Shown: positions 1-64,000 of the stretch, piece after piece
Numbering within the stretch: position 1 is the first letter of the stretch
Layout of the letters: every line of letters begins with the position of its first letter
From: Escherichia phage HildyBeyeler
Sequence record: MZ501074
DNA: 64,000 bases
Direction: 5' to 3' (one strand)
Program-made: the position numbers and the translations under genes
Notes under the pieces: model-generated
Told to the model about the DNA's origin: nothing
Databases searched by the model: none
What the model saw: only the letters and a program-made list of their open reading frames with translations

Positions 1-1220
1 TTAGAGTTATTAACAAAGGCTTTTAATGCCTGTTTTCGACCGTTATTAAAATAATCTTGAATATTACGACTATTATCTTTAGTTGCAATATACTCAGATA
101 AAGCTGGGCGGATCTCCTTCTCTAGCCAACCAAAATCTACACCATCCTCTAACGCTCGGTGATATAGCTTTGGAATAATACGTAGATATACACCATCCTC
201 AGCCTCTTCTAACTCGCTAATGGTTTCTTCTACTTTATCAGAAGCAATCTTTTTGCCTTTAATTTGATCGAGTAAAGAGTAGAATTCCTCTTTAAACTCC
301 CCTCTAGTTGTTTCATAGTCAACCAGATTATTAGGTAAATTTACTTTAGAACCCTTAACAAATACCAGACGTGAAGCACCCTCCGCTTTAAACGGATCAA
401 CTATACCATCAGTAAATAAAGGATCTGCAAAGTAATGGAGCTGTACGGAAGAGTAATAAGCTAAGTCGGCAATATCAAAGCCATACTTTTGTCTACTACT
501 TTCATTGATAGATGTAAATAAGAACTTGATCTGACCCTGTGTAACTTTAACATTAGATTCTAGTATTAAGTGCATTCGGATACCTGGTTTTAGTCCAGCC
601 GAAGACGATGCATGAGCAATAAACCCTGCATCAAGAGGAAACATATCCTCACTAATACTATTCAACATTCTAATAATATGACGCGCCATGCCAACAAGAT
701 CAAACTTGTTACAACCTCCTGTATCTACAATACCATCCACGTCCATTGCAATTATATGACTTGGGTTAGATACATTAAAGTTGTCCTTCTTACGCCGCAC
801 ATTATTTTTAGGTGCAAGACATCGACCTCGTACCGCAACGATATGGGGGTCAGACGTTAAACGTCTCATAAGAGGGAGCATTTCTACTAGGGTTTGAGGA
901 TCAACTTCATCAATTACATCAAACTTGAAGGGCATTGAAGCTGGTTTACCTTCAGGATGCTTTGAGGAAAATCTTTTAGCAAAAAGATAATCTTCTGCTT
1001 TAACTTCTCGCCAATTGCCCGTGGCTAAATCGCGATGAAATCCTGCATGACCTTGTAGGATTGAGAACACAACAATACTCCTGTGTTGGAAATGAAATAA
1101 GTTTTCTTTAGGACTATTCAGAAAGAATAGAACAACTGTTACTGTCAATTTCTCAACAATTAATCGCAAATACTGAAGTGGGGTGGCAACTTCCACTTTC
1201 ACGCTGCGCTGCTGCCTCAT
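1..1220 (-). CDS. hypothetical protein, C-terminal part runs off window start; possible primase/polymerase-like protein
   Basis: Hand translation: ATG at 1220-1218 stays open to position 1 (over 400 codons); absent from ORF track (no stop in window); IIAMDVDG and SAGLKPGIRMH motifs. Confidence 0.5.
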   Translation of the reverse strand, partial: MRQQRSVKVEVATPLQYLRLIVEKLTVTVVLFFLNSPKENLFHFQHRSIVVFSILQGHAGFHRDLATGNWREVKAEDYLFAKRFSSKHPEGKPASMPFKFDVIDEVDPQTLVEMLPLMRRLTSDPHIVAVRGRCLAPKNNVRRKKDNFNVSNPSHIIAMDVDGIVDTGGCNKFDLVGMARHIIRMLNSISEDMFPLDAGFIAHASSSAGLKPGIRMHLILESNVKVTQGQIKFLFTSINESSRQKYGFDIADLAYYSSVQLHYFADPLFTDGIVDPFKAEGASRLVFVKGSKVNLPNNLVDYETTRGEFKEEFYSLLDQIKGKKIASDKVEETISELEEAEDGVYLRIIPKLYHRALEDGVDFGWLEKEIRPALSEYIATKDNSRNIQDYFNNGRKQALKAFVNNS

Positions 1221-1771
1221 TATACCGCACAAATCCTTGAGGATGGCCGCTAAGCCGGATTTGCTCACCTAATGCTTCATATACTAGCTCATACTAGATG
1301 CAATATAACTTACAGAATCACGTCTCGGTAGTTTTTCACTCCTCCCATCTCACTTCACAACCACCTCATACTAGGTTGCTTCGAGGCCTTACCAGGGTTC
1401 CTATGGGACGCAGATCGCTAAGTATTCTATTAACTATTTGTTTAAAAACTAACACGTAACAGTTAAAACAACCCTTAATGGGGCAGCCTAACTGTTCCGT
1501 ATCGCGGATTGTAAACAAGAAAAAACTTTTTCGTAAAGCTCTAGCAACGTACCTTATGCAGCTATTTACGGGTCATCGATTCCTCTCGCCGTAAATCCAT
1601 TGTCAGCTTCACTAAGAAAAATTAGCAAAATCAATTTTTACTAATGTCTCTCAATTCAATATAAATATTATAGCAAGATTTTGAGCATCATGCAAGTAAA
1701 TTTTTAAGGAGAATGCTATCAGTGTCTTTGAGCACAGTGAAAACCGAGCCAAAATGACTCGGTTATGTGGA

Positions 1772-1966
1772 TTAGACACTTAAAATACTTCTAATCTCTT
1801 CTATATACTTATCTACTTTTTTAGCATCTATTTTACTTAGTTTTCCTATATCAAAATCAGGATCAGTCAAATATCTTGCCATAAATTTTACTTGTTTAGC
1901 TGAAAGTTGACCCTTATTCCACTTTTTAATTTTACCATAACATACCCAATATTCTTTATTCATCAT
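1772..1966 (-). CDS. hypothetical small protein
   Basis: ORF track; last gene of compact minus-strand array. Confidence 0.4.
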   Translation of the reverse strand: MMNKEYWVCYGKIKKWNKGQLSAKQVKFMARYLTDPDFDIGKLSKIDAKKVDKYIEEIRSILSV

Positions 1967-2348
1967 TTAGTCCCGAAACATAAATCCCAACACGGTTTAA
2001 TTGTTCTTTGGCTTCTTTGAGAATATCTGGAGTGTACTCCCAAATATCATCTTCCACCTGTAAAAGATGGGGCGAACAACCGTCATCGGGCACACGACAT
2101 ATGGCCAAACCACGTGGATGGAACAAAGAGAAATTTAGTGCAACAATTAAACCCATAGCAGACAACTCATTCCAATCCAATTCCCATTCCCTAGCGTAGC
2201 CTGATAGGAAAACACCAATACAGGGATCGTCTATTTGCTGCTCCGGAAAAGTAAAGGAGGCTTGTCTTACCCCCAACCAACGTTGTAGCAGCTTCTCCGC
2301 ACGCTTCACCAAACTAGGATCAATCTGACGCCAATATACTTGTTCCAT
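1956..2348 (-). CDS. hypothetical protein, paralog of 2358-2786
   Basis: ORF track; shares CIG...MGL(I/V)xALN...LF(H/M)P motifs with neighbour. Confidence 0.55.
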   Translation of the reverse strand: MEQVYWRQIDPSLVKRAEKLLQRWLGVRQASFTFPEQQIDDPCIGVFLSGYAREWELDWNELSAMGLIVALNFSLFHPRGLAICRVPDDGCSPHLLQVEDDIWEYTPDILKEAKEQLNRVGIYVSGLNDE

Positions 2349-2357
2349 TGTGCCACC

Positions 2358-2786
2358 TTAGGCAGTTAAACCAGGAATTTGATAACCAAAACGACGAAGT
2401 TTCTGGATACCATCATTTACTTCTTCCGGTGAGTAAGACCAACCGTAATGTTCATCAACTTGAAAGCCAGGAGATTCACTGGTTTTATAGTTAACAACAA
2501 TACGGTGTTTATTGGGCATAAATAGCTTATAGTTTAATGCAAAAACCAACCCCATTTCATCCAGCTCTTTCCAGCCGACAATCTCTTCCAGACCATCCTC
2601 TACCTGCACAACTAGACCAATACACGGGGCCTCATCAATATCATCTTTAAAAGCAAAGGAGATTTCATTATTTTCACACCATATTTTCAAGGAGTTAATA
2701 GTCTCATTATACAGGCTAGCTGGGAGAGTACGCCAGAAGTTAACCAAAATTGGATTAGCTTCTTTAGAGAATACATTATTGAACAT
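2358..2786 (-). CDS. hypothetical protein, paralog of 1956-2348
   Basis: ORF track; tandem duplicate. Confidence 0.55.
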   Translation of the reverse strand: MFNNVFSKEANPILVNFWRTLPASLYNETINSLKIWCENNEISFAFKDDIDEAPCIGLVVQVEDGLEEIVGWKELDEMGLVFALNYKLFMPNKHRIVVNYKTSESPGFQVDEHYGWSYSPEEVNDGIQKLRRFGYQIPGLTA

Positions 2787-2788
2787 AT

Positions 2789-3295
2789 TTACACCTTAAG
2801 TTGTTGTAGGGCTTTACACATTTCAAGATCTGGACTAAATTCTAGCATATAGCTAACAGCCATTAAATCTTGAAGGTTTATTCCAGTTCTACCGTTGACT
2901 ATAACCGTTGGATACTGGTACATCATAGCACCAGCGTCATCCAGCACACACCAATGTTTGAGCTTATGCTTTTCAACGAAGCGAAGAACAGAATTACCCC
3001 TAGATAGCCCACCACCAGTAAAATCCGTTGTACCAAGAAAACGATCAATAAGATCTAATCTGGTCATAATCTGAACGTTCTCCATCTCATTCCTGACAGA
3101 GAACCATGAAGATACCCCAACAATCATTATTGGAGAAGGACGAATAAAGTCCTGAAAAGCCTTGAGAAGCGGCTTAAAAACCCAGTCACTTCCAAAGAAA
3201 ATCTTTTCATCATCAGGTGCATGATGGTGGGAGATGCTCGAATTAAGCACCCCATCGATGTCTAGAAAAATAATTGGAGTATTACTTATTTCCAT
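2789..3295 (-). CDS. HAD-superfamily phosphatase-like protein
   Basis: N-terminal IIFLDIDGVLN (DxDG HAD motif I). Confidence 0.5.
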   Translation of the reverse strand: MEISNTPIIFLDIDGVLNSSISHHHAPDDEKIFFGSDWVFKPLLKAFQDFIRPSPIMIVGVSSWFSVRNEMENVQIMTRLDLIDRFLGTTDFTGGGLSRGNSVLRFVEKHKLKHWCVLDDAGAMMYQYPTVIVNGRTGINLQDLMAVSYMLEFSPDLEMCKALQQLKV

Positions 3296-3464
3296 TTCTG
3301 TTCCTTTCTAAGAACGTATCATACTCAACCGTATCAACATATATGACACCATAGTCATCGGATTTATAGTCCATTTCCCATAGCTCACATCGATAGCACC
3401 AACTACCATCCGCCCATACAAATATATCATCGGGATGTGTATACACAGATTTAACTATGGACAT
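3282..3464 (-). CDS. hypothetical small protein
   Basis: ORF track; overlaps neighbours by a few nt. Confidence 0.4.
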   Translation of the reverse strand: MSIVKSVYTHPDDIFVWADGSWCYRCELWEMDYKSDDYGVIYVDTVEYDTFLERNRNGNK

Positions 3465-4279
3465 ATTTGTTTTCCCGGCATATAAGGTCTACCCTCTAGA
3501 TGAGCTTCTACACGAGCAATAAAACCAGGATCACTGAAAGCATCTACTGCACCTTTACTCCAGTAAGGAATACCACGATCTTCCAGTTGGTACATATCAC
3601 TACGAGTCATACCTTGATAGCCTGGTTTCGACGCTAGGGCACTATCATAGTAGTTAACTACCATAAGTTTCGCAGCAGTCCGATTAAGAACAGGGAATAG
3701 TTCCCAGTAGAAGTTAATTACTTGGTTAGAGCAACCAACTACAACGATCATATCTTGACTGGTAATACCATCAAAAATATTGTACATTTCTGCGTACGCT
3801 GGAGCATGCTCACCAAAAAAGATTACATTAGGTTTAACCCATTTATAATCATCTGGGTCAATAGAGTTATACCCAACATCAATAACCCGTTTATTACTAC
3901 TATTGTAGCTATCAGCTACAACAACCTCTTTTAAATATCCGTGAATGTGCAGAATATCACTATGTGGAACGCCAGCACGCTCAATAAGGTCATCAACGTT
4001 GGTAGTCAAGTTTACTACTTGACCCGGATATTTCTTATACCATTCACCAATACGCAAGTGTGCAAGATTAGGTTCAACAGTTTCTAACTCTTCACGCCGC
4101 TTGTTGTAAAACATATGGGTTTTATGATAAAAGTTACCACGAAAGGCGTGAATATTACATACTTCTTCTAGATCATAATCATCCCACAGTGCTTTACCAC
4201 TAGCAGTATCGGTACGAAAAGCTCGTACACCACTTTCAACGCTCAAACCTGCACCGCTAATAATAATTAATCTACGCAC
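3455..4279 (-). CDS. Sir2-family NAD-dependent protein (sirtuin-like)
   Basis: GAGLSVESG near N-terminus, TTNVD, HG and VVVGCS motifs in sirtuin order. Confidence 0.65.
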   Translation of the reverse strand: MRRLIIISGAGLSVESGVRAFRTDTASGKALWDDYDLEEVCNIHAFRGNFYHKTHMFYNKRREELETVEPNLAHLRIGEWYKKYPGQVVNLTTNVDDLIERAGVPHSDILHIHGYLKEVVVADSYNSSNKRVIDVGYNSIDPDDYKWVKPNVIFFGEHAPAYAEMYNIFDGITSQDMIVVVGCSNQVINFYWELFPVLNRTAAKLMVVNYYDSALASKPGYQGMTRSDMYQLEDRGIPYWSKGAVDAFSDPGFIARVEAHLEGRPYMPGKQICP

Positions 4280-4473
4280 TATACGATTCCTCGCTTAAAT
4301 CCTTCGATAATATTTCGGAGTAAAATTGCTTCCTCCGGGCGTACCTTCTCTTGCTTAATAAGCATATCCAATCCAGCAATACAACTAGTTACACCAGCAT
4401 TATAACCAGAGTTCCATTGCTCAATGAGCATGTTTTCTAGATTACTTTTTAGATTCTGATTCAAGAAGTCCAT
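4279..4473 (-). CDS. hypothetical protein
   Basis: ORF track; AGGAG 7 nt upstream of ATG. Confidence 0.45.
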   Translation of the reverse strand: MDFLNQNLKSNLENMLIEQWNSGYNAGVTSCIAGLDMLIKQEKVRPEEAILLRNIIEGFKRGIV

Positions 4474-4648
4474 AAAGTTTCTCCTCTAGTCCCATAATAC
4501 GATTTTCATAAGAAGCACGCAACTTTTCAATTGCCAGCGCACGCACTGTAACCTCATTAGAATTAATAGCTAACTGGGCCAGATCTTCTGTTTCCATACG
4601 TCCGTTGTAAATTAAGCGATATTTAAGGTGTTTCACATTCTTGGTCAT
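4442..4648 (-). CDS. hypothetical protein
   Basis: ORF track frame; start moved to internal ATG 4648 preceded by GGAG. Confidence 0.4.
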   Translation of the reverse strand: MTKNVKHLKYRLIYNGRMETEDLAQLAINSNEVTVRALAIEKLRASYENRIMGLEEKLYGLLESESKK

Positions 4649-5021
4649 TATTAAACTCCACTGCAACTGTTTCTAGGTCTTCGTCAAAAAAACTAGAGTA
4701 TGTATCTTTAAGATACTGTTTAATACTCCAAGTAATATCTTCGTATCCATCTGGACTACGTTGGTATACTTTTAACACTCTATTATACACAAATTCAAGA
4801 TTACATTTTACTTCATCTCTGTCTTCATCAAACAAGCAATATGGGTTATATGGCGATACATCTAGATTTGTTTCCACCCAATCACCAATAACGGTGGGGT
4901 ATCCAGCACCATCTATATGAGAGTAATCACCTGTGGCAGCAAAGACAGCCTCAGCAATATCATCCACGCCCAGATGGAAATCACCACATGTAGATTCAAC
5001 TATATAGGGCTTTAATTCCAT
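4623..5021 (-). CDS. hypothetical acidic protein
   Basis: ORF track; immediately downstream of nrdD, no radical-SAM CxxxCxxC so not NrdG. Confidence 0.5.
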   Translation of the reverse strand: MELKPYIVESTCGDFHLGVDDIAEAVFAATGDYSHIDGAGYPTVIGDWVETNLDVSPYNPYCLFDEDRDEVKCNLEFVYNRVLKVYQRSPDGYEDITWSIKQYLKDTYSSFFDEDLETVAVEFNNDQECETP

Positions 5022-5120
5022 ATCTTTCTCCTCTCAAATTTATAAATCTATTATACATAAATTTTTAGCTGAAAGCAAATAAAATAAAAGCCAGGTCGAC
5101 TAGCAACCCGGCTGATTAGC

Positions 5121-6947
5121 TTACTTAAGATTTAAGTGTTTTACTCTACCAAGAACTTCTTTTTGTTTCCCAGAATTGAAAGGCCTACTGCTAGGGGATC
5201 CCAAGTACCCGCAAACCCTACGTGTAACCTCTATTTCTTCAGACCCACAACTCGGACATACAAACCCACGTTCAGAGGCAACAGATTCACCCATATACCC
5301 ACAGTTGAAGCACTCATCAATTGGTATATTAACACCAATATAATGGCTACATTCTAGCCCCTTATCCACCACATACTCAAGAGCTTTGTGGAACTTTTTC
5401 ATTTGAGGTAGTTCCACAAATGATATATTACCACCATTAGCTATTTTGGTAAAATGAGCCTCGTACTCAAATTTAGTATCTGGGGCTACCTTCTCTCTTA
5501 CGTCCAAATGGTGACTATTAGTGAGATAGCCTTTATCTGTTAGCCAAGAATACTCTGGGAATCTACGTTCTAGTAATTTATTAAAACGATTACATAGAGA
5601 CTCACTAGGAGTAGCGTATAAGCTAAATCCAAGATTAGTCTCATTAGCTTTAACTTCGCAACGATTTTTTAGGTGAGTAAGAACTTCTTCTGTAAATTCA
5701 ATACAATCCCTATGGGTTTGTGGTAGACCAAACATTATTTGGCACATCTCATAGACCCCAATGTATCCAAGAGATACAGAAGATCTACCCTCAAAAATAG
5801 GCCATACATACTCTTCCCCATCTAAACGCACACCAAAACCACCGTGCATATAAAGAATAGGGGCTTGTTTAGCCTTAACTTTCTTCAGTCTGTTTAAGAA
5901 GAAGTCATGCGCTTCAAAAGCCTCATCCACATATTTGTCTAGAATATCCCAGAAATCTTCAAAAACCCCATCTGCCTCAGCAGCAACCATAGGTAGATTA
6001 ATAGACACTACACCTAAATTATTGCGCCCTGCAATTTCTCCGGAGGGGATAGCAGATAAAAAGCTACGACAACCCATAGGTGCTTTAAAATCACCAGTAA
6101 CAGCTACAACTTTCTCATAGCTTAAATAGTCCGGGTACATACGGGTAGCAGAACACTCAAGTGCTAGCTGTTTTATATCGTAGTTAGGATCGCCTGGATT
6201 TTTATTTAACCCTTCTTTAACTGAGAATACTAGTTTAGGGAAGATAGGGGTTGACTCAGCAGCACCTAAACCTTTAATACGGTTTTGGAGGATGGCTTTC
6301 TGAATCATCCTTTCCTCCCACTCCTGTCCTAGCCCAAAGCCAAGCGTAACAAAAGGAGTCTGTCCATTAGAGTTAAATAATGAATTAGTTTCATACTCTA
6401 GGGCTTGGAATGCGTCATAACACTCTTTTTCAGTGAGTTCAGTAGCATATACAGCAGCTTTCCTTTCATCCTTGAGCCAACGTAGACCACGACCCAGGTG
6501 CTTATCATAAGACTTTCTGACATAAGGGGCTAAAACCTCATCGATACGATCAATAGAAGTGCCACCATACTGAGCACCAGATACTTGGGCAATAATCTGA
6601 GCAGTGATTGCACATGCAGTAGTTATGGATTTAGGAGTTTCAATATTTGCATTACCAATTTTAGTACCATTCTTCAGCATGCCACCAAGGTCTACTAAAC
6701 AACAGTTAGTGTATCCCTGTGCCCTGTAATCCATATCATGGATGTGTATTTTACCTAGATTATGGGAGTCTAATAGATGTTTAGGTAATTCTTGTGCTAC
6801 TAAATACTTGTTGATTTCTCCAGCTAATAAGTCTCTTTGGGTATGGAACATCTCACTAGGCTTATTAGCATTATTATGTTGTAAGTCCTTATCAGCAGTT
6901 AGAGTGAGCAGGCCTTTGCAATTCTCAATTAATTCATTCTCTGTCAT
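5121..6947 (-). CDS. nrdD: anaerobic ribonucleoside-triphosphate reductase (class III RNR)
   Basis: 608 aa; C-terminal CxxC..CxxC zinc ribbon followed by RVCGY glycyl-radical motif. Confidence 0.9.
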   Translation of the reverse strand: MTENELIENCKGLLTLTADKDLQHNNANKPSEMFHTQRDLLAGEINKYLVAQELPKHLLDSHNLGKIHIHDMDYRAQGYTNCCLVDLGGMLKNGTKIGNANIETPKSITTACAITAQIIAQVSGAQYGGTSIDRIDEVLAPYVRKSYDKHLGRGLRWLKDERKAAVYATELTEKECYDAFQALEYETNSLFNSNGQTPFVTLGFGLGQEWEERMIQKAILQNRIKGLGAAESTPIFPKLVFSVKEGLNKNPGDPNYDIKQLALECSATRMYPDYLSYEKVVAVTGDFKAPMGCRSFLSAIPSGEIAGRNNLGVVSINLPMVAAEADGVFEDFWDILDKYVDEAFEAHDFFLNRLKKVKAKQAPILYMHGGFGVRLDGEEYVWPIFEGRSSVSLGYIGVYEMCQIMFGLPQTHRDCIEFTEEVLTHLKNRCEVKANETNLGFSLYATPSESLCNRFNKLLERRFPEYSWLTDKGYLTNSHHLDVREKVAPDTKFEYEAHFTKIANGGNISFVELPQMKKFHKALEYVVDKGLECSHYIGVNIPIDECFNCGYMGESVASERGFVCPSCGSEEIEVTRRVCGYLGSPSSRPFNSGKQKEVLGRVKHLNLK

Positions 6948-7137
6948 TGATTATTTCCTCAATAAACTTTATAGCTACTTTTGGTTCAATATTGAAGAAT
7001 TCCGTAGCGCCGTCAAAATCTTTGTACTGGCAATTCTGCTCTTTAAAGTAGTTATGGGCTAATTTTTCTATTCGAACTGCACTACTATATTCTCCAATTT
7101 CAAATACTTTAATTTTTTCGGCATTACTCTTCTCCAC
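6934..7137 (-). CDS. hypothetical protein
   Basis: ORF track; first gene of leftward operon. Confidence 0.45.
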   Translation of the reverse strand: MEKSNAEKIKVFEIGEYSSAVRIEKLAHNYFKEQNCQYKDFDGATEFFNIEPKVAIKFIEEIINDRE

Positions 7138-7318
7138 AGAATTTTCACACCTATTATACTAAACATTATCCACTATGTCAATTAAAATTTTCTTTCGCCA
7201 CCTAATACTGTAATATTCCGCGTATAAATAAATGATTATCTAATACCATACATTTCCCGTTAAAAGCAAGCAAATTTTTTATTTAAATGCAATATCATAG
7301 GCTTATTTAAAATTGTAG

Positions 7319-7347
7319 TTGCTTTTTACTGCATATACTGGTATAAT
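7319..7347 (+). promoter_or_regulatory. sigma70-type promoter (TTGCTT-17-TATAAT)
   Basis: Hexamers read directly; upstream A/T tract; precedes phoH. Confidence 0.6.
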
Positions 7348-7423
7348 ATATTTGTAAGTTGATAAACAAGATCTCTTTGTTGATCCTCTGTTAGAAGCGA
7401 AGTACACTATAGGAGTGTTATGT

Positions 7424-8176
7424 ATGGGAAAAGCACGTCAAAAAAGAGAGAACCGCAATGGTTCAAGAAAGCGTGGCAACAAATATGAGAATAACGTAAT
7501 TCAGGCTGATTTTTCTAATGATTACGCTAACCCAGTTGCTAAATCCCTAGTAGGTAAAAACCGAGAGCAAAAATCATATATCAATATGATCAAGAACAAC
7601 ACAGTGACTGTGGGTATCGGTGAGCCAGGTACAGGTAAAACCTTTATCCCGTCTGTTCTTGCAGCTCAGGAACTCGTAGACATTCACTCAGATATTGAGC
7701 AAGTGATCCTCGTACGTCCTAATGAACCTCTAGGTAAGTCTCTTGGTATGCTTCCTGGTGATCTAGCAGAAAAGCTAGAGCCTTGGTTGGAGCCAATAGC
7801 TGATGGTATGAAATGGGCCATCGGTGATCATGCCTATAGGGGATACGTCGAACGTCAGAAAATTAAATTTTTGGCTATCGAACATGCTCGTGGCAGAACT
7901 TTCAACAACTCCTATGTAATTGTCGATGAAGCTCAGAATATTTCCGTTGAGGCAATGATTTGTCTCCTAACTCGTGTAGGACAAGACTGCCGTTTAATTA
8001 TCTGCGGAGATATAGCTCAGAAAGACATTAAAGGTGACTCAGGTCTAGCACTCCTTATGGAAGTCTATGAGAAATACGAAAATGCCCCCTTCTCAATGAT
8101 CGAATTGATTGATAACGTTCGTTCTGCTGAGTCTAAAGCATTCTACGATATTTTTAAAGACATGGGGAAGGTGTAA
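7424..8176 (+). CDS. phoH: PhoH-like ATPase
   Basis: Walker A GEPGTGKTF and VDEAQN; ATG 7424 with AGGAG 8 nt upstream (track start 7415 is GTG). Confidence 0.8.
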   Translation: MGKARQKRENRNGSRKRGNKYENNVIQADFSNDYANPVAKSLVGKNREQKSYINMIKNNTVTVGIGEPGTGKTFIPSVLAAQELVDIHSDIEQVILVRPNEPLGKSLGMLPGDLAEKLEPWLEPIADGMKWAIGDHAYRGYVERQKIKFLAIEHARGRTFNNSYVIVDEAQNISVEAMICLLTRVGQDCRLIICGDIAQKDIKGDSGLALLMEVYEKYENAPFSMIELIDNVRSAESKAFYDIFKDMGKV

Positions 8177-8177
8177 T

Positions 8178-8375
8178 ATGGGAGACGTTGTACATCTACA
8201 CCGAAAAACTAAAATACATCGTACTTCACTGAGTGCTGCTAATATGATTACACGTAAGGAAGGGGAAGAAAGTCCTAAGACTACCCTAGCGTGGAAAATT
8301 GTAACCTCAAATCCAAATCGGCCCTTCAATTATAACGAACTAAGTACCTCAATAGATATTCTGCTGAGAACTTAA
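8178..8375 (+). CDS. hypothetical small protein
   Basis: ATG directly after phoH stop; in frame with track ORF 8109-8375. Confidence 0.3.
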   Translation: MGDVVHLHRKTKIHRTSLSAANMITRKEGEESPKTTLAWKIVTSNPNRPFNYNELSTSIDILLRT

Positions 8376-8519
8376 GTGGCCAAAAACTAGACTGACAACA
8401 CAGAAGGCCTGGGTATGAAAGTACTCGGGCCTTTTCTATCAGAAAATTTTATTTGCCAAATGACTGAGAATAAAGTAAACTATTTCCTAAATCCTGATAA
8501 CTATAAAAAGGAAAGCCAA

Positions 8520-10853
8520 ATGAGCCATCGCATTGAAAAGGTAATTAAACGTGACGGTACTGTAGAAGACTTTGCTCCTGAAAAACTCAATGGTTGGGCA
8601 GAGTATGGTTGCAAAACAGTTGATGTAAGTTGGTCTGCCATTACTATGGCTGCTCAAAAAACTCTGCCTAAAGGGGTTGTAGATTCCGACACTCTGATGG
8701 ATGCGTTAATTAAAGCTGCTGAAAGTCTTATCAAAGATAATCCAGCATACGACGTGCCAGCAAAGGAATTACGTCTTGCGCAGATGCGTAAACGCCTTTA
8801 TGATTCCTTTGAACCACCTTCTCTACGCTTCTTCCACGATCATATGGTTAGTGTAGGTGCATGGGAAGACATGAGTGCATGGATTACCGATGAGCAATTT
8901 GAAGCTCTGAATCAGGTTATCGACCATGATCGTGACCGTCTTTTCACTAGTGGAGGACTGAAACAATTCTTTGATAAGTATTCCCGTCGTAACATAGCCA
9001 CCGGTGAAATTTATGAAACCCCGCAGTTTGCCTACATGGGTATGGCAATGGCGATGCTATCTCAACCTAACTGGACAATTCTCGATGCAATCGACCTATA
9101 CAACGCAATGTCACTCCACAAAATCAACGTTCCTACGCCGCCACTGGTTGGTCTGCGCTCTAGTGATCGTGGATTTGCTAGTTGTTGCCTCGTTGATTCC
9201 ACTGACACATTGGATTCAATCGACACAGCCGAGCACATCGTTTTTAAAATGGTCGCAGCCAGAGCGGGAATCGGGTATCATCTTGAAAGCAGATCAATTG
9301 CTGATCCGGTGCGAAATGGGGCATTCCCGCATTCCGGAAAACTGCCATATTATCGACACATTGACCGCTCAGTAAAGGCCAACACTCAGCAAACTCGTGG
9401 TGGTTCTGCTACAGTGTCTTATCCATACTTTGATCCTGAAATCATTCAGTTGATGCAGGTTAAGCAACAACGTGCTACAGACGAGAATAAAATCGATAAG
9501 ATGGATTATTCTCTGAGCTTCAACAATCTTTTGTTAAAACGTTATCTTAAAAATGAAGATATTACGCTAATGTCATACTTCTATGCTCCGGAAGTTCATG
9601 AAGCGTTTTATAGTGATGACGAGGCTAAATTTGAAGAAATCTATGTGGCAGCGGAGAAACGTGTGGCATCTCTTACAAAGATCGACCACGAAGGAAAAAC
9701 AGTTCCAGCAGCTCCTAAAGTCTCTGCAAAAGAAATCCTAGATACTTGGCTGCGTATCCGAATGGAAACAGGACGTATGTATGCCCACCACATTGGGGAA
9801 TCTAATCGTCACGGTAACTTCCTTGATCCGATCCGTATGACAAACCTTTGTGTTGAAATTACTCAGCCTACACGCCCGTTCCATCATATCACGGAACTGT
9901 ATAAAACGAAAGAGCAGCTTGACCAAATGAAGCCGGAGGATATTGGGGAAGTATCTCTATGTAACTTAGGTGGTGTTGTACTAGGACGCATGGAATCTCT
10001 AGCTGAGTGGGAAAAAACTTGCTACATCCTCCTGAAATTCGTTGATACAATTATTGAAATTCAGGATTATCCGTTCCCAACTATGGAATATACGGCTAAG
10101 AAACGTCGTAATGTTGGTATTGGCCTGATGAACGCAGCAGGTGCAATGGCAGCAGAAGGTCTGGCTTATGAAGGTATTGAAGCCCGTAACTGGATTCACC
10201 GTGAGGCTGAAAAACTGTCTTACTTCCTGCATAAAGCCTCTGTACGCCTAGCTAAAGAACAGGGTGCATGTGAGTGGTTTGATCGTACTAAACCATCTAA
10301 AGGAATTCTGGTAATCGACACATACAAGAAAACTGTTGATGAGCTGGTATCCGTAGGTCTAGAAATGGATTGGGAATCTCTGCGTGCAGATATTCTGAAA
10401 TACGGTATGCGTAACTCTGTTCTGACTGCGCAGATGCCTGGAGAAAGTTCCTCTGTACTATTGGGTGTTACCAACTCAATTGAGCCACCTCGTAGGATTG
10501 TATCTATCAAGGGTAGTGCAGTGAATAAAGTAATTGCAATTGCTCCGGGTGCAACTGATTGGGATACTCTCATGAGCTATAAACTGGCCTATGATATTGA
10601 TCGCACTGAGTGGATCAAATGGAACGCCGTTTACCAAAAATTCTTGAGCCAGTCATCAAGTTTCCAGATGTATTATGATTACTCTAAATTCGAGAATGAA
10701 ATCATTCCTGGCCCAGTAGTAGTTCGTGACTTTATGACTGCGGTTAAGTATGGTATAAAGACCTGGTATTATGCTAACTTTAACACTGCGAATGGTGGAG
10801 GAGCTGGTGAAGAGGCGGCAACAGGTTGTGCATCAGGCGGTTGTCAGTTATAA
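8520..10853 (+). CDS. nrdA: ribonucleotide reductase large subunit (class Ia)
   Basis: ATP-cone KRDGTVEDF, NLCVEI active-site loop, C-terminal CASGGC tail; ATG 8520 has AAGGAAA RBS (track start 8415). Confidence 0.9.
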   Translation: MSHRIEKVIKRDGTVEDFAPEKLNGWAEYGCKTVDVSWSAITMAAQKTLPKGVVDSDTLMDALIKAAESLIKDNPAYDVPAKELRLAQMRKRLYDSFEPPSLRFFHDHMVSVGAWEDMSAWITDEQFEALNQVIDHDRDRLFTSGGLKQFFDKYSRRNIATGEIYETPQFAYMGMAMAMLSQPNWTILDAIDLYNAMSLHKINVPTPPLVGLRSSDRGFASCCLVDSTDTLDSIDTAEHIVFKMVAARAGIGYHLESRSIADPVRNGAFPHSGKLPYYRHIDRSVKANTQQTRGGSATVSYPYFDPEIIQLMQVKQQRATDENKIDKMDYSLSFNNLLLKRYLKNEDITLMSYFYAPEVHEAFYSDDEAKFEEIYVAAEKRVASLTKIDHEGKTVPAAPKVSAKEILDTWLRIRMETGRMYAHHIGESNRHGNFLDPIRMTNLCVEITQPTRPFHHITELYKTKEQLDQMKPEDIGEVSLCNLGGVVLGRMESLAEWEKTCYILLKFVDTIIEIQDYPFPTMEYTAKKRRNVGIGLMNAAGAMAAEGLAYEGIEARNWIHREAEKLSYFLHKASVRLAKEQGACEWFDRTKPSKGILVIDTYKKTVDELVSVGLEMDWESLRADILKYGMRNSVLTAQMPGESSSVLLGVTNSIEPPRRIVSIKGSAVNKVIAIAPGATDWDTLMSYKLAYDIDRTEWIKWNAVYQKFLSQSSSFQMYYDYSKFENEIIPGPVVVRDFMTAVKYGIKTWYYANFNTANGGGAGEEAATGCASGGCQL

Positions 10854-10861
10854 TAAAAACA

Positions 10862-10890
10862 AGGAGATCTTCGGGTCTCCTTTTTCTTTG
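10862..10890 (+). terminator. rho-independent terminator
   Basis: GGAGATCTTCGGGTCTCC hairpin followed by TTTTTCTTT. Confidence 0.6.
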
Positions 10891-10899
10891 AAATTTTAC

Positions 10900-10928
10900 T
10901 TGCTAATCGCTACCAGATTTGCTATAAT
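10900..10928 (+). promoter_or_regulatory. sigma70-type promoter (TTGCTA-17-TATAAT)
   Basis: Hexamers read directly. Confidence 0.6.
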
Positions 10929-10954
10929 ATCTCCATTAGTTAAGGAGATTAGTT

Positions 10955-11470
10955 TTGATAACACAAGATGAATTAAAAAGGATTCTGGAGTATAATCCAG
11001 ATGAAGGAACATTTACTTGGTTAAATAACCAGGAAGTACACAATAAAGTAAGGGGACTACCTGCTGGCTGTTTAAAACCCCACTCAGTAGATCCTAACCG
11101 AAAAGACTTAGTAATACAAATCAAGGGTAAGAAGTATCCCGCACAAAATATTGCTTTCCTGTACATGACAGGAAACTTACCTAAAGTTATGGTTGACCAT
11201 ATAGATGGAGATTCACTAAACTATAAGTGGGCTAATCTAAGAGAAGCAGACTGGCAGTTAAATAGTCAAAATAGAAAAACTAGTAAAAACAATATATTGG
11301 GTACTAAGAATATTCGGAAGAAAGGGTCTGGATTTCAAGTTAGAAAATCCATTAACGGAAAAGAATATGTGAAAACTCTCCCAACTCTAGAAGAGGCGAT
11401 AGAGTATCGAGATTCTTTAATCCTCTCTATAACCAAAGATCCAACACTACTTAGAAACACAGATAAATAG
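10955..11470 (+). CDS. HNH homing endonuclease (free-standing, between nrdA and nrdB)
   Basis: VDHIDGD...N..WANLR HNH motif; TTG start with AAGGAG RBS. Confidence 0.75.
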   Translation: MITQDELKRILEYNPDEGTFTWLNNQEVHNKVRGLPAGCLKPHSVDPNRKDLVIQIKGKKYPAQNIAFLYMTGNLPKVMVDHIDGDSLNYKWANLREADWQLNSQNRKTSKNNILGTKNIRKKGSGFQVRKSINGKEYVKTLPTLEEAIEYRDSLILSITKDPTLLRNTDK

Positions 11471-11478
11471 GAGAACTA

Positions 11479-12624
11479 ATGACAACTTTACTTAACTTAA
11501 ACTGGGATCATACCAATAAAGATCTATTTCTCGGTGATTCTCTTGGTATTGCAGATTATGTACGAGTAGCCCATCCAGAGCTGGAAAGGCTGGCGTTATT
11601 AGCTCGCTCTCAATTCTGGACTGAAACTGAAATCAGTCTGGAAGCAGATAAGAAACAATGGCCTAATCTCCCACGAGAAATTCAGGAAATTACCCTCCTG
11701 AATTTAGCATGGCAGACTCAAACTGATTCCTTTATCAGTCGAGCGCCTGAAGCAGCTATTATGCCACTTGTAAGTCGTCCAGAATTGGAAGGTATGCTAA
11801 AGCAGTGGAGCTACTTCGAAGACCTGCATAGTCGCGCCTATAGCAATATTATTCGTAATGTGCTGACTGATCCAGCAGAATTTATTGATTCTGTAACCAA
11901 AAACCAGGAAGCATTCGCACGCATCGCTGATTCTGTTGAACTGTTCGATGAACTGTATCAGTTAGGTCAGTATTTCCTCGCAGTACGCGATCATCGTGGT
12001 GACAATACATATCCAGAAACTGAGTTCCCTGAAGTTAAACGTGAAACTCAGGCTAAACTATTAGACGCTTACTTTGCGATCTATGGTCTGGAAGCAATGC
12101 AGTTTTACGCATCCTTTGCATGTACTTTTGCTCTAGCAGAGAACGATATTCTGCAAGGTATTGCTAAGAACCTGCAATTAATCGCTAAAGATGAGGCTCT
12201 GCACACCCAGATGTCTAAAGCAATCATCCAGATTATGTTCCAGCAGTTTGACAAAGATCTGGTAGATGAAGCAGTGGCTAAAGCACCAGCACAGCTCCTG
12301 AAAACTCTGAAAACTGAAATTGAATGGGGTCATTTCATTTTCAAAGGTCGTAGTCTGATTGGCTTGAATGCAGAACTTCTAGAAGAATATCTGTACTTTG
12401 TGGGGCGTAATGCATTTATGCACATCGGTGTAGAATGGCCTAGTCATTTACCAGTAATCACTAAGAACCCCATTCCGTGGATCATGAACTGGCTGGATAC
12501 CACTTCTTTACAGCCTGCTCCACAAGAAATCCAGATTGGTGCAGCCTACCGTGTAGGTCAGGTAACTGAGACCTCTACTGATACTCTGAAAGATCTGGGT
12601 AATGAATTTGGAGATTTCTTATGA
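11479..12624 (+). CDS. nrdB: ribonucleotide reductase small subunit
   Basis: 381 aa immediately after nrdA/HNH; ferritin-like E/H-rich helices. Confidence 0.8.
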   Translation: MTTLLNLNWDHTNKDLFLGDSLGIADYVRVAHPELERLALLARSQFWTETEISLEADKKQWPNLPREIQEITLLNLAWQTQTDSFISRAPEAAIMPLVSRPELEGMLKQWSYFEDLHSRAYSNIIRNVLTDPAEFIDSVTKNQEAFARIADSVELFDELYQLGQYFLAVRDHRGDNTYPETEFPEVKRETQAKLLDAYFAIYGLEAMQFYASFACTFALAENDILQGIAKNLQLIAKDEALHTQMSKAIIQIMFQQFDKDLVDEAVAKAPAQLLKTLKTEIEWGHFIFKGRSLIGLNAELLEEYLYFVGRNAFMHIGVEWPSHLPVITKNPIPWIMNWLDTTSLQPAPQEIQIGAAYRVGQVTETSTDTLKDLGNEFGDFL

Positions 12625-13151
12625 TTACAGCAATGTATGCAGTTGGGCCGAATGGAGAGTTCGGCCTCCGAGGTAAACTTCCCTGGGGTTCCTTCAAAGA
12701 AGAGTTAGATGCTTTCTATTCTCAACTGGACGTGTTGAATCCAGATAACATCATCATTGGTGCGGGTACTTATTTAGCACTTCCAGAAGTTGTTAGGCAA
12801 CGTATGATTGGAGAATCCGACCTCTTTATTCGTGCTGACCGACCTCTGGCTGATAGCATCAAAGAAACTTACACTGCCATATCAAGGATAGGTGATACAC
12901 TACCTACTTTCCTAAAAGATCAGCAAACAGTAGTTCTAGGCGGAGCTAATCTTCTCCTAGAAATGTATCAGCATGGGCATATAGAAAGTGCTTTTGTATC
13001 TACAATCTTTAGTGAGCAGAAGCTAGAGGCAGATACATACCTAGATAGTATGATACTGGATTATAACTATGAATCCACTCGATTAGTCTATGCAGTTGGC
13101 GCAAACAGTGATAACAGCCTGCGATTTGTACAGGAATTGGTTACTTATTAA
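12621..13151 (+). CDS. frd: dihydrofolate reductase-like protein
   Basis: 176 aa; GLRGKLPW near N-terminus; positioned between nrdB and thyA. Confidence 0.55.
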   Translation: MITAMYAVGPNGEFGLRGKLPWGSFKEELDAFYSQLDVLNPDNIIIGAGTYLALPEVVRQRMIGESDLFIRADRPLADSIKETYTAISRIGDTLPTFLKDQQTVVLGGANLLLEMYQHGHIESAFVSTIFSEQKLEADTYLDSMILDYNYESTRLVYAVGANSDNSLRFVQELVTY

Positions 13152-13990
13152 TGCAACAATACTTAAAAATTTTGACAGATGTAATTTTACTAGGTGAACC
13201 CCGTAATGACCGTACAGGAACAGGCACAGTTTCAATTTTTGATTCCTATGCTAAGTTCGATCTACGTGAGGGATTCCCTGCCGTAACCACTAAACGTCTA
13301 GCCTGGAAATCAGTAGTAGGAGAACTTTTATGGTTCTTGTCTGGTTCCACAAATCTTCATGATCTACGTGTATTCACATTTGGGCGTGACGAAGGACAGT
13401 GGACCATCTGGACTCCAAATTATGAAGACCAAGCTATAAGTATGGGGTATGATAAGGGTAATCTAGGACCGGTATATGGTAAACAGTGGCGTAACTTTGG
13501 TGGGCGAGATCAGATTCTAGAACTTATTGAAGGACTCAAGAATAATCCTCATGGCCGCAGACATCTAGTTTCTGCATGGAACGTAGCTGAACTTGATAAA
13601 ATGGCATTACCGCCCTGCCACTACGGCTTCCAGTGCTATGTAAGTAACGATGGATACCTAGATCTTAAATGGACACAACGTTCTGTAGATTGTTTCCTCG
13701 GTTTACCCTTCAATATTGCTAGTTATGCTTTATTAACGCATATATTAGCAAAACTGACAGGATTAAAACCTCGTTATCTCATCTTTAGTGGTGGAGATAC
13801 TCATATCTATAATGACCACATGGAACAGGTAGAAGAACAGGTAAAACGCAAGCCACGCCCTCTACCAACTCTAGTAATGCCAGAGTTTGTAGATCTTTAC
13901 GATTTATTAGAAAATAATACGGCAGCTTGGTCCTTCCAGCTTGAAGGATATGATCCGCATCCGGCTCTTAAAGCTAAAATGTCTTCCTAA
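13151..13990 (+). CDS. thyA: thymidylate synthase
   Basis: Active-site LPPCHYGFQCYV motif. Confidence 0.9.
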   Translation: MQQYLKILTDVILLGEPRNDRTGTGTVSIFDSYAKFDLREGFPAVTTKRLAWKSVVGELLWFLSGSTNLHDLRVFTFGRDEGQWTIWTPNYEDQAISMGYDKGNLGPVYGKQWRNFGGRDQILELIEGLKNNPHGRRHLVSAWNVAELDKMALPPCHYGFQCYVSNDGYLDLKWTQRSVDCFLGLPFNIASYALLTHILAKLTGLKPRYLIFSGGDTHIYNDHMEQVEEQVKRKPRPLPTLVMPEFVDLYDLLENNTAAWSFQLEGYDPHPALKAKMSS

Positions 13991-13994
13991 CTCA

Positions 13995-14014
13995 AATAGC
14001 CCTTCGGGGCTATT
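13995..14014 (+). terminator. hairpin terminator
   Basis: AATAGCCCTTCGGGGCTATT palindrome after thyA. Confidence 0.5.
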
Positions 14015-14029
14015 ATATTTAAATTTCAT

Positions 14030-14058
14030 TTGCTTATTTAGTGAAATTTAAATATAAT
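14030..14058 (+). promoter_or_regulatory. sigma70-type promoter
   Basis: TTGCTT-17-TATAAT. Confidence 0.55.
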
Positions 14059-14083
14059 ATATTTTATAAATTGGAGGTATATA

Positions 14084-14365
14084 ATGATTTCAGCCAAAGA
14101 AGCTCAAGAACTTGCAGGATTAACAGAAGTACCCGCATTCCTAAAGTTTATAGAAGAAAAGATTGTAGAAGCTGCTAAGTCTGGAAATACAGAAGTAATT
14201 ATTCGAGATAATCCTTACGCTAGGTGGCTATATAATCCTAGAGAAATGCCAGGAGCAGCTAAATCGGTACTAAAAACCTTATCGGATAAGGGGTATCACC
14301 TCTCACAATACTACCGAGAAGCCGCCTTTGTAGACATGGGTCTTAAAATTAGTTGGGAGGTATAA
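14084..14365 (+). CDS. hypothetical protein
   Basis: ORF track; GGAGG RBS. Confidence 0.5.
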   Translation: MISAKEAQELAGLTEVPAFLKFIEEKIVEAAKSGNTEVIIRDNPYARWLYNPREMPGAAKSVLKTLSDKGYHLSQYYREAAFVDMGLKISWEV

Positions 14366-14841
14366 TGTCGGTTTTCCACATTTACACAGATGGTGCTTGT
14401 AAGTCTAACCCAGGTCCAGGTGCTTGGGGTTTTATTGTCTATAATGATAACGACGATCGTTTAGGTTCTAAATCTGGTTATAATCCTAAAACTACAAATA
14501 ATGAGATGGAACTCACAGCTATTGTAGAAGCTCTACGTTGGTCTGTTAAAAAAGATAATAGACCAATTGCTATCTATACTGATTCTGCTTATTGCAAAAA
14601 TGGCATGGAAAGTTGGATGTTTTCTTGGCAAAGGAAAGGCTGGAAGAAAGCAGATGGTGAAGTTCCCCTTAATCTAGAACTTTGGCAGGAAGCATTTAAA
14701 TTAACACAGCAGTATATCAACTTTCATAATATTAACCCTACTTTTATTAAGGTTAAAGGACATTCTGGTATTAGTGGTAATGAAGCTGTAGACGCCTTAT
14801 GTAACACAGTTATTACTGAGCAAGAACTTGCCGAGATGTGA
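14365..14841 (+). CDS. rnhA: ribonuclease H
   Basis: YTDGAC, MELTA, YTDS and GHSG...NE.D motifs; ATG 14365 with GGGAGG RBS. Confidence 0.8.
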   Translation: MSVFHIYTDGACKSNPGPGAWGFIVYNDNDDRLGSKSGYNPKTTNNEMELTAIVEALRWSVKKDNRPIAIYTDSAYCKNGMESWMFSWQRKGWKKADGEVPLNLELWQEAFKLTQQYINFHNINPTFIKVKGHSGISGNEAVDALCNTVITEQELAEM

Positions 14842-14861
14842 TAAGTAAATTAAAAATTCAA

Positions 14862-14890
14862 TTGCTTAAAGCCCTCTAATTTAGTATAAT
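14862..14890 (+). promoter_or_regulatory. sigma70-type promoter
   Basis: TTGCTT-17-TATAAT. Confidence 0.6.
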
Positions 14891-14917
14891 ATTCGTATTG
14901 AAAGTGAGGAGGGCTTT

Positions 14918-15202
14918 ATGAGAATTTATAACTCAAATTCATTAGGATTTAAACCATTGAGAAAACGTGCACAATCACCTCGTCAAATAAGAAAGGCTAA
15001 TATTGGTGAACCAGAAACACGTCTTCCACCTCCTCCAGAACAACGTTTAGTTTATCTGGACGAAGAATTAGCGGAACGCGAAAGAAAAGCTCAAGAAGAG
15101 ATTAAGCATAAGAAAATGTGTACTGCTCCAGCCTACTCCAAAGGGGCTTATCAATATATCTATACAGCCGAGGAGGCTAAAGATGCGGGGCGTAAAAAAT
15201 GA
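14918..15202 (+). CDS. hypothetical protein
   Basis: ORF track; GAGGAGGG RBS. Confidence 0.45.
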   Translation: MRIYNSNSLGFKPLRKRAQSPRQIRKANIGEPETRLPPPPEQRLVYLDEELAERERKAQEEIKHKKMCTAPAYSKGAYQYIYTAEEAKDAGRKK

Positions 15203-15648
15203 AGATTACTGAATTTAAAGGTACTTATAGTTTTTTATCTAACTTTTATTTATCACCAATTACTTTCGAATATCTAAATGAGATATGGCATGCTGATACT
15301 GTAGAACATGCTTTTCAGGCTATGAAATCCGACCAAAAAGATGATGTAGCTCATGTGCTGCGCTCCCTAAATGCAGGAGTTGCCAAACGTAGAGGACGTA
15401 AATTAACTCTGCGCTCTGACTGGGATAAGGTAAAAGATGATGTAATGTTAGAGCTTTTACGGTTAAAGTTTGCAATCCCTGATTTGAGGGACAAACTGTT
15501 AGCAACAAAAAATGCAACTTTGATCGAAGGAAATACCTGGGGAGATACATACTGGGGTGTTTGCCGAGGCATCGGGGATAATACTTTAGGAGTTCTTTTG
15601 ATGCAGGTAAGGTCTGAAATTAAAAGAAGTTTACAGTTAATAAATTAA
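15199..15648 (+). CDS. NADAR-domain (YbiA-like) protein
   Basis: FLSNFY, EHAFQAMK and WGD..WG motifs typical of NADAR/DUF1768. Confidence 0.55.
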   Translation: MKITEFKGTYSFLSNFYLSPITFEYLNEIWHADTVEHAFQAMKSDQKDDVAHVLRSLNAGVAKRRGRKLTLRSDWDKVKDDVMLELLRLKFAIPDLRDKLLATKNATLIEGNTWGDTYWGVCRGIGDNTLGVLLMQVRSEIKRSLQLIN

Positions 15649-15656
15649 AAATTCAT

Positions 15657-15685
15657 TTGCTAAACGCTTCAAATTCTAGTATAAT
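15657..15685 (+). promoter_or_regulatory. sigma70-type promoter
   Basis: TTGCTA-17-TATAAT. Confidence 0.6.
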
Positions 15686-15723
15686 ATACTTCATAAATTG
15701 ATAAACAAAAAGGAAAATAAATA

Positions 15724-16239
15724 ATGGCTAAGCAGAAAAACGCAAAAACTCAAGCAGCAACTACAGTTAAAACTTTCCCTCAGACTGAGGCTAACCGCAA
15801 AGCTCGTCTGGAACGCCACCTGCGCAAGCATCCTACTGATGCTCAAGCTGCACAGGCACTGAATCGTCCGGCTCCGATTCGTCAAAAGCCGAAGGCTAAG
15901 AATGCTACTCGTTCTGTAACCCGCCTTGTGACCTATGTACAGGGTTATGGCCACAAATCTGTTCCAGTAACACTGAGTTTCAATGCTGGAGCTGAATTGT
16001 TCCCTCGTAATGGCATGGCCATGAAAGATTACGAGAAAGCAGTTAACCAGAAACGCAAGCCAACGGCAGATGTGCTTCGTGACACTCATGGACAGTTTGG
16101 CTCTGTTAAGCCAAATATCTTTGGCGTAGAGTATAGTAAAGATAGTGTTCGTGCTCTGTGTTACGGTGTAGGCATTAAGTTCACTGGTGATTCTGCTCGT
16201 AAATCTGCTAAACCAGCTCGTAAACGTAAAGCGAAGTAA
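15724..16239 (+). CDS. hypothetical basic protein
   Basis: ORF track; promoter and RBS upstream; antisense ORF 15691-16266 rejected. Confidence 0.5.
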   Translation: MAKQKNAKTQAATTVKTFPQTEANRKARLERHLRKHPTDAQAAQALNRPAPIRQKPKAKNATRSVTRLVTYVQGYGHKSVPVTLSFNAGAELFPRNGMAMKDYEKAVNQKRKPTADVLRDTHGQFGSVKPNIFGVEYSKDSVRALCYGVGIKFTGDSARKSAKPARKRKAK

Positions 16240-16280
16240 TAGATAGGAGGGGCGAAAGCCCCTCATATTTTGGAGAAACT

Positions 16281-16517
16281 ATGCGTAATTTTGTAGTAAA
16301 GAATGATTTTAACCGTGCTAGCACCCATAAGTCCGCTAGAGATTATACACGACTTTCTAGTCATGAGGTAATGGATACCTGTTATGAAGAGCTGGAAGAT
16401 AACTGGAATGAATGGCCAGACTTTTCTATGGAAGAAAACTGGGATGTTAGTGAAGATATGCTTCCTGGTTTTAAAGACCCCAAGAAGTGGGAGTCTATTA
16501 AAGAGACAGCTCTTTAA
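16281..16517 (+). CDS. hypothetical acidic protein
   Basis: ORF track. Confidence 0.45.
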   Translation: MRNFVVKNDFNRASTHKSARDYTRLSSHEVMDTCYEELEDNWNEWPDFSMEENWDVSEDMLPGFKDPKKWESIKETAL

Positions 16518-16545
16518 TAGTTTTCTACACAATAAAGGATAAGTT

Positions 16546-17247
16546 ATGAAAGTAAAACCATTTGGTATGCTAGATATTGAATCTCTAGGAACTCCGGGGG
16601 ATTGTGGTACTACTCATATCGCAATGCCTTCTTTCGCTTTTGTGGCTATGCATGGGATTGATAAAGACCCTGACTTAGTATTTGCTACTTTGGATGTGCA
16701 GGATCAGCTTAATTCTGGTGCCAAAGTTACAGCATCTACTCTAGCATTCTGGATGGATCAAGCTAAAAATAGCCCGTCTGCTATTCACATTATGGAAGCT
16801 ATGAAGGAACGTAATCCAAAACTGATTGCCTTCCAAAATGGTAAACATCATTGCACTACTAAATTAGGCTCAAACTATGCTGCCTTCTCTATGGCTCAAA
16901 ATATTATGGAGTTGGCTCTAGGCGAAAATGCTTTGTATTATGGCAATGGCCCAGAGTTTGATATGACTATCTACTCTGCAAACACGTTCCATGCTGGAAC
17001 CAATGAAGAGGTAGTTCCGTGGAAATTCTGGAATTTAGGCAATGTTCGATCTCTTCGTAATCTCTGGATGCAAGCGGGTTATAGTTACAAAGATCTAGAG
17101 GCTGAAGGTATTAGCTGGGCAAAAGCTAAAATGGAGAAGATGGACACCATTCGTTATGGGATCTATCCGGTTAAGCACGACCCAGCATTCGATGCCCTAG
17201 TTGAGGGCTATTGTGTTGCAGCTATGATCGAAAAAATGAAAATTTGA
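16546..17247 (+). CDS. DEDDh-type 3-5 exonuclease-like protein
   Basis: LDIESLG (exo I) and KHDPAFDA (exo III) motifs. Confidence 0.5.
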   Translation: MKVKPFGMLDIESLGTPGDCGTTHIAMPSFAFVAMHGIDKDPDLVFATLDVQDQLNSGAKVTASTLAFWMDQAKNSPSAIHIMEAMKERNPKLIAFQNGKHHCTTKLGSNYAAFSMAQNIMELALGENALYYGNGPEFDMTIYSANTFHAGTNEEVVPWKFWNLGNVRSLRNLWMQAGYSYKDLEAEGISWAKAKMEKMDTIRYGIYPVKHDPAFDALVEGYCVAAMIEKMKI

Positions 17248-17248
17248 T

Positions 17249-17277
17249 TTGCTTCCGGCTCCAAAATTCTGTATAAT
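17249..17277 (+). promoter_or_regulatory. sigma70-type promoter
   Basis: TTGCTT-17-TATAAT. Confidence 0.6.
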
Positions 17278-17318
17278 ATATTTATAAATTTGAGAAAACA
17301 ATAAAAGGAAAAACAAAT

Positions 17319-17501
17319 ATGCCAGTATCTAAAAATGTTCGTAAAAATGGTAAGAAAGCTACTCGTAATCTGGGTATCCGTCGTATGGCCGAACGTCAAT
17401 CAGGTGTCCAGAAAATCTTTGATCTGTTAAATCGTGCTAATCCTAAAATTGATAACAGTAATGATACTGTTCTGCGCACTCTGCTGGCAATTGGTCTGTA
17501 A
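17319..17501 (+). CDS. hypothetical small basic protein
   Basis: ORF track; AAGGAAA RBS. Confidence 0.4.
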   Translation: MPVSKNVRKNGKKATRNLGIRRMAERQSGVQKIFDLLNRANPKIDNSNDTVLRTLLAIGL

Positions 17502-17554
17502 TAGATCAAATTTAAACAAATTCAAATCTCAAACTTCATATAAGGAAGCAAATA

Positions 17555-18193
17555 ATGACTACTCGTATTTCTAAAACTCGCGCTCTGGCAACTATCAAAT
17601 CTCTGGAAGCTAAAATCCGTAAAGCTGCTGAACAGCAGGTTCTGATCGCTGTTGGTGAAGGTAAGGATAAAAATAAGGTTGTAGTTGGCGCTGCAATCGA
17701 AGTAGACGATCTGTCCGCCCGTATTAAGGCAGATTTCCAATCTCTCCTGGATATGATGTCCCAGCGTGATCGTATCAAAGCTGCTCTGATTAAGAGCAAT
17801 GCGGAAACAATCGTTGAGATTGGCTCTCGTAAGATGACTGTTGCGGAAGCAATTGAAGCTAAGCGTTCTATGGAACTTAAAGCCCAACTGCTGGCTAACA
17901 TGCGTAAGCAGTTCCAAGCCGCTACGGCTAAGTTTAATACGCAGAAAGCACAGTTTGATGCTAAATATGAGCGTTTGCAGGATAGCATGGCTACCCGCGA
18001 TAAGAAAACTTCCGAAGATGAAGTTAAAATGCAGCTCAACCTGCTGGAACTCAAGAATACTCCATTCTTGATTGATCCGCTGGAACTGGAGAAGCTGATT
18101 AAGCAGCATGACGAGGAATACCAGGACTTTGCAACAAATGTTGACTTTGTTCTGTCCGAGTCTAACGCCTCTACCTTCATTGAAGTAGAGTAA
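17555..18193 (+). CDS. hypothetical coiled-coil protein
   Basis: ORF track; AAGGAAG RBS; overlapping minus ORFs rejected. Confidence 0.5.
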   Translation: MTTRISKTRALATIKSLEAKIRKAAEQQVLIAVGEGKDKNKVVVGAAIEVDDLSARIKADFQSLLDMMSQRDRIKAALIKSNAETIVEIGSRKMTVAEAIEAKRSMELKAQLLANMRKQFQAATAKFNTQKAQFDAKYERLQDSMATRDKKTSEDEVKMQLNLLELKNTPFLIDPLELEKLIKQHDEEYQDFATNVDFVLSESNASTFIEVE

Positions 18194-18576
18194 TAATTTA
18201 AAAGCTAGTAAATCGGTAGACGAAAGCCCAAGCATCTTACCTCGCAGCAGCGGTTGAAATACGAGGTTAAATAAGACCGCTGACCATACTATAAAGTATA
18301 ATCTATTGGAGATTATGTTTATTACATCAGACATTTAATCTGACACGTAAAAACAAAGCGTCGTTGATATTACCGACACAACTTCAAAGATCAACATTTA
18401 AGTATGAAAGCTGAAAAGTTTAAAGAACTCAAACTTCTAAACTTCTAAAGCTAAAAGATGCAAAGTATTCGTTGATGATTCAAACCCTAGATCAAAGGTA
18501 CATGGCTCATAAGATATGGCCTGTGGCGCCTCTAGGCTGTTTATCGGTTTACTAGTTTCACAATTTAAAAATGTAT

Positions 18577-18605
18577 TTGCTAATTTATTAAGTTATCTGT
18601 ATAAT
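18577..18605 (+). promoter_or_regulatory. sigma70-type promoter
   Basis: TTGCTA-17-TATAAT. Confidence 0.6.
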
Positions 18606-18635
18606 ATATTTTTAAATTGATGAAACGAGGCTATT

Positions 18636-19457
18636 ATGGGTAAATTACAAAAACAAATACTACCATATATAGATTATATCCGAGAAATTATAGAGTATAA
18701 TCCCTATACTGGTAAATTATTCTATAAGCCTAATAAATATAAGAATAAAACTTGGCATACTTTATATGCTGGGAGAGAAATATGTAGTAAGAACTCTGAT
18801 GGGTACATCAGAGTTAGTTTGCTCTTAGATAATAAACCCACAATTATTTATGGACACCGAATAGCGTGGCTCCTTCACTATGGGGAGGAACCACCTGCTA
18901 TGATTGATCATATAAATACTATACCGTGGGATAATAGAATTATTAACCTAAGAGAGACAAATTTTAAGTTAAACAGACTTAATACTAACAAAACGGTAGG
19001 TGTAGAGCTGCTGCCAGAAGGATTTGTGTACAGCATTACATTAGGTGAAAAGTTTTTTGTATCCCCCGGCTTCCCCACTTTCGAACAAGCTAAAGTGGAA
19101 AGAGAAAAACTAGTAAATGGTTTATGTAATGCAGAAATTGGGAAGCAGACCAATATTCTAATAGACGATGTTAGAGATTTACCTGAAATGTCCATTATTT
19201 GTCGTACAGTTATAGGTGCGCTGGAACTATCAGATGTGTTTAGTTTCACAGGATCCTATTTATTTATGGACTCAGATTTAGGAGATTCAGAGGTACAAGG
19301 AAAAGATTTATTAGATCATATACTATTATTAGGTCAAAGACCCCTAAAAGTGATTCTAGTAACATCTAATCCTGTTGACGCAGAGTACATGAGAGGTACT
19401 CTTACGTCTTATGGATACCGAGAAAATCCCAATAGATTAGAATATGATCTATTTTAA
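18636..19457 (+). CDS. HNH homing endonuclease
   Basis: GHRIAWLLHYGEEPPAMIDHIN...NLRETN HNH signature. Confidence 0.7.
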   Translation: MGKLQKQILPYIDYIREIIEYNPYTGKLFYKPNKYKNKTWHTLYAGREICSKNSDGYIRVSLLLDNKPTIIYGHRIAWLLHYGEEPPAMIDHINTIPWDNRIINLRETNFKLNRLNTNKTVGVELLPEGFVYSITLGEKFFVSPGFPTFEQAKVEREKLVNGLCNAEIGKQTNILIDDVRDLPEMSIICRTVIGALELSDVFSFTGSYLFMDSDLGDSEVQGKDLLDHILLLGQRPLKVILVTSNPVDAEYMRGTLTSYGYRENPNRLEYDLF

Positions 19458-19469
19458 GGAGTAAAAAGA

Positions 19470-19919
19470 ATGAAGGCAGCTTTGCTTTTAGTAGCTGCCC
19501 TTACCTTCAGCTTCAATAGTCATGCGACCTACGACTCAAAGCAGATTGATTGCATTGCAAAAAATATCTACTTCGAAGCACGAGGTGAGGGCATAAAGGG
19601 AATGACGGCGATTGCACACGTTACTAAAAACCGTGTTAACTCTGGTACTTTTCCTGATTCTTACTGTAAAGTAGTATATCAGTCTAACCAGTTCTCTTGG
19701 GTATCTAAGAGACCAAAAGTTGATAAAACTGATGAGGCTTGGAAAACCGCCAAGAATTTAGCTAGAGTGATATACTACGTTGATTCACCACAAGATCCTA
19801 CACATGGAGCGTTATACTTCCATAGTGGTAAAGATAAACCGCGCTGGACAAAGAAGTTTAAGAAAACAACTAAGATTGAGGGACATACATTTTATAAGCC
19901 TGTTGTCACTAAAACTTAA
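19470..19919 (+). CDS. secreted SleB/CwlJ-like cell-wall hydrolase
   Basis: Signal peptide then NIYFEARGE...AIAHVTKNR...CKVVYQSNQFSW motif. Confidence 0.5.
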   Translation: MKAALLLVAALTFSFNSHATYDSKQIDCIAKNIYFEARGEGIKGMTAIAHVTKNRVNSGTFPDSYCKVVYQSNQFSWVSKRPKVDKTDEAWKTAKNLARVIYYVDSPQDPTHGALYFHSGKDKPRWTKKFKKTTKIEGHTFYKPVVTKT

Positions 19920-19927
19920 AAATTTAT

Positions 19928-19956
19928 TTGCTTAAATACTTAAACTTCTGTATAAT
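19928..19956 (+). promoter_or_regulatory. sigma70-type promoter
   Basis: TTGCTT-17-TATAAT. Confidence 0.6.
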
Positions 19957-19987
19957 ACTTTCATAAATTAATGAGAGGAAGCGAAAT

Positions 19988-20158
19988 ATGAAAAACTTGA
20001 TCGTCATTGGTGTTAACACTCGCGGTATTCGTACTACGAAAACTGTTAAAACTTCTAACGTTGCTGAGATCACTACGAACCCTAAAAAGTTTGATTTCGC
20101 CAAAGTCTCAGCAGTTATGACAGAACAATCTTTTAACCAAGCGTTAGGAATGAAATAA
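19988..20158 (+). CDS. hypothetical small protein (56 aa)
   Basis: Not in ORF track (under 60 aa); GAGAGGAAG RBS; stop overlaps next ATG as TAATG. Confidence 0.45.
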   Translation: MKNLIVIGVNTRGIRTTKTVKTSNVAEITTNPKKFDFAKVSAVMTEQSFNQALGMK

Positions 20159-20601
20159 TGGGAGAGAATATTTTAGATGTTTTGCGTAGAGCTTTGCAGG
20201 ATTCTAAGTTTAATGGTTCTGATAAAGAAGTCGCTAAAAGCTATCAGACCATAATCGGGGATCTTCAGCGTATTGATAAAGATTTCATCACTTCTGAACA
20301 ATTTGTGTCTTATCTCAAAGCTCAACTAAAAAGCATTAACCAGATGAAAGCTAAACTTCATGGTCAAGATCTTGATAGTTATAGCTTGCAGTCCGCTCAG
20401 TATGAATACATTCTAAATAAGTGGTTGCAGGAGTATCTGCCTCCTCAGTTATCTGATACTGAGATTCGTAAATACTTTGCAGAATTAGTTAAGCTAAACC
20501 CTGGAATTACAAAAGGTATGCTGATGAAAGCGATTAAGGAAGAATTTCCTGGGCGTTATGATGGTGGTACTGCTGCTCAGATTGCTGGCGAATTTAATTA
20601 A
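20158..20601 (+). CDS. hypothetical protein
   Basis: ORF track. Confidence 0.5.
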   Translation: MGENILDVLRRALQDSKFNGSDKEVAKSYQTIIGDLQRIDKDFITSEQFVSYLKAQLKSINQMKAKLHGQDLDSYSLQSAQYEYILNKWLQEYLPPQLSDTEIRKYFAELVKLNPGITKGMLMKAIKEEFPGRYDGGTAAQIAGEFN

Positions 20602-20609
20602 AAATTTAT

Positions 20610-20638
20610 TTGCTAAATGCCTATAAATTCTGTATAAT
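20610..20638 (+). promoter_or_regulatory. sigma70-type promoter
   Basis: TTGCTA-17-TATAAT; drives ORF-free region. Confidence 0.55.
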
Positions 20639-20861
20639 ATATTAATAAATTAGAGAACAGCGGGCCGATTACGCTGAGTGCAGAATCCAAACCGGAGTGC
20701 ATTGAATAGAGTCGGTGGGTTAGTTGTAAAACTAGTACACAGTGGGCGGCAATCCCGGTTAGTGGCTAGAACGTGTAAAATGGGGCGTCTGAAACCTCTC
20801 CCCTAAACTCTTCTCTAGTTTATAAATAGTGGGGTGTGGAAATCACTTATGTAGTAACACT

Positions 20862-20933
20862 GCCGATCTAGTATAAACGGTATTATCAAGCCGTAACTGG
20901 TGGAAGATGTAGGTTCGAATCCTACGATCGGTA
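20862..20933 (+). ncRNA. tRNA-like element (acceptor plus canonical T-arm, poor anticodon arm)
   Basis: GCCGATC/GATCGGT acceptor pairing and GTAGG-TTCGAAT-CCTAC T-arm. Confidence 0.3.
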
Positions 20934-21434
20934 AGAACTGGATAACTGGTGCTTTTAACGTAAAAGCTTCCGAGGTTAGTTGCGCACTGCCTAAACCACG
21001 CGGTAGTTGGTTCCAGACTAACCAACCAGTCTGCTGAATAGTTTTATTACGATTTAACTATGTCCAGGCTAAAGAAGAACTTTAGAAGGTATTCTAGGTG
21101 GTGAAGTTTTTCCTCCATATCGGAGTAGTTTTTCAAGCTACCAACAAAGTGGGAAATGCTGACATGAGAGATGTCACTAATGGTGCACAATAGCACAGGT
21201 AATTCGCGATAACTCCTGTTGAGTAGCAGCAAAAGGCGGGAAGTCATGACCCCAAGCCTAACCGAGTCCTCAATATACCGCAGGACATAACCACTAAGTC
21301 ACCCTGACTTAAACTGGAAAATAATAGACGTTACTGTATTTTGTCTTGAAATACTTAATGAGTGAGACTTATGACTCTCCCGGTATCGTCTGTATTTTTA
21401 AGAGTTTTTACGAGAGTTCTTAAAAATACTTAAA

Positions 21435-21509
21435 CGGGGTGTAGTCTAAGGGAGAGGCAGGAGTCTTCTAAATTCCTTTATGCAGGTTCGAATCCTGTCA
21501 CCTCGGCCA
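21435..21509 (+). tRNA. tRNA-Arg (anticodon TCT)
   Basis: Hand-folded cloverleaf; 7-bp acceptor, loop CTTCTAA, T-loop TTCGAAT, encoded CCA. Confidence 0.7.
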
Positions 21510-21543
21510 ATTTTATTAACTGTAACTAAAACAAAGGAAATAT

Positions 21544-22491
21544 ATGTTTAATACTAAAAATATGAAAGAACTGACTTCTGAGCAAAAAGTAATTCGCACT
21601 ATTAAACGTTGGGGTATTGGTTCTGTAGTTGGTTTAGCAGGTTTAATCCTAGCTTTTAATTCATATACTATTGTTTCTGATGGTACAGTTAAAACCCAAA
21701 CATTTCTGGGTAAAGTAGATCCTAACCCAGTATTACCTGGTTTCCATCTTGTAAACCCATTTGCATCTTTCGATACTTTTAGTACAAAAGATATTGCTGT
21801 AAAATTAGATAAACTTCAGGTTCCTAGCCAGGATAAGTTTAAATCCACTGTTGACCTGACTGTTATGTTGCAGTTTGATGGTTCTAAGGCACCGATCAAC
21901 CGTATTAATGCAGGTACTCAGGATCAGGCGTTAGACAAATATGTTACTGAAAAATTACTGTCTACCATCCGTGAGTTTGGTAAGTCTGTACCTAAAGCAC
22001 AAGATTTGTTTGATGCTAAAATTCAAGCACAATTACAAACTGCAATTCAACAGGAAGTTGAAGAGTATGCACGCCCTTATGGTTACACAGTTAAGCAAGT
22101 GTTCCTTCAGGATATTACATTGCCACCGGTAATTATGGAACAGGTACAGAATACCAAAGTTCGTGAAGAACAAGTTAATGCTGCGAAAGCTGAATTGGCT
22201 CGTGTTGAACAAGAAGCACAGCAGAAGGTTAAACAAGCAGAAGCAGATCGTGAAGCTCGTAACAACCAAGCTATTGCAAACGAACGTGATGCAGATGCTA
22301 AACTGTATGCAGCTAAGAAAGAAGCCGAAGCTAACGCCGCTCTGCAACGTACTATTACTCCTGAGATGATTCGCTGGAAACAACTAGAAGTTGAAATGAC
22401 TCGTGCTCAGAAGTATCAAGGTGGTGTGCCTCAGACTGTAGTAGGTACTGGTTACGATGGTCAAATGATCATGGATATGCGTAACAAGTAA
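21544..22491 (+). CDS. SPFH/Band-7 (prohibitin-like) membrane protein
   Basis: N-terminal TM helix, Band-7-like core, long A/E/Q-rich coiled coil. Confidence 0.6.
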   Translation: MFNTKNMKELTSEQKVIRTIKRWGIGSVVGLAGLILAFNSYTIVSDGTVKTQTFLGKVDPNPVLPGFHLVNPFASFDTFSTKDIAVKLDKLQVPSQDKFKSTVDLTVMLQFDGSKAPINRINAGTQDQALDKYVTEKLLSTIREFGKSVPKAQDLFDAKIQAQLQTAIQQEVEEYARPYGYTVKQVFLQDITLPPVIMEQVQNTKVREEQVNAAKAELARVEQEAQQKVKQAEADREARNNQAIANERDADAKLYAAKKEAEANAALQRTITPEMIRWKQLEVEMTRAQKYQGGVPQTVVGTGYDGQMIMDMRNK

Positions 22492-22515
22492 TAGTTACAC
22501 GTAATCTTCGAAGTA

Positions 22516-22556
22516 AGCCCTGTGTTCCCTGGAGAGCGCAGGGCTTTTCTGTTTTA
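22516..22556 (+). terminator. rho-independent terminator
   Basis: AGCCCTG...CAGGGCT stem followed by TTTTCTGTTTT. Confidence 0.65.
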
Positions 22557-22717
22557 AGGTAGAGGATAAGTGTGTCTCTTTGGTCACTCAGCTATGACAA
22601 ATACTTTACACTATATCACATTGAAAATCAAGTGGGGATAACAATTTTGGGGTCTATCCACTTACCTGCTACCCTTAAGCATCCTGTTATTTTCCTCTAA
22701 AAAGTTAAAAAATTCAA

Positions 22718-22746
22718 TTGCTTGAATGCTAAATTCTCTGTATAAT
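22718..22746 (+). promoter_or_regulatory. sigma70-type promoter
   Basis: TTGCTT-17-TATAAT. Confidence 0.6.
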
Positions 22747-22778
22747 ATACTTATAAATTTGAGAGAGAGGAATCTAGT

Positions 22779-23297
22779 ATGACTGTTGATGAACTAACAG
22801 AACATCTCTTATCTAGAGGGTTTGATACAGATAAGTATCATTGCTGGTTAAGTCCGGAAGGATGGCTAACAGTCCCGTTGTATGACTTCTCTGGGATGTT
22901 GAGAGGCTATCAGACTTATAATCCTTCTGCTCCAAAAGGTCATGGTAAGTGCCCCTTTGAAGCTAAATATTTTACTTATTCAACTACACAGTGTGTATGG
23001 GGATTAGAAACTCTCAATGGAGATGAAAAAGTAGTATTGATTGCTGAATCTGTATTTAAGGCAGTTGCGTTACATAACGCTGGTTATCCAGCCCTGGCAA
23101 TGTTGGGTTCTTCCCCCGGAAAAGCATTGTTAAAGCAATTGAAATTATTACCTTTTAAATTGGTAGCTGTCGGAGATAATGATCCTGCGGGTGAAAAATT
23201 TGCTAGAAAATTAAACGGCTTTGTTTCTCCTGTAGATGTAGATGAGATGTCTACCGAAAACTTGAAAAATTTTCTTGCTATGAAGCTAAATTTCTAA
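22779..23297 (+). CDS. Toprim-domain protein
   Basis: VVLIAES (Glu) and VGDNDPAGE (DxD) Toprim motifs. Confidence 0.45.
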   Translation: MTVDELTEHLLSRGFDTDKYHCWLSPEGWLTVPLYDFSGMLRGYQTYNPSAPKGHGKCPFEAKYFTYSTTQCVWGLETLNGDEKVVLIAESVFKAVALHNAGYPALAMLGSSPGKALLKQLKLLPFKLVAVGDNDPAGEKFARKLNGFVSPVDVDEMSTENLKNFLAMKLNF

Positions 23298-23303
23298 TAT
23301 AAT
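23275..23303 (+). promoter_or_regulatory. sigma70-type promoter embedded in 3-prime end of CDS
   Basis: TTGCTA-17-TATAAT directly upstream of tRNA-Ser. Confidence 0.5.
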
Positions 23304-23317
23304 ATATTTATAAATTC

Positions 23318-23406
23318 GGAAGAATAGCATAACGGTATTGCAGCAGATTGCTAATCTGTCGGTTTGAAATATAGCCTTGTGGGTTCGATTCCCACTTCTT
23401 CCGCCA
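23318..23406 (+). tRNA. tRNA-Ser (anticodon GCT), class II
   Basis: GGAAGAA/TTCTTCC acceptor, loop TTGCTAA, long variable arm, T-loop TTCGATT, CCA. Confidence 0.7.
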
Positions 23407-23412
23407 AATTCT

Positions 23413-23490
23413 GGTTCTCAAGCTCATATGGTATGAGCACCCAGCTCATAACTGGAAGGTACGTAGGTTCGAATCCTCGGGGAGCCACCA
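23413..23490 (+). tRNA. tRNA with CAT anticodon (Met or Ile2)
   Basis: Acceptor with two GU pairs, D-arm GCTC/GAGC, loop CTCATAA, CCA. Confidence 0.5.
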
Positions 23491-23509
23491 AATTAAATAA
23501 GGACAACTA

Positions 23510-23698
23510 ATGGAATTATTCATAGTTTCTGTTAAATTTGCACAAGATAGAGAACGTTCGGATGAGTTTAAACAAGGGTACAGACTAGTAAAGGCTACAT
23601 CTGAACTCCATGCTATGGACAAAGTAGTAGACTATATGTATAATGTAGAAGATGTTTACTACGTCAATGCTTTAGAAGCCTCAAAAGTAATTGACTAA
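23510..23698 (+). CDS. hypothetical small protein
   Basis: ORF track; AAGGA RBS. Confidence 0.4.
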   Translation: MELFIVSVKFAQDRERSDEFKQGYRLVKATSELHAMDKVVDYMYNVEDVYYVNALEASKVID

Positions 23699-23707
23699 GG
23701 AGACTAT

Positions 23708-23893
23708 ATGTCTAAGTTTCAAGAACTCAAGCAAGAGCTAGAAGAATGTGCCTGCCCTGAGTGTAGAGGAATTGGTGAAAGTTCTGATGCAGAAGCAGTG
23801 GATACTTTTTGCAATATCTGGGTTTGCCCAAATTGCAAGGGTACAGGTATTAATCCTAACTGTGGTATTTCTCTAGATATTGAAAGAGGATAA
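23708..23893 (+). CDS. small zinc-finger protein with two DnaJ-type CxxCxGxG motifs
   Basis: CPECRGIG and CPNCKGTG in 61 aa. Confidence 0.45.
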   Translation: MSKFQELKQELEECACPECRGIGESSDAEAVDTFCNIWVCPNCKGTGINPNCGISLDIERG

Positions 23894-23993
23894 TACCTGT
23901 GAAACTAAAAGATTATTATATTGGTTGGTTTGTGGGACTAGTAGTAGGATTTTCACTAGGCTATAATATGTATCAACTAATAAACTGATTACA

Positions 23994-24070
23994 TGGGGGT
24001 GTAATCGAATTGGCATAGGTACTGTACTTAAAATTCAGGTTTTGTGGGTTCGAATCCCACCACCCCTACC
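23994..24070 (+). tRNA. tRNA, anticodon read as TAA (Leu-like) but class I architecture
   Basis: Acceptor GGGGGTG/CACCCCT, T-arm GTGGG-TTCGAAT-CCCAC, CCA; loop CTTAAAA. Confidence 0.45.
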
Positions 24071-24246
24071 AAATTAAGGAAATAAGATGTATAGACATCC
24101 ACCTCCGCCAACACGTCGTTCTAGAGAAGTTATTCTCATGGAATTGACGAAAAACTTCAAGGCAACCCTTGAGGATAGAGACTTAGGTACAGATGAAGAC
24201 GTTGATTTTATCTGTAAACTATTAAAAATGAAACTGGAGAAGCAAC

Positions 24247-24453
24247 ATGGCTAATCCTGAAATTACCATGCAACGACTCATGACTAAAGGTATGATATCC
24301 GAGGCAGGCATTGAACAAGAAGTAAAAAGTTATTACGAACAGATTAAGGGTATTATAGACTCTGCTAAAAACACAGGAGAAAAAGAACACGGTGCAGCAA
24401 TTATGGCTATAACTCTTATTAGTCTAGACTTGGCAGAAGAATCTGGAGTTTAG
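24247..24453 (+). CDS. hypothetical protein
   Basis: ORF track. Confidence 0.4.
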   Translation: MANPEITMQRLMTKGMISEAGIEQEVKSYYEQIKGIIDSAKNTGEKEHGAAIMAITLISLDLAEESGV

Positions 24454-24543
24454 CTCCTCCAAACAGAATTTTTAAAAATGTACTTGCCTTTTGCTTTAAA
24501 TTTCTGGTATAATAGTTATATAAATTGATGAAGGAGTTAACGA

Positions 24544-24819
24544 ATGCAAAATCGTGTTATAGCAACTGGTATTGAAAGTGCAATCTGTAAATCCTGGGAA
24601 GGCTGGGAAGGTGAGATTGAATGGCTTTATTTCTACGATGTAGAACTTCTGCCGGAAATTAAAGCTAAATGTGTTGAAGCTGGCATGGCTCCAGATGCAA
24701 AAGCTGATATTGATATTTCAATGTCTGAACTTAAAGGTCGTGTAGTTACCGTTAGTAATGAGGGCGAAGAAGTTTTTGAACTTCCGTTCTCCTTAGCTGT
24801 CACTCCTAAGTTCGACTAA
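24544..24819 (+). CDS. hypothetical protein
   Basis: ORF track; AAGGAG RBS. Confidence 0.45.
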   Translation: MQNRVIATGIESAICKSWEGWEGEIEWLYFYDVELLPEIKAKCVEAGMAPDAKADIDISMSELKGRVVTVSNEGEEVFELPFSLAVTPKFD

Positions 24820-24828
24820 CTAATACAG

Positions 24829-24866
24829 CACTGAGCAAGTCCTTTAAAATTTGACTTGCTCAGTGC
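24829..24866 (+). terminator. perfect 14-bp hairpin overlapping next promoter
   Basis: GCACTGAGCAAGTC...GACTTGCTCAGTGC; downstream TTGCTC-17-TATAAT. Confidence 0.5.
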
Positions 24867-25018
24867 CTTAAAACTTGGTATAATAGTTATCTAATTTGGA
24901 AAGTTCTTTTTAAGGTAGTTCTTACTTTAGCAGAGTAAACTTTCGGCAGATGGTGGCAGCCACTTTACCGATATTCCATAGTCAGTGCCGCAAACACTGG
25001 CTACCTTAAAGAGAATTT

Positions 25019-25106
25019 GGGCGTTTATTCCGTAAGTGGTAGCGGAGGGGATTGTAAATCCCTGGTCATTGCGACTCGAGTGGTTCGACTCCATTAACGC
25101 CCACCA
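25019..25106 (+). tRNA. tRNA-Tyr (anticodon GTA), class II
   Basis: GGGCGTT/AACGCCC acceptor, loop TTGTAAA, long variable arm, CCA. Confidence 0.65.
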
Positions 25107-25114
25107 AATTTAAT

Positions 25115-25189
25115 GCACCTATCGTCTAATGGCTAGGACATCAGGATTTCAATCTGAGAATCGGAGTTCAATTCTCCGTGGGTGTACCA
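25115..25189 (+). tRNA. tRNA-Glu (anticodon TTC)
   Basis: Loop ATTTCAA, T-arm CGGAG-TTCAATT-CTCCG, CCA. Confidence 0.6.
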
Positions 25190-25198
25190 ATTTCTGCA

Positions 25199-25274
25199 TT
25201 CCTAGAGTGTTACTGGACAGCATGTCGGTCTCCAAAACCGTACGGTCTAGGTTCGAGTCCTAGTAGGTTTGCCA
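25199..25274 (+). tRNA. possible tRNA-Trp (CCA anticodon loop CTCCAAA); acceptor pairing unresolved
   Basis: T-arm CTAGG-TTCGAGT-CCTAG and 3-prime GCCA; 5-prime acceptor not found by hand. Confidence 0.3.
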
Positions 25275-25280
25275 AAATTT

Positions 25281-25355
25281 GCACCTTTAGCTGAGATGGA
25301 TTAGCGCTTGCCTGAAGAGCTTGAGAGGTTGGATCGTTACCAACGGGGTGCACCA
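25281..25355 (+). tRNA. tRNA, anticodon uncertain (GAA or CTG)
   Basis: GCACCTT/GGGGTGC acceptor, unusual T-loop ATCGTTA, CCA. Confidence 0.45.
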
Positions 25356-25372
25356 AATTGAAGGAGCTGCTG

Positions 25373-25645
25373 ATGCATCCTGAAAACTTCTTTATTTACT
25401 GCGCGGATAAGTCGCTGAAACGTAGAATTAACAAAGTCTATCATTATCGTGCTAGTCAACAGCCTTATGTATACGCTTTTGACGGTGATCACATTCCACT
25501 AGAACAATTATCTTGTGATTACATGATATTGAAGAACTTTGACGAGACGAAGATCTCAAGCGTTTATAATCGACAGAATCCATTAACGTGGAAATATAAG
25601 AAGAAAAAGAAAGGCATCAAATTCTTAAAAAATATAGTTGCTTAG
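25373..25645 (+). CDS. hypothetical protein
   Basis: ATG 25373 with AAGGAG RBS (track start 25358 is TTG). Confidence 0.4.
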   Translation: MHPENFFIYCADKSLKRRINKVYHYRASQQPYVYAFDGDHIPLEQLSCDYMILKNFDETKISSVYNRQNPLTWKYKKKKKGIKFLKNIVA

Positions 25646-25666
25646 TTTCCAAAAGTTCTGTATAAT
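25638..25666 (+). promoter_or_regulatory. sigma70-type promoter
   Basis: TTGCTT-17-TATAAT. Confidence 0.6.
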
Positions 25667-25714
25667 AATTACATAAATTGAACTGGAGAAGCAACATGAT
25701 AGAACAAGATAAAT

Positions 25715-25790
25715 CGACCGTTGGCTGAATGGCTTAGGCGAAGGATTGCAAATCCTTTTTATGTGAGTTCAAATCTCATGCGGTCGTCCA
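25715..25790 (+). tRNA. tRNA-Cys (anticodon GCA)
   Basis: CGACCGT/GCGGTCG acceptor, anticodon stem AAGGA/TCCTT, loop TTGCAAA, CCA. Confidence 0.7.
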
Positions 25791-25792
25791 AT

Positions 25793-25933
25793 TTGCTGAA
25801 AGAATTGTTAAATCAATTCAGGCACGCGTAGGAACACTGTCTCCGTAATTGAAAGATGAGGCACGGTTTGGAGAGGTATGCCGCTACACGCTACGGTGCT
25901 AACTCCGTCTAGGTGAAAATCCTAGTCAGCAAT
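25793..25933 (+). ncRNA. 141-nt tRNA-like structured RNA candidate
   Basis: Perfect 7-bp terminal pairing TTGCTGA/TCAGCAA, 6-bp hairpin GAATTG/CAATTC, T-arm-like CTAGG-TGAAAAT-CCTAG. Confidence 0.35.
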
Positions 25934-25942
25934 GTAAATTTA

Positions 25943-26028
25943 GGGTCGTTGGCTGAACGGTTTAAGCGCCGGACTGTTAATCCGTATCCGCAAGGATAAA
26001 GTAGGTTCAACTCCTACACGGCCCGCCA
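25943..26028 (+). tRNA. class II tRNA, anticodon loop reads GTT (identity uncertain)
   Basis: GGGTCGT/ACGGCCC acceptor, variable-arm hairpin TATCC-GCAA-GGATA, T-loop TTCAACT, CCA. Confidence 0.5.
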
Positions 26029-26130
26029 AATTCTGTGTAGAGTTAAGTAAACCGGTAGCCAACCAGCTATCATTGCTGACATCGAATTCAGCCACAGATA
26101 CCATTTTCATTAATAACTAAGGAAACAAGC

Positions 26131-26316
26131 ATGTCCAAGAATGTGATTGCGCAGCTAGAAGTTCATCGTGATAGCACTATCAACAATATTAAGTGCCGAC
26201 AAAAAGATATTGAAGCTCAAAAGGCTGATCTTTTAATGAGTATTCGAGAGCTTAATGTACGAAAAGAGTTTCTTAAAGAACTTAATGCAGCTATTGAAAA
26301 ACTCAAAGCTGAGTAA
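26131..26316 (+). CDS. hypothetical small protein
   Basis: ORF track; AAGGAAA RBS. Confidence 0.4.
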   Translation: MSKNVIAQLEVHRDSTINNIKCRQKDIEAQKADLLMSIRELNVRKEFLKELNAAIEKLKAE

Positions 26317-26325
26317 ATGAATTAT

Positions 26326-26402
26326 GCGACCGGGGCTGGCTTGGTAATGGTACTCCCCTGTCACGGGAGGGAATGTGGGTTCAAATCCCATCGGTCGCGC
26401 CA
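26326..26402 (+). tRNA. tRNA-Asp (anticodon GTC)
   Basis: GCGACCG/CGGTCGC acceptor, stem CTCCC/GGGAG, loop CTGTCAC, CCA. Confidence 0.7.
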
Positions 26403-26419
26403 GATAAGGTAGGTTAGCT

Positions 26420-26578
26420 ATGGAACGTAGGGAGTTTACTCCAGAAGAGATAGAGCAGATAAAAGAATCTGCTATGAAAAATGCTAGAATATCTCTGTCA
26501 CTGGAAGGTATCATTATTAGTGATGTAAACTTTGAAAAAATCAAAGCCATAGCTGATGAACTGGAAAAAGTAATTTAA
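26420..26578 (+). CDS. hypothetical small protein (52 aa)
   Basis: Not in ORF track; AAGGTAGG RBS; fills gap between two tRNAs. Confidence 0.35.
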   Translation: MERREFTPEEIEQIKESAMKNARISLSLEGIIISDVNFEKIKAIADELEKVI

Positions 26579-26579
26579 T

Positions 26580-26655
26580 ACATCCATAGCTCAATGGTTA
26601 GAGCTACCGCCTCTTAAGCGGAGGGTTCTAGGTTCAAGTCCTAGTGGGTGTACCA
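26580..26655 (+). tRNA. tRNA-Lys (anticodon CTT)
   Basis: D-arm GCTC-AATGGTTA-GAGC, loop CTCTTAA, T-loop TTCAAGT, CCA. Confidence 0.6.
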
Positions 26656-26685
26656 AACAAACTAAACTAGCACGAGAAATATGCT

Positions 26686-27033
26686 ATGATTAATGCTAAA
26701 GAAGAATTGTTACTTGCCCTAAAGAATACTAATTCTGAAGTTAAGTGTATTAAGATAGAATTCGGTTATTATGGGGACAAAGAAGTTTTGGTATTACCCA
26801 TAGGTTACACAGAAAAAGATATTGAAGATTTTCTAAATAATCTAGACTTTAAATATGATTCTGGTTTCGGTGGACAATTGCTTTATGGTAACGTATGGTT
26901 TACTGATGGAACTTGGTTAGAACGTGGTGAATATGATGGTTCTGAATGGTGGGAATATAAGACTACACCAGCAATTCCAGAGGAATGCCGAACAATTAAT
27001 GGTGAAGTAGATCGTACTTTACTATTAAATTAA
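26686..27033 (+). CDS. hypothetical protein
   Basis: ORF track. Confidence 0.45.
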   Translation: MINAKEELLLALKNTNSEVKCIKIEFGYYGDKEVLVLPIGYTEKDIEDFLNNLDFKYDSGFGGQLLYGNVWFTDGTWLERGEYDGSEWWEYKTTPAIPEECRTINGEVDRTLLLN

Positions 27034-27155
27034 CAAAATCTCAGTGCAGAACACGGAGCTAGCAATTCGGAAATGCTGACTCATGATAAGCTGCCTATGT
27101 ACTTGCGAAGCGGTCGTGTCCAAGACTCGGACTCTTGCACTGAAAACAATCAAAC

Positions 27156-27276
27156 ATTCTAGCGTGGTTGATGGGGAAACCAGCTTGGCTAGGGCAGAAG
27201 CTCGTTCGATTCGAGTGAAAGAATGGTTCTCGTAAGTCCGCACAAGTGATAACAGGTTCGAGTCCTGTCTAGAATG
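27156..27276 (+). ncRNA. 121-nt tRNA-like structured RNA candidate
   Basis: Perfect 7-bp terminal pairing ATTCTAG/CTAGAAT, T-arm ACAGG-TTCGAGT-CCTGT, internal TTCGATT loop. Confidence 0.35.
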
Positions 27277-27425
27277 ACACTATAAAGTTTACTTATTATG
27301 TAGGTTCCGATAGACCGGCGGGTCTATTCTGGCATTTAAGAGAGGTCTCGCAAACTTCTTTGTCAGCCGTGGGGTTGATAGCCCCCAGGTGGCCTACACA
27401 ATAAGTAAATTTATGAAAAATGTAG

Positions 27426-27454
27426 TTGCTATTTAGCTTAATTCTCTGTATAAT
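27426..27454 (+). promoter_or_regulatory. sigma70-type promoter
   Basis: TTGCTA-17-TATAAT. Confidence 0.6.
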
Positions 27455-27486
27455 ATATTCTATAAAGTGAAGAGAAGGAAAGCAAA

Positions 27487-28062
27487 ATGGAAGGATTTAA
27501 ACCAATACCCGAGTATCCAGAATACTTAGTATCTGAGAAGGGAGAAATATACTCCACTATCAGTAATAAATATTTAAAACCTACCATAAACGGGAGCGGC
27601 TATTACCACTTTGCAGTACGTGAAGATACTAATGAGTATAGATGGCTTCTGCTGCACAGAGTTATATGCAGGGTTTATGGTAATCTCCCCTCTTTAGATA
27701 GTGAAATGGAAGTAGATCATAATGATTGTAATAGGCTTAATATACTCCCTAGTAATTTAGTTGCCAGAGAGAAGAAAGATCATTACGATAAAACTACACT
27801 GGAGAGAGGAAAAACTATAGGGGGCACTAGATGTATAGTCTGTAATAAGAGGATACACTCTGGTCGAGAATACTGCATAAATTGCAGTCCAGTTAAACAG
27901 ACTAAATCCCCAGAGATTACCGCAGAACAGATAGAATATTGGGTATCAAAGTATTCCTGGACTAGAGCTGCAAAAGAGTTAAATTTATCTGATAATGGTC
28001 TACGAAAACGGTATACTAAATTAACAGGTAAATCCCCAAAAGAAATTAAAAAATCAGGGTAA
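27487..28062 (+). CDS. HNH endonuclease inside tRNA cluster
   Basis: EVDHNDCNRLN...N HNH motif plus C-terminal Cys cluster; 3-prime end overlaps tRNA-Pro. Confidence 0.6.
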   Translation: MEGFKPIPEYPEYLVSEKGEIYSTISNKYLKPTINGSGYYHFAVREDTNEYRWLLLHRVICRVYGNLPSLDSEMEVDHNDCNRLNILPSNLVAREKKDHYDKTTLERGKTIGGTRCIVCNKRIHSGREYCINCSPVKQTKSPEITAEQIEYWVSKYSWTRAAKELNLSDNGLRKRYTKLTGKSPKEIKKSG

Positions 28063-28132
28063 GGGCGATAAGGTACGCCACCTCGTTTGGGGCGAGGAAA
28101 TCTTTAGAGTTCGAATCTCTATACCCTGACCA
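28055..28132 (+). tRNA. tRNA-Pro (anticodon TGG)
   Basis: D-stem GGCG/CGCC, stem CCTCG/CGAGG, loop TTTGGGG, CCA. Confidence 0.65.
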
Positions 28133-28138
28133 AACAAT

Positions 28139-28214
28139 TGCGGGTGGGAGGCATAGAGTTCTTCTTAGTCTCATAAGCTAAGTAAGTCCAGGGCAGTACT
28201 GGAACCCGCTACCA
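28139..28214 (+). tRNA. tRNA with CAT anticodon, atypical (1-72 mismatch, non-standard T-loop)
   Basis: Loop CTCATAA; T-arm TCCAG-GGCAGTA-CTGGA; CCA encoded. Confidence 0.4.
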
Positions 28215-28232
28215 ATTTCAAGAAAAACGCAG

Positions 28233-28261
28233 TTGCTTAATGCTTAATTTCTTGTTATAAT
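28233..28261 (+). promoter_or_regulatory. sigma70-type promoter
   Basis: TTGCTT-17-TATAAT; no ORF for 330 bp downstream. Confidence 0.6.
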
Positions 28262-28264
28262 ATT

Positions 28265-28597
28265 TATATAAATTGATGCGAAAATAGCTGCCTAGATACC
28301 AGGTGTATGACGTCTACACTAGCAGAGCTACCGAAAAAGAGATCCCCAGGATAAACGTCGTAGCAAAATTAGTCTGGTATCCATCAATTTAGTTCACTAA
28401 GGTATTAGCTCGACCTAGGACTGGCTGCCAAAAAGCACGATCCCTACGATTCGGGAGAAGTTCTAGATTAGTCCACTAGATTCAGCGGCAACTGAATAGT
28501 GTATTGGGTTTGCGAGATGACGCAGTTCCTTCCGCTCGAAGCGAAGGTGCTGTAGTTACGCCGAGCTAATAGCCTTAGTAAACTAGAAGGAATATCT
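28265..28597 (+). ncRNA. candidate promoter-driven non-coding RNA region
   Basis: ORF-free (longest ORF 15 codons), several imperfect hairpins, no tRNA T-loop. Confidence 0.35.
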
Positions 28598-28861
28598 ATG
28601 TTTGATCTGAAAGATATGGCTAAAAAGTTAATGTCGCAACGCTATCAACAAAGAACACTCCATAAACGAGTTTCCGATATGAAAAAACGTTGCAATAATG
28701 CTAAATATTATAATAGTCTTAATAAACTATCTGATGCAGATCTTGTTAAAACTGAAGCAATATATAATCACTTAGCAGTAGAGTATGATATAGTGAATAA
28801 AGATATTGCTAGGCTAGAAGCTCAGATTGTAGCAACTGTACTTGACATGTACAGGGAATAA
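28598..28861 (+). CDS. hypothetical protein
   Basis: ORF track; GAAGGAA RBS. Confidence 0.45.
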   Translation: MFDLKDMAKKLMSQRYQQRTLHKRVSDMKKRCNNAKYYNSLNKLSDADLVKTEAIYNHLAVEYDIVNKDIARLEAQIVATVLDMYRE

Positions 28862-28872
28862 ATAAAGAATTT

Positions 28873-28951
28873 GGGGGATGGGTCTGCTGGGAGTGGACAC
28901 CTCGCTTGCACCGAGGACATCAGAACGATTCGAATTCGTTATCCTCCACCA
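28873..28951 (+). tRNA. tRNA-Ala (anticodon TGC)
   Basis: GGGGGAT/ATCCTCC acceptor, stem CCTCG/CGAGG, loop CTTGCAC, CCA. Confidence 0.65.
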
Positions 28952-28956
28952 AATAC

Positions 28957-29033
28957 GCGTGATTGATGGAATTGGCATACATACCGTCCTTAGAAGTCGG
29001 GTTTTGAGGGTTCGAATCCCTTGTCACGCACCA
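28957..29033 (+). tRNA. tRNA, anticodon read as TAG (Leu-like) but class I architecture
   Basis: GCGTGAT/GTCACGC acceptor, loop CTTAGAA, T-arm GAGGG-TTCGAAT-CCCTT, CCA. Confidence 0.45.
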
Positions 29034-29157
29034 AATTTGATGGTCAGAGTAAATTAAACCTACTATCTCGGTTGAGCTGTTTTAATGGGTTCGAATCCCA
29101 GCGAGGCGTAACTGCCTGGTGTGATAGAGGCATCATTCCACTAATATTGGAAAACTA

Positions 29158-29388
29158 ATGAAACGAAAATTAAAAAAATCTTATATAATTAAGATAAATA
29201 AGCTAAGAAGTAGGGCAAAAGGATGGCCACTTCGGATATTAATTGCGGATAACCATATTAGATACCATGCGGAACAACGTCATTATAAACAGTGGGAGTC
29301 ATACTGCCGCTCAAAAGCAGGTCGTTTAGATGGATCTTATGAGTTTCTATTTGGTAAGAAGCCTACTAGAGTAGCTTTAGGTAATTAA
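29158..29388 (+). CDS. hypothetical basic protein
   Basis: ORF track. Confidence 0.4.
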   Translation: MKRKLKKSYIIKINKLRSRAKGWPLRILIADNHIRYHAEQRHYKQWESYCRSKAGRLDGSYEFLFGKKPTRVALGN

Positions 29389-29393
29389 TACTT

Positions 29394-29484
29394 GGAAGAG
29401 CAAATCGAATTGGCGACGAAAACCGCTTGGAAAGTGGCTGACCGGTAAAACGGCTTGAGAGTTCAAATCTCTCCTCTTCCGCCA
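29394..29484 (+). tRNA. tRNA-Ser (anticodon GGA), class II
   Basis: Perfect GGAAGAG/CTCTTCC acceptor, loop TTGGAAA, long variable arm, CCA. Confidence 0.65.
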
Positions 29485-29496
29485 AACAATTTATAT

Positions 29497-29591
29497 GGTA
29501 GGTCAATCCAACGGCTGGCGCTGGACTCCGACTTGAAATCGGTTGATCGTAGTGATACGGTGTAAGGGTTCGATCCCCTTACCTACCTCCA
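29497..29591 (+). tRNA. tRNA-Ser (anticodon TGA), class II
   Basis: Perfect GGTAGGT/ACCTACC acceptor, loop CTTGAAA, long variable arm, CCA. Confidence 0.65.
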
Positions 29592-29957
29592 AATCTTGAA
29601 GTATGCCGGAATCGGTAGACGGGGCTGCCTAAAAGGTTTATAGGGAACATCCACTCCCTGCAACATACCTCATAAAGCGGCTGAGATAAATGGTCTATCT
29701 CGTGAAGGTTCAAGTCCTTCTGCTTCTTGATACATCTATGGCTCAAAGTGTAACGGTGCTATTTGATGCTCTTGGTAAGACTTCCCCGACATGCGTTCGG
29801 GAGTAAGCTGCTAAGACTAGAGTAGAAGAGTTTCTGAGAGCCGCCACAATTGAAAATTCGTACTCGTCTTGAGCTGCGTGCAATAGGAGATAACTTGATT
29901 AGTATTCTAGAACATGCTAATTGAGGATGGTTTCGCTAACCCTGCGAGTTTTCAATT

Positions 29958-30034
29958 GTGGCTATATCATAATTGGTTAATGATCCTGATTGTGAATCAG
30001 GCCTATGTGGATTCGAATTCCACTAGCCACCCCA
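29958..30034 (+). tRNA. tRNA-His (anticodon GTG)
   Basis: Perfect GTGGCTA/TAGCCAC acceptor, stem CCTGA/TCAGG, loop TTGTGAA, CCA. Confidence 0.7.
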
Positions 30035-30059
30035 AATTAACTTAAATAGGAAATAAAAT

Positions 30060-30257
30060 ATGGCTGATTTCTGCAAACAATGCTCCATTGATATGTGGGG
30101 CAGAGATACTGGTGATCTTTCTGGTTTGATTACAGAAGCCGAAGTCAAAGAAGGTTATGGTGCAGTTGTGGTTTGCGAAGGATGCGGAGTTATTCGAGTA
30201 GATCATGAAGGCAAACGTTTAGAAGAACCGGAAAATTTAGGAGAAACAAATGAGTAA
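30060..30257 (+). CDS. hypothetical small zinc-ribbon protein
   Basis: CxxC...CxxC spacing; GGAAA RBS. Confidence 0.4.
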   Translation: MADFCKQCSIDMWGRDTGDLSGLITEAEVKEGYGAVVVCEGCGVIRVDHEGKRLEEPENLGETNE

Positions 30258-30486
30258 TGCTTTAATTAGTGAAATTATGTTAACACGTCTTGCAGAACTG
30301 CAAACTCTTCGAGATGAATCTCAGAATAACTTATCCTACCATAAACAGATGGTAGATACTCTTACTACTCGTATTGAAACTTACGAGCGTGATATTGCAG
30401 CATTACAAGCTCTTTTCTCCGTATCAGCACCAGATACGTTAGAACAGCCTGCTGTATCTCAGCCAGTAGAGACAGCATCTAGTTAA
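30250..30486 (+). CDS. hypothetical protein
   Basis: ORF track; translationally coupled to upstream ORF. Confidence 0.4.
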   Translation: MSNALISEIMLTRLAELQTLRDESQNNLSYHKQMVDTLTTRIETYERDIAALQALFSVSAPDTLEQPAVSQPVETASS

Positions 30487-30495
30487 TAGCATTTT

Positions 30496-30571
30496 TGGAG
30501 TGTAGATCAATTGGCAGATCGTCGGCCTCTGACTCCGAAGGTTCCTGGTTCGATCCCAGGCACTCCAGCCA
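30496..30571 (+). tRNA. tRNA-Gln (anticodon CTG)
   Basis: TGGAGTG/CACTCCA acceptor, D-stem GATC/GATC, loop CTCTGAC, CCA. Confidence 0.6.
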
Positions 30572-30577
30572 AATAAT

Positions 30578-30653
30578 TGGAGAGTAGTGTAACGGTTAGC
30601 ACAACGGCCTTTGACTCCGTTAATGGTAGGTTCGATTCCTCCTTCTCCAGCCA
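30578..30653 (+). tRNA. tRNA-Gln (anticodon TTG)
   Basis: TGGAGAG/TTCTCCA acceptor, loop CTTTGAC, T-loop TTCGATT, CCA. Confidence 0.6.
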
Positions 30654-30660
30654 AAATAAT

Positions 30661-30735
30661 GCGTGATTAGTTCAGTGGCTAGAACAACTGGCTTCCAACC
30701 AGTAGACACGAGTTCGACTCTCGTATCCCGCACCA
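30661..30735 (+). tRNA. tRNA-Gly (anticodon TCC)
   Basis: D-arm GTTC-AGTGGCTA-GAAC, stem ACTGG/CCAGT, loop CTTCCAA, CCA. Confidence 0.7.
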
Positions 30736-30749
30736 AATAAGGAATCTCT

Positions 30750-31001
30750 ATGCACGTTTTTGAGTTTCGTAATAAAAGTACCAATAAACGAGTTATTGTT
30801 ATTGGGGAAACATATCGAGCATATGAACAAACTGACGGCTCTGTTATCTTGAATGATGAGAAAGGGGGTTTTAGCTTTTATCCAGAAGAACCTTATGAAG
30901 AGTTTCGAAAACAATTTAACCTAGACTGGAGAAAGCATTTAAACACTGTTGCTTCATCTGTAGTACTGCCAACTACCAGTACTGTACTATCTAATGGCTG
31001 A
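30750..31001 (+). CDS. hypothetical protein
   Basis: ORF track; AAGGAA RBS. Confidence 0.4.
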   Translation: MHVFEFRNKSTNKRVIVIGETYRAYEQTDGSVILNDEKGGFSFYPEEPYEEFRKQFNLDWRKHLNTVASSVVLPTTSTVLSNG

Positions 31002-31158
31002 TAACCTAAAAGTCAAGATCGACAAACAAAAGAAACGTGTAGAAGTAGAGATTGGTGAAGAACGTGTAGCCTTCACCTTTGAATTTCTACAACAAATGGC
31101 AATGACAGTTATGACTGATAAGTCTCCTGTTATTGAAAAAGAAATCCCGTTGAAATAA
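30994..31158 (+). CDS. hypothetical small protein (54 aa)
   Basis: Not in ORF track; ATG overlaps upstream stop (ATGGCTGA); followed by hairpin. Confidence 0.3.
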   Translation: MADNLKVKIDKQKKRVEVEIGEERVAFTFEFLQQMAMTVMTDKSPVIEKEIPLK

Positions 31159-31166
31159 CGGGTTCT

Positions 31167-31253
31167 GCTGGGTTGGCAGAATGGTTGAATGCACCTGATT
31201 TGTAATCAGGAGGAGTAATCCCGTTGCAGGTTCGAATCCTGTGCCCAGCACCA
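31167..31253 (+). tRNA. tRNA with 15-nt variable region, anticodon loop reads TGT (identity uncertain)
   Basis: GCTGGGT/GCCCAGC acceptor, perfect stem CCTGA/TCAGG, loop TTTGTAA, CCA. Confidence 0.5.
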
Positions 31254-31267
31254 ATTTAAGGACTATT

Positions 31268-31435
31268 ATGTTTAAACTGTTAGTAGTTATCTGGTATAGT
31301 CAATCAAATAGAGCGAATACCTCCCACGTTATAGACTTTACTACTAAAAATGAAGCTGAAAAAGCATATGCTAATTTAATAGAACGCAATAAAGAATCTC
31401 GTAGTATAGTTTATGAAGTGACTAAACTTTATTAA
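31268..31435 (+). CDS. hypothetical small protein
   Basis: ATG 31268 after tRNA; AAGGAC RBS. Confidence 0.35.
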   Translation: MFKLLVVIWYSQSNRANTSHVIDFTTKNEAEKAYANLIERNKESRSIVYEVTKLY

Positions 31436-31443
31436 AAATTCAT

Positions 31444-31472
31444 TTGCTTTCCCTCTTATTTATTGTTATAAT
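31444..31472 (+). promoter_or_regulatory. sigma70-type promoter
   Basis: TTGCTT-17-TATAAT. Confidence 0.6.
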
Positions 31473-31502
31473 ATTTATATAAATTAATGAGAGGGAAACC
31501 AA

Positions 31503-31793
31503 ATGAAACGTTATCTTTCTGTTATGTTCCAAACCGGCGGCCAAAGATACACCTATGAATTTCCACCTTCCTGGAAAATCAGGGAAGGTGATCAAATAGT
31601 TGTGTTGACACCGCGTGAAGAATATAAAGTAGTGACGGTTAAACAAGTATTTCCAAAAGATCATGAACCAGCTATAGGCATCCGATATAAGATGATTCAT
31701 GGCGTGGTTCGTCAAGTACCACGAACTGAGGTAGAAGTAGATAATACTGGAGAAACTAAATTCCATTATACTTCTTACTTAGACAGTGTGTGA
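31503..31793 (+). CDS. hypothetical protein
   Basis: ORF track; GAGAGGGAAA RBS. Confidence 0.45.
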   Translation: MKRYLSVMFQTGGQRYTYEFPPSWKIREGDQIVVLTPREEYKVVTVKQVFPKDHEPAIGIRYKMIHGVVRQVPRTEVEVDNTGETKFHYTSYLDSV

Positions 31794-31807
31794 TGTAAAT
31801 ATTTTAA

Positions 31808-31884
31808 TGCTTCGGTAGCTTAGCGATCTAAAGCACTCGGCTGATAACCGAGAGATCAGGGGTTTAAATCCCTCCCGGAGTACC
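31808..31884 (+). tRNA. tRNA-Ile (anticodon GAT)
   Basis: D-stem GCTT/AAGC, perfect stem CTCGG/CCGAG, loop CTGATAA, CCA. Confidence 0.65.
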
Positions 31885-31981
31885 AAATCTAGGAATTAAG
31901 ACTATGCGTCCAGGAAAGTTTAAAAAAGCTAGTTGGTCTAAAGAGTACAAAGAATACTTACTTAGCCTAGTAAAACGTAAT

Positions 31982-32057
31982 AGTTAGTTGGCAGAGTGGT
32001 TATGCGCCTCCTTCATACGGAGCGACTACAGTGGTTCAAATCCACTACTAACTACCA
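31982..32057 (+). tRNA. tRNA with CAT anticodon (Met or Ile2)
   Basis: Perfect AGTTAGT/ACTAACT acceptor, loop TTCATAC, T-arm AGTGG-TTCAAAT-CCACT, CCA. Confidence 0.6.
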
Positions 32058-32070
32058 AACAGGAGATCTA

Positions 32071-32439
32071 ATGAAAGCGTATCAAAATCTTAAATCTGGC
32101 GTAATTAATATTGTTCATAATAATCAGATTATTCAACTGTACTCTAAAGATGGTGAACTTAAACAAAAGGTTCTAGTTGAAGATCTAGATGGTATCACAC
32201 CTCATTTTGACCCAGAATCCTTTCGTGAAGTCAAAGTGGAAGTCGCCCCTCAAATTGAAGGTGGTCAACACCTAAATGTCAATGTGTTAAGTCGTGATCA
32301 GCTTTTGGATGCGCAGAAACATCCTGAAAAATACCCTCAATTAACTATCCGTGTTTCAGGGTACGCTGTGCGTTTTAACGCACTGACGCGTGAACAGCAG
32401 AACGACGTTATTAGTCGTACATTTACTCAGGCGATGTAA
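32071..32439 (+). CDS. grcA: autonomous glycyl-radical cofactor (GrcA/YfiD-like)
   Basis: C-terminus [11 protein letters not shown]...[20 protein letters not shown] matches the PFL/YfiD glycyl-radical signature; ATG 32071 after AGGAG. Confidence 0.8.
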
Positions 32440-32520
32440 TGGGGCTTGGATACGGTTTCTACGAACTACGTAAGGTAGTCGAGCAAACTCCATTTATCTC
32501 CCAAGTTTTAGGAGAAATGT

Positions 32521-32835
32521 GTGGATCGAGCATTAAGACGTCATCACCGGCAACGTGTAAAGAACAACCGCAAGAAGTATTGGACAGTCTTCCCACATGA
32601 AGAAAGCCCTAAACGGTTAGGTATTATCACTACTACTCCTTGTATCTGTTCTTGTTGGATGTGCGGGAACCCTCGCAAACACTTTAAGAATAGTAAAGCA
32701 GGGATGAAAACCTCGGAGATTAGGAAAATGGAAGCAATGATTACGGATATTTCAAATGATGAATTTGATGGCTTCGTAGGATTCGGGGAAGATATTAGCT
32801 CGGACTGTTTCGAAGATGAGCTCCCAGGTCTATGA
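32521..32835 (+). CDS. hypothetical protein
   Basis: ORF track (GTG start after AGGAG). Confidence 0.4.
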   Translation: MDRALRRHHRQRVKNNRKKYWTVFPHEESPKRLGIITTTPCICSCWMCGNPRKHFKNSKAGMKTSEIRKMEAMITDISNDEFDGFVGFGEDISSDCFEDELPGL

Positions 32836-32843
32836 TTAATAAC

Positions 32844-32881
32844 AAACCCCAGCTATTGAATAAGTAGTCTGGGGTTTTTCT
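32844..32881 (+). terminator. rho-independent terminator
   Basis: AAACCCCAG...CTGGGGTTT stem followed by TTCTG. Confidence 0.6.
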
Positions 32882-32956
32882 GTATACAGGTAGATAATTT
32901 ATGTATAATAAAATTCATCCACATTAGGTTAATTCAAAAGACTTAATGGAGGTAAT

Positions 32957-33304
32957 ATGAGCCGTACTTATCGTAGACAAACTGGTGATCAGTGGTGGAA
33001 GTCTAAAGCTAATTACACCCAGGGATATACTTTCCTCAAAGCAAGTGACTACTACATTCGTGTTACTTATGCTAAATCCTGGGATGAGGTAGAACAGGAA
33101 ATGGAAGAAGCAACCATTCGTAATGAGAAAAAGGATGGTTATAGCTGGAATTCTGTTAGTAAGAATGTTAAGTGGCATTCTAATAAAATGGTTCGTCAAG
33201 GAAATCGTCAAGAACTCCACCGCGTGATGAAAGACCCAGAAAATTACGACTATAATCGCGATCATGACATGCGTAAGCGTGGGTTACGGTGGTGCTATGA
33301 CTAA
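32957..33304 (+). CDS. hypothetical protein
   Basis: ORF track; GGAGG RBS. Confidence 0.45.
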   Translation: MSRTYRRQTGDQWWKSKANYTQGYTFLKASDYYIRVTYAKSWDEVEQEMEEATIRNEKKDGYSWNSVSKNVKWHSNKMVRQGNRQELHRVMKDPENYDYNRDHDMRKRGLRWCYD

Positions 33305-33321
33305 ATTCTGAAATAATTCAT

Positions 33322-33350
33322 TTGCTAAACCTCTCTTTTCTTGCTATAAT
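33322..33350 (+). promoter_or_regulatory. sigma70-type promoter
   Basis: TTGCTA-17-TATAAT. Confidence 0.6.
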
Positions 33351-33380
33351 ATATTTATAAATTGATGAGAGAGGTTTGAA

Positions 33381-33662
33381 ATGAAAACTCGTCTAGACTG
33401 TGCTGTTCATGTTCTTGAACATGATGTTGTGGGAACCTGTATGTCTTATCACGAAGCAGGTCGTTTAATTAAAGAACGTGTGGCAGATGTATGTGGGTTG
33501 AAGATTACTGCTGAGGAAGCTGATGATCTTCTAGACCAGGCACTGGGGAAAACAGAAATATTCCTCTGCGATTCCTGCTCCTGGTGGTGTGAAGCTCACG
33601 AACATTCCTTCAACGATTATGATGTATGCCGTGACTGTAATGAGGGGGACCATGATGAATAA
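33381..33662 (+). CDS. hypothetical Cys-rich protein
   Basis: ORF track; C-terminal CDSCSWWC...CRDC cluster. Confidence 0.45.
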   Translation: MKTRLDCAVHVLEHDVVGTCMSYHEAGRLIKERVADVCGLKITAEEADDLLDQALGKTEIFLCDSCSWWCEAHEHSFNDYDVCRDCNEGDHDE

Positions 33663-33954
33663 GTTTATTGTTGCACTGATGGTTTCAGCAGTTAGTTTCG
33701 GTTCTCTAGCATCTACCAAAGTTTTTATGAAAAACGGTAATGTTAGGGTACAACAGAATGGTATTATTACCGAGTATGGTAAAGTGCGTGATATTAAAGA
33801 ACGTAATGGCAAAGTAGAAATATATACTAATAAAAACTTCTCTACTCCAGCCGTTACTGTTAGCAAACGCGGTGAAATAACCACTCAACGTACTAATAGC
33901 TCTAGTTCTTTTACTTGTCGTTATGATTGCGACTTTGAAGGTGAAGATGAATAA
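33652..33954 (+). CDS. hypothetical secreted protein
   Basis: Start moved to ATG 33652 (MMNKFIVALMVSAVSFGSLAS signal peptide). Confidence 0.45.
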   Translation: MMNKFIVALMVSAVSFGSLASTKVFMKNGNVRVQQNGIITEYGKVRDIKERNGKVEIYTNKNFSTPAVTVSKRGEITTQRTNSSSSFTCRYDCDFEGEDE

Positions 33955-34297
33955 TTTAGATCCTAGAATTAAATTTGCAATTACAGAAATCCAAGATCAA
34001 ATTGATGAAGACTTCACTGTTTGGTCAAGGTCCGGTAACGGGGAATACTGCCAGCTTTATAGCATGAAAATGGGTATCTCAATTGAGCTTAATATCAACT
34101 CTGAAGGTAGAGTAGAAGCCCAACCCATGTTCAGTGTTCCAGGCTTCTCTGGATTTGTTGCAGGTATGAAATTGTGTCTACCAAATAACCATCTTCATCG
34201 AGTTATTTGTCAACTAGAGACTATTAAACACTTCTTGCCAGAAGGTAATATTAATGACTACTACCATGAAGTTGTAGCAGCTCATATGATGAAATAA
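33947..34297 (+). CDS. hypothetical protein
   Basis: In-frame ATG 33947 after GGTGA RBS; track ORF 33923-34297. Confidence 0.4.
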   Translation: MNNLDPRIKFAITEIQDQIDEDFTVWSRSGNGEYCQLYSMKMGISIELNINSEGRVEAQPMFSVPGFSGFVAGMKLCLPNNHLHRVICQLETIKHFLPEGNINDYYHEVVAAHMMK

Positions 34298-34319
34298 TGC
34301 AAACGTCGGAGAGAAGAAC

Positions 34320-34616
34320 GTGAAAAGACTAAACATCAACAGCACAGTGCAGATTCCAGCAACTAAGGATATTTTAACCTTCCTACGGAGTGAAAACGCT
34401 CAGTTTTGGCATGATCATGTTGTAAAGAACGGTAGTACTCCAGATGTAGTTGCCTTTGCTAAAAAACGTATCGAGGAGTACAAAGATCCAGAGATTAAAG
34501 ATGGTATGATTACTATGCAGTTGTGGGTAGCTATGCAAACCTTTGGCCCCACCATGTGTTTAGGAAATACTCCATTATTTACAAATATTTTAATTAATGA
34601 AAAGGATTTGAAATGA
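34320..34616 (+). CDS. hypothetical protein
   Basis: ORF track. Confidence 0.45.
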   Translation: MKRLNINSTVQIPATKDILTFLRSENAQFWHDHVVKNGSTPDVVAFAKKRIEEYKDPEIKDGMITMQLWVAMQTFGPTMCLGNTPLFTNILINEKDLK

Positions 34617-34897
34617 TTGTTTCTCCATTTGCTCTTTGGTTCGTCATTGGGTCTATAGTTGCTATTTATAGTCTAATAGATGATTTATTCATCTCCAAGA
34701 ATAAAGATGTGTTCTTATATGTTGCACACAAAACACGCCCATCAGACCTAGCACCTCTTGATGATAAAACGCTACTAAGATGTGCTAGAGCTGCAATATT
34801 TATTATGGATATTCTGCTAGGACCAGCATCTGTATTTTTCTATTACCGAAAAACTCGTAATATGAAAAAATTTAAAGCAGAAATGCAGAATAACTAA
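34613..34897 (+). CDS. hypothetical membrane protein
   Basis: ORF track; two hydrophobic segments; ATGA overlap. Confidence 0.45.
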   Translation: MIVSPFALWFVIGSIVAIYSLIDDLFISKNKDVFLYVAHKTRPSDLAPLDDKTLLRCARAAIFIMDILLGPASVFFYYRKTRNMKKFKAEMQNN

Positions 34898-35007
34898 AGA
34901 ACTCGCGTAGGACCGAGTTGCGTCACCTGCAACTGTTACGGATAAGGGAGTCGTGCCCCTTAGTGCGGTAAGTGGTGAGTTGGTCGCTGACCCTAACTGG
35001 AGATGAT

Positions 35008-35352
35008 ATGACTATATTACTAATTCTTGTTACTACCTGGTTTTTAATCGGTGCTGGATATGCAATAGCTATTATTAGACATTTGGATGAACATTCTGCT
35101 GAATGGTTTGTTAAATATCTACGTATAGACAACAAGGATCACGAGTTTAAAGATGAAAAGCAGAAAAAAGCAGTTGAAGAAATGACAGGCGAAGAATGTT
35201 TATTCTATATGCGTGCAATAGGATTCTTAGGATTATTTAGTGCTGGCCCACTAGGTTTTACCATAGCTCCTTATAAAGAAACAGTAGACGATATTAAGTT
35301 ATGGAGAAATGCAGGGGTACTACGCAAAGCTAGAGAAACTAATATTACATAA
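35008..35352 (+). CDS. hypothetical membrane protein
   Basis: ATG 35008 after GGAG; N-terminal TM helix. Confidence 0.45.
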   Translation: MTILLILVTTWFLIGAGYAIAIIRHLDEHSAEWFVKYLRIDNKDHEFKDEKQKKAVEEMTGEECLFYMRAIGFLGLFSAGPLGFTIAPYKETVDDIKLWRNAGVLRKARETNIT

Positions 35353-35446
35353 GATTGACACTAAGTCAGCTTACTAGCAAAAGCAAATAATGACAAAGCC
35401 CAGCCTGCACTTTTGCAACTGGGCTATTTTTATAATAAAATTTTAG

Positions 35447-35475
35447 TTGCTTAGATGCCCAAACTTTTGTATAAT
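35447..35475 (+). promoter_or_regulatory. sigma70-type promoter
   Basis: TTGCTT-17-TATAAT. Confidence 0.6.
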
Positions 35476-35506
35476 ATGTTTATAGATTGAGGCAAGAGGA
35501 TTAAAT

Positions 35507-36187
35507 ATGAGGATTATTTCTAAGTTCGCCGATGTGTATGATCTGCAGAACAGTTTGTTTGACCCAGATCGTGTGTGGGAACGTAAAACTGAAGAGCTAA
35601 CAATAAAAGCCCCAGATGATGACAACTATACGATCATGCAAGAACGTAGGATTGCTCGTATTGAGGGAAAGATTGGTTACTTTAAAATTTTGCCTTTCTT
35701 CCTAGCTGGGGAGATTTACTGGTTATACCACATTGATGTACTGGATACCCAAGTAAAAACCTTCAGTTTGGACGAGGCGTTAGAAATTTTGGAGGAGAAG
35801 GGATGGTCAACAGGGTTTTCTTTGCTAGACATAAATAGGGGGAAGCCAAAAGAGTCTATCTTAGCATGGCAAGAAGAAGTTACCCCCAAAGCTAAAGAAG
35901 CCTTAACTGAGTTAAGAGTACCCTTAGCAATTCTAGACTCAGTAGTTCCAAATGATAAAGATAACAATAAATACTTCAAGGTTATAACTAATCCACGCCT
36001 ACACCTATCAGGAATACCGTGGCAGAGTGTGGAACCTAACTTATATCGACTGCACCAAAGAATCGAGCAGTATATTTGGGGTGTACTAGGAACTGGTGAG
36101 CCTGATATGATTACTGTGTCAGATAAAGACCGCCTAGCAGCACATGGATTTGATACGGTTACGTCATTCAGGAATATGAAAAGATGA
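35507..36187 (+). CDS. hypothetical protein
   Basis: ORF track; AAGAGGA RBS. Confidence 0.5.
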   Translation: MRIISKFADVYDLQNSLFDPDRVWERKTEELTIKAPDDDNYTIMQERRIARIEGKIGYFKILPFFLAGEIYWLYHIDVLDTQVKTFSLDEALEILEEKGWSTGFSLLDINRGKPKESILAWQEEVTPKAKEALTELRVPLAILDSVVPNDKDNNKYFKVITNPRLHLSGIPWQSVEPNLYRLHQRIEQYIWGVLGTGEPDMITVSDKDRLAAHGFDTVTSFRNMKR

Positions 36188-36627
36188 TAAAAAACTTTAT
36201 TAGTTCTCTATGGCAAGGTAAATGGTATATCCTGGGAGCAGGTCTAGCGATAGGCATCGGATTCGGTGCTTATCACTTAGTAGATAAAGTGGAGACTTTA
36301 GCAGGAGATCTTGCGGTAGCTACTAAAAAGATTTCTTCCCTAGAAACTTCCCTCAATAAGGTGAAAGCTGAAAGCGAACTTCGTGAGACTAGAATGAATC
36401 AGTATTTCACAATGAATAATATTTCGCAAGCAGATCTAGACAAAAAGATTAAGCAGTTAGATAAAGCTCTTAGTCGCCAAGATATTATAGCTGCAAAGCC
36501 TGGATTGGTAACATTAATTGCTAAAAAGCAGAGTAAAGAATTTGAGGAGAGATTAGCATGTCTTTCTGGAAGTGTGGAATACTGCTCGCAGCCGCAATCA
36601 CAATCACAGGCTGTGCACAAGAAATAA
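36184..36627 (+). CDS. i-spanin-like protein (N-terminal TM plus coiled coil)
   Basis: ILGAGLAIGIGFGAY TM helix then coiled coil; overlaps downstream lipoprotein gene. Confidence 0.4.
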   Translation: MIKNFISSLWQGKWYILGAGLAIGIGFGAYHLVDKVETLAGDLAVATKKISSLETSLNKVKAESELRETRMNQYFTMNNISQADLDKKIKQLDKALSRQDIIAAKPGLVTLIAKKQSKEFEERLACLSGSVEYCSQPQSQSQAVHKK

Positions 36628-36911
36628 AGCCAGAGCCCTCTCATGAGCTACCAACAGCTCACGTAGATTGGCCTAAAGGACTTCAACCTTGTAGCTTTGA
36701 CTTTAAGTTTGAAAAGAAAGTAGCTACAAATGGAGAAGAGGGCGTAGTAGTTGTTGTACCATATAAAGATTGGAATATGTTGGCAAAATGCCGTGAGGCA
36801 GAATATTCCTTTATTTCACGACTGACTAGTATGGTTTGCTTCTATCGCCAAGATTTACAAGAAAAACGTTGCTTAATTTACTATCCACCCATTAACAGTA
36901 GGAAAGATTAA
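36558..36911 (+). CDS. o-spanin-like lipoprotein
   Basis: Signal peptide with lipobox ITGC; start embedded in 3-prime end of 36184-36627. Confidence 0.4.
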   Translation: MSFWKCGILLAAAITITGCAQEIKPEPSHELPTAHVDWPKGLQPCSFDFKFEKKVATNGEEGVVVVVPYKDWNMLAKCREAEYSFISRLTSMVCFYRQDLQEKRCLIYYPPINSRKD

Positions 36912-37663
36912 TGTCAGTATTAGTAGGTTTACATGGCGAGGCAGGTGCAGGAAAAGATACCGTTGCAAAATTAATTATCGATTGGTGTAATGACACGTAT
37001 CCAACGTGTTTACCACGTCGTTACAGTTTTGCTAAACCAGTTTATGAGCTTGCATCCGTAATCCTCGGGGTAACTCCAGAGTTTCTAGGAGAGCGCAGGG
37101 GAAAAGAAATTGACCAATGGTTTACGGTCACACAATCTCAATTGGAGCGAGCTAGAGACGTATGGTTTAAATATGGTATCGATAAGTTTGAAGACTTCTC
37201 GTACGTTTGGCCGATTTTTGAGGAAAAATATCTTAATCCTCAACAACTTATCTCAGAGAATAAAGAAGACGGACTTTATAGTTTATTTATTTCTCCGAGA
37301 AAAATGTTACAGCTCGTAGGAACAGAGCTAGGAAGGCAGCTGGTACATGAACGCATTTGGCTCATAATTCTGGAGCAATCCATCGCTAAAGACGACCCAG
37401 ATGTCGCCGTAATAACAGATGTGAGATTCCCCAATGAAGGAGAGTTACTCAGAGAAACGAACCATTTAGATATGGATTCTTTACTAATAAATGTAGTGCC
37501 CGCTGAGCAGAAGTTCACTATTAAATCAGATCATCCATCTGAAAGTGGTATTCCTACAAAATATATCACTCACGAATTAGTTAATAAATTCGATGGTATC
37601 AATAACCTTAAACTAGAAGTGTATAACTTCTGTGACTTAGAGCTAGAACCACTAGTTGGATAA
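36911..37663 (+). CDS. deoxynucleoside monophosphate kinase-like P-loop kinase
   Basis: GLHGEAGAGKDT P-loop at N-terminus; 250 aa. Confidence 0.5.
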   Translation: MSVLVGLHGEAGAGKDTVAKLIIDWCNDTYPTCLPRRYSFAKPVYELASVILGVTPEFLGERRGKEIDQWFTVTQSQLERARDVWFKYGIDKFEDFSYVWPIFEEKYLNPQQLISENKEDGLYSLFISPRKMLQLVGTELGRQLVHERIWLIILEQSIAKDDPDVAVITDVRFPNEGELLRETNHLDMDSLLINVVPAEQKFTIKSDHPSESGIPTKYITHELVNKFDGINNLKLEVYNFCDLELEPLVG

Positions 37664-37675
37664 TCAAGGATTGCT

Positions 37676-38269
37676 ATGGCTAATAAAAAAGAAGAAAAGA
37701 CTAACCTGTTTCACTCCATTCGCCAATCTAACGAGTATACCTTTTTCTTTGATGAAGAACTTGGTCCGCCTGATGAATACCGTGATTTATCAATGGTACT
37801 TATGCAGGCAAATGAGGACGACGAAATTAATCTGATGATTAATGGCCCTGGTGGCTATGTTGATACCGCTGCACAGTTATCTAACTTAATTGCCAATTGC
37901 CGTGGAACAGTTATAGGACATCTGATTGGTCCTAGTGCTTCTGCTTATTGCACAATTTTCCTATCCTGTCATAGATGGGTAGTACATCCACATGCTACGC
38001 TAATGGGACACACGTTCTCTGGCGGATTCTGTGAGAAAGGTCAAGAAATCAAGAAAGCCTATGAATCTTACAACAAGTTTGTAGAAGATATGATGCTAGA
38101 TGTCTACTATCCGTTCTTCTCAATAGATGAAATCGACGAGATGGTAAAAGACAACAAAAATATCTATCTAGATAGCAAGGAAATTCATAAGCGTATTGAA
38201 ATCTTGGCAAAATATCGATCTGAGCAATATAATAAAGCCCAGTTACCTCAATCCTGGGGGCACAACTAA
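37676..38269 (+). CDS. ClpP-family serine peptidase-like protein
   Basis: INGPGGYV, GPSASAY (Ser) and HPHATLMGH (His) in ClpP order. Confidence 0.45.
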   Translation: MANKKEEKTNLFHSIRQSNEYTFFFDEELGPPDEYRDLSMVLMQANEDDEINLMINGPGGYVDTAAQLSNLIANCRGTVIGHLIGPSASAYCTIFLSCHRWVVHPHATLMGHTFSGGFCEKGQEIKKAYESYNKFVEDMMLDVYYPFFSIDEIDEMVKDNKNIYLDSKEIHKRIEILAKYRSEQYNKAQLPQSWGHN

Positions 38270-38285
38270 GAGTAAGTAGTTTTAA

Positions 38286-38316
38286 GCCAGGGTTTAACGA
38301 CCCTGGCCTTTCTTTT
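38286..38316 (+). terminator. rho-independent terminator
   Basis: GCCAGGGT...ACCCTGGC stem followed by CTTTCTTTT. Confidence 0.65.
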
Positions 38317-38378
38317 ATCTAAAATTCTTCTTGACAACGACATAATTTTGTGCTCCAAGTGTAACGTTTAAAAACCAA

Positions 38379-38407
38379 TTGAAATTTTCCTCCAAAATTA
38401 GTATAAT
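38379..38407 (+). promoter_or_regulatory. sigma70-type promoter
   Basis: TTGAAA-17-TATAAT; also TTGACA at 38329. Confidence 0.55.
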
Positions 38408-38432
38408 GGTACTGGTTAGAGGAGGTTACAAA

Positions 38433-39089
38433 TTGGAAAAGTTCTTACAATTATTAACAGTACTGCTCCAAGAAGCGAAAGACCCAGCATCGCTTCTTAA
38501 ACGTCTGCTAACTATCTTAGTTGCTGTCATTATTTTCTTATTTGTTAGTAATACTAGTGAGGTGATGTCATTCTTAAAGACTTTCTCCACGTCTGCGGTT
38601 CTACAGGATGTTCAAACTCAAAGGATAAGTAATTTTCCTAACGTAGCTAGAGAAAAGAGCATGGTGCTTTTTTCCCAAACGGGTGCGGATGCTGTTTTTG
38701 TAGTCAAGTATAAACCCGATGCCATTAATGATTATTCTAACATTATTGCATGGGAAAGCAATGCGCAATTAGATAGGGCTGACTTGGCTGATAAAGCGGT
38801 AAATAAGACGTCTGAGCTATATAGACGTCACTTAGACGGCTTTAACTACGCATCGGATTTAAGTGTAAAAGTAAATAAATACATGGGGTTAAATATACCT
38901 GCGTTTAAGAACGTTACTTTTAATTACATATACACTTGTCCGTATTTCAATCTAAACAATATCTATGCTGGATATATTGGTATTGCTTGGAAAGATAATC
39001 CTGTAGATACAGCTGATTCTGAACAGTTCAAGGAATATTTAGCAAAGCTCTGTTCCCCACAACAGAGATCTTTAGGTAGGTCAATATGA
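38433..39089 (+). CDS. holin-like membrane protein
   Basis: TTG 38433 after GAGGAGG (218 codons); TM segment; immediately upstream of endolysin with ATGA overlap. Confidence 0.5.
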   Translation: MEKFLQLLTVLLQEAKDPASLLKRLLTILVAVIIFLFVSNTSEVMSFLKTFSTSAVLQDVQTQRISNFPNVAREKSMVLFSQTGADAVFVVKYKPDAINDYSNIIAWESNAQLDRADLADKAVNKTSELYRRHLDGFNYASDLSVKVNKYMGLNIPAFKNVTFNYIYTCPYFNLNNIYAGYIGIAWKDNPVDTADSEQFKEYLAKLCSPQQRSLGRSI

Positions 39090-39499
39090 GTTTTAAATTT
39101 AGTAAAAGAAGTTTAGATAGATTAAAGGGTGTTCATCCAGATTTAGTAAAAGTAACTCATAGAGCTTTAGAATTAAGCCCATATGATTTTACTATTACAG
39201 AAGGATTACGTTCCTTAGAACAAAGCGCCCAAAATATTAAGAATGGAACCTCGTTTTTAAAAGACCCGAGCAAGTCAAAACACGTACAAGGGCTGGCTGT
39301 TGACTTTGCTCCTCTTAAAAATGGGGAGATTGATTGGAATGATTTAGAATCATTCAAATTAGTGGCAGATGCCTTCTTTAAGGCAGCAGAAGAGCTAGGA
39401 GTAAAGATTAGATGGGGTGGTGATTGGAACCAGAACGGAAGTTATAAGGATGAAATCCAACGTGGTACTTTTGATGGCCCACATATAGAATTGATTTAA
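39086..39499 (+). CDS. lys: endolysin, L-alanyl-D-glutamate peptidase (M15-type)
   Basis: 137 aa; SKSKHVQGLAVDFAP...GGDWN...DGPHIEL zinc-peptidase motifs. Confidence 0.85.
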   Translation: MSFKFSKRSLDRLKGVHPDLVKVTHRALELSPYDFTITEGLRSLEQSAQNIKNGTSFLKDPSKSKHVQGLAVDFAPLKNGEIDWNDLESFKLVADAFFKAAEELGVKIRWGGDWNQNGSYKDEIQRGTFDGPHIELI

Positions 39500-39508
39500 G
39501 TAAAATAC

Positions 39509-39531
39509 GGCGGGAATACTCCCGCCTTTTT
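39509..39531 (+). terminator. rho-independent terminator
   Basis: GGCGGGA-ATAC-TCCCGCC followed by TTTTT. Confidence 0.7.
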
Positions 39532-39574
39532 AGGCAAAGGGGGCTTTAATAACTTTTGAAGATAGGAGAAAGCC

Positions 39575-39991
39575 ATGTTTGCAGAACTATTCACTACGAT
39601 GCTGCTAGGTATCTGGAAAATAAGTCTAGTAGTATTCGTTTTAATAATAGTCTTTACTATCCTTGCACTAACTACCAGAAATATCTTATTAATAAAGATT
39701 ACTCATGGACTAGAGTATATAATTATGGGTTCATTCGGCGTTTGTAAATGCAATTGCCATAGAGATACGAAATATTGTTGGTTATGGATGGAACTAGAGA
39801 ATCCTATATCCATAGCTTTGGCTGTTTCATTCGGTATGATTCTTATGGCCCTTACTCTAGCATTAATACCTTTGATGTTAGCTGGGGGAGTTACAGCGTA
39901 TTTCACCCTTTTATCCCCGATACTTATGTACTCAATTTACCCAATAACTATGTATCTAGTTAGGAAAAGATTTATACATGCAGTAGATTAA
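39575..39991 (+). CDS. hypothetical multi-pass membrane protein
   Basis: ORF track; AGGAGAAAG RBS; several hydrophobic helices. Confidence 0.45.
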   Translation: MFAELFTTMLLGIWKISLVVFVLIIVFTILALTTRNILLIKITHGLEYIIMGSFGVCKCNCHRDTKYCWLWMELENPISIALAVSFGMILMALTLALIPLMLAGGVTAYFTLLSPILMYSIYPITMYLVRKRFIHAVD

Positions 39992-40004
39992 GATAAAAAA
40001 GTAG

Positions 40005-40033
40005 TTGACTTTTAGCCCTAGTTATTATATAAT
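40005..40033 (+). promoter_or_regulatory. sigma70-type promoter
   Basis: TTGACT-17-TATAAT. Confidence 0.6.
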
Positions 40034-40066
40034 ATATACATAAATTAGTTAAGAGAGGTATATATT

Positions 40067-40474
40067 ATGTCTGATCGTTTCTATACTCAAATGGCGGAAC
40101 ATTATAACATGGCTCCATATGAGTTGAACATCGCATTACGTGACCTCGATTCACCAGAGCGTAAAAAACTTGAGAAGAAGGCAGGAACTACTATGTCTAA
40201 AGGCAAAAAGTTAACTCGTCTTGATCTTAATAAAATTTTAACTGAACTTTTGGGTACTGATATTGAAGGTGCTAAATTACCGCTTCTTGTACTAGAGACT
40301 ATGATTAAAAAGGTCAAAAATAAAGAATATAAGAAGGTAGAAGTCCCAGAAGGCAGATTAAAGGCTCCTTATCAGGAAGCATTAACCGAGTGTTTGGGTG
40401 TAAATCTTGATCTGAGCACCGCAACCGTAAAAACTATGAAAAACTTCTTAGAGGCCATTAATAACTATGAGTAA
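40067..40474 (+). CDS. hypothetical protein
   Basis: ORF track; GAGAGG RBS. Confidence 0.45.
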   Translation: MSDRFYTQMAEHYNMAPYELNIALRDLDSPERKKLEKKAGTTMSKGKKLTRLDLNKILTELLGTDIEGAKLPLLVLETMIKKVKNKEYKKVEVPEGRLKAPYQEALTECLGVNLDLSTATVKTMKNFLEAINNYE

Positions 40475-40757
40475 ATTAGTATATCTATTAAAAGGTTCCA
40501 CGTGTCGTCCTTGTGCTCTTTTCGAGCCAGTATTTGATAAAGTAGTCAATGAGTATAATTTGGAAGTCCATAAAGAGACTGATAATACAGAATTAATGCA
40601 GAAATTTGGCGTACGCCAAGTTCCTGTAGTAGTTCTGGCGGATCGCTTACCTAATGGTCGAGTAGAAGCTAATCATATTTTGATTGGACGTCAGCTTCGT
40701 AAAGAAACTATGCACGAAGCTATTAAAAATTTCCTGGATGATAATCCAGAAGGTTAA
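40467..40757 (+). CDS. thioredoxin/glutaredoxin-like protein
   Basis: CRPC CxxC motif in thioredoxin-fold context (VPVVVL). Confidence 0.5.
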   Translation: MSKLVYLLKGSTCRPCALFEPVFDKVVNEYNLEVHKETDNTELMQKFGVRQVPVVVLADRLPNGRVEANHILIGRQLRKETMHEAIKNFLDDNPEG

Positions 40758-40763
40758 TAAACC

Positions 40764-40796
40764 AAGCCTGATCTTAGCGGATCAGGCTTTTATTTT
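40764..40796 (+). terminator. rho-independent terminator
   Basis: AGCCTGAT...ATCAGGCT stem followed by TTTTATTTT. Confidence 0.65.
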
Positions 40797-40798
40797 AC

Positions 40799-40827
40799 TT
40801 GCTTTTTGCTAAAAATTTTGGTATAAT
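40799..40827 (+). promoter_or_regulatory. sigma70-type promoter
   Basis: TTGCTT-17-TATAAT. Confidence 0.55.
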
Positions 40828-40884
40828 ACTTATATAAATTGATAAGAAGGCTATCTACGCACTACAAAAAATAGGAGTATTCCA

Positions 40885-41262
40885 ATGAACTATGCATATC
40901 TAATTATTAATAATAACGTAGTTTGTGGTACTCGCGCTGTTGAGATGGGTATTACAGAAGAAGAGTATAAGTCACTTCCAGAAAAGGAACAACAATATTA
41001 TGTTGAAGAAGCTGCTTGGGAGTATGCTGAGGTTTATCCCGAACAACGTGAAGATCGCGTTACTATTGTTGTTTCTTTGGGGCTGGTTGGCTGTGATACC
41101 GAAGTTGATACAGACCTAGAGACTTTAGAGGAGTGGGAAGAGTTAGATATTTCAGCTAAAAACTCCTTAATCCGTGAAGCCTTTTGGGAAGCTGTAGATT
41201 GCCACGTAGTATTTGAGCCTAATGATGAAGAGGCTGAAAAACATACTAACCATTGGAGATAA
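40885..41262 (+). CDS. hypothetical acidic protein
   Basis: ORF track; GGAG RBS. Confidence 0.45.
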   Translation: MNYAYLIINNNVVCGTRAVEMGITEEEYKSLPEKEQQYYVEEAAWEYAEVYPEQREDRVTIVVSLGLVGCDTEVDTDLETLEEWEELDISAKNSLIREAFWEAVDCHVVFEPNDEEAEKHTNHWR

Positions 41263-41266
41263 TTAA

Positions 41267-41512
41267 ATGTTAGCAGAGCGAGCAAAACGTTTAGCTAGGG
41301 TTAATAGAGCTGCTCTTCTCAAGAGCAGGAAGAAATCATATAAGTATGTTAAAAGACGGATTATAGCTTCTGTAGAGGCTGGAGGTTCTTATGTGCAGTT
41401 TAACCGTGACGAAATTAGTTATGAAGCTATAAAAGCCCTCAATAAAGATGGTTATACTCTCAAACTATCTAATGAGTATGGCACAACTATTTTAACTGTT
41501 ATTTGGGAATAA
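41267..41512 (+). CDS. hypothetical protein
   Basis: ORF track. Confidence 0.4.
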   Translation: MLAERAKRLARVNRAALLKSRKKSYKYVKRRIIASVEAGGSYVQFNRDEISYEAIKALNKDGYTLKLSNEYGTTILTVIWE

Positions 41513-42366
41513 TTATGAAAAAAGAATTTAATGTACATAAAACTCTAGTAGTGCCAGATGATGCCAACTTGTTTTTCGTTGGTGATATTCATGGGTGCAA
41601 CGATTTGCTAGAAGATGCACTACAATTAGCTGGCTATAACGGCAAGAAAGATTGCGTTGTATGCGTAGGGGATTTAATTGACCGAGGCACGCAGAACCTA
41701 CAAGTTTTAGCCAAATTCCTGTATAATCCACGCTTTATCAGTGTCCGTGGTAATCATGACCAATTTATGATTGTGGGAGATTGGGCTAACTGGATGTATA
41801 ACGGTGGTATGTGGGCTATGAATGAACTAGATGCAGATACCATTAAAAATATTGCCGAAGACATGGCTGAAAAAATGCCAGTATTCCTAACTGTTAAACA
41901 TCGTGGCAAGAAGTATGGTGTTGTTCACGGTGCGGTTCCCTACAGGCATAAAGGGGATAATAACATATCTAAAATCCCAAATTGGGACACTCTTATTCTG
42001 GAGGCAGAGCAGGCCAAAGGGCTTGATTTAGCAGATATTATAGACGATGCTCTATGGGATAGGGATGTGATCCAAGATGTATTTTCCCATATGTCTGAGG
42101 ATGCTGACCACCCGTATTTTCAAAGATATGCTGGACTTCCAGAAAACTTAATTAATCACATTCCTAAGGTAGAAGGAGTAGAATTCGTATTTCACGGGCA
42201 TACTGGAGTTCCTTACCCAATATTATATAAGAACCGTGTCTATCTTGATACTGGCGGTGTTTTCAACGGGCAGTTGACGGTTGCGCAGGTTAATGATGAA
42301 ACTGGCAAAATCACCACATTTACCACAGACAAAAATGATAGCTGCGGTGTACAGAGGGTTCTTTAA
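41503..42366 (+). CDS. Ser/Thr protein phosphatase (calcineurin-like metallophosphoesterase)
   Basis: GDIHG, GDLIDRG and GNHD motifs in order. Confidence 0.7.
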   Translation: MGIIMKKEFNVHKTLVVPDDANLFFVGDIHGCNDLLEDALQLAGYNGKKDCVVCVGDLIDRGTQNLQVLAKFLYNPRFISVRGNHDQFMIVGDWANWMYNGGMWAMNELDADTIKNIAEDMAEKMPVFLTVKHRGKKYGVVHGAVPYRHKGDNNISKIPNWDTLILEAEQAKGLDLADIIDDALWDRDVIQDVFSHMSEDADHPYFQRYAGLPENLINHIPKVEGVEFVFHGHTGVPYPILYKNRVYLDTGGVFNGQLTVAQVNDETGKITTFTTDKNDSCGVQRVL

Positions 42367-42653
42367 TGAATGATAGAATGAAAGAAGTACAAGAAGAGTT
42401 ACGAGCAATGCGTATTGATGCCCTTCGTTGGAGGGCATTAGTTAATGCTTTCGTAAAAGGAGATACCGGAGTAATATATTCTGGAATAGCAGTCAATTTT
42501 TGTTTTAATTCTCCTGCTGAAATAGAGATAGAAACAAGGCTTACTACCTTCCTTAATGAGGTAGACCTTAAGGAAGGAGAGACTCCCGAGGAGTTTAAAA
42601 CTAGAGTATTAACTACCTGGGTTGATAATTTAATACAAAAAAGGAGTAAGTGA
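42366..42653 (+). CDS. hypothetical protein
   Basis: ORF track; ATGA overlap. Confidence 0.4.
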   Translation: MNDRMKEVQEELRAMRIDALRWRALVNAFVKGDTGVIYSGIAVNFCFNSPAEIEIETRLTTFLNEVDLKEGETPEEFKTRVLTTWVDNLIQKRSK

Positions 42654-43243
42654 TGAGGGTTAAATTCTGGTCAGACTTGCACTTAGACCACCCTGGAGCA
42701 CTACGTTTCCGTCCGTGGTTTAAGAACATGAAAGAGCACGATGAGTATATTCTAGATACTTTGTCCAAGCATATTGGTAAACGAACAAAACTTATTTTGC
42801 TAGGAGATATTGCAGTAGGTCGTGAAGGTCTGGCCAAATTAAAGTCGGTTATCCACAATGTCCCTAATCAACTCATTATGGGTAATCATGATGCGGAGCG
42901 TCAAGGACTGAGTATTAGGGACTTAGCGGAAGTTTATGACGATATTCAAGCTCTAGGCAAACAGACTGGAGGTGGCAAAAAGTTTTGGCTATCTCATTGC
43001 CCTTTGCACCCCAATGAGCTTCGGGGCAAATTAAATATTCACGGACACGTACATGCTACTTCTATACGTGACCCTCGTTACATCAATGTCTCATTTGAAA
43101 TGAGCAAAACTCCTATTCCTCTAGAAGATATTGTATCAGGTAAGTTTACTAGCTATGATAGAGTAGTTAATTGTACTACTGGCGAAGTATTACAAATAGG
43201 GGAAGATGTAGCTGCTGTATTACGTGGCGATATAAATGTCTAA
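42650..43243 (+). CDS. metallophosphoesterase
   Basis: SDLHLD, GD, GNHD and HGHVH motifs. Confidence 0.6.
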   Translation: MMRVKFWSDLHLDHPGALRFRPWFKNMKEHDEYILDTLSKHIGKRTKLILLGDIAVGREGLAKLKSVIHNVPNQLIMGNHDAERQGLSIRDLAEVYDDIQALGKQTGGGKKFWLSHCPLHPNELRGKLNIHGHVHATSIRDPRYINVSFEMSKTPIPLEDIVSGKFTSYDRVVNCTTGEVLQIGEDVAAVLRGDINV

Positions 43244-43351
43244 GTATATAGCTGGGGCTATAATTAAACGAGTCATACAAGCAGTAGCAATACTTATAAT
43301 CATTTGTATTGCTATTGGTACAGGACTAGGCATTTTAATTAAAAGTTTTAT

Positions 43352-43380
43352 TTGCTAAAATGCCTAAGTTTCTGTATAAT
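43352..43380 (+). promoter_or_regulatory. sigma70-type promoter
   Basis: TTGCTA-17-TATAAT. Confidence 0.6.
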
Positions 43381-43410
43381 TACTTTATAAATTGATGAGA
43401 GGGAAACAAA

Positions 43411-43842
43411 ATGAACAAAGTAGATAAAGCTCTAGTTTTTGCAGCAGCAGATAAGTTTGAACAAGTTAAAGCTACTTTCCGAACCCTGTTCCAGTCTTAC
43501 GTTCAGGATAAGTCTAATCCTATTTCTGAACGCTTGATGGTTTGGGAGTGTCATGCTTGCAATGCCTTGCTAATTGCTGATTACCGTAGTGATATAGATA
43601 AAGATCTTTGTGAAATCCTTATCCCCGAGGAAGCAGAACGTTATCAGTTAATCTCTTTTCAAGATTTAGCAGAACAGATCATCCCTGATGATCTTTGGGA
43701 CAAGTATTATGGTGATCCTGAAGACGAAGGAATGACTCCAGAAGCATGTATTGAACTGATCTGCAAAGATCATCCTGAAATTGCAGAAAAATTTGAGAAA
43801 GTTTTTGTTTCTGAGTTCTCCGGTGTTGTTAACGATTGGTAA
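43411..43842 (+). CDS. hypothetical protein
   Basis: ORF track; GAGAGGGAAA RBS. Confidence 0.45.
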   Translation: MNKVDKALVFAAADKFEQVKATFRTLFQSYVQDKSNPISERLMVWECHACNALLIADYRSDIDKDLCEILIPEEAERYQLISFQDLAEQIIPDDLWDKYYGDPEDEGMTPEACIELICKDHPEIAEKFEKVFVSEFSGVVNDW

Positions 43843-43859
43843 GTAATTAAAAAATTCAG

Positions 43860-43888
43860 TTGCTTCAAGCCTTAAAATTCTGTATAAT
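43860..43888 (+). promoter_or_regulatory. sigma70-type promoter
   Basis: TTGCTT-17-TATAAT. Confidence 0.6.
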
Positions 43889-43920
43889 AAGTTCATAAAT
43901 TAATGAGAGAGGAAATTCTA

Positions 43921-44199
43921 ATGGAAAACATGACTAAAGACTTCGACGCCTCTAACCTTACCAAGACTGAAATGGCCAATGTATTAGCAATTCTCCTCGA
44001 CATGCAAGGATTTGAGGGGCAACTGATGAAAATGTCTATTCCGGCGATGAAGAAGATGTATGATTCTCTTAACAAGAACGCCATGGCCTTTAACTTAGCA
44101 AAACAAGAGGCACGCTTTGCTAAGGAGCACCAAGCAGTGGCAGAACGCCGAGCAGCTAGCTTTGAGCGTGAAGTTAAGCAATTAAAGAAAAAATGCTAA
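43921..44199 (+). CDS. hypothetical protein
   Basis: ATG 43921 after GAGAGAGG (track start 43903 lies in promoter-proximal sequence). Confidence 0.45.
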   Translation: MENMTKDFDASNLTKTEMANVLAILLDMQGFEGQLMKMSIPAMKKMYDSLNKNAMAFNLAKQEARFAKEHQAVAERRAASFEREVKQLKKKC

Positions 44200-44729
44200 C
44201 ACAAGAAAGATTAAAAGAGCTATTTGAATACCGCCCGGAAACGGGCGAGTTTATTAGATTAGTAAGTATAGGTAATCAAAAAGCTGGTAGTACTGCTGGC
44301 TGTCTAAGAAAGACTGGGTATATAGAAATAAGAGTAGATAAAGTAGGCTACAAAGCACATCGACTAGCCTTCCTCTATATGGAAGGTTATATTCCCGAAG
44401 TAATAGACCACGTAAATCGTATACGGAGTGATAATAGGTGGGCTAACCTTAGAGAATCTAATAACCAAGAAAATTCTAGAAATAGAACAGCAAGGAGCAA
44501 ATCATGGTATTTGGGAATCTTTTGGCATAAACAAAAGCAAAAATGGGAAGTAAGGGTTGTAGATTCGTACAAAAAGTTAGTGCATGGTGGGTATTTTGAT
44601 TTTCTAGATCTAGAATTAGCGGTTCAAAGAGCTAATGAACTACGTTTAGAACTACATGGGCCTAACGCTGTTATAGAAACTTTTGATCATACAAAACCCT
44701 TACCTACTTTAGAGGAATTAAATAAATGA
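44193..44729 (+). CDS. HNH homing endonuclease
   Basis: HRLAFLYMEGYIPEVIDHVN...NRWANLRESN HNH signature. Confidence 0.65.
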   Translation: MLTQERLKELFEYRPETGEFIRLVSIGNQKAGSTAGCLRKTGYIEIRVDKVGYKAHRLAFLYMEGYIPEVIDHVNRIRSDNRWANLRESNNQENSRNRTARSKSWYLGIFWHKQKQKWEVRVVDSYKKLVHGGYFDFLDLELAVQRANELRLELHGPNAVIETFDHTKPLPTLEELNK

Positions 44730-45007
44730 TTACAGAAATTCTTATTGGGTTACTAGTTCTTACTACACTAGTAGCGATTGGCGGAGTTATTGGGATTGTG
44801 AATGCACGAAAAAACATGGAAAATATGCTCATTACTAATGATGGGCTACACCACCGCTTGCTAGAGCAAGAGCAGGATATTGAACTAGCACAGAGACGCT
44901 CAGATATTCTTAAAGAAAAATTAAATAATATAGAAGCAATAGTTGGGAATAATAAATTACCTGCTAAAGTAATGCGTACACAGATAATTACGGAGATTAA
45001 AAAATGA
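44726..45007 (+). CDS. hypothetical membrane protein
   Basis: ORF track; N-terminal TM helix. Confidence 0.4.
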   Translation: MITEILIGLLVLTTLVAIGGVIGIVNARKNMENMLITNDGLHHRLLEQEQDIELAQRRSDILKEKLNNIEAIVGNNKLPAKVMRTQIITEIKK

Positions 45008-45246
45008 TGTTTATTCTAGCGTTTTATTTGATTGTGGTAGGAGTTCTGGTTACTAAGTACCATACATGGGCACCAAAGAATGTAGCTAAGGTAGCACTAT
45101 TTGTTATCCCAGTTCCACTTATTATACTTTCTATGTTACTGGTGATGTTAATCGGTAAAGTGACGAAGACCGATATTAAGCGCATTGCTGACGAATTGCA
45201 ACAGTCCTGTGATATGATTGAGGATATTATTAAAGATGAAACTTAA
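45004..45246 (+). CDS. hypothetical membrane protein
   Basis: ORF track; two TM helices. Confidence 0.4.
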   Translation: MMFILAFYLIVVGVLVTKYHTWAPKNVAKVALFVIPVPLIILSMLLVMLIGKVTKTDIKRIADELQQSCDMIEDIIKDET

Positions 45247-45562
45247 TTTCAATGAGTTAAATACCTTGCATGAGCTGTTACAGTTTGTAAATAATAATAT
45301 TAGTATTCCAGCTGACACACTAGAAGTTCTCACGGTAATCGAGAAAAAGGTAGGAATTGAAATTGAGGACTCTTGGAAACCACTTTCTGTATTAACGCCA
45401 CTCAATATGAAAGTGATTGTTAAAAATATCAATACCGGAGAAGAACGTGAGATGGTTCGTACAGAACTGGCTGATAGTTACTCTCCAACGTCTGTAGTGA
45501 TGCAACATGATGGTGTTTCTGAAGTTCTACAGACAGCTAATTACGTATGGCGTCTCCCATGA
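45236..45562 (+). CDS. hypothetical protein
   Basis: In-frame ATG 45236; track ORF 45218-45562. Confidence 0.4.
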   Translation: MKLNFNELNTLHELLQFVNNNISIPADTLEVLTVIEKKVGIEIEDSWKPLSVLTPLNMKVIVKNINTGEEREMVRTELADSYSPTSVVMQHDGVSEVLQTANYVWRLP

Positions 45563-45661
45563 TTGATCTAGTACCAATTACTGCGGGACTAATAGCACTA
45601 TTAGTGCTCGCAGTTTTCATTATTGTGGAGCAGGCCAAAGTAATAAGGAGACTTAAAAACA

Positions 45662-45862
45662 ATGATAAAACGTCTTGTTTATCAGACACCAAAGATTGTA
45701 ACTGAGTATTTTGTATTACTGCCTCAAATTGTATTTCTAACAGCATTATTTAATATACTTTTTCGACATCTAGGAATAACAGAAAATATATTCTATACTT
45801 CTGGGTTACTTCCTTTTATGTACGAAGGCATCATTATGGCGATTAACGGGGTTCGTAAATGA
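45662..45862 (+). CDS. hypothetical membrane protein
   Basis: ORF track; AAGGAG RBS. Confidence 0.4.
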   Translation: MIKRLVYQTPKIVTEYFVLLPQIVFLTALFNILFRHLGITENIFYTSGLLPFMYEGIIMAINGVRK

Positions 45863-46326
45863 CAGCGCTACAACAACTACAGAATTACTGGTTTGATAAC
45901 CAATTTAACGATCTTTTCATCCAGTTGTTTGTCGAAACGAACGGACGCTTCAACTACCGATTCTTTAATAAGTTTCATGAAACAAAATTCTCACATACAG
46001 AAATTAATGCAGCGATCCAAGACCTAACTGGTTCTAAAGTAATTCAATATCGCGAAGTAGACTTTACACCAGATTGTTTTGGGTTTGAATTGTTTAAGAA
46101 AGCATATAAGTTTGGTAAGTTTGAAGATGCTCGTCAATGGGTTCACGATTTTTGGTATAACACCGATATTGTTCCTAGTCGCGTGCTGATTCTTAACTGG
46201 ATTGCTAAGCAACATCCACCTAAAATGCAATCATCCTTCTTACCGACTGCCACAGGAAACCTCTACCATGACAGAAAAGAAGAATCCATTATTGGAGCAG
46301 ATGAAGGAGTGGGAGAGCAATATTGA
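45859..46326 (+). CDS. hypothetical protein
   Basis: ORF track; ATGA overlap. Confidence 0.45.
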   Translation: MTALQQLQNYWFDNQFNDLFIQLFVETNGRFNYRFFNKFHETKFSHTEINAAIQDLTGSKVIQYREVDFTPDCFGFELFKKAYKFGKFEDARQWVHDFWYNTDIVPSRVLILNWIAKQHPPKMQSSFLPTATGNLYHDRKEESIIGADEGVGEQY

Positions 46327-46639
46327 ATCTGGTCTAATAGACGGTGAAGATATTGTTAATTCCATGTTAGAAGTAACAGTAGATAATATTAATCCTATTT
46401 TGGAGGGAGAAACCTCAGATCTTATAGGACTCTCTAGCACATTTGATTCTTTGGCTAAATTAGCTTTAGACGATGAAGAGATAACCAAAGAAGATCTCGC
46501 TACAGCTATGAATATGGCTATTAATGCTTACATCGGTAAACGTACTGATGAACTTGGTAAACAGATCAAAAAGCGTGATGCTACGCTAGGTCTTATGGAA
46601 ACGGCCACTATGTTACGAAGTGGTAAACAACTTCATTAA
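46268..46639 (+). CDS. hypothetical acidic protein
   Basis: In-frame ATG 46268 after AGGAAA; track ORF 46202-46639. Confidence 0.4.
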   Translation: MTEKKNPLLEQMKEWESNIESGLIDGEDIVNSMLEVTVDNINPILEGETSDLIGLSSTFDSLAKLALDDEEITKEDLATAMNMAINAYIGKRTDELGKQIKKRDATLGLMETATMLRSGKQLH

Positions 46640-46695
46640 TTTTAGGGGGCCAGGGCTTAACTGTTCTGGCCTTTTATGTTTTCAAGGAAATTCAA

Positions 46696-46899
46696 ATGCA
46701 AGTATATGTCCTTACTAGAGATATAAATGAGTATAATCAGGATGGTGAGTATTTTGTAAAAGTATTCGCTGAAAAGCCAAGTAAACAACAATTATTAGAT
46801 GTTGGAGTACCGGAAGACCAGGCTAAGTGTTTATTACAGGATAAAGAGTTTACTGGAGATGCTTACGAATGTTTCCACCTTAGCTGTGAGACTATTTAG
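46696..46899 (+). CDS. hypothetical small protein
   Basis: ORF track. Confidence 0.4.
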   Translation: MQVYVLTRDINEYNQDGEYFVKVFAEKPSKQQLLDVGVPEDQAKCLLQDKEFTGDAYECFHLSCETI

Positions 46900-46900
46900 T

Positions 46901-47347
46901 ATGAGAGAAAAAGTAAATGAATTATTAATCGAGGAAGCTAACAACTTTCCAATAAATAGGTTCGTCAAATCAGATGGGTCTATTAATAGAACTAAGATTA
47001 AGCAGCTACACCCCGACTTCCAGCAAGAAGCGCTAAACCTTATCTTTATCAAGAAAGCCATTGCAGCTCACGGGGCTTTCTTTGGGTATGAGCGTGTAAA
47101 TTATAAAACAATGCAGCAGCAAGTCGAGATCTATTGTCCAGACCATGATGGTTATTACTGGCAAACTGCTAGATCTCATTTAGAAGGGCATGGATGTCGA
47201 CTGTGCGCACACAAGGTTGTGCAGCGTGTCACGGATTATGGAACTTATACCGTACCAGCATGTTACCATAAATTTGTAATTGACGATAATCACATAGTTT
47301 GGTATAATAAGTTTTCAAAGTTAAGAATGGAGATAAGTAGTGAGTAG
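46901..47347 (+). CDS. hypothetical protein with CxxH...CxxC zinc-binding-like motif
   Basis: ATG 46901 directly after upstream stop; CPDHDGYYW...HGCRLCAH. Confidence 0.45.
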   Translation: MREKVNELLIEEANNFPINRFVKSDGSINRTKIKQLHPDFQQEALNLIFIKKAIAAHGAFFGYERVNYKTMQQQVEIYCPDHDGYYWQTARSHLEGHGCRLCAHKVVQRVTDYGTYTVPACYHKFVIDDNHIVWYNKFSKLRMEISSE

Positions 47348-47630
47348 CTATATTGTATGGTCAAACCCACTAGCAGCACTTAGTAACAAACTATTTAAAA
47401 CAACGTGGGGGTATAATGAAATAGACTTAGGTAGTCACCCAATACCAAACAAACATCCCTTAGTTCCAGAGCTGTATAGGGTAGTGATAAATGGCGCGGA
47501 GTATTTGGTTGATAAATTTGACAGAAAACGTTTACTAGAGGGTATCTACGATAATTCTACATCAATAAATGAATTAGTAGAACATGCCCAAATATATGAT
47601 AAAAGCTGGATGTTAATATGGAGATCATAG
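47340..47630 (+). CDS. hypothetical protein
   Basis: ORF track. Confidence 0.4.
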   Translation: MSSYIVWSNPLAALSNKLFKTTWGYNEIDLGSHPIPNKHPLVPELYRVVINGAEYLVDKFDRKRLLEGIYDNSTSINELVEHAQIYDKSWMLIWRS

Positions 47631-47842
47631 TAATTATTTTAGCAGTTATGTTGTTTATTGTAACATTTGTATCATTTGCTATTATGCGCAGAGCTAGAGA
47701 ACTAGCGGAAGATATAACAAAATTACGTGGTGAGTTGGCTGCCCTTAAACTACAGCGCGAGGCTTTAAAGTTATTTGTGGTTCAAGTAGCGTGGAGCATA
47801 CAACAGAAGACTTCATCACGTATCTCAAACATTACATGGTAA
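47618..47842 (+). CDS. hypothetical membrane protein
   Basis: ORF track; TM helix. Confidence 0.35.
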   Translation: MEIIVIILAVMLFIVTFVSFAIMRRARELAEDITKLRGELAALKLQREALKLFVVQVAWSIQQKTSSRISNITW

Positions 47843-47849
47843 TTAAATA

Positions 47850-48035
47850 ATGGAAACTCTTTTTCTTTTAATGCTTGTAGGTTCCCTGCTAGTCATATTA
47901 GCACTTCTACTAATCTGCAATATTCTTAATAATAAGAATTTAGAGTTAAAGTGTGAGAACCAAATCCTTAATCGTGAACTTAAACAATATAATCTAGCAG
48001 CTCATAAACTGCTAGACAAACTGGAGAATAAATAA
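47850..48035 (+). CDS. hypothetical membrane protein
   Basis: ORF track; TM helix. Confidence 0.35.
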   Translation: METLFLLMLVGSLLVILALLLICNILNNKNLELKCENQILNRELKQYNLAAHKLLDKLENK

Positions 48036-48643
48036 TGTTTACACAACAACCTATTCAAGTAGTACCAGATCATGAACTGAATACATGGGATTATAGCTTT
48101 AAAGATTTAACTGCTACTGTACAATTCAAATCTATGAAGCTAACCTTTGCACACACTAATATTAAAGCATGTAAAGATTTTGAAGGTAGGCTCAACAACG
48201 CTCGTAAGATTTTTGGTACGGCTCGGATTCCAGCTGATAACCTTATTAACGCATTAATAGATGCGGGCTATAAACTCGTGAAGGCTGAGGTGAACCGCCC
48301 TAGTACTCCAGTAACTGTTAGTGATCCGTGGCAGTCAGGGCCAATTATAAGGTGGAACAGTCCTAAAATAACGTCGGATTTGCACAATGTTCCATGCGGT
48401 GGTGCGCTGTCGTCTAATCAGTCCTATCGAGTTGGGGAAGATTATGGGCCTTCTGCACAGTTGAAACATACTCAAGAAGCTTTTGAATCTGACATGAAAA
48501 GCGTAGCACCTGCAGATGCTGGAGTTTCTAGGAGTTCTGTTTGTACTATTCATTTTAATAATCCTAGTAAACATGGAAGTCTAGAAGATGCTATTATGGG
48601 GGCGTTGGGAGCTGCTCTTAATGAAGATAAGAGAGGTAATTAA
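48035..48643 (+). CDS. hypothetical protein
   Basis: ORF track; ATGA overlaps. Confidence 0.45.
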   Translation: MFTQQPIQVVPDHELNTWDYSFKDLTATVQFKSMKLTFAHTNIKACKDFEGRLNNARKIFGTARIPADNLINALIDAGYKLVKAEVNRPSTPVTVSDPWQSGPIIRWNSPKITSDLHNVPCGGALSSNQSYRVGEDYGPSAQLKHTQEAFESDMKSVAPADAGVSRSSVCTIHFNNPSKHGSLEDAIMGALGAALNEDKRGN

Positions 48644-49368
48644 TGAGTATTAAAAAGAATTTAGCAGAGATTATTAAATTAGCTAGAGCTTGTAATGGAA
48701 AATGTGTTTCTCAACTTAATGAACTAGAGGCACATGCAGTAGCGTTTTGTGCAGAGTTTTATCCTGCATATATTAACGCTAGTGGACAGCCGAAATATAA
48801 TAAAGATGCAGAAGAAGTTACGTTAGCTCCTTCGTATATTAGTATACGTCGTCTGATTCAAACTGTTGACCCTAATATTAAAGGATTTTCAGCAGATTCA
48901 TTCCATGTTTTTGCGGATAAAGAACTCCCACATTTTAAAGAAGGAAGTGCAAAGACAGCCCTAGAATGTTATCCTAATATTTTGATGATTCCACCTAAGC
49001 AATGTAAGTATGATCATCTTCCTAGACTTACAAAGAAAGTAGAACCACCTTATTCTTCTCTATCTGAATTAAAGCTAGGAATTGTATCTACACTTGCGCA
49101 GGTTCATCTAAGTATAGTTGACGACTCAACAACATCTAATCCAGTCTTAGATGCTGCACATTATGAAATTTTACGTGACCCTGAACAGGCTAGAAAAGTT
49201 GCGAAGTCTGTTAAGTTTGACATCTCAACAATTCTTGATACGATGCAAGATACGAGACCTAGAGGAAGTGTAGATTATTCTGCGCTAAATTCCGAGTCAT
49301 CTTACCTAGCAACATTCCTTTTCATGGCATCGAAGGGAATCATACTCAAAGTCAATCACGATGTATAA
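48643..49368 (+). CDS. hypothetical protein
   Basis: ORF track; last gene before repeat region. Confidence 0.45.
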   Translation: MSIKKNLAEIIKLARACNGKCVSQLNELEAHAVAFCAEFYPAYINASGQPKYNKDAEEVTLAPSYISIRRLIQTVDPNIKGFSADSFHVFADKELPHFKEGSAKTALECYPNILMIPPKQCKYDHLPRLTKKVEPPYSSLSELKLGIVSTLAQVHLSIVDDSTTSNPVLDAAHYEILRDPEQARKVAKSVKFDISTILDTMQDTRPRGSVDYSALNSESSYLATFLFMASKGIILKVNHDV

Positions 49369-49385
49369 ACGTTAACAAAATCTTC

Positions 49386-49414
49386 TTGACATTATTTGAG
49401 CTGTATGTTATAAT
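49386..49414 (+). promoter_or_regulatory. consensus sigma70 promoter TTGACA-17-TATAAT
   Basis: Both hexamers perfect, 17-bp spacer; no ORF downstream. Confidence 0.7.
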
Positions 49415-49767
49415 AATCTCATAGATTAAAAACATCAACTTGTTTTTACCTCTAGGCCGTAGATTTACATCATTCCTCGTAGGAAAACACTTGATGACGG
49501 TTCTGTTCGCAGGTTCTCGTCAATTGTTCTTCCTCCCCGAGACTCAGGAGGATGTATCAAATCGCACGCGCCTAGAGGGGCTAACTCTCATGAAATGGGG
49601 GTATATTAACTTTTAAATAACTGATAAATATTTAAAGGCAATATCTGTGTTCAAGATGATACACCTGTTGCCGCTCATCTGCTAGGATGGCACAACACTT
49701 TCTTCTAGACTCCTAAGTTTCTAGGAAATTGATAAGCACAAATTCTAGAGATCGCACAAAAATATTC

Positions 49768-50546
49768 ATCGGATTTGCACATATTCTAGGAAATTGATAA
49801 GTACAAAAATATTCATCGGATTTGCACATATTCTAGGGCAGTTTCTCTCAAACGTTACACATACTAGGCGGTTAATATAGGGCGGTTATAGGGAGGGCGG
49901 TTATTTCTAGGAGACATTTTTTGAAAACACATTTCTGGATTTTACTGTCGGATTTGCACACTGCATTTCTAGAAATTTATGGTCGGATTTGCACAAACGC
50001 CTAAGTTTTTAGGAACATATAATCTCTTGAAAATGGCAGCATTATTTCGGGCCGAAGGCCCATGATTGCCTGAGTTTTTAGAGCCACAGGAATTTTCACT
50101 TGTCAAGCTATTTTGCCCCATTTTGCTAATAAAATTTTACTTTTTCTGCACCTATCTCAAATTTCCCCAAATTATCTCAACTCTTCCCCAAAACCCCGCA
50201 AATCAGGTGCTCCGCACCAATCCTGCGCCCACACCATTCTAGCCTCCCAAATTTCTCTCGCTCTCTCATCTTCTCCTCAAACCTATACAATCACACACCC
50301 TCTCATCGAAGTCACAAAAATTTCATCGGATTCGCACAAATAAACCCATGTCGGATTTGCACATATTCTAGCTAATTCCACAGGATTGATGCGCAGCATC
50401 GGATTGCTGGAGTTTTTGGGAAAATTCGTCGTCGGATTCGCACATCACAAAAGTTTTTAGGGTCGGATTTGCACACTACCAAAAATTGTCGGATTCGCAC
50501 ATACACGCCCGCACGTAACACCCGTGGAGCAATGTCGGATTTGCAC
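49768..50546 (+). repeat. ten direct copies of 13-bp iteron TCGGATT(T/C)GCACA
   Basis: Copies start at 49768, 49815, 49947, 49982, 50325, 50350, 50431, 50462, 50488, 50534, all same orientation. Confidence 0.85.
49866..49902 (+). repeat. three direct copies of GGCGGTTA at 14-15 bp spacing
   Basis: Copies at 49866, 49880, 49895. Confidence 0.7.
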
Positions 50547-50575
50547 AAAAGCGCAGGGCAATTGCCCTGCGACTT

Positions 50576-50800
50576 TGAATGAGAATCATTATCATTTAAG
50601 AAGTGGAATGCAAATGATAATTATTCTCATTTAAGAAGTGGAATGATTCTCATTTAATAAGTGGAATGCAAATGATAATTATTCTCATTTAAGAAGTGGA
50701 ATGAGAACTATTCAAGAAGTGAAACGATTCTCATTAAAGAAGCGAAACGATTCTCATCCTAGAAAGGGAATGCAAATGATAATGATTCTCATTTAAAAAC
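50576..50800 (+). repeat. tandem array of about 24-bp units (GATTCTCATTTAAGAAGTGGAATG and variants)
   Basis: About eight degenerate contiguous units read directly. Confidence 0.8.
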
Positions 50801-50822
50801 GGAAGTGAGAAACACTGTTATT

Positions 50823-50936
50823 TAAGTTATCCACAGACTTATTAACAGCACGATTTGACTTGACAGAATCCTAGCCATTTTGAGGCGTTATCCACAGACT
50901 TATCCACAGCTTATTCTACTGTATAAATATACAGTA
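50823..50936 (+). promoter_or_regulatory. left inverted repeat with three perfect DnaA boxes and 20-bp palindrome
   Basis: TTATCCACA at 50827, 50888, 50900; TACTGTATAAATATACAGTA at 50917-50936. Confidence 0.8.
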
Positions 50937-51191
50937 TTCCTACGCAGTGAATAATTCTAATATAGGCCTAAAACGTCCTGAATCGCATTCTAGCGCGTTT
51001 TATTTTGGCGGGGATACTAAAACAAGGGCAAAACTGGAGGAGGCTTAGAAATTAGTTAGCTCGCTAACGATCACACAAGGCGACACGTAACACCCTAATC
51101 ATTAGCAGGCTAACCATCGCGGGCGCGGTCAAATGAGAATCATTCTCATTTGAGGATTGGGGGCACTTCCTGATAATTGCCCCCGTGATTA

Positions 51192-51386
51192 TTAGTCCGG
51201 TAATTGATGCGTGATCTTCTCCTCTTCCCCGTAGGAATCGACTAAATGCTGATAATAACCATCATGATCATAAATGACTTTATCATATTCGCCCAGCTCG
51301 ACCGCTTGCCGGTTTTCCGGAGTATCGGGCACATAAAAAACGTCAACCATTGTGGTAGTTTTGGTCACAATAATTTTATCGCTCAT
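51192..51386 (-). CDS. hypothetical protein
   Basis: ORF track; last gene of leftward operon. Confidence 0.4.
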   Translation of the reverse strand: MSDKIIVTKTTTMVDVFYVPDTPENRQAVELGEYDKVIYDHDGYYQHLVDSYGEEEKITHQLPD

Positions 51387-51401
51387 AATAACGCCCCGTT
51401 A

Positions 51402-51683
51402 TTAGTTGACTATCTCAAAGATAGCGTTCTCAAGTGTCGCCCTTAGGATCCCATCGCGCCCTACTACGGAATACTTGAGATCAGGTATTTTGTAACGCTC
51501 AATTGCTTTGAGTAATTGATCTTTTTGGGCTTTATATTTTTGCCCTTCTCGCGCTATCGTGTCGCCTTCGGCTTTAATGCAAATCAGTGTAACCATAATA
51601 ATCCCCCTAGTAAATATATTTTTGCCAATAGCGGCGAACGTTATCGCCACCAGCGGAATCATTAGCTGCCTTACTATTACCAA
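51402..51683 (-). CDS. hypothetical protein (start uncertain)
   Basis: ORF track; possible internal start at MVTLICIK. Confidence 0.4.
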   Translation of the reverse strand: MVIVRQLMIPLVAITFAAIGKNIFTRGIIMVTLICIKAEGDTIAREGQKYKAQKDQLLKAIERYKIPDLKYSVVGRDGILRATLENAIFEIVN

Positions 51684-51707
51684 CGAAAATATATAATCTC
51701 ATTAGTA

Positions 51708-51869
51708 TTATTTTCCCCGCATTAATTTATACATAACTAACATCCCGCAAAACTGACCTAAGATAGTGCAGACAACAAGGGATAACACAATATTGCCTAT
51801 GGTGTTATAAGTAACCACACCAACAATAAGGGATAATGCATACCCTAGCAGGGCAATATAAACAGCCAT
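51708..51869 (-). CDS. hypothetical mini membrane protein (53 aa)
   Basis: Hand translation MAVYIALLGYALSLIVGVV...; not in ORF track. Confidence 0.35.
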   Translation of the reverse strand: MAVYIALLGYALSLIVGVVTYNTIGNIVLSLVVCTILGQFCGMLVMYKLMRGK

Positions 51870-51878
51870 ATTATTTAC

Positions 51879-52214
51879 CTATTTTCGAAACGCTGTTTCA
51901 ATACTATCAGCCGTGGATTGAATATACGCGCCTTTCATTATCAGGCGCTCGGTGCATACTTTGCGAAAAATATTAATAAAATCATCTTCATTTTCTGCGA
52001 TTAACGCCTCCCCCATGACCTGAATATCACACGATGCAAAGGTCAAAAATTGAAACGCTAGTTCACGGGCGACGACCGCATTAATTTTATAATGCGCCTT
52101 TCCATCGTAAATATTAACAACGCCCTTATATTCAGGCGAAAGCTGATTTAAGTAGTTTGCTAATAATCCCGGGCGGCAATTAGTAACAAAGCGATTCCCT
52201 TCATAAATTACCAT
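51879..52214 (-). CDS. hypothetical protein
   Basis: ATG 52214 (MVIYEGNRF) preceded by GGGAGG; track ORF 51879-52229. Confidence 0.45.
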   Translation of the reverse strand: MVIYEGNRFVTNCRPGLLANYLNQLSPEYKGVVNIYDGKAHYKINAVVARELAFQFLTFASCDIQVMGEALIAENEDDFINIFRKVCTERLIMKGAYIQSTADSIETAFRK

Positions 52215-52215
52215 T

Positions 52216-52341
52216 TTATAACCTCCCAATCAGATAGCCAGATAAAAGCATAAAAATCCCCAGCGAACTAGGGTCATTCTTAAACAAGGTGGCGGTAAAA
52301 CCGCCAACCATTGCAAGGATAACAACAATAACGCTTTTCAT
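52216..52341 (-). CDS. hypothetical mini membrane protein (41 aa)
   Basis: Hand translation MKSVIVVILAMVGGFTATLF...; ATGA-coupled to upstream gene; not in ORF track. Confidence 0.35.
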   Translation of the reverse strand: MKSVIVVILAMVGGFTATLFKNDPSSLGIFMLLSGYLIGRL

Positions 52342-52550
52342 AGTACCCCACGAAACGCAGCGTAAAAGGTGGCAAAGTGTCTAACCGTTTCAGCTATCAC
52401 GTTGCCGCGCTTATCGAATTTTTTCTCGGTAACACGAAAGGCGTTTTTATTCCGTGCTACATATTCGATTTTACAATCTTCCCGCTCGAACGTGTTAACG
52501 TCCACCAGCTTAAAGCCTTTGGAACGAGCAAGGGAAACATTACGAATCAT
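52338..52550 (-). CDS. hypothetical protein
   Basis: ORF track. Confidence 0.4.
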   Translation of the reverse strand: MIRNVSLARSKGFKLVDVNTFEREDCKIEYVARNKNAFRVTEKKFDKRGNVIAETVRHFATFYAAFRGVL

Positions 52551-52552
52551 TT

Positions 52553-52741
52553 TTATTCTCCTTTACTATTCATGCAGCCCAGCAGATAAGAAAATACAGC
52601 GACACCCGCGCCAATAATAACCATAGGTTTAGTATTTGCTAAACTGCAATAAGAATCCTGAATACCATAAGCGGTGGCGAAAAGAGTCAAAATAGCGCCC
52701 AAGATACCTGCTAAAAAAGCCCGAAAAATAACCATTTTCAT
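52553..52741 (-). CDS. hypothetical two-helix membrane protein
   Basis: ORF track; two hydrophobic stretches. Confidence 0.4.
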   Translation of the reverse strand: MKMVIFRAFLAGILGAILTLFATAYGIQDSYCSLANTKPMVIIGAGVAVFSYLLGCMNSKGE

Positions 52742-52781
52742 TCTCCTAGTTAGTGGGGCGAAAGTAGCGCCCCGTTATTAC

Positions 52782-53012
52782 TTACATTAAAACGATTTTG
52801 GCGGCTTGTTTTTTGGTGCAATGTTCTGCTTTCAGGGTATCCAGCAAAAAGCCCGCCGTTTGCTGATCGATTTGATCATTATCATAAAGCGCCTGAATGG
52901 TAGTGTAAGTTTTAGCAATGCCGTATTCTTGCACCATTTCTTGAATGATCCAGCGATTTGATACCCAGCCTTTTCCAGTGAAAAGATGACTAGCAGAAGA
53001 ATAAGCAACCAT
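52782..53012 (-). CDS. hypothetical protein
   Basis: ORF track. Confidence 0.4.
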   Translation of the reverse strand: MVAYSSASHLFTGKGWVSNRWIIQEMVQEYGIAKTYTTIQALYDNDQIDQQTAGFLLDTLKAEHCTKKQAAKIVLM

Positions 53013-53130
53013 TATAAGCCTCCAAAATTTTTTGGGAAATTTTCAACCGTCCTCAAACGGTGTAAGGGCATTATAACAAAAAGGCCGCCATAATCGGCGA
53101 CCTTTACAAAACTTTACATTAGATTATTTA

Positions 53131-54123
53131 TTACTCGTTTTCGGTGTTAGTGGTAAAAGTAGAAATATCGATACCTTTTACCATTTCATCAATCATCTCA
53201 GCGATGTTAAAACTTTGCACCATTTCCAACATTGCCGCTTCCATAGCCGCTCCTGCTACCGCTTTCGCTTTCTGGTTATTCGGGGCGTACTGGTCAACCG
53301 CTACACTCAGCAGGTTAGCGATCACTACTCGACCGATCGGCGTATCAATATAGCCTTTAATCATAAATGGCGCTTTTTTAGCCGCTACTTTCGTGATTTG
53401 AGTTAGTGCAATTTTACCCGCTTCCAGTTTTGCAGCATTTACAACAGCGGATTTATTAGCGGCAACGATGTTAGCGATCTTAGTCATGGTATTTTTTCCT
53501 TTGTTTTCAGTGGTTTGAGTGTTAACGCTTTGAGTGTTAGAATTTACAGCATGTTTTTCTATATTGTCAATAGGCTGATCTTCATCTTTCCAGAAAGAAA
53601 AGCCCGCGCTTTCTATATCCCCATCGTATACGTATGGGTATACTTCCGACGGTAGCAAAAAATTGCCATCATCATCAAAGGCCATTACAGCCGCCAGACG
53701 ATACCCGTCACCGATTGACCGATTCCAGCCAACTGATAAATAACGCCAAAATGAATCAAGAAAGTTTTCAACGTCATAAAGATCCTTATCATAAGGCTCA
53801 TAATTTTCTATTGAAAAAACTTCTAAGCCCGCCCCAGCATCATAGGCTTTTACTGTGCTACCTTTTACGATTATGAAATCAGTGTCCGGCCCCCTACTAG
53901 TAAGCAGGTGATTATCCCTATTATATAAGATAATAGTTGCCCCTTGCTTATATAATGGTAGAAAACTACTCATATCATAGGCGTCGAAATCATCAAAAAA
54001 ATTCTGGTGAATATCTTCGGCCTTGTTAACAAAGTGCTTAATGCTGGTTGTTCTGCTACCGTCCAGCAGGTTGCGCAGCGCACCTTTTAAGACGGTTGCG
54101 TTATCTGGTTTATATAGCCTCAT
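53131..54123 (-). CDS. hypothetical two-domain protein (330 aa)
   Basis: ORF track; acidic N-terminal domain, N/T/Q-rich linker, A/K-rich C-terminal domain; no motif recognised. Confidence 0.55.
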   Translation of the reverse strand: MRLYKPDNATVLKGALRNLLDGSRTTSIKHFVNKAEDIHQNFFDDFDAYDMSSFLPLYKQGATIILYNRDNHLLTSRGPDTDFIIVKGSTVKAYDAGAGLEVFSIENYEPYDKDLYDVENFLDSFWRYLSVGWNRSIGDGYRLAAVMAFDDDGNFLLPSEVYPYVYDGDIESAGFSFWKDEDQPIDNIEKHAVNSNTQSVNTQTTENKGKNTMTKIANIVAANKSAVVNAAKLEAGKIALTQITKVAAKKAPFMIKGYIDTPIGRVVIANLLSVAVDQYAPNNQKAKAVAGAAMEAAMLEMVQSFNIAEMIDEMVKGIDISTFTTNTENE

Positions 54124-54389
54124 TTGTTGGCCTCCCTCGTTAATCGGTGAGTGAATGATAAAGGCAATTTTCTAGCATAGGCAAATATTATTTTACCTTT
54201 TTATTTTCCTTGCCTAGCGCCTAGTTTTATGCTAACCGCGCAGCGGTACAGTAAAGAGCAAAACACGGTGAAGCCACCAGGCCGACGCGTTGAGGCTTTA
54301 CTTTAATATTACCCCACTGCGTTTAGCTCGTTAGAAAGCGATTTAGGCCGCTTAAAATTGATTGCAGTTGTTAACACTACCTTTTTACC

Positions 54390-54497
54390 CTGTATATTTA
54401 TACAGTAGGATAACCTGTGGATAAGTCTGTGGATAAGCCCTTATATCGCCGCCTATTGTGTCAAATCATTTTGTGCTGTGATTAAGTCTGTGGATAA
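54390..54497 (-). promoter_or_regulatory. right inverted repeat with three DnaA boxes (reverse orientation) and palindrome
   Basis: TGTGGATAA at 54416, 54428, 54489; CTGTATATTTATACAG at 54390-54405; mirrors 50823-50936. Confidence 0.8.
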
Positions 54498-54538
54498 CTT
54501 AAATGATAGTTTTTCTCACTTAGGCCGATAGTTTCTTA

Positions 54539-54580
54539 TAGTGATTATTTTTATAGTGATTATTTTTATAGTTATTATTT
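54539..54580 (+). repeat. tandem 15-bp AT-rich repeats (ATAGTGATTATTTTT)
   Basis: Two perfect units plus one degenerate, read directly. Confidence 0.6.
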
Positions 54581-55247
54581 CTCATTAATTTATATGTATA
54601 TTATATAATATGAAATAGTTAGTTGGCTAATGAGATTTTACGGGATTAGTAGTCTGCTAATGGTTCAGGCTGTTACAATCCACCAGCACGATTATCATTC
54701 TAGTAATTATTAGTCTGCTATCTTTCTAATACACAACAACAAATAAAAGTCAATTAATTAATTTTATAAAATAACTCATTTAGTCTTGATTTTTAAAAGT
54801 CAATACCTTTTACAACTATTTTTCAATTTTGCTTTTATTAAATATTTGTTAAGTCGAAAATAAGCCGCCTAAAACGCCCTAGAAAGCGGTAAAATTTTCA
54901 GGTATCCCATCATAAGGGGATAGCCCGTTTATCGTCACCTGATGGATTCTAGAAAAATCAAGTAGGGCAAGGCAAATATAAGTGAAAAAATTACTTGCCT
55001 ATCTGCTATGTTTTGTGGTATCCGCGCGCCCGTTTCCTTTAAACTTGGGCAATCGCCGGACACCTTGCTTTCTTTACATTTCTTTACAAAAATAAGGTTG
55101 CGCCATTTTTGGTATTTGCTATTATTTACCTCGTAGGGCGGCAATGACGAACTACACGGCGGGAAGTTTACCGCCGCGCTCTTTAAAAATTGGGTATATC
55201 TTAAAGTCTATCGGCGGCAAACTTATACATTATAAGGAATCGCAGAT

Positions 55248-55451
55248 ATGAAACAAACTTTATTGATCACTGGCAAGCCAGCTAAAAAACTGGATGGCAA
55301 TACTAGAAAGCTGTTGACAGTAGCGCAAAGATCAGTAAAATATCGATTTAAGCAGTACAAGAAAGGCCGCCAGCAAGGTCTAGAAATGATCTGGCGAAAT
55401 ATTATGATCGACCTAAAGGAAAATCATAAAAAACTGCAAAAAATTGTTTGA
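55248..55451 (+). CDS. hypothetical basic protein
   Basis: ORF track; AAGGAA RBS. Confidence 0.4.
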   Translation: MKQTLLITGKPAKKLDGNTRKLLTVAQRSVKYRFKQYKKGRQQGLEMIWRNIMIDLKENHKKLQKIV

Positions 55452-55679
55452 CAACCTAGCCGATAGGCTTTAAGATGTACCCAGTTCGATAAGAGCGATA
55501 ACTTGATACAATTTGACGGCCGGTACTTGCCATAATGTGCCCCGCCCCCTAACTGGGATATAGCGGCCCGCGTGGAGTTCTTTAAATTGATTATATTGGC
55601 AAGCGGATTTTTTCTTATTACCTGCTAGAAAGTAGCAGGTAATGCGGAACAATCCACTAAATAAACTGGAGTTTATACT

Positions 55680-55931
55680 ATGCAAAACATTACTAATGCG
55701 CCGAAAGTTGGTCAATCCGTTTTTATCCCTTTCGTTACTAAAACGGACGAGGCAACCGGAAAGGCCGAACGCATCAAAGGCGCGGCGCTTATGCCGTTTG
55801 ATGTGATTGATGCGGTATACGCTGAAACGGAACAGAGTAACAACGGGAAAACCGTTTTTAGCGTTCGCGTTAAATCCGGCGACGTTGTAAAGGTTGCCCA
55901 GCGTAACGAAAAATGGGAAGCTGTAGCGTAA
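55680..55931 (+). CDS. hypothetical protein
   Basis: ORF track; followed by CCCCCAG...CGGGGGG hairpin. Confidence 0.45.
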   Translation: MQNITNAPKVGQSVFIPFVTKTDEATGKAERIKGAALMPFDVIDAVYAETEQSNNGKTVFSVRVKSGDVVKVAQRNEKWEAVA

Positions 55932-56034
55932 TATAGTGTTAACTTTATATTCCCCCAGTAGTTCGGGGGGAATATAACGATTAACATTATGTTAATCATT
56001 TAATCCCTTAAATTAAATCGATAGGAGCTATATC

Positions 56035-56451
56035 ATGACTAACGTTAAAGCCGAAAAATCCGCAAAATTTGCTTGGAATGAAGAAAACACCCAGCAGGCG
56101 GTTACTATGTATCAGCAGTTAATTAATGAAAACGGATTAGATTTTGCAAATAGCGACGGTTTAAAAGAGATTGCGAAAGCAGTTGGCGCGGCTTCTCCCG
56201 TGTCCGTTCGGTCAAAATTGACCAGCGCGAAAGCCTATCAAAAAAGCGATAAGCCGCGCAAAGTTGGCGGCGGCAGTTCAATCCGCAAAGCGCATTACGT
56301 GCGCGTTATTGCAAAACATGCCATCGATTCCGGCATTATCAAGGACGCCGATGATCTGGCATCACTGGAAAGCGCAAAATTAGAAACGTTGGACGTCGTG
56401 GCGCAGATGTTAGGCGTTGCCGATGAAGTAAAACAAGCCGCAGGCGAATAA
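56035..56451 (+). CDS. hypothetical protein
   Basis: ORF track; GGAG RBS. Confidence 0.45.
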   Translation: MTNVKAEKSAKFAWNEENTQQAVTMYQQLINENGLDFANSDGLKEIAKAVGAASPVSVRSKLTSAKAYQKSDKPRKVGGGSSIRKAHYVRVIAKHAIDSGIIKDADDLASLESAKLETLDVVAQMLGVADEVKQAAGE

Positions 56452-56540
56452 TAGTTATATCTTGCCCCTTCTAGCGAGGGGGCAATAATATAACTGTTTA
56501 GCGATAGTTATTTTCTTCCCCTAAATCAGGAGTTTTAAAA

Positions 56541-56738
56541 ATGATCTTTTACCCTACTGAATCGCTCATTCTAGGATTATTTATTATGGCGGCCTCATTA
56601 TTGTTTGCTTATTTCCAAAATGATCTGGATTCGTATTATTTTAAGCGCAAAGCTAAATTAGCAAAGCGGTTGGGCTTACTTTGCTTAATTGCCGCCGTTG
56701 CTTGTGGTGTTAGTTCTAGCCTGATGCCGATTAGTTAA
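56541..56738 (+). CDS. hypothetical membrane protein
   Basis: ORF track; two TM helices; hairpin ATAACGCC...GGCGTTAT downstream. Confidence 0.4.
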   Translation: MIFYPTESLILGLFIMAASLLFAYFQNDLDSYYFKRKAKLAKRLGLLCLIAAVACGVSSSLMPIS

Positions 56739-56835
56739 ATATCGCAAGTTATAACGCCTATTATTTAAGGCGTTATATCTGGCAATATTGCCAATAACAA
56801 ACGTTTTTTAATCCCTTTAATGGAGTTTTATTATT

Positions 56836-58506
56836 ATGGTTATTTCCGCAGAAAAACAAACCCAGATCCTCAACCTTGCCGCTGATTTCAATTTCTATGG
56901 TAAACGTCTGCGCGCTACTAAGCTGGAAGTTTGTGACGATATTTCAAAAGCTGTTTATGATACGCCGAAACATTCCACCGCTATTTGTGACTGGTTGGAA
57001 GCAAATAAACCAGCGAAACCGAAAGCGGCGAAAGTAGCAAAAGCCATAAAAAACGATGACCGCCCTGAAGCCGCTGGAGTTATTTCTAGCACGGTGGAGC
57101 AATGGGAAGTAAAACAAGGCAAACGCTTTATCATTACATCGATTCAGAATAATACTTTCCCGCATAAAAACTTTTTGGCCGCGCTTGAACAATATGCCCA
57201 ATTTATTGGAGCTGATTTGCTGGTTAGCAAGTATATTTATAATAAAAACGGTTTTCAAAATGGGGAAGGGGCAGACGGAATCAAATATGATTCTGCATTT
57301 GACAAATATATTTGCAGCAAAAACGTGTTTTTAAATAACCGCCGCTTTGCTTTCATGGCTGAAATTAATGTTTTGCCAACCGCAGATTATCCGCTATCTG
57401 GATTTGCTGAAACTGCAACCGCGCTTAATCTGGAAGGTCTGGCAATTGGTCACGCTAAAATCACCGCCGAAAGCGTGCCAGCTTTAAAAGGTGAAGTAGT
57501 GCGCCGCATGTATTCAACCGGAACGGCAACGCTAAAAAATTACATTCAGCAGAAGGCAGGGCAAAAAGCGGAAGCGTTACATAATTTTGGTGCGCTGATT
57601 GTCGAGTTCGACGAGGACGGAGAATTTTTTGTTCGCCAGCTTGAAACGATGGACGAAAGCGGCGTTTTTTACGATTTGAATATTTGCGCCACTCCCACCG
57701 GATGCTATGAAACAACGGGGCACGTTTTAGGTTTACAGTATGGTGACATCCACGCTGAAAAATTAGATGAAGAGTGCGCCGCTGCATCATGGGGGCATGG
57801 TGATACCTATGGGCTTGTGGATATTCTCAAACCAAAATATCAATTCGTCCATGACGTGCATGATTTTACATCACGCAACCATCACAACCGCGCCTCCGGT
57901 GTATTCCTAGCAAAACAGTACGCCGCCGGACGTGATAAGGTTCTGGATGATCTTATCGATACGGGGCGCGTACTGGAAGCAATGGAGCGTGATTTCTCTC
58001 AAACAATCATTGTTGAATCGAATCACGATCTGGCGTTATCCCGCTGGCTTGATGATCGTAATGCTAACATTAAAGACGACCCAGCAAACGCGGAACTATA
58101 TCACCGCCTGAATGCCGCGATTTACGGAGCTATCGCAGAAAAAGACGAAACCTTCAACGTGCTTGATTATGCGTTGCGCAAGGTTGCAGGTTGCGAGTTT
58201 AACGCCATTTTCCTAACGACTGACCAATCTTTCAAGATTGCAGGCATTGAATGCGGCGTACACGGTCACAATGGCATTAACGGGAGTCGTGGCAATCCTA
58301 AACAGTTTAAGAAATTGGGCAAATTAAACACGGGGCATACTCATACGGCAAGCATTTACGGCGGTGTATATACCGCTGGCGTTGCTGGTAGTCTGGACAT
58401 GGGTTACAACGTTGGCGCGTCAAGCTGGACGCAAACGCATATTATTACCTATGTAAACGGTCAGCGCACTTTGATTGACTTTAAGAATGGTAAATTTTTC
58501 GCATAA
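56836..58506 (+). CDS. A1: A1-like pre-early protein, metallophosphoesterase-type nuclease
   Basis: 556 aa; GDIH, ESNHD and GVHGHNG phosphoesterase motifs; size and context recalled to match T5 A1. Confidence 0.5.
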   Translation: MVISAEKQTQILNLAADFNFYGKRLRATKLEVCDDISKAVYDTPKHSTAICDWLEANKPAKPKAAKVAKAIKNDDRPEAAGVISSTVEQWEVKQGKRFIITSIQNNTFPHKNFLAALEQYAQFIGADLLVSKYIYNKNGFQNGEGADGIKYDSAFDKYICSKNVFLNNRRFAFMAEINVLPTADYPLSGFAETATALNLEGLAIGHAKITAESVPALKGEVVRRMYSTGTATLKNYIQQKAGQKAEALHNFGALIVEFDEDGEFFVRQLETMDESGVFYDLNICATPTGCYETTGHVLGLQYGDIHAEKLDEECAAASWGHGDTYGLVDILKPKYQFVHDVHDFTSRNHHNRASGVFLAKQYAAGRDKVLDDLIDTGRVLEAMERDFSQTIIVESNHDLALSRWLDDRNANIKDDPANAELYHRLNAAIYGAIAEKDETFNVLDYALRKVAGCEFNAIFLTTDQSFKIAGIECGVHGHNGINGSRGNPKQFKKLGKLNTGHTHTASIYGGVYTAGVAGSLDMGYNVGASSWTQTHIITYVNGQRTLIDFKNGKFFA

Positions 58507-58561
58507 TTAAATTATTCCCTAGCGGCTTGAAATATAGCCGCTATTACAGGAGCCACAAAAA

Positions 58562-58852
58562 ATGAAAATTAATTTACCTAGCAATGAATTTTCCCCTAAA
58601 ACTTCTTTACTAGATGATATTTCTTATCAAGATGCTTATATAAATGAGGAAGTATATCGCGCTTGTTCTGACCTCCTAGAATATCCCGATTATCCAATCT
58701 ATAAAGGTGATTTCATTATACCCGTTTATAATGGTGTGCTAGTAGTAGGCAAAGCTGGGGTTATTGTTATAGATAGTTGTACATTGTCACAAGAAACGTT
58801 TAAAGTGCCACTAGAGTTAACTAATTATTCTCCTAGTATTACAGTACAATAA
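58562..58852 (+). CDS. hypothetical protein
   Basis: ORF track. Confidence 0.4.
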   Translation: MKINLPSNEFSPKTSLLDDISYQDAYINEEVYRACSDLLEYPDYPIYKGDFIIPVYNGVLVVGKAGVIVIDSCTLSQETFKVPLELTNYSPSITVQ

Positions 58853-58889
58853 ATTAAGTCCCTTATTAAACTAATTGGAGTTTATAAAT

Positions 58890-59282
58890 ATGAAAAAGCA
58901 AAATATCCCATTCGATCGCGCTCAGTCTTCTATCGTTCTGGTTTATTCTAATGGTGCGCGGTATCACGTCGAGGCCGGTCACGTTGTCGATGACTTAATC
59001 GAGTTTAATGACGTTTTGCAGGTTACTACTTTCGCCTATACCACGGGCAAGCTATCCAGCCGCATCAAGGCGAAAGGCGTTCACATTGACACGATGAAAC
59101 AAGAAACCATCATTATTGACGCGGTAAAATCCGGCCTAGCCTTTGCAGTTGTCGCGCCTTGCCCCGCTTGCCTTGATGATCAGCTAATGAGCGCAAAAGT
59201 ATTTACTTGTGCGGGGATTCGTTCCGATGTATCAGGTGAAGATATTAGTTTTATCGCTGATGCGCTGGCTTATGGTCTTTGA
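58890..59282 (+). CDS. A2-like pre-early protein (about 15 kDa)
   Basis: ATG 58890 after GGAG; position between A1-like and dmp-like genes. Confidence 0.35.
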   Translation: MKKQNIPFDRAQSSIVLVYSNGARYHVEAGHVVDDLIEFNDVLQVTTFAYTTGKLSSRIKAKGVHIDTMKQETIIIDAVKSGLAFAVVAPCPACLDDQLMSAKVFTCAGIRSDVSGEDISFIADALAYGL

Positions 59283-59320
59283 TAGTTGATTTATTATTGC
59301 CCGCTGATAAATAGCGGGCA

Positions 59321-60097
59321 ATGCTGGATAAACTAAATCCCTTTAATGGAGAACGTAACAAAATGAATCAAGTTAAAACGAATATTACCCGTAATTTCCC
59401 GCATGTTTCCCGCGTCATGATCTGGGATCTGGATGGCACTATCGTTAACTCATTCCATCGCGTAGCGCCTTGCTTTGATAGTGATGGTAATCTAGATCTG
59501 AATAAGTATAAAAATGAAGCGTGCAAACATGATTTAATAATGCAAGATACTTTATTGCCGCTTGTTACATATATGCGCCAATGCATGAATGACGCAAATA
59601 CTTTAAACATTATTTGTACCGCTCGACTGATGAGCAAGTCGGACTATTATTATTTGCGCAAACAAGGCTTGCGAGGGCGTGGGAATAGCAATATCCGTGT
59701 ATTTTCCCGCGATACACTGCATAAGTATTTTGAAGCTGATAAAGTTAGCGAAATATACCACAGTAAGGACGCAGTTTATAAAAGCCACTACTTTGAGTTA
59801 TTTAAGCAGTTATATCCGAACGCTGATTTCACGATGATAGACGATCATAAAGGTGTGCTAGCAGCGGCGGCATCATACGGATTTAAAACGTTGGACGCGC
59901 AAGCCGTTAACGATATTCTATCAATCGGTGTTACATTGATAGGCGAAACCTTTATCGACGAATCTCTTGAGGATGATAATGATTATCAGTTCCTAGTCGA
60001 TCGCTTGCAATTATGTTGGGAAAGTATGACCGAGGAAGAACGCGCAGAATATAGTTGCAGCCCGCAACAATATATCGAGAAACTAAAAGTTGCATAG
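59321..60097 (+). CDS. dmp: HAD-superfamily 5-prime deoxyribonucleotidase-like protein
   Basis: MIWDLDGTIVNS HAD motif I; 258 aa; pre-early context. Confidence 0.55.
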   Translation: MLDKLNPFNGERNKMNQVKTNITRNFPHVSRVMIWDLDGTIVNSFHRVAPCFDSDGNLDLNKYKNEACKHDLIMQDTLLPLVTYMRQCMNDANTLNIICTARLMSKSDYYYLRKQGLRGRGNSNIRVFSRDTLHKYFEADKVSEIYHSKDAVYKSHYFELFKQLYPNADFTMIDDHKGVLAAAASYGFKTLDAQAVNDILSIGVTLIGETFIDESLEDDNDYQFLVDRLQLCWESMTEEERAEYSCSPQQYIEKLKVA

Positions 60098-60103
60098 TAA
60101 TTA

Positions 60104-60140
60104 AAGTTGATATTGTTTCACCTTGCAATTAAAATGGTTG
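60104..60140. terminator. bidirectional terminator, perfect 14-bp hairpin
   Basis: GTTTCACCTTGCAA-TTAAAATGG-TTGCAAGGTGAAAC between convergent genes. Confidence 0.7.
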
Positions 60141-60272
60141 CAAGGTGAAACAGTTAGCATGATAATAGTAACGGGGGTGGCGGTTAGCAGACTAAGTATT
60201 TTCGCCCAGCCCACTGCACCCACCCACGCGTACGTAATCCAAAGAATTTGGCAAAAGTCATTTTAGCGCTAA

Positions 60273-60812
60273 TTACCTGTTTAATTGGGCAACGTCTGGT
60301 ATACTTCCTTTGAACATCTCCTGTATTGCAAAGTCACCATGAAATGTCCTTCTTAGTAAATTTGCATAATTTACGGCATCTTCTAATTCGCTATAGGGAA
60401 AGTACTTAGTAGTGCCCCTTATCAGCCCCTGTTTATCGTGTAATCTTACCATCCACTTCTGAAGTTCTTTATGCCATGTAACATTTAGATAGCCTGATGA
60501 TGCTCTTGAGATTCTGCCATTATGATTATTCTCTGTAATTGAAGCCTCTCTTAAATTTGACCATCTATTATTTAGTTTATTCCTATCTATGTGGTCTACA
60601 CATTCCTCTGGCCATCTATTCTCCATAATAACAAAAGCTACTTGATGTGCATAAGCTTTAAACCCTCGATACTTGAGCTGCCTATATCCCCTATTTAAAG
60701 TACCTGCTTCTTTACCCTTACGATTGCCGCTTTTCCAGGTAAAAACTCCAGTTTCGGGGTCATAAGCAAATACTTCTTGTATTTCCTGTATATTTAGATT
60801 ATTCTTCACCAT
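60273..60812 (-). CDS. HNH homing endonuclease
   Basis: HQVAFVIMENRWPEECVDHIDRN...NRWSNLREAS HNH signature. Confidence 0.65.
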   Translation of the reverse strand: MVKNNLNIQEIQEVFAYDPETGVFTWKSGNRKGKEAGTLNRGYRQLKYRGFKAYAHQVAFVIMENRWPEECVDHIDRNKLNNRWSNLREASITENNHNGRISRASSGYLNVTWHKELQKWMVRLHDKQGLIRGTTKYFPYSELEDAVNYANLLRRTFHGDFAIQEMFKGSIPDVAQLNR

Positions 60813-60854
60813 GAACCTCCATGTGTAATCTTATGAAATTTGGCAAAAGTCAAA

Positions 60855-61100
60855 TTAGTGCATAGAAGGGTCATCAAACCTGTGTTCTGGTCTAAACTCA
60901 CGGAATCTCTTCCGCGACGCCCGAGAACCATCATTCCACTCCCGTTCAAACTCCGCACGTTTCTCATCGAACTTCCGCTCCCTTTCCGCAATCTCCCGCG
61001 ATACTTCCGCAATATATTTACGATGCCTGTCGATAGCCGCAGTCATCCCGAAAACTCCCGCAAGTACCCCGATAATAAAAGCAATTATAATACTAAACAT
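60855..61100 (-). CDS. mini membrane protein (array member a)
   Basis: ORF track; N-terminal TM IIIAFIIGVLAGVFG then charged tail. Confidence 0.45.
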   Translation of the reverse strand: MFSIIIAFIIGVLAGVFGMTAAIDRHRKYIAEVSREIAERERKFDEKRAEFEREWNDGSRASRKRFREFRPEHRFDDPSMH

Positions 61101-61287
61101 CTAATTCCCTCTCAATTTGCAGAATACGGGTGCTACCACAACGTTGCAGTAGTACTAGCTTTTCTAGAGCAACTTGTTGTTGTTTTACTTGAGCTTCTAG
61201 AGTTTTTAGGCGAACATACGCGTTATAAGAAACAATGAAAGTTGCCCAGACTAGTATTACTATTAGTGTAGCTACTATTTCCATCAT
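61093..61287 (-). CDS. mini membrane protein (array member b)
   Basis: ORF track; TM helix then coiled coil. Confidence 0.45.
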   Translation of the reverse strand: MMEIVATLIVILVWATFIVSYNAYVRLKTLEAQVKQQQVALEKLVLLQRCGSTRILQIERELDV

Positions 61288-61391
61288 TTACGCTTCTCCG
61301 TTAATAAGGTTTCAATTCTAGCTAAGTGATTATCTAAAATACATTGCCCGATAATCACAATCCCTAGTAGTGCAATAATTACCCATTCCAT
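61284..61391 (-). CDS. mini membrane protein (array member c, 35 aa)
   Basis: Hand translation MEWVIIALLGIVIIG...RIETLLTEKRK; ATGA/TAATG coupling; not in ORF track. Confidence 0.4.
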   Translation of the reverse strand: MEWVIIALLGIVIIGQCILDNHLARIETLLTEKRK

Positions 61392-61546
61392 TATTTACGC
61401 TCCTCTAATAAAGTTTCAATTCTAGATAATCTATTGCTCAACTGCATTAATTTAACCTCTACTTGGGTTACAGAGGTATCTATTACACGTAAGCCTACAA
61501 AGAGAAGTATTAGTAAGACGAATATGCCAATAATTACCCATTCCAT
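61391..61546 (-). CDS. mini membrane protein (array member d, paralog of c)
   Basis: Start MEWVIIGIFVLL at internal ATG of track ORF; C-terminus RIETLLEERK. Confidence 0.45.
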   Translation of the reverse strand: MEWVIIGIFVLLILLFVGLRVIDTSVTQVEVKLMQLSNRLSRIETLLEERK

Positions 61547-61683
61547 TAAATCCACCCCGCCATAGCTGCTAACCAAAAACCTACGAAAATAAAGAATAGA
61601 ATAGTTCCGAATCCAAAGCTATTAATCCAGCTATCGTACACTTCCCCACGTCTACTTTTTCTTCTGTTTGACATATCTTTCAT
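61546..61683 (-). CDS. mini membrane protein (array member e, C-terminal TM)
   Basis: Hand translation MKDMSNRRKSRRGEV...TILFFIFVGFWLAAMAGWI; TAATG coupling to d; not in ORF track. Confidence 0.4.
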   Translation of the reverse strand: MKDMSNRRKSRRGEVYDSWINSFGFGTILFFIFVGFWLAAMAGWI

Positions 61684-61850
61684 GCTCCTATAAGTGCGGT
61701 ATTTGAAATATTCTATAACTTGTGCACAACCAACCGTGCCTATGAACTCCTAGAAGGACTTCTACTTTTCCTACCTAGTGGTTTCTGCCAGTACACCATC
61801 CGAGAAATAAAAAATTTAGTTTACTTGGATGTCTTTTTGCTTTATACTAA

Positions 61851-62117
61851 TTACAGGTAGTTAGATTGCTCTAGTTTAAATTTACAATCACCGTATTTAA
61901 GATCAAACTGACTGAGATCCCACCACCCAAACTTAGTACGGAGCTGTACTACTGGAAAGCGATCTCCCTTAATACGAACTTTTTGAACCTTGAGGCCGTA
62001 ATGCTCCTCCCCAGCACCGCCAAAAGATTTTACAAATCCCGTACAAAATGGTTTGGGAGCAGGTGCACAACCAGATAACATAGCTGCGGCAACTAGTGCA
62101 ATTACAAACTTTTTCAT
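61851..62117 (-). CDS. llp: Llp-like lipoprotein (candidate receptor-blocking superinfection exclusion protein)
   Basis: Signal peptide with lipobox LSGC; divergent from receptor-binding-protein gene as in T5. Confidence 0.5.
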   Translation of the reverse strand: MKKFVIALVAAAMLSGCAPAPKPFCTGFVKSFGGAGEEHYGLKVQKVRIKGDRFPVVQLRTKFGWWDLSQFDLKYGDCKFKLEQSNYL

Positions 62118-62202
62118 ATTTATCTCTCCATTTCTAATTTATGAATCTATTATAGCAAAATAGAGGGATGAAAGCAAATACATTTTTATAATAGGAGATT
62201 AT

Positions 62203-63990
62203 ATGGGTTTTTTCGCTGGAAAATATAGTGATGGTAAAACTGTATTATCACTAAACAAGGTGAATGGGGGGGATATTAATGCTCACAAAACTCCTAACGC
62301 CAATACTATATTTCATTCTGACATGCCATTTGTTCTAGTTGAGAGTACGTATGAGAGTGCGTTAAGTAGTGCTGGTAATGGGTTCTTTGTATGTCAAATG
62401 CCTTCTGATATAGCTAATTTAAAGAGCAACGACCCTGGTAGAGTTATACTAACCGCTGTTGAGATAAACGGTACACATAGAGCTTTTCTTAATGGTACTC
62501 AATCCCAGGTTGGGCAGTTCTCAGCATTTTTCGAGGATTTTGCTAGTGGTAGGGCTGGTGCTGAATTATCTGTAACATCTGCTTTTGCGATCGGTGATAG
62601 TTTAGCACACGGTACTTATACTTATAACTCTGGTTTAGGCCATGAGGAATCTATTGCTCGACAAGGTTCTGGGGGCAGTTTACTACAGGCCTCTGGGTTC
62701 CTGATCTATAGACCTGGTGGTGTTTCTGCTGGTGAAGCCATTTCCAGAGCCTGGAATCTTATGGGTTTTCCAGCGGGTGTCTCTACTGTTCCTTTAGATA
62801 GTAATCACGCAGATTATTGGGAGCCTAACTGGCAGGCACCTATTGGGTCTGCTGGTAGAGGTCACAATTGGTTTTATGTTTGTAACTCCAATATTCGTGG
62901 CTTTGCAGGTAAGAAAGGTGTATTACCAAATAACGTAAACGTTATTTATAAATCCCCCGCATACCCAGAAAAAATCTATGTTTGTAGAGGTTCTACCTCT
63001 AACTTAGCGAATCAAAGTGCTAAAAAAATGATTGTACAAGATAATTTTAATGTAACTCCAACTAAGGTTATTTGGTACGTATTGAATCTTAAGTACTCTA
63101 ATGGGGGTATGAGTGTTGCTAGTAATCCCTTTACTGGATCCGATATTCATATAAGTCCATCTAACTTTACTATAAAAGGTGTTAGTCTTCCAAACACTAG
63201 CTACAAATTCATTAATCAGAATGCTTTTGGTAATTTAGCGTCTAGACCTGATATGGAGTATGTTGGTAATAACGCTGCGTATACCGGAGTTTTTGGTGAT
63301 AATACTGCAAGATGTGAAATTGTAGGTTCTAATAAAGGCTCTTTATGGTCTCCAGTAGATTATGGTGGTTCTAAGTCTCAGATAAGTATTTACAAATTCT
63401 CTGCTGGTAAGCAATGGTATGTTAATTCCAACAATAATACTATAGGTAATGAGCATGGAGTTGTTTGGGGACCCTCTTCAGTACCTTTACGATTACTACC
63501 AAATAACGTAGCCAGTACTTATATAGGTGATGACATAAACCCTTCTTACCCGGGTACAGGTAACAAGTATGTAGCCTTATCCACAGTAAGTCTTGGACTA
63601 CCAAATGCAAACTCTACAGTAATCCTAACTACTGAAGTAGTTGCTGGAAATCTTAATACTGCTGGAATGCCTGTGCGTACTTACAGTGGTAGCGCTTGGC
63701 AGGTACAAGGTAGACGTAAACAAAGTTACACAGCTGGTGATGGCATATTCCATCAAATATTAACTTTACCACCCAACCATCTAGTACCATTCCATACTAC
63801 AGCTTCCTATAGCTATGCACAAACTCAGGCTAGTAGGCCTGATGATTTAACATTTACTAGAAATGGGTTTATTTATACTATTAAAAATTTGGGTAACGGT
63901 AACGTTGAGTTGGGTGTAGTTATACATGCTGCGGAAGCGGCAGCTGTTTTCTTACCAAGACTACGTGTAACAGTTCAACGCCTTACCTAA
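62203..63990 (+). CDS. receptor-binding tail protein candidate (pb5/Oad-like)
   Basis: 595 aa Gly/Asn/Ser-rich protein adjacent and divergent to llp-like gene; AGGAG RBS; no sequence motif recognised. Confidence 0.4.
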   Translation: MGFFAGKYSDGKTVLSLNKVNGGDINAHKTPNANTIFHSDMPFVLVESTYESALSSAGNGFFVCQMPSDIANLKSNDPGRVILTAVEINGTHRAFLNGTQSQVGQFSAFFEDFASGRAGAELSVTSAFAIGDSLAHGTYTYNSGLGHEESIARQGSGGSLLQASGFLIYRPGGVSAGEAISRAWNLMGFPAGVSTVPLDSNHADYWEPNWQAPIGSAGRGHNWFYVCNSNIRGFAGKKGVLPNNVNVIYKSPAYPEKIYVCRGSTSNLANQSAKKMIVQDNFNVTPTKVIWYVLNLKYSNGGMSVASNPFTGSDIHISPSNFTIKGVSLPNTSYKFINQNAFGNLASRPDMEYVGNNAAYTGVFGDNTARCEIVGSNKGSLWSPVDYGGSKSQISIYKFSAGKQWYVNSNNNTIGNEHGVVWGPSSVPLRLLPNNVASTYIGDDINPSYPGTGNKYVALSTVSLGLPNANSTVILTTEVVAGNLNTAGMPVRTYSGSAWQVQGRRKQSYTAGDGIFHQILTLPPNHLVPFHTTASYSYAQTQASRPDDLTFTRNGFIYTIKNLGNGNVELGVVIHAAEAAAVFLPRLRVTVQRLT

Positions 63991-64000
63991 AGGAGGAAAT

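What the first reader, a model, noticed from the sequence alone, without database searches (positions are those of the whole stretch)
28265..28597. Promoter-driven 330-bp non-coding segment
A TTGCTT-17-TATAAT promoter (28233-28261) is followed by 330 bp with no ORF longer than 15 codons and no tRNA T-loop, but with imperfect hairpins (for example CCTTCCGCTCGAAGCGAAGG). This is a candidate sRNA or long 5-prime leader for the downstream gene at 28598.
Basis: partly seen in the sequence, partly recalled or inferred. Interest (0 to 1): 0.5.

Follow-up and report, generated by a model that had tools for sequence, protein, structure and literature searches.

The report
Phage T5 stable RNA "RNA2H" gene
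The segment is this T5-like phage's copy of a small, tightly folded stable RNA (annotated "RNA2H" in phage T5, function unknown) with its own strong promoter and an enlarged hairpin in front of it, so the gene is already catalogued, although its fold and job were never worked out.

Summary
The promoter at 28233-28261 is one of 23 TTGCT-N18-TATAAT promoters in the window, against 0.16 expected by chance. It is followed by about 330 non-coding, strongly folded bases.

The segment is not anonymous. Bases 28403-28574 are 98% identical over the full 172 nt to T5 "rna2H" ("stable RNA with unknown functions"). The promoter matches T5 "P13b". Both are annotated in the T5 and BF23 GenBank records.

Comparison of homologues from six groups of T5-family (Demerecviridae) phages shows a conserved fold:
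- a 22-bp terminal helix with an invariant bulged G;
- four hairpins;
- a pseudoknot that covaries in several versions.

In the 18-sequence alignment, 30 of 49 pairs carry compensatory changes. No Rfam family matches.

Bases 28270-28390 are a leader hairpin that is about 22 nt in T5. Here, and in about 20% of relatives, it is 94 nt longer. It is absent in Klebsiella relatives.

The 87-aa ORF at 28598 is an accessory insertion. Four unrelated ORFs, or tRNA-Ala directly, follow the RNA in other phages. The RNA is therefore not that gene's dedicated leader.

The function remains unknown. I favour a stable RNA cut out of the transcript that acts in trans by binding a protein.

The parts
28214..28278 (+). 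Early promoter, homologue of T5 promoter P13b. -35 TTGCTT at 28233-28238; TG at 28253-28254; -10 TATAAT at 28256-28261. The transcription start is inferred at about 28268.
   Evidence: BLAST to the T5 P13b feature gives 95% identity. Annotated as a promoter in T5 and BF23. The motif class is 23 observed against 0.16 expected. Conserved in all relatives. The start site is inferred from spacing and from the extent of the T5 feature; it has not been measured.
28270..28390 (+). Leader hairpin domain, long form. Basal stem 28270-28278 / 28382-28390. Inner stem 28295-28302 / 28374-28381. The part from about 28279 to 28381 replaces the short GAAA-capped tip found in T5, a net gain of 94 nt.
   Evidence: Inverted repeat I3 is 100% complementary. 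Folds. The inner stem shows a C-G to U-A compensatory change, with a U-G intermediate. The long form is in 83 records, always at this site, 94-100% identical. T5 has the short form; Sugarlandvirus has none.
28391..28402 (+). 5' strand of the 12-bp outer stem (precursor part, outside the RNA as annotated in T5)
   Evidence: Inverted repeat I2. Compensatory changes in Eos, Sugarlandvirus, Proteus and Providencia homologues.
28403..28574 (+). RNA2H homologue (172 nt), with ends as annotated in T5
   Evidence: 98.3% identity over 172/172 nt to T5 misc_RNA rna2H. Covariance-model score 238 bits.
28403..28412 (+). Helix P1, 5' strand. It pairs with 28562-28571. G28572 is an invariant bulge.
   Evidence: Inverted repeat I1. 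6 of 10 pairs carry both-side changes in A4. U13-A to A13-U fixes the register and leaves G bulged.
28418..28422 (+). Pseudoknot 5' strand, GGACU. It pairs with AGUCC at 28470-28474 in the H3 loop.
   Evidence: Scripted on the aligned positions: GGACU/AGUCC, GAGCC/GGCUC, GAGUC/GACUC, GAACC/GGUUC, GAACU/GGUUC. Read from cmsearch alignments for PM135 and PSTCR5: GAACC/GGUUU.
28441..28456 (+). Variable hairpin V1 (UCCC/GGGA here). Other lineages carry a hairpin about 25 nt longer.
   Evidence: 3 of 4 pairs carry both-side changes in A4.
28462..28480 (+). Hairpin H3: UCUAG, loop AUUAGUCCA, CUAGA. The loop forms the pseudoknot.
   Evidence: All 5 pairs carry both-side changes in A4. PMBT31 and SB13 have UCUGA/UCAGA.
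28481..28496 (+). Hairpin H4: UUCAG, loop CGGCAA, CUGAA. The loop motif is conserved (UGGCAA / UGGUAA / UGGCGA).
   Evidence: 4 of 5 pairs carry both-side changes. Loops read.
28497..28511 (+). Conserved single-stranded junction, UAGUGUAUUGGGUUU
   Evidence: Nearly invariant in 33 Markadamsvirinae sequences. AGUGUA..G..UUUG is kept in Eos and Sugarlandvirus.
28512..28561 (+). Long hairpin V2. Base G[C/U/A]G pairs with C[G/A/U]C.
   Evidence: 8 of 14 pairs carry both-side changes. Two sequence types are exchanged among phages.
28573..28584 (+). 3' strand of the outer stem. The 3' end annotated in T5 falls after C28574.
28587..28861 (+). Accessory ORF (87 aa, no family) with an AAGGA ribosome-binding site at 28587-28591. 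It rides on the same transcript and is not part of the conserved RNA.
   Evidence: No PHROG; only a sub-threshold Pfam hit. Absent in T5, BF23, Lindwurm and Sugarlandvirus. Unrelated ORFs occupy the same slot in STyj5-1, Proteus and Providencia phages.
28873..29033 (+). tRNA-Ala(UGC) and tRNA-Leu(UAG), the conserved downstream partners in the P13b transcription unit
   Evidence: Synteny in T5, BF23, Sugarlandvirus and Eos.

Best explanation
This is the gene for the phage T5 stable RNA 'RNA2H', together with its own early promoter (P13b) and, in this phage, an enlarged leader hairpin.

Host RNA polymerase starts at about 28268 and transcribes three things in order:
(i) a 121-nt leader hairpin;
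(ii) the RNA2H domain, which is a compact core of four hairpins locked by a 5-bp pseudoknot and closed by a 22-bp terminal helix with an invariant bulged G;
(iii) an accessory ORF, then tRNA-Ala and tRNA-Leu.

The 172-nt RNA (28403-28574) is released by a staggered cut inside the terminal helix. The annotated ends leave a 2-nt 3' overhang next to the bulged G, which is the geometry of RNase III. The paired ends then protect it from exonucleases, which would explain why it accumulates.

What is shown: homology, synteny, the promoter class, the fold and its covariation, and independence from the ORF.

What is inferred: the start site, the processing enzyme and the function.

For function, I think the most likely case (about 40%) is a trans-acting RNA that binds or titrates a host or phage protein during early infection. 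It would do so through its invariant single-stranded junctions and the conserved H4 loop. The second most likely case (about 25%) is a purely cis-acting role in processing or stabilising the operon transcript.

The confidence given (0.7) is for the statement as a whole. Identity and fold alone I would put at about 0.95, RNase III processing at about 0.55, and the trans-acting role at about 0.4.
For: Identity. 98.3% over 172/172 nt to T5 rna2H, and 95% to P13b.

Promoter class. 23 observed against 0.16 expected.

Structure in 33 close relatives. 99.7% of cells paired, against 28-41% when partners are slid; 13 pairs with both-side changes.

Structure in 18 sequences that include Eos, Sugarlandvirus and Proteus. 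97.1% paired against 31-39%; 30 of 49 pairs with both-side changes.

Pseudoknot. It is kept through several different sequence versions.

Distant homologues found with covariance models. Klebsiella Sugarlandvirus (85 bits), Eos (100 bits), Proteus (38 and 30 bits), Providencia (52 bits).

Independence from the ORF..

Ends. The annotated ends lie inside a 22-bp helix with a 2-nt stagger. The GG/CC pairs at the cut covary to AG/CU in Proteus, so it is the pairing that is kept, not a CCA-like tail.

Not coding. The only ORF of note is broken in relatives, and no ORF lies on the minus strand.
Against: No expression data were available. 'Stable RNA' rests on the GenBank annotation of T5 and BF23, and I could not find the primary paper in the library.

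The mature ends may have been predicted rather than mapped.

One viable isolate, FFH1, has lost the whole core, so the RNA is dispensable at least on its isolation host (E. coli O157:H7).

Nothing in the sequence names a binding partner. No similarity to E. coli DNA was found.

Many compensatory changes come from a few exchanged modules and a few lineages, so the number of independent events is smaller than the cell counts suggest.
Confidence: 0.7

Rival explanations
1. The element works only in cis. It is a processing and stability module at the head of the P13b operon. Its paired 5' end shields the transcript from RNase E, and its terminal helix gives an RNase III entry site that separates the downstream ORF or tRNAs. 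The excised RNA is a stable by-product with no function of its own.
For: It always sits immediately after the promoter and immediately before the next gene. In Sugarlandvirus it lies 2 nt before tRNA-Ala and starts at about +1. Four unrelated accessory ORFs have landed in the same slot, each with a ribosome-binding site 3-4 nt after the helix. Loss of the core in FFH1 keeps the terminal helix.
Against: A processing site needs only the helix. Yet the pseudoknot, the H4 loop motif and two single-stranded junctions are conserved across genera. tRNAs downstream do not need a 5' stabiliser.
Confidence: 0.25
2. It is a dedicated 5' leader or riboregulator of the ORF at 28598.
For: P13b is the only evident promoter for the ORF, and the ribosome-binding site begins 3 nt after the terminal helix.
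Against: The RNA is conserved without the ORF in T5, BF23, Lindwurm, Eos and Sugarlandvirus. Elsewhere it is followed by unrelated ORFs. No terminator or anti-terminator, and no structure that sequesters the ribosome-binding site, was found.
Confidence: 0.05
3. It is a decayed tRNA or tRNA-like remnant, or other non-functional spacer, in the tRNA cluster.
For: It lies among 21 tRNA genes next to tRNA-like stable RNAs. It is deletable in FFH1.
Against: There is no cloverleaf and no T-loop. ARAGORN and the Rfam tRNA model are negative. Widespread compensatory change and invariant junctions indicate selection on the fold. It has its own conserved promoter.
Confidence: 0.04
4. It is a catalytic or ligand-sensing RNA (a ribozyme or riboswitch-like sensor) of an undescribed class.
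For: It has a compact pseudoknotted core with invariant unpaired nucleotides. No known family matches.
Against: There is no expression platform and no cleavage site in an unpaired region. The annotated ends lie in a helix, which is typical of protein nucleases. None of the known self-cleaving motifs was detected.
Confidence: 0.08

Closest known systems
Phage T5 / BF23 'rna2H' (RNA2H, 'stable RNA with unknown functions') and promoter P13b. GenBank AY543070 31808-31979 and 32001-32075; NC_042564 4056-4227.
   Same: Same gene. The 172-nt core is 98% identical, the promoter is the same, and the position ahead of tRNA-Ala and tRNA-Leu is the same.
   Different: The leader hairpin here is 94 nt longer. 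An 87-aa ORF is inserted between the RNA and tRNA-Ala.
Phage T4 small stable RNAs rnaC and rnaD (species 1 and 2 RNA) in the T4 tRNA cluster
   Same: Same situation: stable RNAs of unknown function encoded within a lytic phage's tRNA gene cluster, next to homing-endonuclease genes.
   Different: Not homologous. The covariance model finds nothing above noise in the T4 region. T4 rnaC carries a tRNA-type T arm; RNA2H does not.
The other T5 stable RNAs (RNA1, RNA2, RNAI, RNAIII, RNAIV)
   Same: Same cluster and the same 'unknown function' label. Homologues are present in this window.
   Different: No sequence similarity to RNA2H. RNA1 and RNA2 are annotated as tRNA-like; RNA2H is not.
RNase III processing stems of phage T7 early RNA (from my own knowledge, not tested here)
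   Same: A duplex of at least 20 bp in a polycistronic early transcript. The cut is staggered by 2 nt, and the downstream gene starts just after the stem.
   Different: T7 sites are simple hairpins. Here the duplex closes a 150-nt pseudoknotted core that is itself conserved.
Adenovirus VA RNA I / EBV EBERs (functional analogy only, from my own knowledge)
   Same: An abundant viral RNA of about 160-170 nt with a terminal stem and a pseudoknotted central domain. Those RNAs act by binding host proteins.
   Different: No homology, a different domain of life, and no evidence here for any protein partner.

Membership tests
T5 RNA2H stable RNA | Sequence homology to the annotated T5 rna2H over its full length | tested here: met
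   172/172 nt at 98.3% identity. Alignments.
T5 RNA2H stable RNA | Position directly downstream of promoter P13b and upstream of tRNA-Ala and tRNA-Leu | tested here: met
   Here an accessory ORF is intercalated before tRNA-Ala.
T5 RNA2H stable RNA | Accumulates as a discrete stable RNA in infected cells | not testable with these tools
   Only the GenBank note says so. No paper was found in the library.
T5 RNA2H stable RNA | Shared secondary structure | tested here: met
Any Rfam 15 family | Covariance-model match at or near the gathering score | tested here: not met
   The only hit is osmY at 12 bits, E = 3.6. Nothing on the distant homologues.
tRNA / tRNA-like RNA / tmRNA | Cloverleaf or T arm with a GTTCRANYC-type loop | tested here: not met
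   ARAGORN. Rfam tRNA and tmRNA models.
Dedicated 5' leader of the ORF at 28598 | Co-occurrence of RNA and ORF across relatives | tested here: not met
RNase III substrate | Duplex of about two helical turns, with ends staggered by 2 nt | tested here: inconclusive
   The geometry fits the ends annotated in T5. It is unknown whether those ends were measured, and cleavage itself cannot be tested here.
RNase P / CCA-type end (as in tRNA precursors) | Conserved unpaired RCC(A) after the acceptor-like stem | tested here: not met
   GCC in Markadamsvirinae and Sugarlandvirus, but GCU in Proteus and Providencia, covarying with the opposite strand.
Type III antitoxin RNA | Tandem direct repeats | tested here: not met
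   No tandem array within the RNA; the only tandem repeat in 28100-28900 is two copies of a 7-nt unit in the promoter at 28234-28248.
T4 rnaC / rnaD | Homology | tested here: not met

The most novel reading that the evidence does not exclude
RNA2H may be the founding member of an uncurated family of pseudoknotted RNAs, about 170-215 nt long and absent from Rfam. The family is present in every Demerecviridae group in which I found it (Tequintavirus, Epseptimavirus, Eos-like phages, Sugarlandvirus, Novosibvirus, Priunavirus). In this reading it is an abundant early decoy that binds and neutralises a host protein, for example a double-strand-specific RNase or an RNA-targeting defence nuclease, much as the tRNAs in the same cluster counter tRNA-cleaving defences. 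The 94-nt leader expansion would be a second, recently spread module, possibly derived from a partial duplication of the 5' half of RNA2H.
Probability: 0.2. Interest if true: 0.75.

Novelty: already known. Interest (0 to 1): 0.35.

Why it matters
The gene and its promoter have been in the T5 and BF23 records for years, so finding them here is not a discovery.

Three things appear not to be curated anywhere I could search:
- the fold, with a pseudoknot and an invariant bulged G;
- its conservation well beyond T5, into Klebsiella, Proteus and Providencia phages;
- its modular variation in leader, V1 and V2.

The function of the T5 stable RNAs is still open according to the database records, which still say 'unknown functions'. 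Phage tRNA clusters have recently been linked to escape from tRNA-cleaving defences (background cited in PMC10644984). A conserved non-tRNA partner in the same cluster is therefore a reasonable candidate for a related role.

A practical point also follows. Annotation pipelines place spurious CDSs on this RNA, for example in Tennessee, PMBT31, SB13 and Sugarland. A covariance model would prevent that.

Tried and rejected
Known RNA families. Rfam at permissive thresholds on the window and on distant homologues gave no family. ARAGORN found no tRNA or tmRNA here.

Similarity to other stable RNAs.
- To T5 RNA1, RNA2, RNAI and RNAIV: none. So the 'H' in the name is not explained by homology to RNA2.
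- To T4 rnaC and rnaD: none.
- To E. coli genomes: none.

Literature. I found no paper on RNA2H in the searchable library.

Collection scans. Exact-pattern scans of the metagenome and viral collections returned mostly chance matches.

Structure models.
- RNAalifold's pairing of 28415-28422 with 28459-28466, and of 28474-28478 with 28497-28501, was set aside. The H3 hairpin plus pseudoknot explains the PMBT31/SB13 double changes and the distant homologues with no broken pairs.
- The 3-bp hairpin GCU/AGC at 28424-28436 is not kept in Sugarlandvirus, so I dropped it.
- A possible helix between CAAAAAGCAC and GUGUAU...UUUG cannot be tested, because both strands are invariant and one G is already used by V2.

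Coding potential. The small ORFs at 28303-28392 and 28504-28569 were rejected as coding.

The downstream ORF. The 87-aa ORF has no family and is not related to the ORFs in the same slot in other phages.

Origin of the leader insert. It shows only weak colinear similarity to the 5' 71 nt of RNA2H (9 of 1000 shuffles as good). I kept this as a lead, not a finding.

Other phages searched. Erwinia phage KEY (a 40-kb stretch that is not its tRNA region), Aeromonas LAh_9 and Cronobacter EspYZU12 gave no homologue.

Full report
**Setting.** The window is a T5-like phage genome. It has 21 tRNA genes on the + strand between 20.8 and 32.1 kb. The closest public record is Salmonella phage Tennessee, at 99.8% identity. 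The finding lies inside this tRNA cluster.

**Checking the observation.**
- The sequence shows TTGCTT (28233-28238), a 17-nt spacer and TATAAT (28256-28261), preceded by TG, which makes an extended -10.
- The generic promoter scan did not list it because TTGCTT matches TTGACA at only three positions.
- TTGCT-N18-TATAAT occurs 23 times in the window, 21 of them on the + strand, against 0.16 expected from shuffles. It is therefore the phage's standard early promoter type.
- Downstream there is no tRNA and no ATG ORF of note.
- Two short ORFs with alternative starts exist, of 29 and 21 codons. The longer one is interrupted by a stop codon in most relatives.
- The 333-nt transcript folds far better than shuffles, with z = -3.6.
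- Three long inverted repeats frame the folds.

**What it is.**
- BLAST against phage records hit T5 and BF23 where the depositors annotate 'promoter P13b' followed by 'rna2H: RNA2H, stable RNA with unknown functions'.
- The T5 feature (172 nt) maps to window 28403-28574 at 98.3% identity over its full length. P13b maps to 28214-28278.
- The same call locates homologues of the other T5 stable RNAs in the window (RNA2, RNAIV, RNA1, RNAI, RNAIII).
- In T5 and BF23 the RNA is followed within 20 nt by tRNA-Ala and tRNA-Leu.

**How the window differs from T5.**
- The leader. T5 has a 22-nt hairpin, UGAUGAGGA-GAAA-UCCCCAUCA, between the start site and RNA2H. The window keeps the base of that stem (28270-28278 / 28382-28390) but has about 103 nt in place of the tip, a net gain of 94 nt.
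  - This long form is in 83 of roughly 425 records that carry RNA2H. It is always at this site, 94-100% identical and never annotated as RNA.
  - Its inner stem (28295-28302 / 28374-28381) shows a C-G to U-A exchange with a U-G intermediate.
  - It has weak colinear similarity to the 5' 71 nt of RNA2H, which hints at a partial duplication.
- The ORF. An 87-aa ORF with no family assignment sits between RNA2H and tRNA-Ala.

**Structure, close relatives.** I collected 33 distinct RNA2H sequences from Tequintavirus and Epseptimavirus.
- They are mosaics. The leader is short or long. Hairpin V1 is short or about 25 nt longer, in three versions. Hairpin V2 comes in two main types. These modules occur in many combinations.
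- The helices hold throughout. 99.7% of cells form pairs, against 28-41% when the 3' partners are slid by one to three columns. 13 pairs show changes on both sides.
- RNAalifold proposed a different pairing for the central part. The model with hairpin H3 (28462-28480) explains the PMBT31/SB13 variant (UCUAG/CUAGA to UCUGA/UCAGA) with no broken pairs. The RNAalifold model breaks two pairs.

**Structure, distant relatives.**
- A covariance model built from these sequences found a homologue in Klebsiella phage pzk-kv7 (Sugarlandvirus, 85 bits). It lies directly after a TTGCTA-17-TATAAT promoter with no leader hairpin, and ends 2 nt before tRNA-Ala.
- It also found homologues in further Sugarlandvirus phages and in bacteriophage Eos (100 bits).
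- A second model reached Proteus phages (Novosibvirus, 38 and 30 bits) and Providencia phage PSTCR5 (Priunavirus, 52 bits).
- In the 18-sequence alignment, 97.1% of cells pair, against 31-39% for slid partners. 30 of 49 pairs carry changes on both sides.
- These homologues also fix two details:
  - The register of the terminal helix is U-A changing to A-U, which leaves an invariant bulged G (28572).
  - Five bases of the 5' junction pair with the H3 loop in every lineage. Scripted on the aligned positions, the versions are GGACU/AGUCC, GAGCC/GGCUC, GAGUC/GACUC, GAACC/GGUUC and GAACU/GGUUC. The same pentamers find only 2-3 of 5 pairs in the H4 loop. In PM135 and PSTCR5 I read GAACC/GGUUU from the alignments.
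- The pseudoknot is thus supported by several independent sequence versions.
- Conserved unpaired elements are CCAAAAA(G/A)CAC, AGUGUA..G..UUUG and an H4 loop of the form UGG(C/U)(A/G)A.

**What it is not.**
- No Rfam family matches the window copy or the distant copies.
- It is not tRNA-like.
- It is unrelated to the other T5 stable RNAs and to T4 rnaC and rnaD.
- It has no counterpart in E. coli genomes.
- It contains no tandem repeats of its own.

**Relation to the downstream gene.**
- The ORF at 28598 is present in the window, Tennessee, STP-SP9 and Ace.
- It is absent in T5, BF23, Lindwurm, EscoHU1 and Sugarlandvirus.
- STyj5-1, the Proteus phages and Providencia PSTCR5 each have a different, unrelated ORF in exactly this slot. 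Each has a ribosome-binding site a few bases after the terminal helix.
- The RNA is therefore the constant and the ORF the variable. The RNA is not a dedicated leader, although the ORF clearly depends on the P13b transcript.

**How it probably works.**
- *Shown:* a conserved strong promoter; a conserved fold closed by a 12 + 10 bp helix; ends, as annotated in T5, that fall inside this helix with a 2-nt stagger beside the bulged G.
- *Inferred, processing:* the stagger is the signature of RNase III. The alternative is RNase P plus a CCA-like tail, suggested by the 3' GCC. That is weakened because Proteus and Providencia have GCU, with the opposite strand changed to match. So the pairing is what is conserved.
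- *Inferred, stability:* fully paired termini would protect the RNA from 5'-end-dependent RNase E and from 3' exonucleases, which would account for its stability.
- *Inferred, function:* a mere processing site would need only the helix. Conservation of the pseudoknot, the junctions and the H4 loop across genera points to a function of the folded core. I rate a trans-acting protein-binding or decoy role as most likely (about 40%), a purely cis processing or stability role next (about 25%), and other options lower.
- *Against any essential role:* phage FFH1 has lost the core through a deletion between two GCTCGA repeats and keeps only the helix.

**Verdict.** The feature is real. The gene is already annotated in T5 and BF23, so novelty is low. 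The fold model, the family's breadth and the leader expansion are modest additions.

Noticed in passing
window 27155-27279, 27298-27400, 29595-29739, 29740-29846, 29851-29956: Homologues of the other T5/BF23 'stable RNAs with unknown functions': RNA2, RNAIV, RNA1, RNAI and RNAIII, at 85-100% identity. None is similar to RNA2H.
   Followed up: partly
window 27487-28062: This 191-aa ORF is an HNH homing endonuclease (NUMOD4 + HNH_3; PHROG 59). It is inserted between promoter P13a (27407-27481) and tRNA-Pro, and its last codons overlap the start of tRNA-Pro at 28055.
   Followed up: partly
window, 23 sites (for example 27426-27454, 24856-24884, 31444-31472): TTGCT-N18-TATAAT occurs 23 times against 0.16 expected, 21 of them on the + strand. 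This is the phage's early promoter family. Several sites also match the T5 P13a and P13b features by BLAST.
   Followed up: partly
window 23413-23487, 25281-25352, 29497-29587: Rfam tRNA-model hits (38, 33 and 38 bits) that ARAGORN did not call. They are probably additional or atypical tRNA genes.
   Followed up: no
window 29034-29157: A 124-nt non-coding stretch after tRNA-Leu that contains a T-arm-like GGGTTCGAATCCC. A similar stretch follows tRNA-Leu in Klebsiella phage pzk-kv7 (L264 about 20455-20560). It may be an unannotated tRNA-like RNA.
   Followed up: no
L043 (phage FFH1, NC_024139) 601-651: A natural deletion of the whole RNA2H core between two GCTCGA direct repeats. It leaves a 68-nt hairpin made of the terminal helix and the distal half of V2.
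   Followed up: partly
L011 (phage PMBT31), leader hairpin: The short leader hairpin has the loop UUUC instead of GAAA on an identical stem. This is the exact reverse complement of the hairpin, as if the palindrome had been inverted at the DNA level.
   Followed up: no
L003 1678-1767; L011/L012 444-587 and 661-765; L284 382-570: Public annotations place hypothetical-protein CDSs on either strand across the leader or RNA2H. These are most likely spurious calls on a structured RNA.
   Followed up: partly
L287 (Proteus phage vB_PMC-PL1) 3190-3330: The 140 nt upstream of the Proteus RNA2H homologue are non-coding and G+C-rich, with long hairpins (for example GGGGTTGG...CCCAACC). No T5-type promoter is evident. 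This may be another structured RNA.
   Followed up: no
window 28842-28870: A TTGACA-17-AAGAAT promoter-like site at the 3' end of the 87-aa ORF (its AAGAAT lies just past the stop codon), immediately before tRNA-Ala. It could be chance, or an internal promoter that restores tRNA expression after the ORF insertion.
   Followed up: no

What the first reader, a model, noticed from the sequence alone, without database searches (positions are those of the whole stretch)
32071..32439. Phage-encoded GrcA/YfiD-like glycyl-radical spare-part protein
The C-terminal 60 residues match the pyruvate formate-lyase glycyl-radical domain (QHLNVNVL...[20 protein letters not shown]). Together with nrdD this gives the phage two glycyl-radical proteins. 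The product could repair host PFL or other oxygen-damaged glycyl-radical enzymes under microaerobic infection.
Basis: partly seen in the sequence, partly recalled or inferred. Interest (0 to 1): 0.55.

Follow-up and report, generated by a model that had tools for sequence, protein, structure and literature searches.

The report
T5-type phage GrcA spare-part gene
This is the T5-family copy (T5.056 orthologue) of a known phage and bacterial "spare-part" protein that carries a replacement glycyl-radical loop for oxygen-damaged pyruvate formate-lyase; it is a real, conserved gene, but it is already known and not surprising.

Summary
Window 32071..32439 (+) is an intact 122-aa gene whose C-terminal 62 residues are 77-81% identical to the glycyl-radical ends of E. 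coli GrcA, PflB and TdcE. The RVSGYAV motif is exact, and Gly97 aligns with GrcA G102 and PflB G734.

The window is a T5-like phage (Demerecviridae), about 97% identical to T5 around this gene. The gene is the orthologue of T5.056 and lies in an early transcription unit interleaved with tRNA genes. About 433 T5-like phage records carry a copy at 80% identity or more, and 1582 phage records carry a homologue. It is under strong purifying selection (dN/dS 0.07).

It is 52% identical over its full length to T4-type vs.6, which is the only GrcA homologue in T4. I therefore equate vs.6 with Y06I, the phage spare part validated in 2001.

The best reading is that host PflA installs a radical on Gly97 and the protein then restores host PFL activity during microaerobic infection. 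The phage's own nrdD is present at 5121..6947 (-), but its radical domain is unrelated beyond RVxGY, so repair of NrdD is unlikely.

Novelty: already known. Interest: low. The only slightly unusual features are a strongly diverged N-terminal half and a TdcE-like tail.

The parts
32071..32439 (+). GrcA/YfiD-like autonomous glycyl-radical cofactor gene (122 aa plus stop); orthologue of T5.056
   Evidence: ORF listing and sequence. Pfam, NCBIfam and PHROG matches. PDB matches to YfiD and PFL. About 97% DNA identity to the T5 region that holds T5.056. dN/dS 0.069 across 29 distinct alleles.
32061..32065 (+). Shine-Dalgarno AGGAG, 5 nt upstream of the ATG
   Evidence: Read directly from the sequence.
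32071..32253 (+). N-terminal half (residues 1-61), a lineage-specific, strongly diverged version of the GrcA N-terminal region
   Evidence: BLASTP finds no similarity to T4-type vs.6. The only match to the E. coli GrcA N-terminus is a 10-residue stretch at residues 51-60. hhalign links it to other phage GrcA-like N-termini (probability 94%, E = 1e-7), and those link to bacterial GrcA N-termini (probability 99.7%). dN/dS is 0.11. AF2 predicts beta strands at pLDDT 65-79.
32254..32436 (+). Glycyl-radical domain (residues 62-122), equivalent to PflB 698-759 and GrcA 66-127
   Evidence: Alignments. dN/dS 0.017. The AF2 hairpin E92-95/E98-101 carries the Gly at its tip, and the best Foldseek hits are 6owr and PFL.
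32359..32361 (+). Codon of Gly97, the predicted radical site within RVSGYAV (aligned with GrcA G102 and PflB G734)
   Evidence: Invariant column in 13- and 71-sequence alignments. Codon position read.
31444..31472 (+). Promoter TTGCTT-17-TATAAT, equivalent to annotated T5 promoter P11; likely start of the transcription unit
   Evidence: T5 record annotation, window/T5 alignment, sequence. The consensus scan missed it because the -35 hexamer matches only 3 of 6 positions.
31503..31793 (+). First ORF of the unit (96 aa, T5.058-like, no family match)
31809..31885 (+). tRNA-Ile(GAU) within the same unit
   Evidence: ARAGORN; T5 annotation.
31982..32057 (+). tRNA-Met(CAU), ending 13 nt upstream of the GrcA-like start codon
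   Evidence: ARAGORN; T5 annotation.
32521..32835 (+). Downstream co-transcribed ORF (104 aa, Cys-rich, T5.055-like, function unknown)
   Evidence: Third-codon-position variation in 30 loci supports this frame. T5 annotation. No Pfam hit.
32844..32882 (+). Rho-independent terminator that closes the unit
   Evidence: RNA fold -19 kcal/mol, z = -6.0. Annotated as a terminator at the equivalent T5 position.
5121..6947 (-). Context only: phage nrdD (class III ribonucleotide reductase), the second glycyl-radical protein in the window; not a likely target of the spare part
   Evidence: Pfam NRDD 5.9e-158 plus Gly_radical. tblastn with the GrcA-like protein finds no hit inside nrdD.

Best explanation

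Proposed mechanism:
1. The gene is transcribed early from a P11-type promoter, together with tRNA genes.
2. The 122-aa protein binds host PFL whose own radical domain has been cut at Gly734 by oxygen, or is otherwise inactive.
3. The host activase PflA (PFL-AE) recognises the RVSGYAV loop and abstracts a hydrogen from Gly97.
4. The loop then sits in the PFL active site and passes the radical to Cys419, which restores pyruvate cleavage to acetyl-CoA and formate.

Shown here: gene integrity, homology, the conserved radical motif, selection, the transcription-unit anatomy, and the absence of a phage activase in this window. Inferred: activation by host PflA, PFL as the target, and the physiological benefit.
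For: - The C-terminal 62 residues are 48/62 identical to E. coli GrcA, 49/62 to PflB and 50/62 to TdcE. RVSGYAV is exact and is invariant in 71 homologues.
- The best solved-structure relatives are YfiD (6owr, 2e-30) and E. coli PFL.
- The AF2 model places Gly97 at the tip of a beta hairpin, as in glycyl-radical domains.
- The protein matches phrog_1209 over its full length and is 52% identical over 100% of its length to T4-type vs.6, with one copy per T4 genome.
- T4 Y06I and E. coli YfiD were shown to be activated by PFL-AE and to restore cleaved PFL (PMC8683613). GrcA also rescues a PflB G734A variant in vivo (PMC12338860).
- Purifying selection: dN/dS is 0.069 overall, 0.017 in the radical domain and 0.11 in the N-terminal half. 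There are no stops or frameshifts in 31 genes.
- About 433 T5-like records carry a copy at 80% identity or more, compared with about 460 T5-like records that have nrdD.
- No PflA/NrdG-like activase is present in the window: tblastn E > 0.5, and the only ORF of 80 aa or more with a CxxxCxxC motif is the 104-aa T5.055-like ORF, which is too small to be an activase. PflA finds no T5-sized phage record among the rows shown. This fits dependence on the host activase.
Against: - No experiment exists for any T5-family protein.
- The N-terminal half, which in E. coli YfiD is needed for binding cleaved PFL (PMC8683613), has diverged beyond pairwise detection from both E. coli GrcA and T4-type vs.6.
- The NCBIfam GrcA equivalog model aligns only residues 50-122 and scores 121.5 bits against a cutoff of 170. 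T4-type vs.6 also falls below that cutoff, at 153.3 bits.
- The 25 residues after the Gly are closer to TdcE (23/25) than to PflB (20/25), counted by eye from the sequences printed. PflB may therefore not be the only target.
- The rest of the phage genome outside this 64-kb window was not scanned for an activase.
Confidence: 0.75

Rival explanations
1. It is still a spare part, but its main role is to keep host PFL making formate, the reductant used by formate-type class III ribonucleotide reductases. In this reading the phage GrcA feeds the phage NrdD and couples the phage's two glycyl-radical proteins metabolically rather than physically.
For: nrdD is present in the same genome and is about 50% identical to T4-type NrdD. 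Formate is the reductant in most class III RNRs characterised to date, and T4 NrdD was suggested to have a formate-binding site (PMC4493059). The phage lineages seen to carry GrcA-like genes, T5-like and T4-like, also carry nrdD.
Against: The co-occurrence is confounded by phylogeny, because it rests on a few large lineages, and it was not tested genome by genome. Many nrdD-bearing phages appear to lack the gene: 328 Vibrio phage records have nrdD, while Vibrio is not among the ten commonest genera with a GrcA hit. There are no flux or dNTP data. This reading is a sub-case of the best explanation, not an exclusive alternative.
Confidence: 0.2
2. It is a spare part aimed at TdcE (2-ketobutyrate/pyruvate formate-lyase) or at both PflB and TdcE, rather than at PflB alone.
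For: The segment after the radical Gly (residues 98-122) is 23/25 identical to E. coli TdcE, against 20/25 to PflB and 18/25 to GrcA (counted by eye from the sequences printed). Overall identity to TdcE is 50/62. RAST-type annotations name it '2-ketobutyrate formate-lyase'.
Against: The segment before the Gly is closer to GrcA (29/36) and PflB (28/36) than to TdcE (26/36), by the same count. The differences are a handful of residues and carry little phylogenetic signal. TdcE is a minor, conditionally expressed enzyme. No spare part has been shown for TdcE.
Confidence: 0.1
3. It is a spare part or partner for the phage's own NrdD, as the first reader suggested testing.
For: Both are glycyl-radical proteins encoded by the same phage. 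An early T4-like genome paper guessed a role for vs.6 in nucleotide metabolism from the shared Pfam domain (PMC1524935).
Against: The NrdD C-terminus (…CPSCGSEEIEVTRRVCGYLGSPSSRPFNSGKQKEV…) shares only RVxGY with this protein. tblastn with the GrcA-like protein gives no hit in nrdD even at E = 10. By contrast it is 79% identical to the PFL tail, and a spare part has to fit the barrel it repairs.
Confidence: 0.03
4. It is a decoy. It binds host PflA or PFL without productive catalysis and so shuts down or redirects host fermentation.
For: The N-terminal half differs strongly from the host's GrcA. Sequence alone cannot exclude this reading.
Against: The homologous T4 protein restores PFL activity in vitro. 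The residues needed for catalysis, and not only for binding, are under very strong purifying selection (dN/dS 0.017 in the C-terminal half), and the tail after the Gly is kept PFL/TdcE-like.
Confidence: 0.04
5. It is a non-functional remnant of a captured 3' end of a host pflB or tdcE gene.
For: DNA-level similarity of about 74% to E. coli pflB and tdcE over the 3' half. Many records label it 'pyruvate formate-lyase'.
Against: It has its own RBS and start codon. It is intact in 31 of 31 T5-like loci, with dN/dS 0.07. It has a conserved N-terminal extension homologous to other phage GrcA-like proteins. Homologues occur in 1582 phage records across several families.
Confidence: 0.01

Closest known systems
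Bacteriophage T5 ORF T5.056 ('putative acetyltransferase-related protein', IPR001150 match), NC_005859
   Same: Same gene, with the same length (369 nt). The protein is 99% identical (locus L004, whose contig has T5's length of 121,750 bp). The position is the same, directly after tRNA-Met and before T5.055. The promoter P11 and terminator are the same, and the region is about 97% identical at the DNA level.
   Different: Only a few nucleotide differences. The T5 record gives it no functional name beyond the domain match.
Bacteriophage T4 Y06I (equated here with gene vs.6), autonomous glycyl-radical cofactor
   Same: Stand-alone protein of about 120 aa in the same PHROG. T4-type vs.6 is 52% identical over the full length and 49/62 identical in the radical domain, with the RVSGYAV motif. 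Y06I is biochemically validated as a PFL spare part activated by PFL-AE.
   Different: The N-terminal 60 residues show no pairwise similarity. The T4-type radical domain is 60/62 identical to E. coli GrcA, whereas the T5-type domain is equidistant from GrcA, PflB and TdcE. The genomic context also differs: the vs-regB region in T4-type phages against the tRNA region here. The identification of Y06I with vs.6 rests on T4 having a single homologue and on my own knowledge.
E. coli GrcA (YfiD), PDB 6owr, NCBIfam TIGR04365
   Same: Size, architecture, and the radical domain (48/62 identical; E = 2e-30). Gly97 corresponds to G102. 6owr is the best structural match.
   Different: The score is below the equivalog cutoff (121.5 against 170 bits) and the alignment covers only residues 50-122. 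The N-terminal half is related only through intermediate sequences. AF2 predicts beta structure there, whereas the YfiD N-terminal half is disordered by NMR. It is phage-encoded.
C-terminal glycyl-radical domains of E. coli PflB (residues 698-759) and TdcE
   Same: 79-81% identity and the same fold element. DNA identity is about 74%.
   Different: It lacks the roughly 700-residue catalytic barrel with Cys418/Cys419. It is therefore not a formate-lyase, despite many database names.

Membership tests
GrcA/YfiD autonomous glycyl-radical cofactor (spare-part protein) | Small stand-alone protein of about 120-130 aa, not the end of a larger enzyme gene | tested here: met
   122 aa with its own RBS, ATG and stop. 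It is flanked by tRNA-Met upstream and a separate ORF downstream.
GrcA/YfiD autonomous glycyl-radical cofactor (spare-part protein) | C-terminal glycyl-radical domain with the RVSGYAV fingerprint, and the Gly aligned to GrcA G102 and PflB G734 | tested here: met
   Pfam PF01228 at 3.8e-18. HMMER alignments to 6owr and 1h16. The motif columns are invariant.
GrcA/YfiD autonomous glycyl-radical cofactor (spare-part protein) | Close sequence mimicry of the PFL C-terminus (about residues 698-759), so that it can substitute for the cleaved piece | tested here: met
   49/62 identical to E. coli PflB and 50/62 to TdcE.
GrcA/YfiD autonomous glycyl-radical cofactor (spare-part protein) | N-terminal region of about 60 residues homologous to that of GrcA (implicated in binding cleaved PFL) | tested here: inconclusive
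   BLASTP finds no similarity to T4-type vs.6, and only a 10-residue match (residues 51-60) to E. coli GrcA. A direct hhalign to bacterial N-termini covers only 12 columns. There is a transitive link: T5-type to other phage-type N-termini at probability 94% (E = 1e-7), and those to bacterial N-termini at probability 99.7%.
GrcA/YfiD autonomous glycyl-radical cofactor (spare-part protein) | Score above the NCBIfam TIGR04365 equivalog cutoff (170 bits) | tested here: not met
   121.5 bits. The cutoff is not functionally decisive, because T4-type vs.6 scores 153.3 and other phage homologues score 135-137, while E. coli GrcA scores 234.
GrcA/YfiD autonomous glycyl-radical cofactor (spare-part protein) | Glycyl radical installed by the PFL activating enzyme (PflA) | not testable with these tools
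   Only the recognition motif RVSGYAV can be checked, and it is identical. No phage activase was found in the window.
GrcA/YfiD autonomous glycyl-radical cofactor (spare-part protein) | Restores activity to O2-cleaved or radical-less PFL | not testable with these tools
   Shown for E. coli YfiD and T4 Y06I only (PMC8683613; PMC12338860).
PHROG 1209 (phage GrcA-like proteins) | Full-length match to the family profile | tested here: met
   E = 6.9e-48, residues 1-122 against profile positions 1-121 of 121.
Pyruvate / 2-ketobutyrate formate-lyase (the name used in many phage records) | Catalytic barrel of about 750 aa with the Cys418/Cys419 pair | tested here: not met
   Only the last roughly 63 positions of TIGR01255 (682-744 of 744) are matched, at 86 bits against a cutoff of 994. 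The protein is 122 aa.
Class III ribonucleotide reductase radical domain (a spare part for NrdD) | Sequence mimicry of the NrdD C-terminus | tested here: not met
   tblastn finds no hit to the window's nrdD at E <= 10. Only RVxGY is shared.

The most novel reading that the evidence does not exclude
The T5-family protein may be more than a copy of host GrcA. It could be a retuned spare part: its diverged, possibly folded N-terminal beta region and TdcE-like tail might let it load onto host PflB and TdcE regardless of oxygen damage. That would keep formate flowing to the phage's formate-dependent NrdD after host shut-off, so that the phage's two glycyl-radical proteins form one anaerobic dNTP-supply module that relies entirely on host activases.
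Probability: 0.15. Interest if true: 0.45.

Novelty: already known. Interest (0 to 1): 0.15.

Why it matters
The finding has modest value as an annotation clean-up. Hundreds of T5-like genomes label this gene 'pyruvate formate-lyase', '2-ketobutyrate formate-lyase', 'acetyltransferase-related' or even 'ribonucleotide reductase subunit', when it is a GrcA-type spare part.

Biologically it is one more case of a virulent enterobacterial phage carrying an auxiliary metabolic gene for low-oxygen infection, alongside nrdD. The T5-family version has never been tested experimentally. Its divergent N-terminal half could help define what that region of GrcA actually recognises on damaged PFL. None of this would surprise a specialist.

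Tried and rejected
- **Longer GTG-start ORF (31996..32439, 147 aa).** Rejected because it overlaps tRNA-Met, and the T5 annotation and the RBS support the ATG at 32071.
- **Phage-encoded activase.** Pfam on the ORFs next to nrdD, tblastn with E. coli PflA against the window, and a CxxxCxxC regex over all ORFs of 80 aa or more found nothing. The one regex hit is a small Cys-rich ORF (32521..32835) with no Pfam match. PflA against all phage records finds T4-type NrdG proteins but no T5-sized genome among the rows shown.
- **NrdD as the target.** Rejected on sequence.
- **Promoter/terminator consensus scan around the gene.** It gave nothing useful. The real signals were recovered from the curated T5 record and by folding.
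- **Direct N-terminal homology.** BLASTP to T4-type vs.6 and to E. coli GrcA failed. Only profile-profile comparison through intermediates worked.
- **Literature.** A search for T5-like phage plus formate-lyase returned no paper. The Kammel & Sawers 2022 paper (PMC9112899) is not held, so I used PMC12338860 instead.
- **Genome-level co-occurrence of grcA and nrdD.** It could not be computed, because the tools return counts and sampled rows, not full record lists.

Full report
**1. Observation**

The window carries an intact ORF at exactly the stated coordinates.
- The ATG is at 32071. It is preceded by AGGAG at 32061-32065.
- The TAA stop is at 32437-32439, and the product is 122 aa.
- A longer GTG-initiated reading frame from 31996 overlaps tRNA-Met at 31982..32057, so it is not the real start.

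The product matches known glycyl-radical proteins far beyond chance.
- Pfam Gly_radical: E = 3.8e-18, residues 62-103.
- PDB, by sequence: E. coli YfiD/GrcA (6owr) at E = 2e-30 and E. coli pyruvate formate-lyase at E = 4e-27. RVSGYAV is conserved exactly.
- In a 13-sequence alignment that includes E. coli GrcA and the PflB C-terminus, 42 columns are invariant. Gly97 aligns with GrcA G102 and PflB G734.
- Ungapped identity over the last 62 residues is 48/62 to GrcA, 49/62 to PflB, 50/62 to TdcE and 49/62 to T4-type vs.6.

It does not fail.

**2. Where the gene sits**

The window is a T5-like phage (Demerecviridae).
- It carries 21 tRNA genes between 20.8 and 32.1 kb.
- It also carries nrdA, nrdB, PhoH, Sir2 and nrdD.
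- Megablast of 31000-33500 finds 450 phage records, nearly all Salmonella or Escherichia T5-like phages.
- The region 31400-32960 aligns to phage T5 (NC_005859) at about 97% identity.

In the curated T5 record the gene is T5.056, 'putative acetyltransferase-related protein, match to IPR001150'. That record also gives the anatomy of the transcription unit, in this order:
1. Promoter P11. In the window this is TTGCTT-17-TATAAT at 31444-31472.
2. T5.058 (window 31503..31793).
3. tRNA-Ile.
4. The 27-codon T5.057.
5. tRNA-Met.
6. T5.056.
7. T5.055 (window 32521..32835).
8. A rho-independent terminator. In the window this is 32844-32882, with a fold energy of -19 kcal/mol and z = -6.0.

The generic promoter and terminator scan missed both signals. 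The gene is therefore part of a small mixed tRNA/protein operon in the tRNA gene region of the phage.

**3. Is it a working gene?**

Thirty further T5-like loci from IMG/VR contain the gene. All are 122 codons with no stops.
- Across 29 distinct DNA alleles, pooled pairwise dN/dS is 0.069.
- It is 0.017 in the radical domain and 0.11 in the N-terminal half.
- tblastn finds homologues in 1582 of 50,697 phage records. Of these, 433 are at 80% identity or more (the T5-like set).
- The remainder include T4-like phages, jumbo Klebsiella, Escherichia, Salmonella and Yersinia phages, and Aeromonas phages.
- The window's NrdD finds about 460 T5-like records (49 at 95% identity or more, plus 411 at 60-80%).

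By this rough count the GrcA-like gene is close to a core gene of nrdD-bearing T5-like phages. A decaying fragment of a captured pflB is excluded.

**4. What it is**

The protein matches phrog_1209 over its full length (E = 6.9e-48). It is 52% identical over 100% of its length to T4-type vs.6. In the PP01 record that gene is annotated as 'vs.6, autonomous glycyl radical cofactor GrcA'.

T4 has a single homologue per genome. It must therefore be Y06I, the 14-kDa T4 protein studied by Knappe's group. They showed that Y06I and E. coli YfiD receive a glycyl radical from PFL-AE and restore activity to O2-cleaved PFL (Wagner et al. 2001, summarised in PMC8683613).

The AF2 model (mean pLDDT 71) gives the expected helix, then a hairpin with the Gly at its tip, then a helix, over residues 75-117. 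Its best Foldseek hits are the YfiD NMR structure and E. coli PFL.

**5. What is different from the textbook GrcA**

The N-terminal half is the unusual part.
- The NCBIfam GrcA equivalog model aligns only residues 50-122. It scores 121.5 bits against a cutoff of 170.
- That cutoff is not functionally decisive. T4-type vs.6 also misses it at 153.3 bits, while E. coli GrcA scores 234.
- BLASTP of residues 1-60 finds nothing in T4-type vs.6. In E. coli GrcA it finds only the 10-residue 'REVxVEVxP' stretch.
- Profile-profile comparison links the T5-type N-terminus to other phage or metagenomic GrcA-like N-termini (probability 94%, E = 1e-7, 54 columns). Those link to bacterial GrcA N-termini (probability 99.7%, E = 2e-26).
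- I therefore read the N-terminal half as a strongly diverged homologue, not a new domain.

AF2 predicts a beta meander for residues 2-38 at pLDDT 65-79. In contrast, the YfiD N-terminal half is disordered in solution and is implicated in binding cleaved PFL. I would not lean on a model of this confidence.

The second small oddity is the tail. The 25 residues after the Gly are 23/25 identical to TdcE, 20/25 to PflB and 18/25 to GrcA. The 36 residues before the Gly are closer to GrcA and PflB. These counts were made by eye from the sequences printed. This is too little signal to assign a target.

**6. Mechanism**

The best-supported reading is the established spare-part mechanism. Host PflA installs the radical on Gly97. 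The domain then replaces the damaged or inactive radical loop of host PFL and hands the radical to Cys419.
- No PflA- or NrdG-like activase is detectable in the window. PflA tblastn gives E > 0.5, and there is no CxxxCxxC motif in any ORF of 80 aa or more apart from a 104-aa Cys-rich ORF. The ORFs beside nrdD have no radical-SAM domain.
- PflA as a query against all phage records recovers T4-type NrdG proteins. No T5-sized genome appears among the sampled rows.
- Dependence on host activases is therefore likely, but the part of the phage genome outside the window was not scanned.
- A phage copy makes sense if host transcription is shut off after infection, so that host grcA cannot be induced. 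This is inference.

**7. The NrdD idea**

nrdD is indeed present at 5121..6947 (-) and has its own Gly_radical domain. Its C-terminus shares only RVxGY with the small protein, and tblastn finds no similarity. A physical spare-part role for NrdD is therefore unlikely.

A metabolic link is possible. Formate, the product of PFL, is the reductant in most class III RNRs characterised to date, and a formate-binding site was suggested for T4 NrdD (PMC4493059). The window's NrdD is about 50% identical to T4-type NrdD. Keeping PFL alive could thus feed the phage NrdD. I rate this as a plausible sub-hypothesis. It is untested here, and the observed co-occurrence is confounded by phylogeny.

**8. Novelty**

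This is already known.
- The gene is the orthologue of T5.056.
- Several T5-like records already call it 'autonomous glycyl radical cofactor', including slur09, JLBYU40, SP33, PECP14 and faergetype.
- The T4 homologue has been biochemically validated.
- Conservation of vs.6 in T4-like phages was noted in 2006 (PMC1524935).
- According to PMC8683613, only YfiD and Y06I have been validated, so the T5-family protein remains untested.
- The practical outcome is an annotation correction, because many records misname the gene as a formate-lyase, an acetyltransferase or an RNR subunit.

Interest is low.

Noticed in passing
window 32439..32600 (+) versus 32521..32835 (+): The 53-aa ORF whose ATG overlaps the GrcA stop codon (ATGTAATG) is annotated as a CDS in Salmonella phage Tennessee. 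Across 30 T5-like loci, variation in the overlap region falls on the third codon position of the other frame (16 of 25 positions, against 3 and 2). This supports the 104-aa Cys-rich ORF (CICSCWMCGNPRK motif; T5.055 in the curated T5 record). That ORF has no Pfam match and its function is unknown.
   Followed up: partly
protein clusters P0113, P0102, P0097, P0119: These metagenome or Logan clusters have an enterobacterial GrcA N-terminus joined to a PflB-type tail (…SLTKEQQQDVITRTFTQSM). One of them stands for 900 member sequences. They are either assembly chimeras between grcA and pflB or real gene conversion between the two host genes.
   Followed up: no
L002 3001-3360 (Escherichia phage PP01 vs.6): The last 62 residues of T4-type vs.6 are 60/62 identical to E. 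coli GrcA, while its N-terminal half is quite different. This suggests a recent exchange of the radical domain with the host gene. The T5-type domain shows no such near-identity to any host gene.
   Followed up: partly
window 5121..6947 (-): The window's NrdD is 95% or more identical in only 49 phage records and 60-80% identical in 411. T5-like phages therefore seem to carry two well-separated nrdD lineages. No nrdG-like activase lies next to it, and the neighbouring ORFs at 4623..5021 and 4442..4666 have no family match.
   Followed up: partly
window 1956..4279 (-): A Sir2-family ORF (3455..4279), a HAD_SAK_2 'Swiss Army Knife RNA repair' HAD-domain ORF (2789..3295), and two tandem DUF7415 ORFs (1956..2348, 2358..2786) sit just beyond nrdD.
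   Followed up: no
phage records OR848450.1 (Listeria phage LM 4-14-1, 6.3 kb) and MG065692.1 (Campylobacter phage C13, 99.9 kb): These records carry copies of this gene that are 94-97% identical at the protein level. That is implausible for phages of those hosts. They are probably T5-like contaminants or mislabelled records.
   Followed up: no
window 30994..31158 (+) and 32957..33304 (+): Small neighbouring ORFs match phage-only Pfam families of unknown function: DUF7293 at 7.8e-39 and DUF7295 at 3.8e-54.
   Followed up: no

What the first reader, a model, noticed from the sequence alone, without database searches (positions are those of the whole stretch)
36184..36911. Overlapping TM/coiled-coil and lipoprotein genes 1.5 kb upstream of holin-endolysin
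Gene 36184-36627 (N-terminal TM, coiled coil) has its 3-prime end overlapped out of frame by gene 36558-36911, which starts with a lipoprotein signal (ITGC). This is the signature layout of overlapped i-spanin/o-spanin pairs, but it is separated from the holin/endolysin cassette at 38433-39499.
Basis: inference. Interest (0 to 1): 0.4.

Follow-up and report, generated by a model that had tools for sequence, protein, structure and literature searches.

The report
T5-type overlapped spanin gene pair
These two overlapping genes are the already catalogued inner- and outer-membrane spanin pair of a T5-like phage, which breaks the host's outer membrane at the end of infection; the finding is correct but ordinary.

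Summary
ORF 36184-36627 (147 aa) has one N-terminal transmembrane segment and a helical remainder. ORF 36558-36911 (117 aa) starts with a signal peptide ending in the lipobox ITGC. The two overlap by 70 nt, out of frame. The window is a T5-like phage (Demerecviridae, 96.5% identical to Salmonella phage Tennessee).

The pair corresponds to T5p044/T5p043 of phage T5. Kongari et al. 2018 (PMC6139136) list it as the "T5 family" of overlapped two-component spanins: 147 and 117 aa, 70-bp overlap. Both proteins match the PHROG "Rz-like spanin" families 739 and 812, which the experimentally tested T4 spanins PseT.3/PseT.2 also match. The two cysteines essential in T4 PseT.2 are conserved here.

Codon-position variability in 28 distinct relatives switches frame at the overlap, so both genes are under protein-coding selection. 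The order spanins, dNMP kinase, Clp-like protease, holin, endolysin is conserved in three Demerecviridae lineages.

The 1.5-kb separation from holin/endolysin is real. A terminator-like hairpin and a promoter-like site lie in that gap. This separation is normal for T5-like phages, and T4 spanin genes are also unlinked from its holin and endolysin.

Verdict: already known, low interest. No direct functional test of T5-family spanins was found.

The parts
36184..36627 (+). i-spanin gene (147 aa). It has a short cytoplasmic N-terminus, a TMD at about residues 15-33, a helical periplasmic domain, the conserved motif AAKPGLV, and a C-terminal Cys126/Cys134 pair.
   Evidence: ORF and hydropathy. PHROG 739 'Rz-like spanin' at 3.6e-37. 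88.4% identical to T5p044. The AF2 single-sequence model has a helix at 25-77, with 10-residue block means of 86-92 over residues 41-70. BLASTP to T4 PseT.3 gives 27% identity, E 3e-6.
36558..36911 (+). o-spanin gene (117 aa). It has an SPII signal peptide with lipobox ITGC (lipidated Cys19, Ala at +2, which predicts outer-membrane sorting). The mature part is 99 aa with four periplasmic Cys (45, 78, 94, 105).
   Evidence: ORF and lipobox. PHROG 812 'Rz-like spanin' at 4.3e-28. 92% identical to T5p043. BLASTP to T4 PseT.2 gives 26% identity, E 2e-6, with Cys94/Cys105 aligned to the last two cysteines of PseT.2.
36558..36627 (+). 70-nt dual-coding overlap. It encodes the i-spanin C-terminus (residues 126-147) and, in the frame offset by 2 nt, the whole o-spanin signal peptide, the lipobox and the first 4 mature residues.
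   Evidence: Sequence. The same 70-nt overlap occurs in T5 and 24 other loci, 88 nt in KpGranit and 34 nt in DU_PP_V. Variability at i-frame third positions drops from 0.361 to 0.228 in the overlap.
36544..36549 (+). Shine-Dalgarno-like GAGGAG, 8 nt before the o-spanin ATG, inside the i-spanin coding sequence.
   Evidence: Sequence. Shivani annotates a ribosome-binding site just upstream of its i-spanin start and another just upstream of its o-spanin start; because of the endonuclease-gene insertion, its o-spanin site is not at the homologous position.
36170..36173 (+). Shine-Dalgarno-like AGGA before the i-spanin ATG. The i-spanin start overlaps the stop of the upstream gene (ATGA at 36184-36187), which suggests translational coupling.
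   Evidence: Sequence.
36911..37663 (+). Intervening gene 1: dNMP kinase. Its start overlaps the o-spanin stop (TAATG). It is not a lysis gene.
   Evidence: Pfam DNMK 1.2e-10. PHROG 139. Annotated as dnk in T5.
37676..38269 (+). Intervening gene 2: Clp-protease-like protein.
   Evidence: Pfam CLP_protease 2e-8. PHROG 1827 at 2.3e-88.
38286..38307 (+). Terminator-like hairpin (9 bp stem, 6 GC pairs, followed by a T-rich stretch, CTTTCTTTTA) right after the Clp-like gene. It probably ends the transcription unit that holds the spanin genes.
   Evidence: Consensus scan. This is a pattern match only.
38379..38407 (+). Promoter-like site (TTGAAA, 17 nt, TATAAT; 11 of 12) ahead of the holin. AGGAGG lies at 38420-38425 and the TTG start at 38433.
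   Evidence: The T5 record annotates a 'putative promoter' at the equivalent place.
38433..39089 (+). Holin, T4 gpt-type (class III): the functional partner that starts lysis.
   Evidence: Pfam Phage_holin_T 4.3e-113. PHROG 860.
39086..39499 (+). Endolysin, M15 peptidase, 137 aa: the functional partner that degrades peptidoglycan.
   Evidence: Pfam Peptidase_M15_4 2.2e-9. PHROG 465 at 1.2e-57.

Best explanation
The two genes encode the two-component spanin of a T5-like phage.

What the sequence shows: gene 1 makes a type II inner-membrane protein (i-spanin) with a helical periplasmic domain. [quoted passage not shown] Its signal peptide and lipobox are encoded within the 3' end of gene 1, in another frame.

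What is inferred from work on lambda Rz/Rz1 and T4 PseT.3/PseT.2:
- The two proteins bind through their C-terminal periplasmic regions and form complexes that span the periplasm through the peptidoglycan mesh.
- Disulfide bonds hold these complexes as homodimers.
- The complexes stay inactive until the gpt-type holin (38433-39089) permeabilises the inner membrane and the M15 endolysin (39086-39499) destroys the peptidoglycan.
- The freed complexes then disrupt the outer membrane, probably by fusing it with the inner membrane. This is the last step of lysis.

The pair appears to be transcribed with nucleotide-metabolism genes, in a unit separate from the holin-endolysin operon. This is compatible with the model, because spanins are harmless until the wall is degraded.
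For: - Anatomy: N-terminal TMD, lipobox ITGC with Ala at +2, 70-nt out-of-frame overlap and internal SD.
- Family matches: PHROG 739 and 812 'Rz-like spanin', at 3.6e-37 and 4.3e-28. T4 PseT.3 and PseT.2 hit the same two PHROGs at 1.3e-37 and 5e-42. They also align directly with the window proteins at 26-27% identity, E about 1e-6.
- Experimental support for the T4 relatives: Kongari et al. 2018 report that T4 pseT.3/pseT.2 complement a lambda RzamRz1am lysis defect and that PseT.2 Cys87 and Cys98 are both essential. The last two cysteines of PseT.2 align with Cys94 and Cys105 of the window o-spanin in the motif C-x-Y-R-x-x-L-x-E-x-x-C.
- Prior cataloguing: the same paper lists T5, SPC35, Stitch and others as the T5 i- and o-spanin families: overlapped, 147 and 117 aa, 70-bp overlap. 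The window proteins are 88% and 92% identical to the T5 pair.
- Selection on both frames: codon-position variability switches frame at the overlap.
- Conservation: the pair, its lipobox, the four periplasmic Cys of the o-spanin and the two Cys of the i-spanin are conserved in Sugarlandvirus (KpGranit) and Hongcheonvirus (DU_PP_V) at 34-43% identity. So is the gene order spanins, dnk, Clp-like, holin, endolysin.
- Structure: helical periplasmic domain in the AF2 model.
Against: - I found no direct experiment on a T5-family spanin (deletion, complementation or localisation) in the searchable literature. Function therefore rests on homology to T4 and on anatomy.
- The link to T4 is remote (26-27% identity).
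- Pfam and NCBIfam give no significant match for either protein.
- The AF2 model of the o-spanin has low confidence (pLDDT 50.5).
- The pair is not in the holin-endolysin transcription unit.
Confidence: 0.93

Rival explanations
1. The lipoprotein is a superinfection-exclusion or receptor-masking lipoprotein, like T5 Llp which blocks FhuA, and the upstream TM protein is unrelated to it.
For: T5-like phages do encode a small protective lipoprotein (own knowledge). A lipobox alone does not distinguish the two roles.
Against: The protein matches PHROG 812 together with T4 PseT.2, and shares the C-terminal C-x-Y-R-x-x-L-x-E-x-x-C motif, whose cysteines correspond to the two that are essential in T4 PseT.2. 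It is always paired and overlapped with a PseT.3-like TM protein. As far as I know, llp in T5 lies next to the receptor-binding protein gene, not here; this was not checked with the tools.
Confidence: 0.02
2. The pair regulates lysis timing (an antiholin or lysis-inhibition function like T4 RI/RIII acting on the gpt-type holin) rather than disrupting the outer membrane.
For: The holin is a gpt homologue. T4 RI is also a small protein with an N-terminal membrane segment and a periplasmic domain (own knowledge).
Against: The sequence matches are to spanin families, not to RI. An outer-membrane lipoprotein partner with conserved disulfide cysteines has no place in the known antiholin scheme.
Confidence: 0.02
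3. The genes are real but dispensable or vestigial for lysis in this phage, and the outer membrane breaks by another route or by shear.
For: No direct experiment on T5-family spanins was found. According to the lambda literature (own knowledge), spanin defects are masked in shaken cultures without added divalent cations.
Against: There is strong purifying selection on both frames. The pair and its cysteines are conserved across about 540 Demerecviridae records and three deep lineages. The reading frames and signals are kept even where a homing-endonuclease gene split the pair.
Confidence: 0.03

Closest known systems
Phage T5 spanin pair T5p044/T5p043 (the 'T5 family' of i- and o-spanins in Kongari et al. 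2018, PMC6139136)
   Same: The lengths (147 and 117 aa), the 70-nt overlap and frame offset, the lipobox ITGC and all six periplasmic cysteines are the same. So is the gene order: spanins, dnk, Clp-like, holin, endolysin. Identity is 88% (i-spanin) and 92% (o-spanin).
   Different: The differences are allelic. The cytoplasmic N-terminal tail is MIKNFISSLWQGKW here and MRKWFVDLVWNNKM in T5, where an HNH endonuclease gene sits directly upstream. There are also a few substitutions in the signal peptide.
Salmonella phage Shivani / Yersinia phage phiR201 variant of the T5 family (separated architecture)
   Same: The proteins are the same.
   Different: In those phages a roughly 700-bp gene sits between the two genes. 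[quoted passage not shown] The insertion removes the overlap and replaces the i-spanin C-terminal tail and the first residues of the o-spanin signal peptide. The window has the uninterrupted, overlapped form.
Phage T4 PseT.3/PseT.2 spanins (experimentally tested)
   Same: Both pairs fall in PHROGs 739 and 812. Shared motifs are KPGLV in the i-spanin, and H-x-x-W-P and C-x-Y-R-x-x-L-x-E-x-x-C in the o-spanin. In both phages the spanin genes are not adjacent to the holin and endolysin genes.
   Different: Identity is only 26-27%. The T4 genes are 'separated', with only a 4-nt start/stop overlap between the two genes. PseT.3 has no cysteine and ends about 20 residues earlier. PseT.2 has two periplasmic cysteines against four here.
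Lambda Rz/Rz1
   Same: The functional scheme is the same: a type II inner-membrane protein with a helical periplasmic domain, an outer-membrane lipoprotein encoded in another frame of the same DNA, and periplasmic cysteines (and the paper's background).
   Different: No sequence similarity was detected; there were no Pfam matches to any family for the o-spanin. Rz1 is fully embedded within Rz, is much smaller and is proline-rich. In lambda the pair directly follows the endolysin gene in the lysis cassette.

Membership tests
Two-component spanin (Summer et al. 2007; Kongari et al. 2018) | The i-spanin has a single N-terminal TMD, with the rest of the protein periplasmic (type II). | tested here: met
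   The only hydrophobic stretch is at residues 15-33 (KD19 1.55). The remainder is charged (21 K+R, 15 D+E).
Two-component spanin (Summer et al. 2007; Kongari et al. 2018) | The periplasmic domain of the i-spanin is largely alpha-helical or coiled-coil. | tested here: met
   The AF2 single-sequence model has a helix at 25-77, with 10-residue block pLDDT means of 86-92 over residues 41-70, and further helices up to residue 127. The supplement of Kongari et al. lists one coiled coil at 31-73 for the T5 i-spanin.
Two-component spanin (Summer et al. 2007; Kongari et al. 2018) | The o-spanin has an SPII signal with a lipobox Cys and no inner-membrane retention residue (Asp) at +2. | tested here: met
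   The sequence is MSFWKCGILLAAAITITG|CAQ, with lipobox ITGC at 16-19 and Ala at +2. The lipobox is conserved as ITGC, ASGC or LVGC in relatives.
Two-component spanin (Summer et al. 2007; Kongari et al. 2018) | The two genes are adjacent in embedded, overlapped or separated architecture, with the i-spanin first. | tested here: met
   The architecture is overlapped: 70 nt, second frame offset by 2 nt.
Two-component spanin (Summer et al. 2007; Kongari et al. 2018) | Periplasmic cysteines are available for intermolecular disulfides. | tested here: met
   The i-spanin has Cys126 and Cys134. The o-spanin has Cys45, Cys78, Cys94 and Cys105. All are conserved in KpGranit and DU_PP_V.
Two-component spanin (Summer et al. 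2007; Kongari et al. 2018) | The i-spanin and o-spanin interact physically through their C-termini. | not testable with these tools
   No multimer prediction or experiment was available.
Two-component spanin (Summer et al. 2007; Kongari et al. 2018) | The pair is required for outer-membrane disruption (spherical-cell phenotype when absent). | not testable with these tools
   This needs genetics. No report on T5-family spanins was found.
T5 spanin family (Kongari et al. 2018) | Close sequence similarity to T5p044 and T5p043, with the same lengths and the same 70-bp overlap. | tested here: met
   88.4% and 92% identity, 147 and 117 aa, 70 nt.
T5 spanin family (Kongari et al. 2018) | Conserved genomic position upstream of dnk, the Clp-like gene, the holin and the endolysin. 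| tested here: met
   The order is the same in T5, Shivani, Tennessee, KpGranit and DU_PP_V.
T4 PseT.3/PseT.2-type spanins (PHROG 739 / PHROG 812) | Significant match to the family profiles that T4 PseT.3 and PseT.2 also match. | tested here: met
   Window: 3.6e-37 and 4.3e-28. T4: 1.3e-37 and 5e-42.
T4 PseT.3/PseT.2-type spanins (PHROG 739 / PHROG 812) | The C-terminal cysteine pair of the o-spanin, which is essential in T4. | tested here: met
   The last two cysteines of PseT.2 align with Cys94 and Cys105. Kongari et al. report PseT.2 Cys87 and Cys98 as essential.
T4 PseT.3/PseT.2-type spanins (PHROG 739 / PHROG 812) | Separated gene architecture and a cysteine-free i-spanin (as in the T4 family proper). 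| tested here: not met
   Here there is a 70-nt overlap and a roughly 20-residue C-terminal extension of the i-spanin that carries two Cys. The pair is therefore a related but distinct family, as in Kongari's tables.
Lambda Rz/Rz1 family | Sequence membership and embedded architecture. | tested here: not met
   No Pfam match to any spanin or lysis family. The architecture is overlapped, not embedded.

The most novel reading that the evidence does not exclude
The evidence allows, but does not prove, a common origin of part of the lysis toolkit in T5-like and T4-like phages. They would share a gpt-type holin and PseT.3/PseT.2-type spanins, encoded away from the other lysis genes and transcribed with nucleotide-metabolism genes. 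On this reading, the T5 lineage created the gene overlap by extending the i-spanin C-terminus by about 20 residues carrying two extra cysteines, and added a second cysteine pair to the o-spanin. That would imply a more heavily disulfide-locked complex than in T4. Kongari et al. list the T4 and T5 families separately, while PHROGs already merges them, so this would be a modest evolutionary footnote rather than a new system.
Probability: 0.6. Interest if true: 0.2.

Novelty: already known. Interest (0 to 1): 0.08.

Why it matters
It matters little beyond correct annotation. The closest relative in GenBank (phage Tennessee) and many other T5-like records still label these two genes 'Phage protein' or 'hypothetical protein', or annotate only one of them. 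The o-spanin gene is often missed because it starts inside another gene. Recognising the pair completes the lysis gene set (holin, endolysin, spanin) of this phage, which is useful for phage-therapy and biocontrol dossiers. It opens no new question.

Tried and rejected
- Pfam and NCBIfam scans of both proteins gave nothing above the cut-offs. The hits were weak and coiled-coil-like (FtsL domain 20.7 bits against a cut-off of 50; MctB; CNOT1). I rejected them as low-complexity or helix noise.
- A sequence search of the PDB found no solved relative for either protein; the best E-values were 0.06 and 0.02 against unrelated proteins.
- The single-sequence AF2 model of the o-spanin has low confidence (pLDDT 50.5). 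Its beta-beta-alpha-beta-beta pattern resembles the beta-alpha-beta organisation described for T4 PseT.2, but I do not rely on it and did not run a fold search with it.
- I considered Llp-like exclusion lipoprotein and RI-like antiholin readings and rejected them on the family matches.
- I did not spend the large protein-database searches (search for homologous proteins, the search of protein representatives), because the identity of the pair was already settled by the phage collections and the literature.
- Literature searches for a direct experiment on T5 spanins found none.

Full report
**What is in the sequence.** The + strand carries an ATG ORF at 36184-36627 (147 aa) and an ATG ORF at 36558-36911 (117 aa).
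- The first protein has one hydrophobic stretch, residues 15-33 (YILGAGLAIGIGFGAYHLV, Kyte-Doolittle 19-residue mean 1.55). The rest is charged, and two cysteines lie near the C-terminus (126, 134).
- The second protein begins MSFWKCGILLAAAITITGCAQ. This is a signal peptide ending in the lipobox ITGC, with Ala after the lipidated Cys19. Four more cysteines lie in the mature part (45, 78, 94, 105).
- The overlap is 70 nt (36558-36627), and the second frame is offset by 2 nt.
- The o-spanin ATG sits inside the Ala125-Cys126 codons of the first gene (gcATGt). GAGGAG lies 8 nt upstream of it.
- The first gene's ATG overlaps the stop of the upstream gene (ATGA). The second gene's stop overlaps the start of the next gene (TAATG).

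**Where the window comes from.** The region is 96.5% identical to Salmonella phage Tennessee and 92-95% identical to many Salmonella, Escherichia and Shigella T5-like phages (Demerecviridae, Tequintavirus). 448 phage records match it. The window also carries a cluster of 21 tRNA genes, as T5-like phages do.

**Are both ORFs real genes?** I aligned the region from 28 distinct related sequences without gaps.
- Before the overlap, variability is concentrated at codon position 3 of the first frame (mean entropy 0.361, against 0.092 and 0.031 at positions 1 and 2).
- After the overlap, it is concentrated at position 3 of the second frame (0.418, against 0.121 and 0.085).
- Inside the overlap, variability at i-frame third positions falls to 0.228.

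This is the signature of two protein-coding genes under purifying selection, with a frame switch at the overlap. In five relatives the o-spanin start is GTG instead of ATG, a change that is synonymous in the i-spanin frame.

**What the proteins are.**
- Against PHROGs, the 147-aa protein matches phrog_739 (3.6e-37) and the 117-aa protein matches phrog_812 (4.3e-28). Both families are labelled 'Rz-like spanin'.
- In phage T5 itself the same pair is T5p044/T5p043: 147 and 117 aa, with a 70-nt overlap. Identity to the window proteins is 88% and 92%.
- Kongari et al. 2018 (PMC6139136) list a 'T5 family' among both the i-spanin and the o-spanin families (T5, EPS7, Stitch, SPC35, AKFV33, FFH1, DT57C, My1, phiR201, Shivani). 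They state that the T5 spanins overlap by 70 bp. Their supplementary tables give 147 and 117 aa and a coiled coil at residues 31-73 of the T5 i-spanin.
- Many GenBank and RefSeq records annotate the pair as i-spanin/o-spanin or Rz-like spanin. Many others, including the closest relative, call them hypothetical.

**Link to an experimentally tested system.**
- T4 PseT.3 and PseT.2 hit the same two PHROGs (1.3e-37 and 5e-42).
- They align directly with the window proteins at 26-27% identity (E 3e-6 and 2e-6).
- Shared motifs are KPGLV in the i-spanin, and H-x-x-W-P, P-[YF]-x-D and C-x-Y-R-x-x-L-x-E-x-x-C in the o-spanin.
- Kongari et al. report that pseT.3/pseT.2 complement a lambda RzamRz1am lysis defect. 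They also report that Cys87 and Cys98 of PseT.2 are both essential. The last two cysteines of PseT.2 align with Cys94 and Cys105 of the window o-spanin.
- Compared with T4, the T5-type i-spanin is about 20 residues longer at the C-terminus. This extension carries two cysteines and is what produces the overlap. The o-spanin has an additional cysteine pair.

**Conservation in deeper relatives.** tblastn finds the pair in about 540 phage records.
- These include Klebsiella Sugarlandvirus (34-43% identity) and Pectobacterium Hongcheonvirus.
- In KpGranit and DU_PP_V the TMD, the lipobox (ASGC, LVGC), all six periplasmic cysteines and an out-of-frame overlap (88 and 34 nt) are kept.
- The gene order is also kept: unknown 206-245-aa gene, i-spanin, o-spanin, dNMP kinase, Clp-like protease, holin, endolysin.

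**The separation from holin and endolysin.**
- The holin (Pfam Phage_holin_T, 4.3e-113) starts at TTG 38433, preceded by AGGAGG. The M15 endolysin follows at 39086-39499.
- Between the o-spanin and the holin lie the dNMP kinase (36911-37663) and a Clp-protease-like gene (37676-38269).
- A terminator-like hairpin lies at 38286-38307 and a near-consensus promoter-like site at 38379-38407. The T5 record annotates a putative promoter at the equivalent place.
- The spanin genes are therefore probably in a different transcription unit from holin-endolysin. This is an inference from consensus matches only.
- It is the normal arrangement for the whole family. T4 likewise encodes its spanins away from t and e.

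**Mechanism.**
- Shown by sequence: membrane topology signals, the lipoprotein signal, conserved cysteines and a helical periplasmic domain (AF2 helix 25-77, 10-residue block pLDDT means 86-92 over residues 41-70).
- Inferred from lambda and T4 work: the two proteins form a periplasm-spanning complex, held as disulfide-linked dimers and restrained by the peptidoglycan mesh. After holin and endolysin action it disrupts the outer membrane, probably by membrane fusion.
- Not shown: I found no direct experiment on T5-family spanins.

**Rivals.** I considered an Llp-like exclusion lipoprotein, an RI-like antiholin function and a vestigial pair. The family matches, the obligatory pairing and the selection on both frames make each unlikely.

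**Verdict.** The pair is an ordinary member of the published T5 spanin family, so it is already known and of low interest. Its practical value is limited to annotation, since many T5-like records still miss or mislabel the o-spanin.

Noticed in passing
window 36184-36225; L004 3004-3501; loci L007-L034: The first 14 or so codons of the i-spanin (the cytoplasmic tail) come in three allele types. Each type tracks what lies upstream. MIKNF... occurs when the 226-aa gene abuts the i-spanin, as in the window. M[RW]K[WG]FVDLVW... occurs in all 9 loci where a 165-aa HNH endonuclease gene abuts it, as in T5. MDLIQKLL... (149 aa) occurs when no ATG-initiated ORF ends within 12 nt. Homing-endonuclease insertions seem to have rewritten the 5' end of the gene.
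   Followed up: partly
L001 2590-3288 (Shivani); also L014, L016, L020: In some T5-like phages a roughly 700-bp gene sits exactly in the overlap. Kongari et al. [quoted passage not shown] The insertion turns the pair into a 'separated' architecture. It replaces the i-spanin tail (…YCRDERKNK) and the first residues of the o-spanin signal peptide (MHKIKLG…), while the lipobox is kept. This was already described by Kongari et al. 2018.
   Followed up: yes
window 35507-36187: A 226-aa gene (PHROG 4243, unknown function) appears translationally coupled to the i-spanin start (ATGA). It is conserved in the same position in Sugarlandvirus and Hongcheonvirus. Some records call it 'DNA polymerase III subunit epsilon', but Pfam gives no support for that here (only a weak wHTH hit, E 0.021).
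   Followed up: partly
window 38379-38435: The mechanical ORF list starts the holin at TTG 38379, which is actually the -35 hexamer of a promoter-like site. The likely start is TTG 38433, preceded by AGGAGG. This gives a 218-aa holin, as in T5 and Shivani. Phage Tennessee's record annotates a longer, 227-aa version.
   Followed up: partly
window 20861-32057: There is a cluster of 21 tRNA genes on the + strand, typical of T5-like phages. The first is called tRNA-Ser with the unusual anticodon ACT by ARAGORN. It may be a miscalled or atypical tRNA.
   Followed up: no
window 39509-39526: A GC-rich hairpin that scores as terminator-like on both strands (GGCGGGAATACTCCCGCC, with T-rich flanks) lies right after the endolysin stop. 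It would close the holin-endolysin unit.
   Followed up: no
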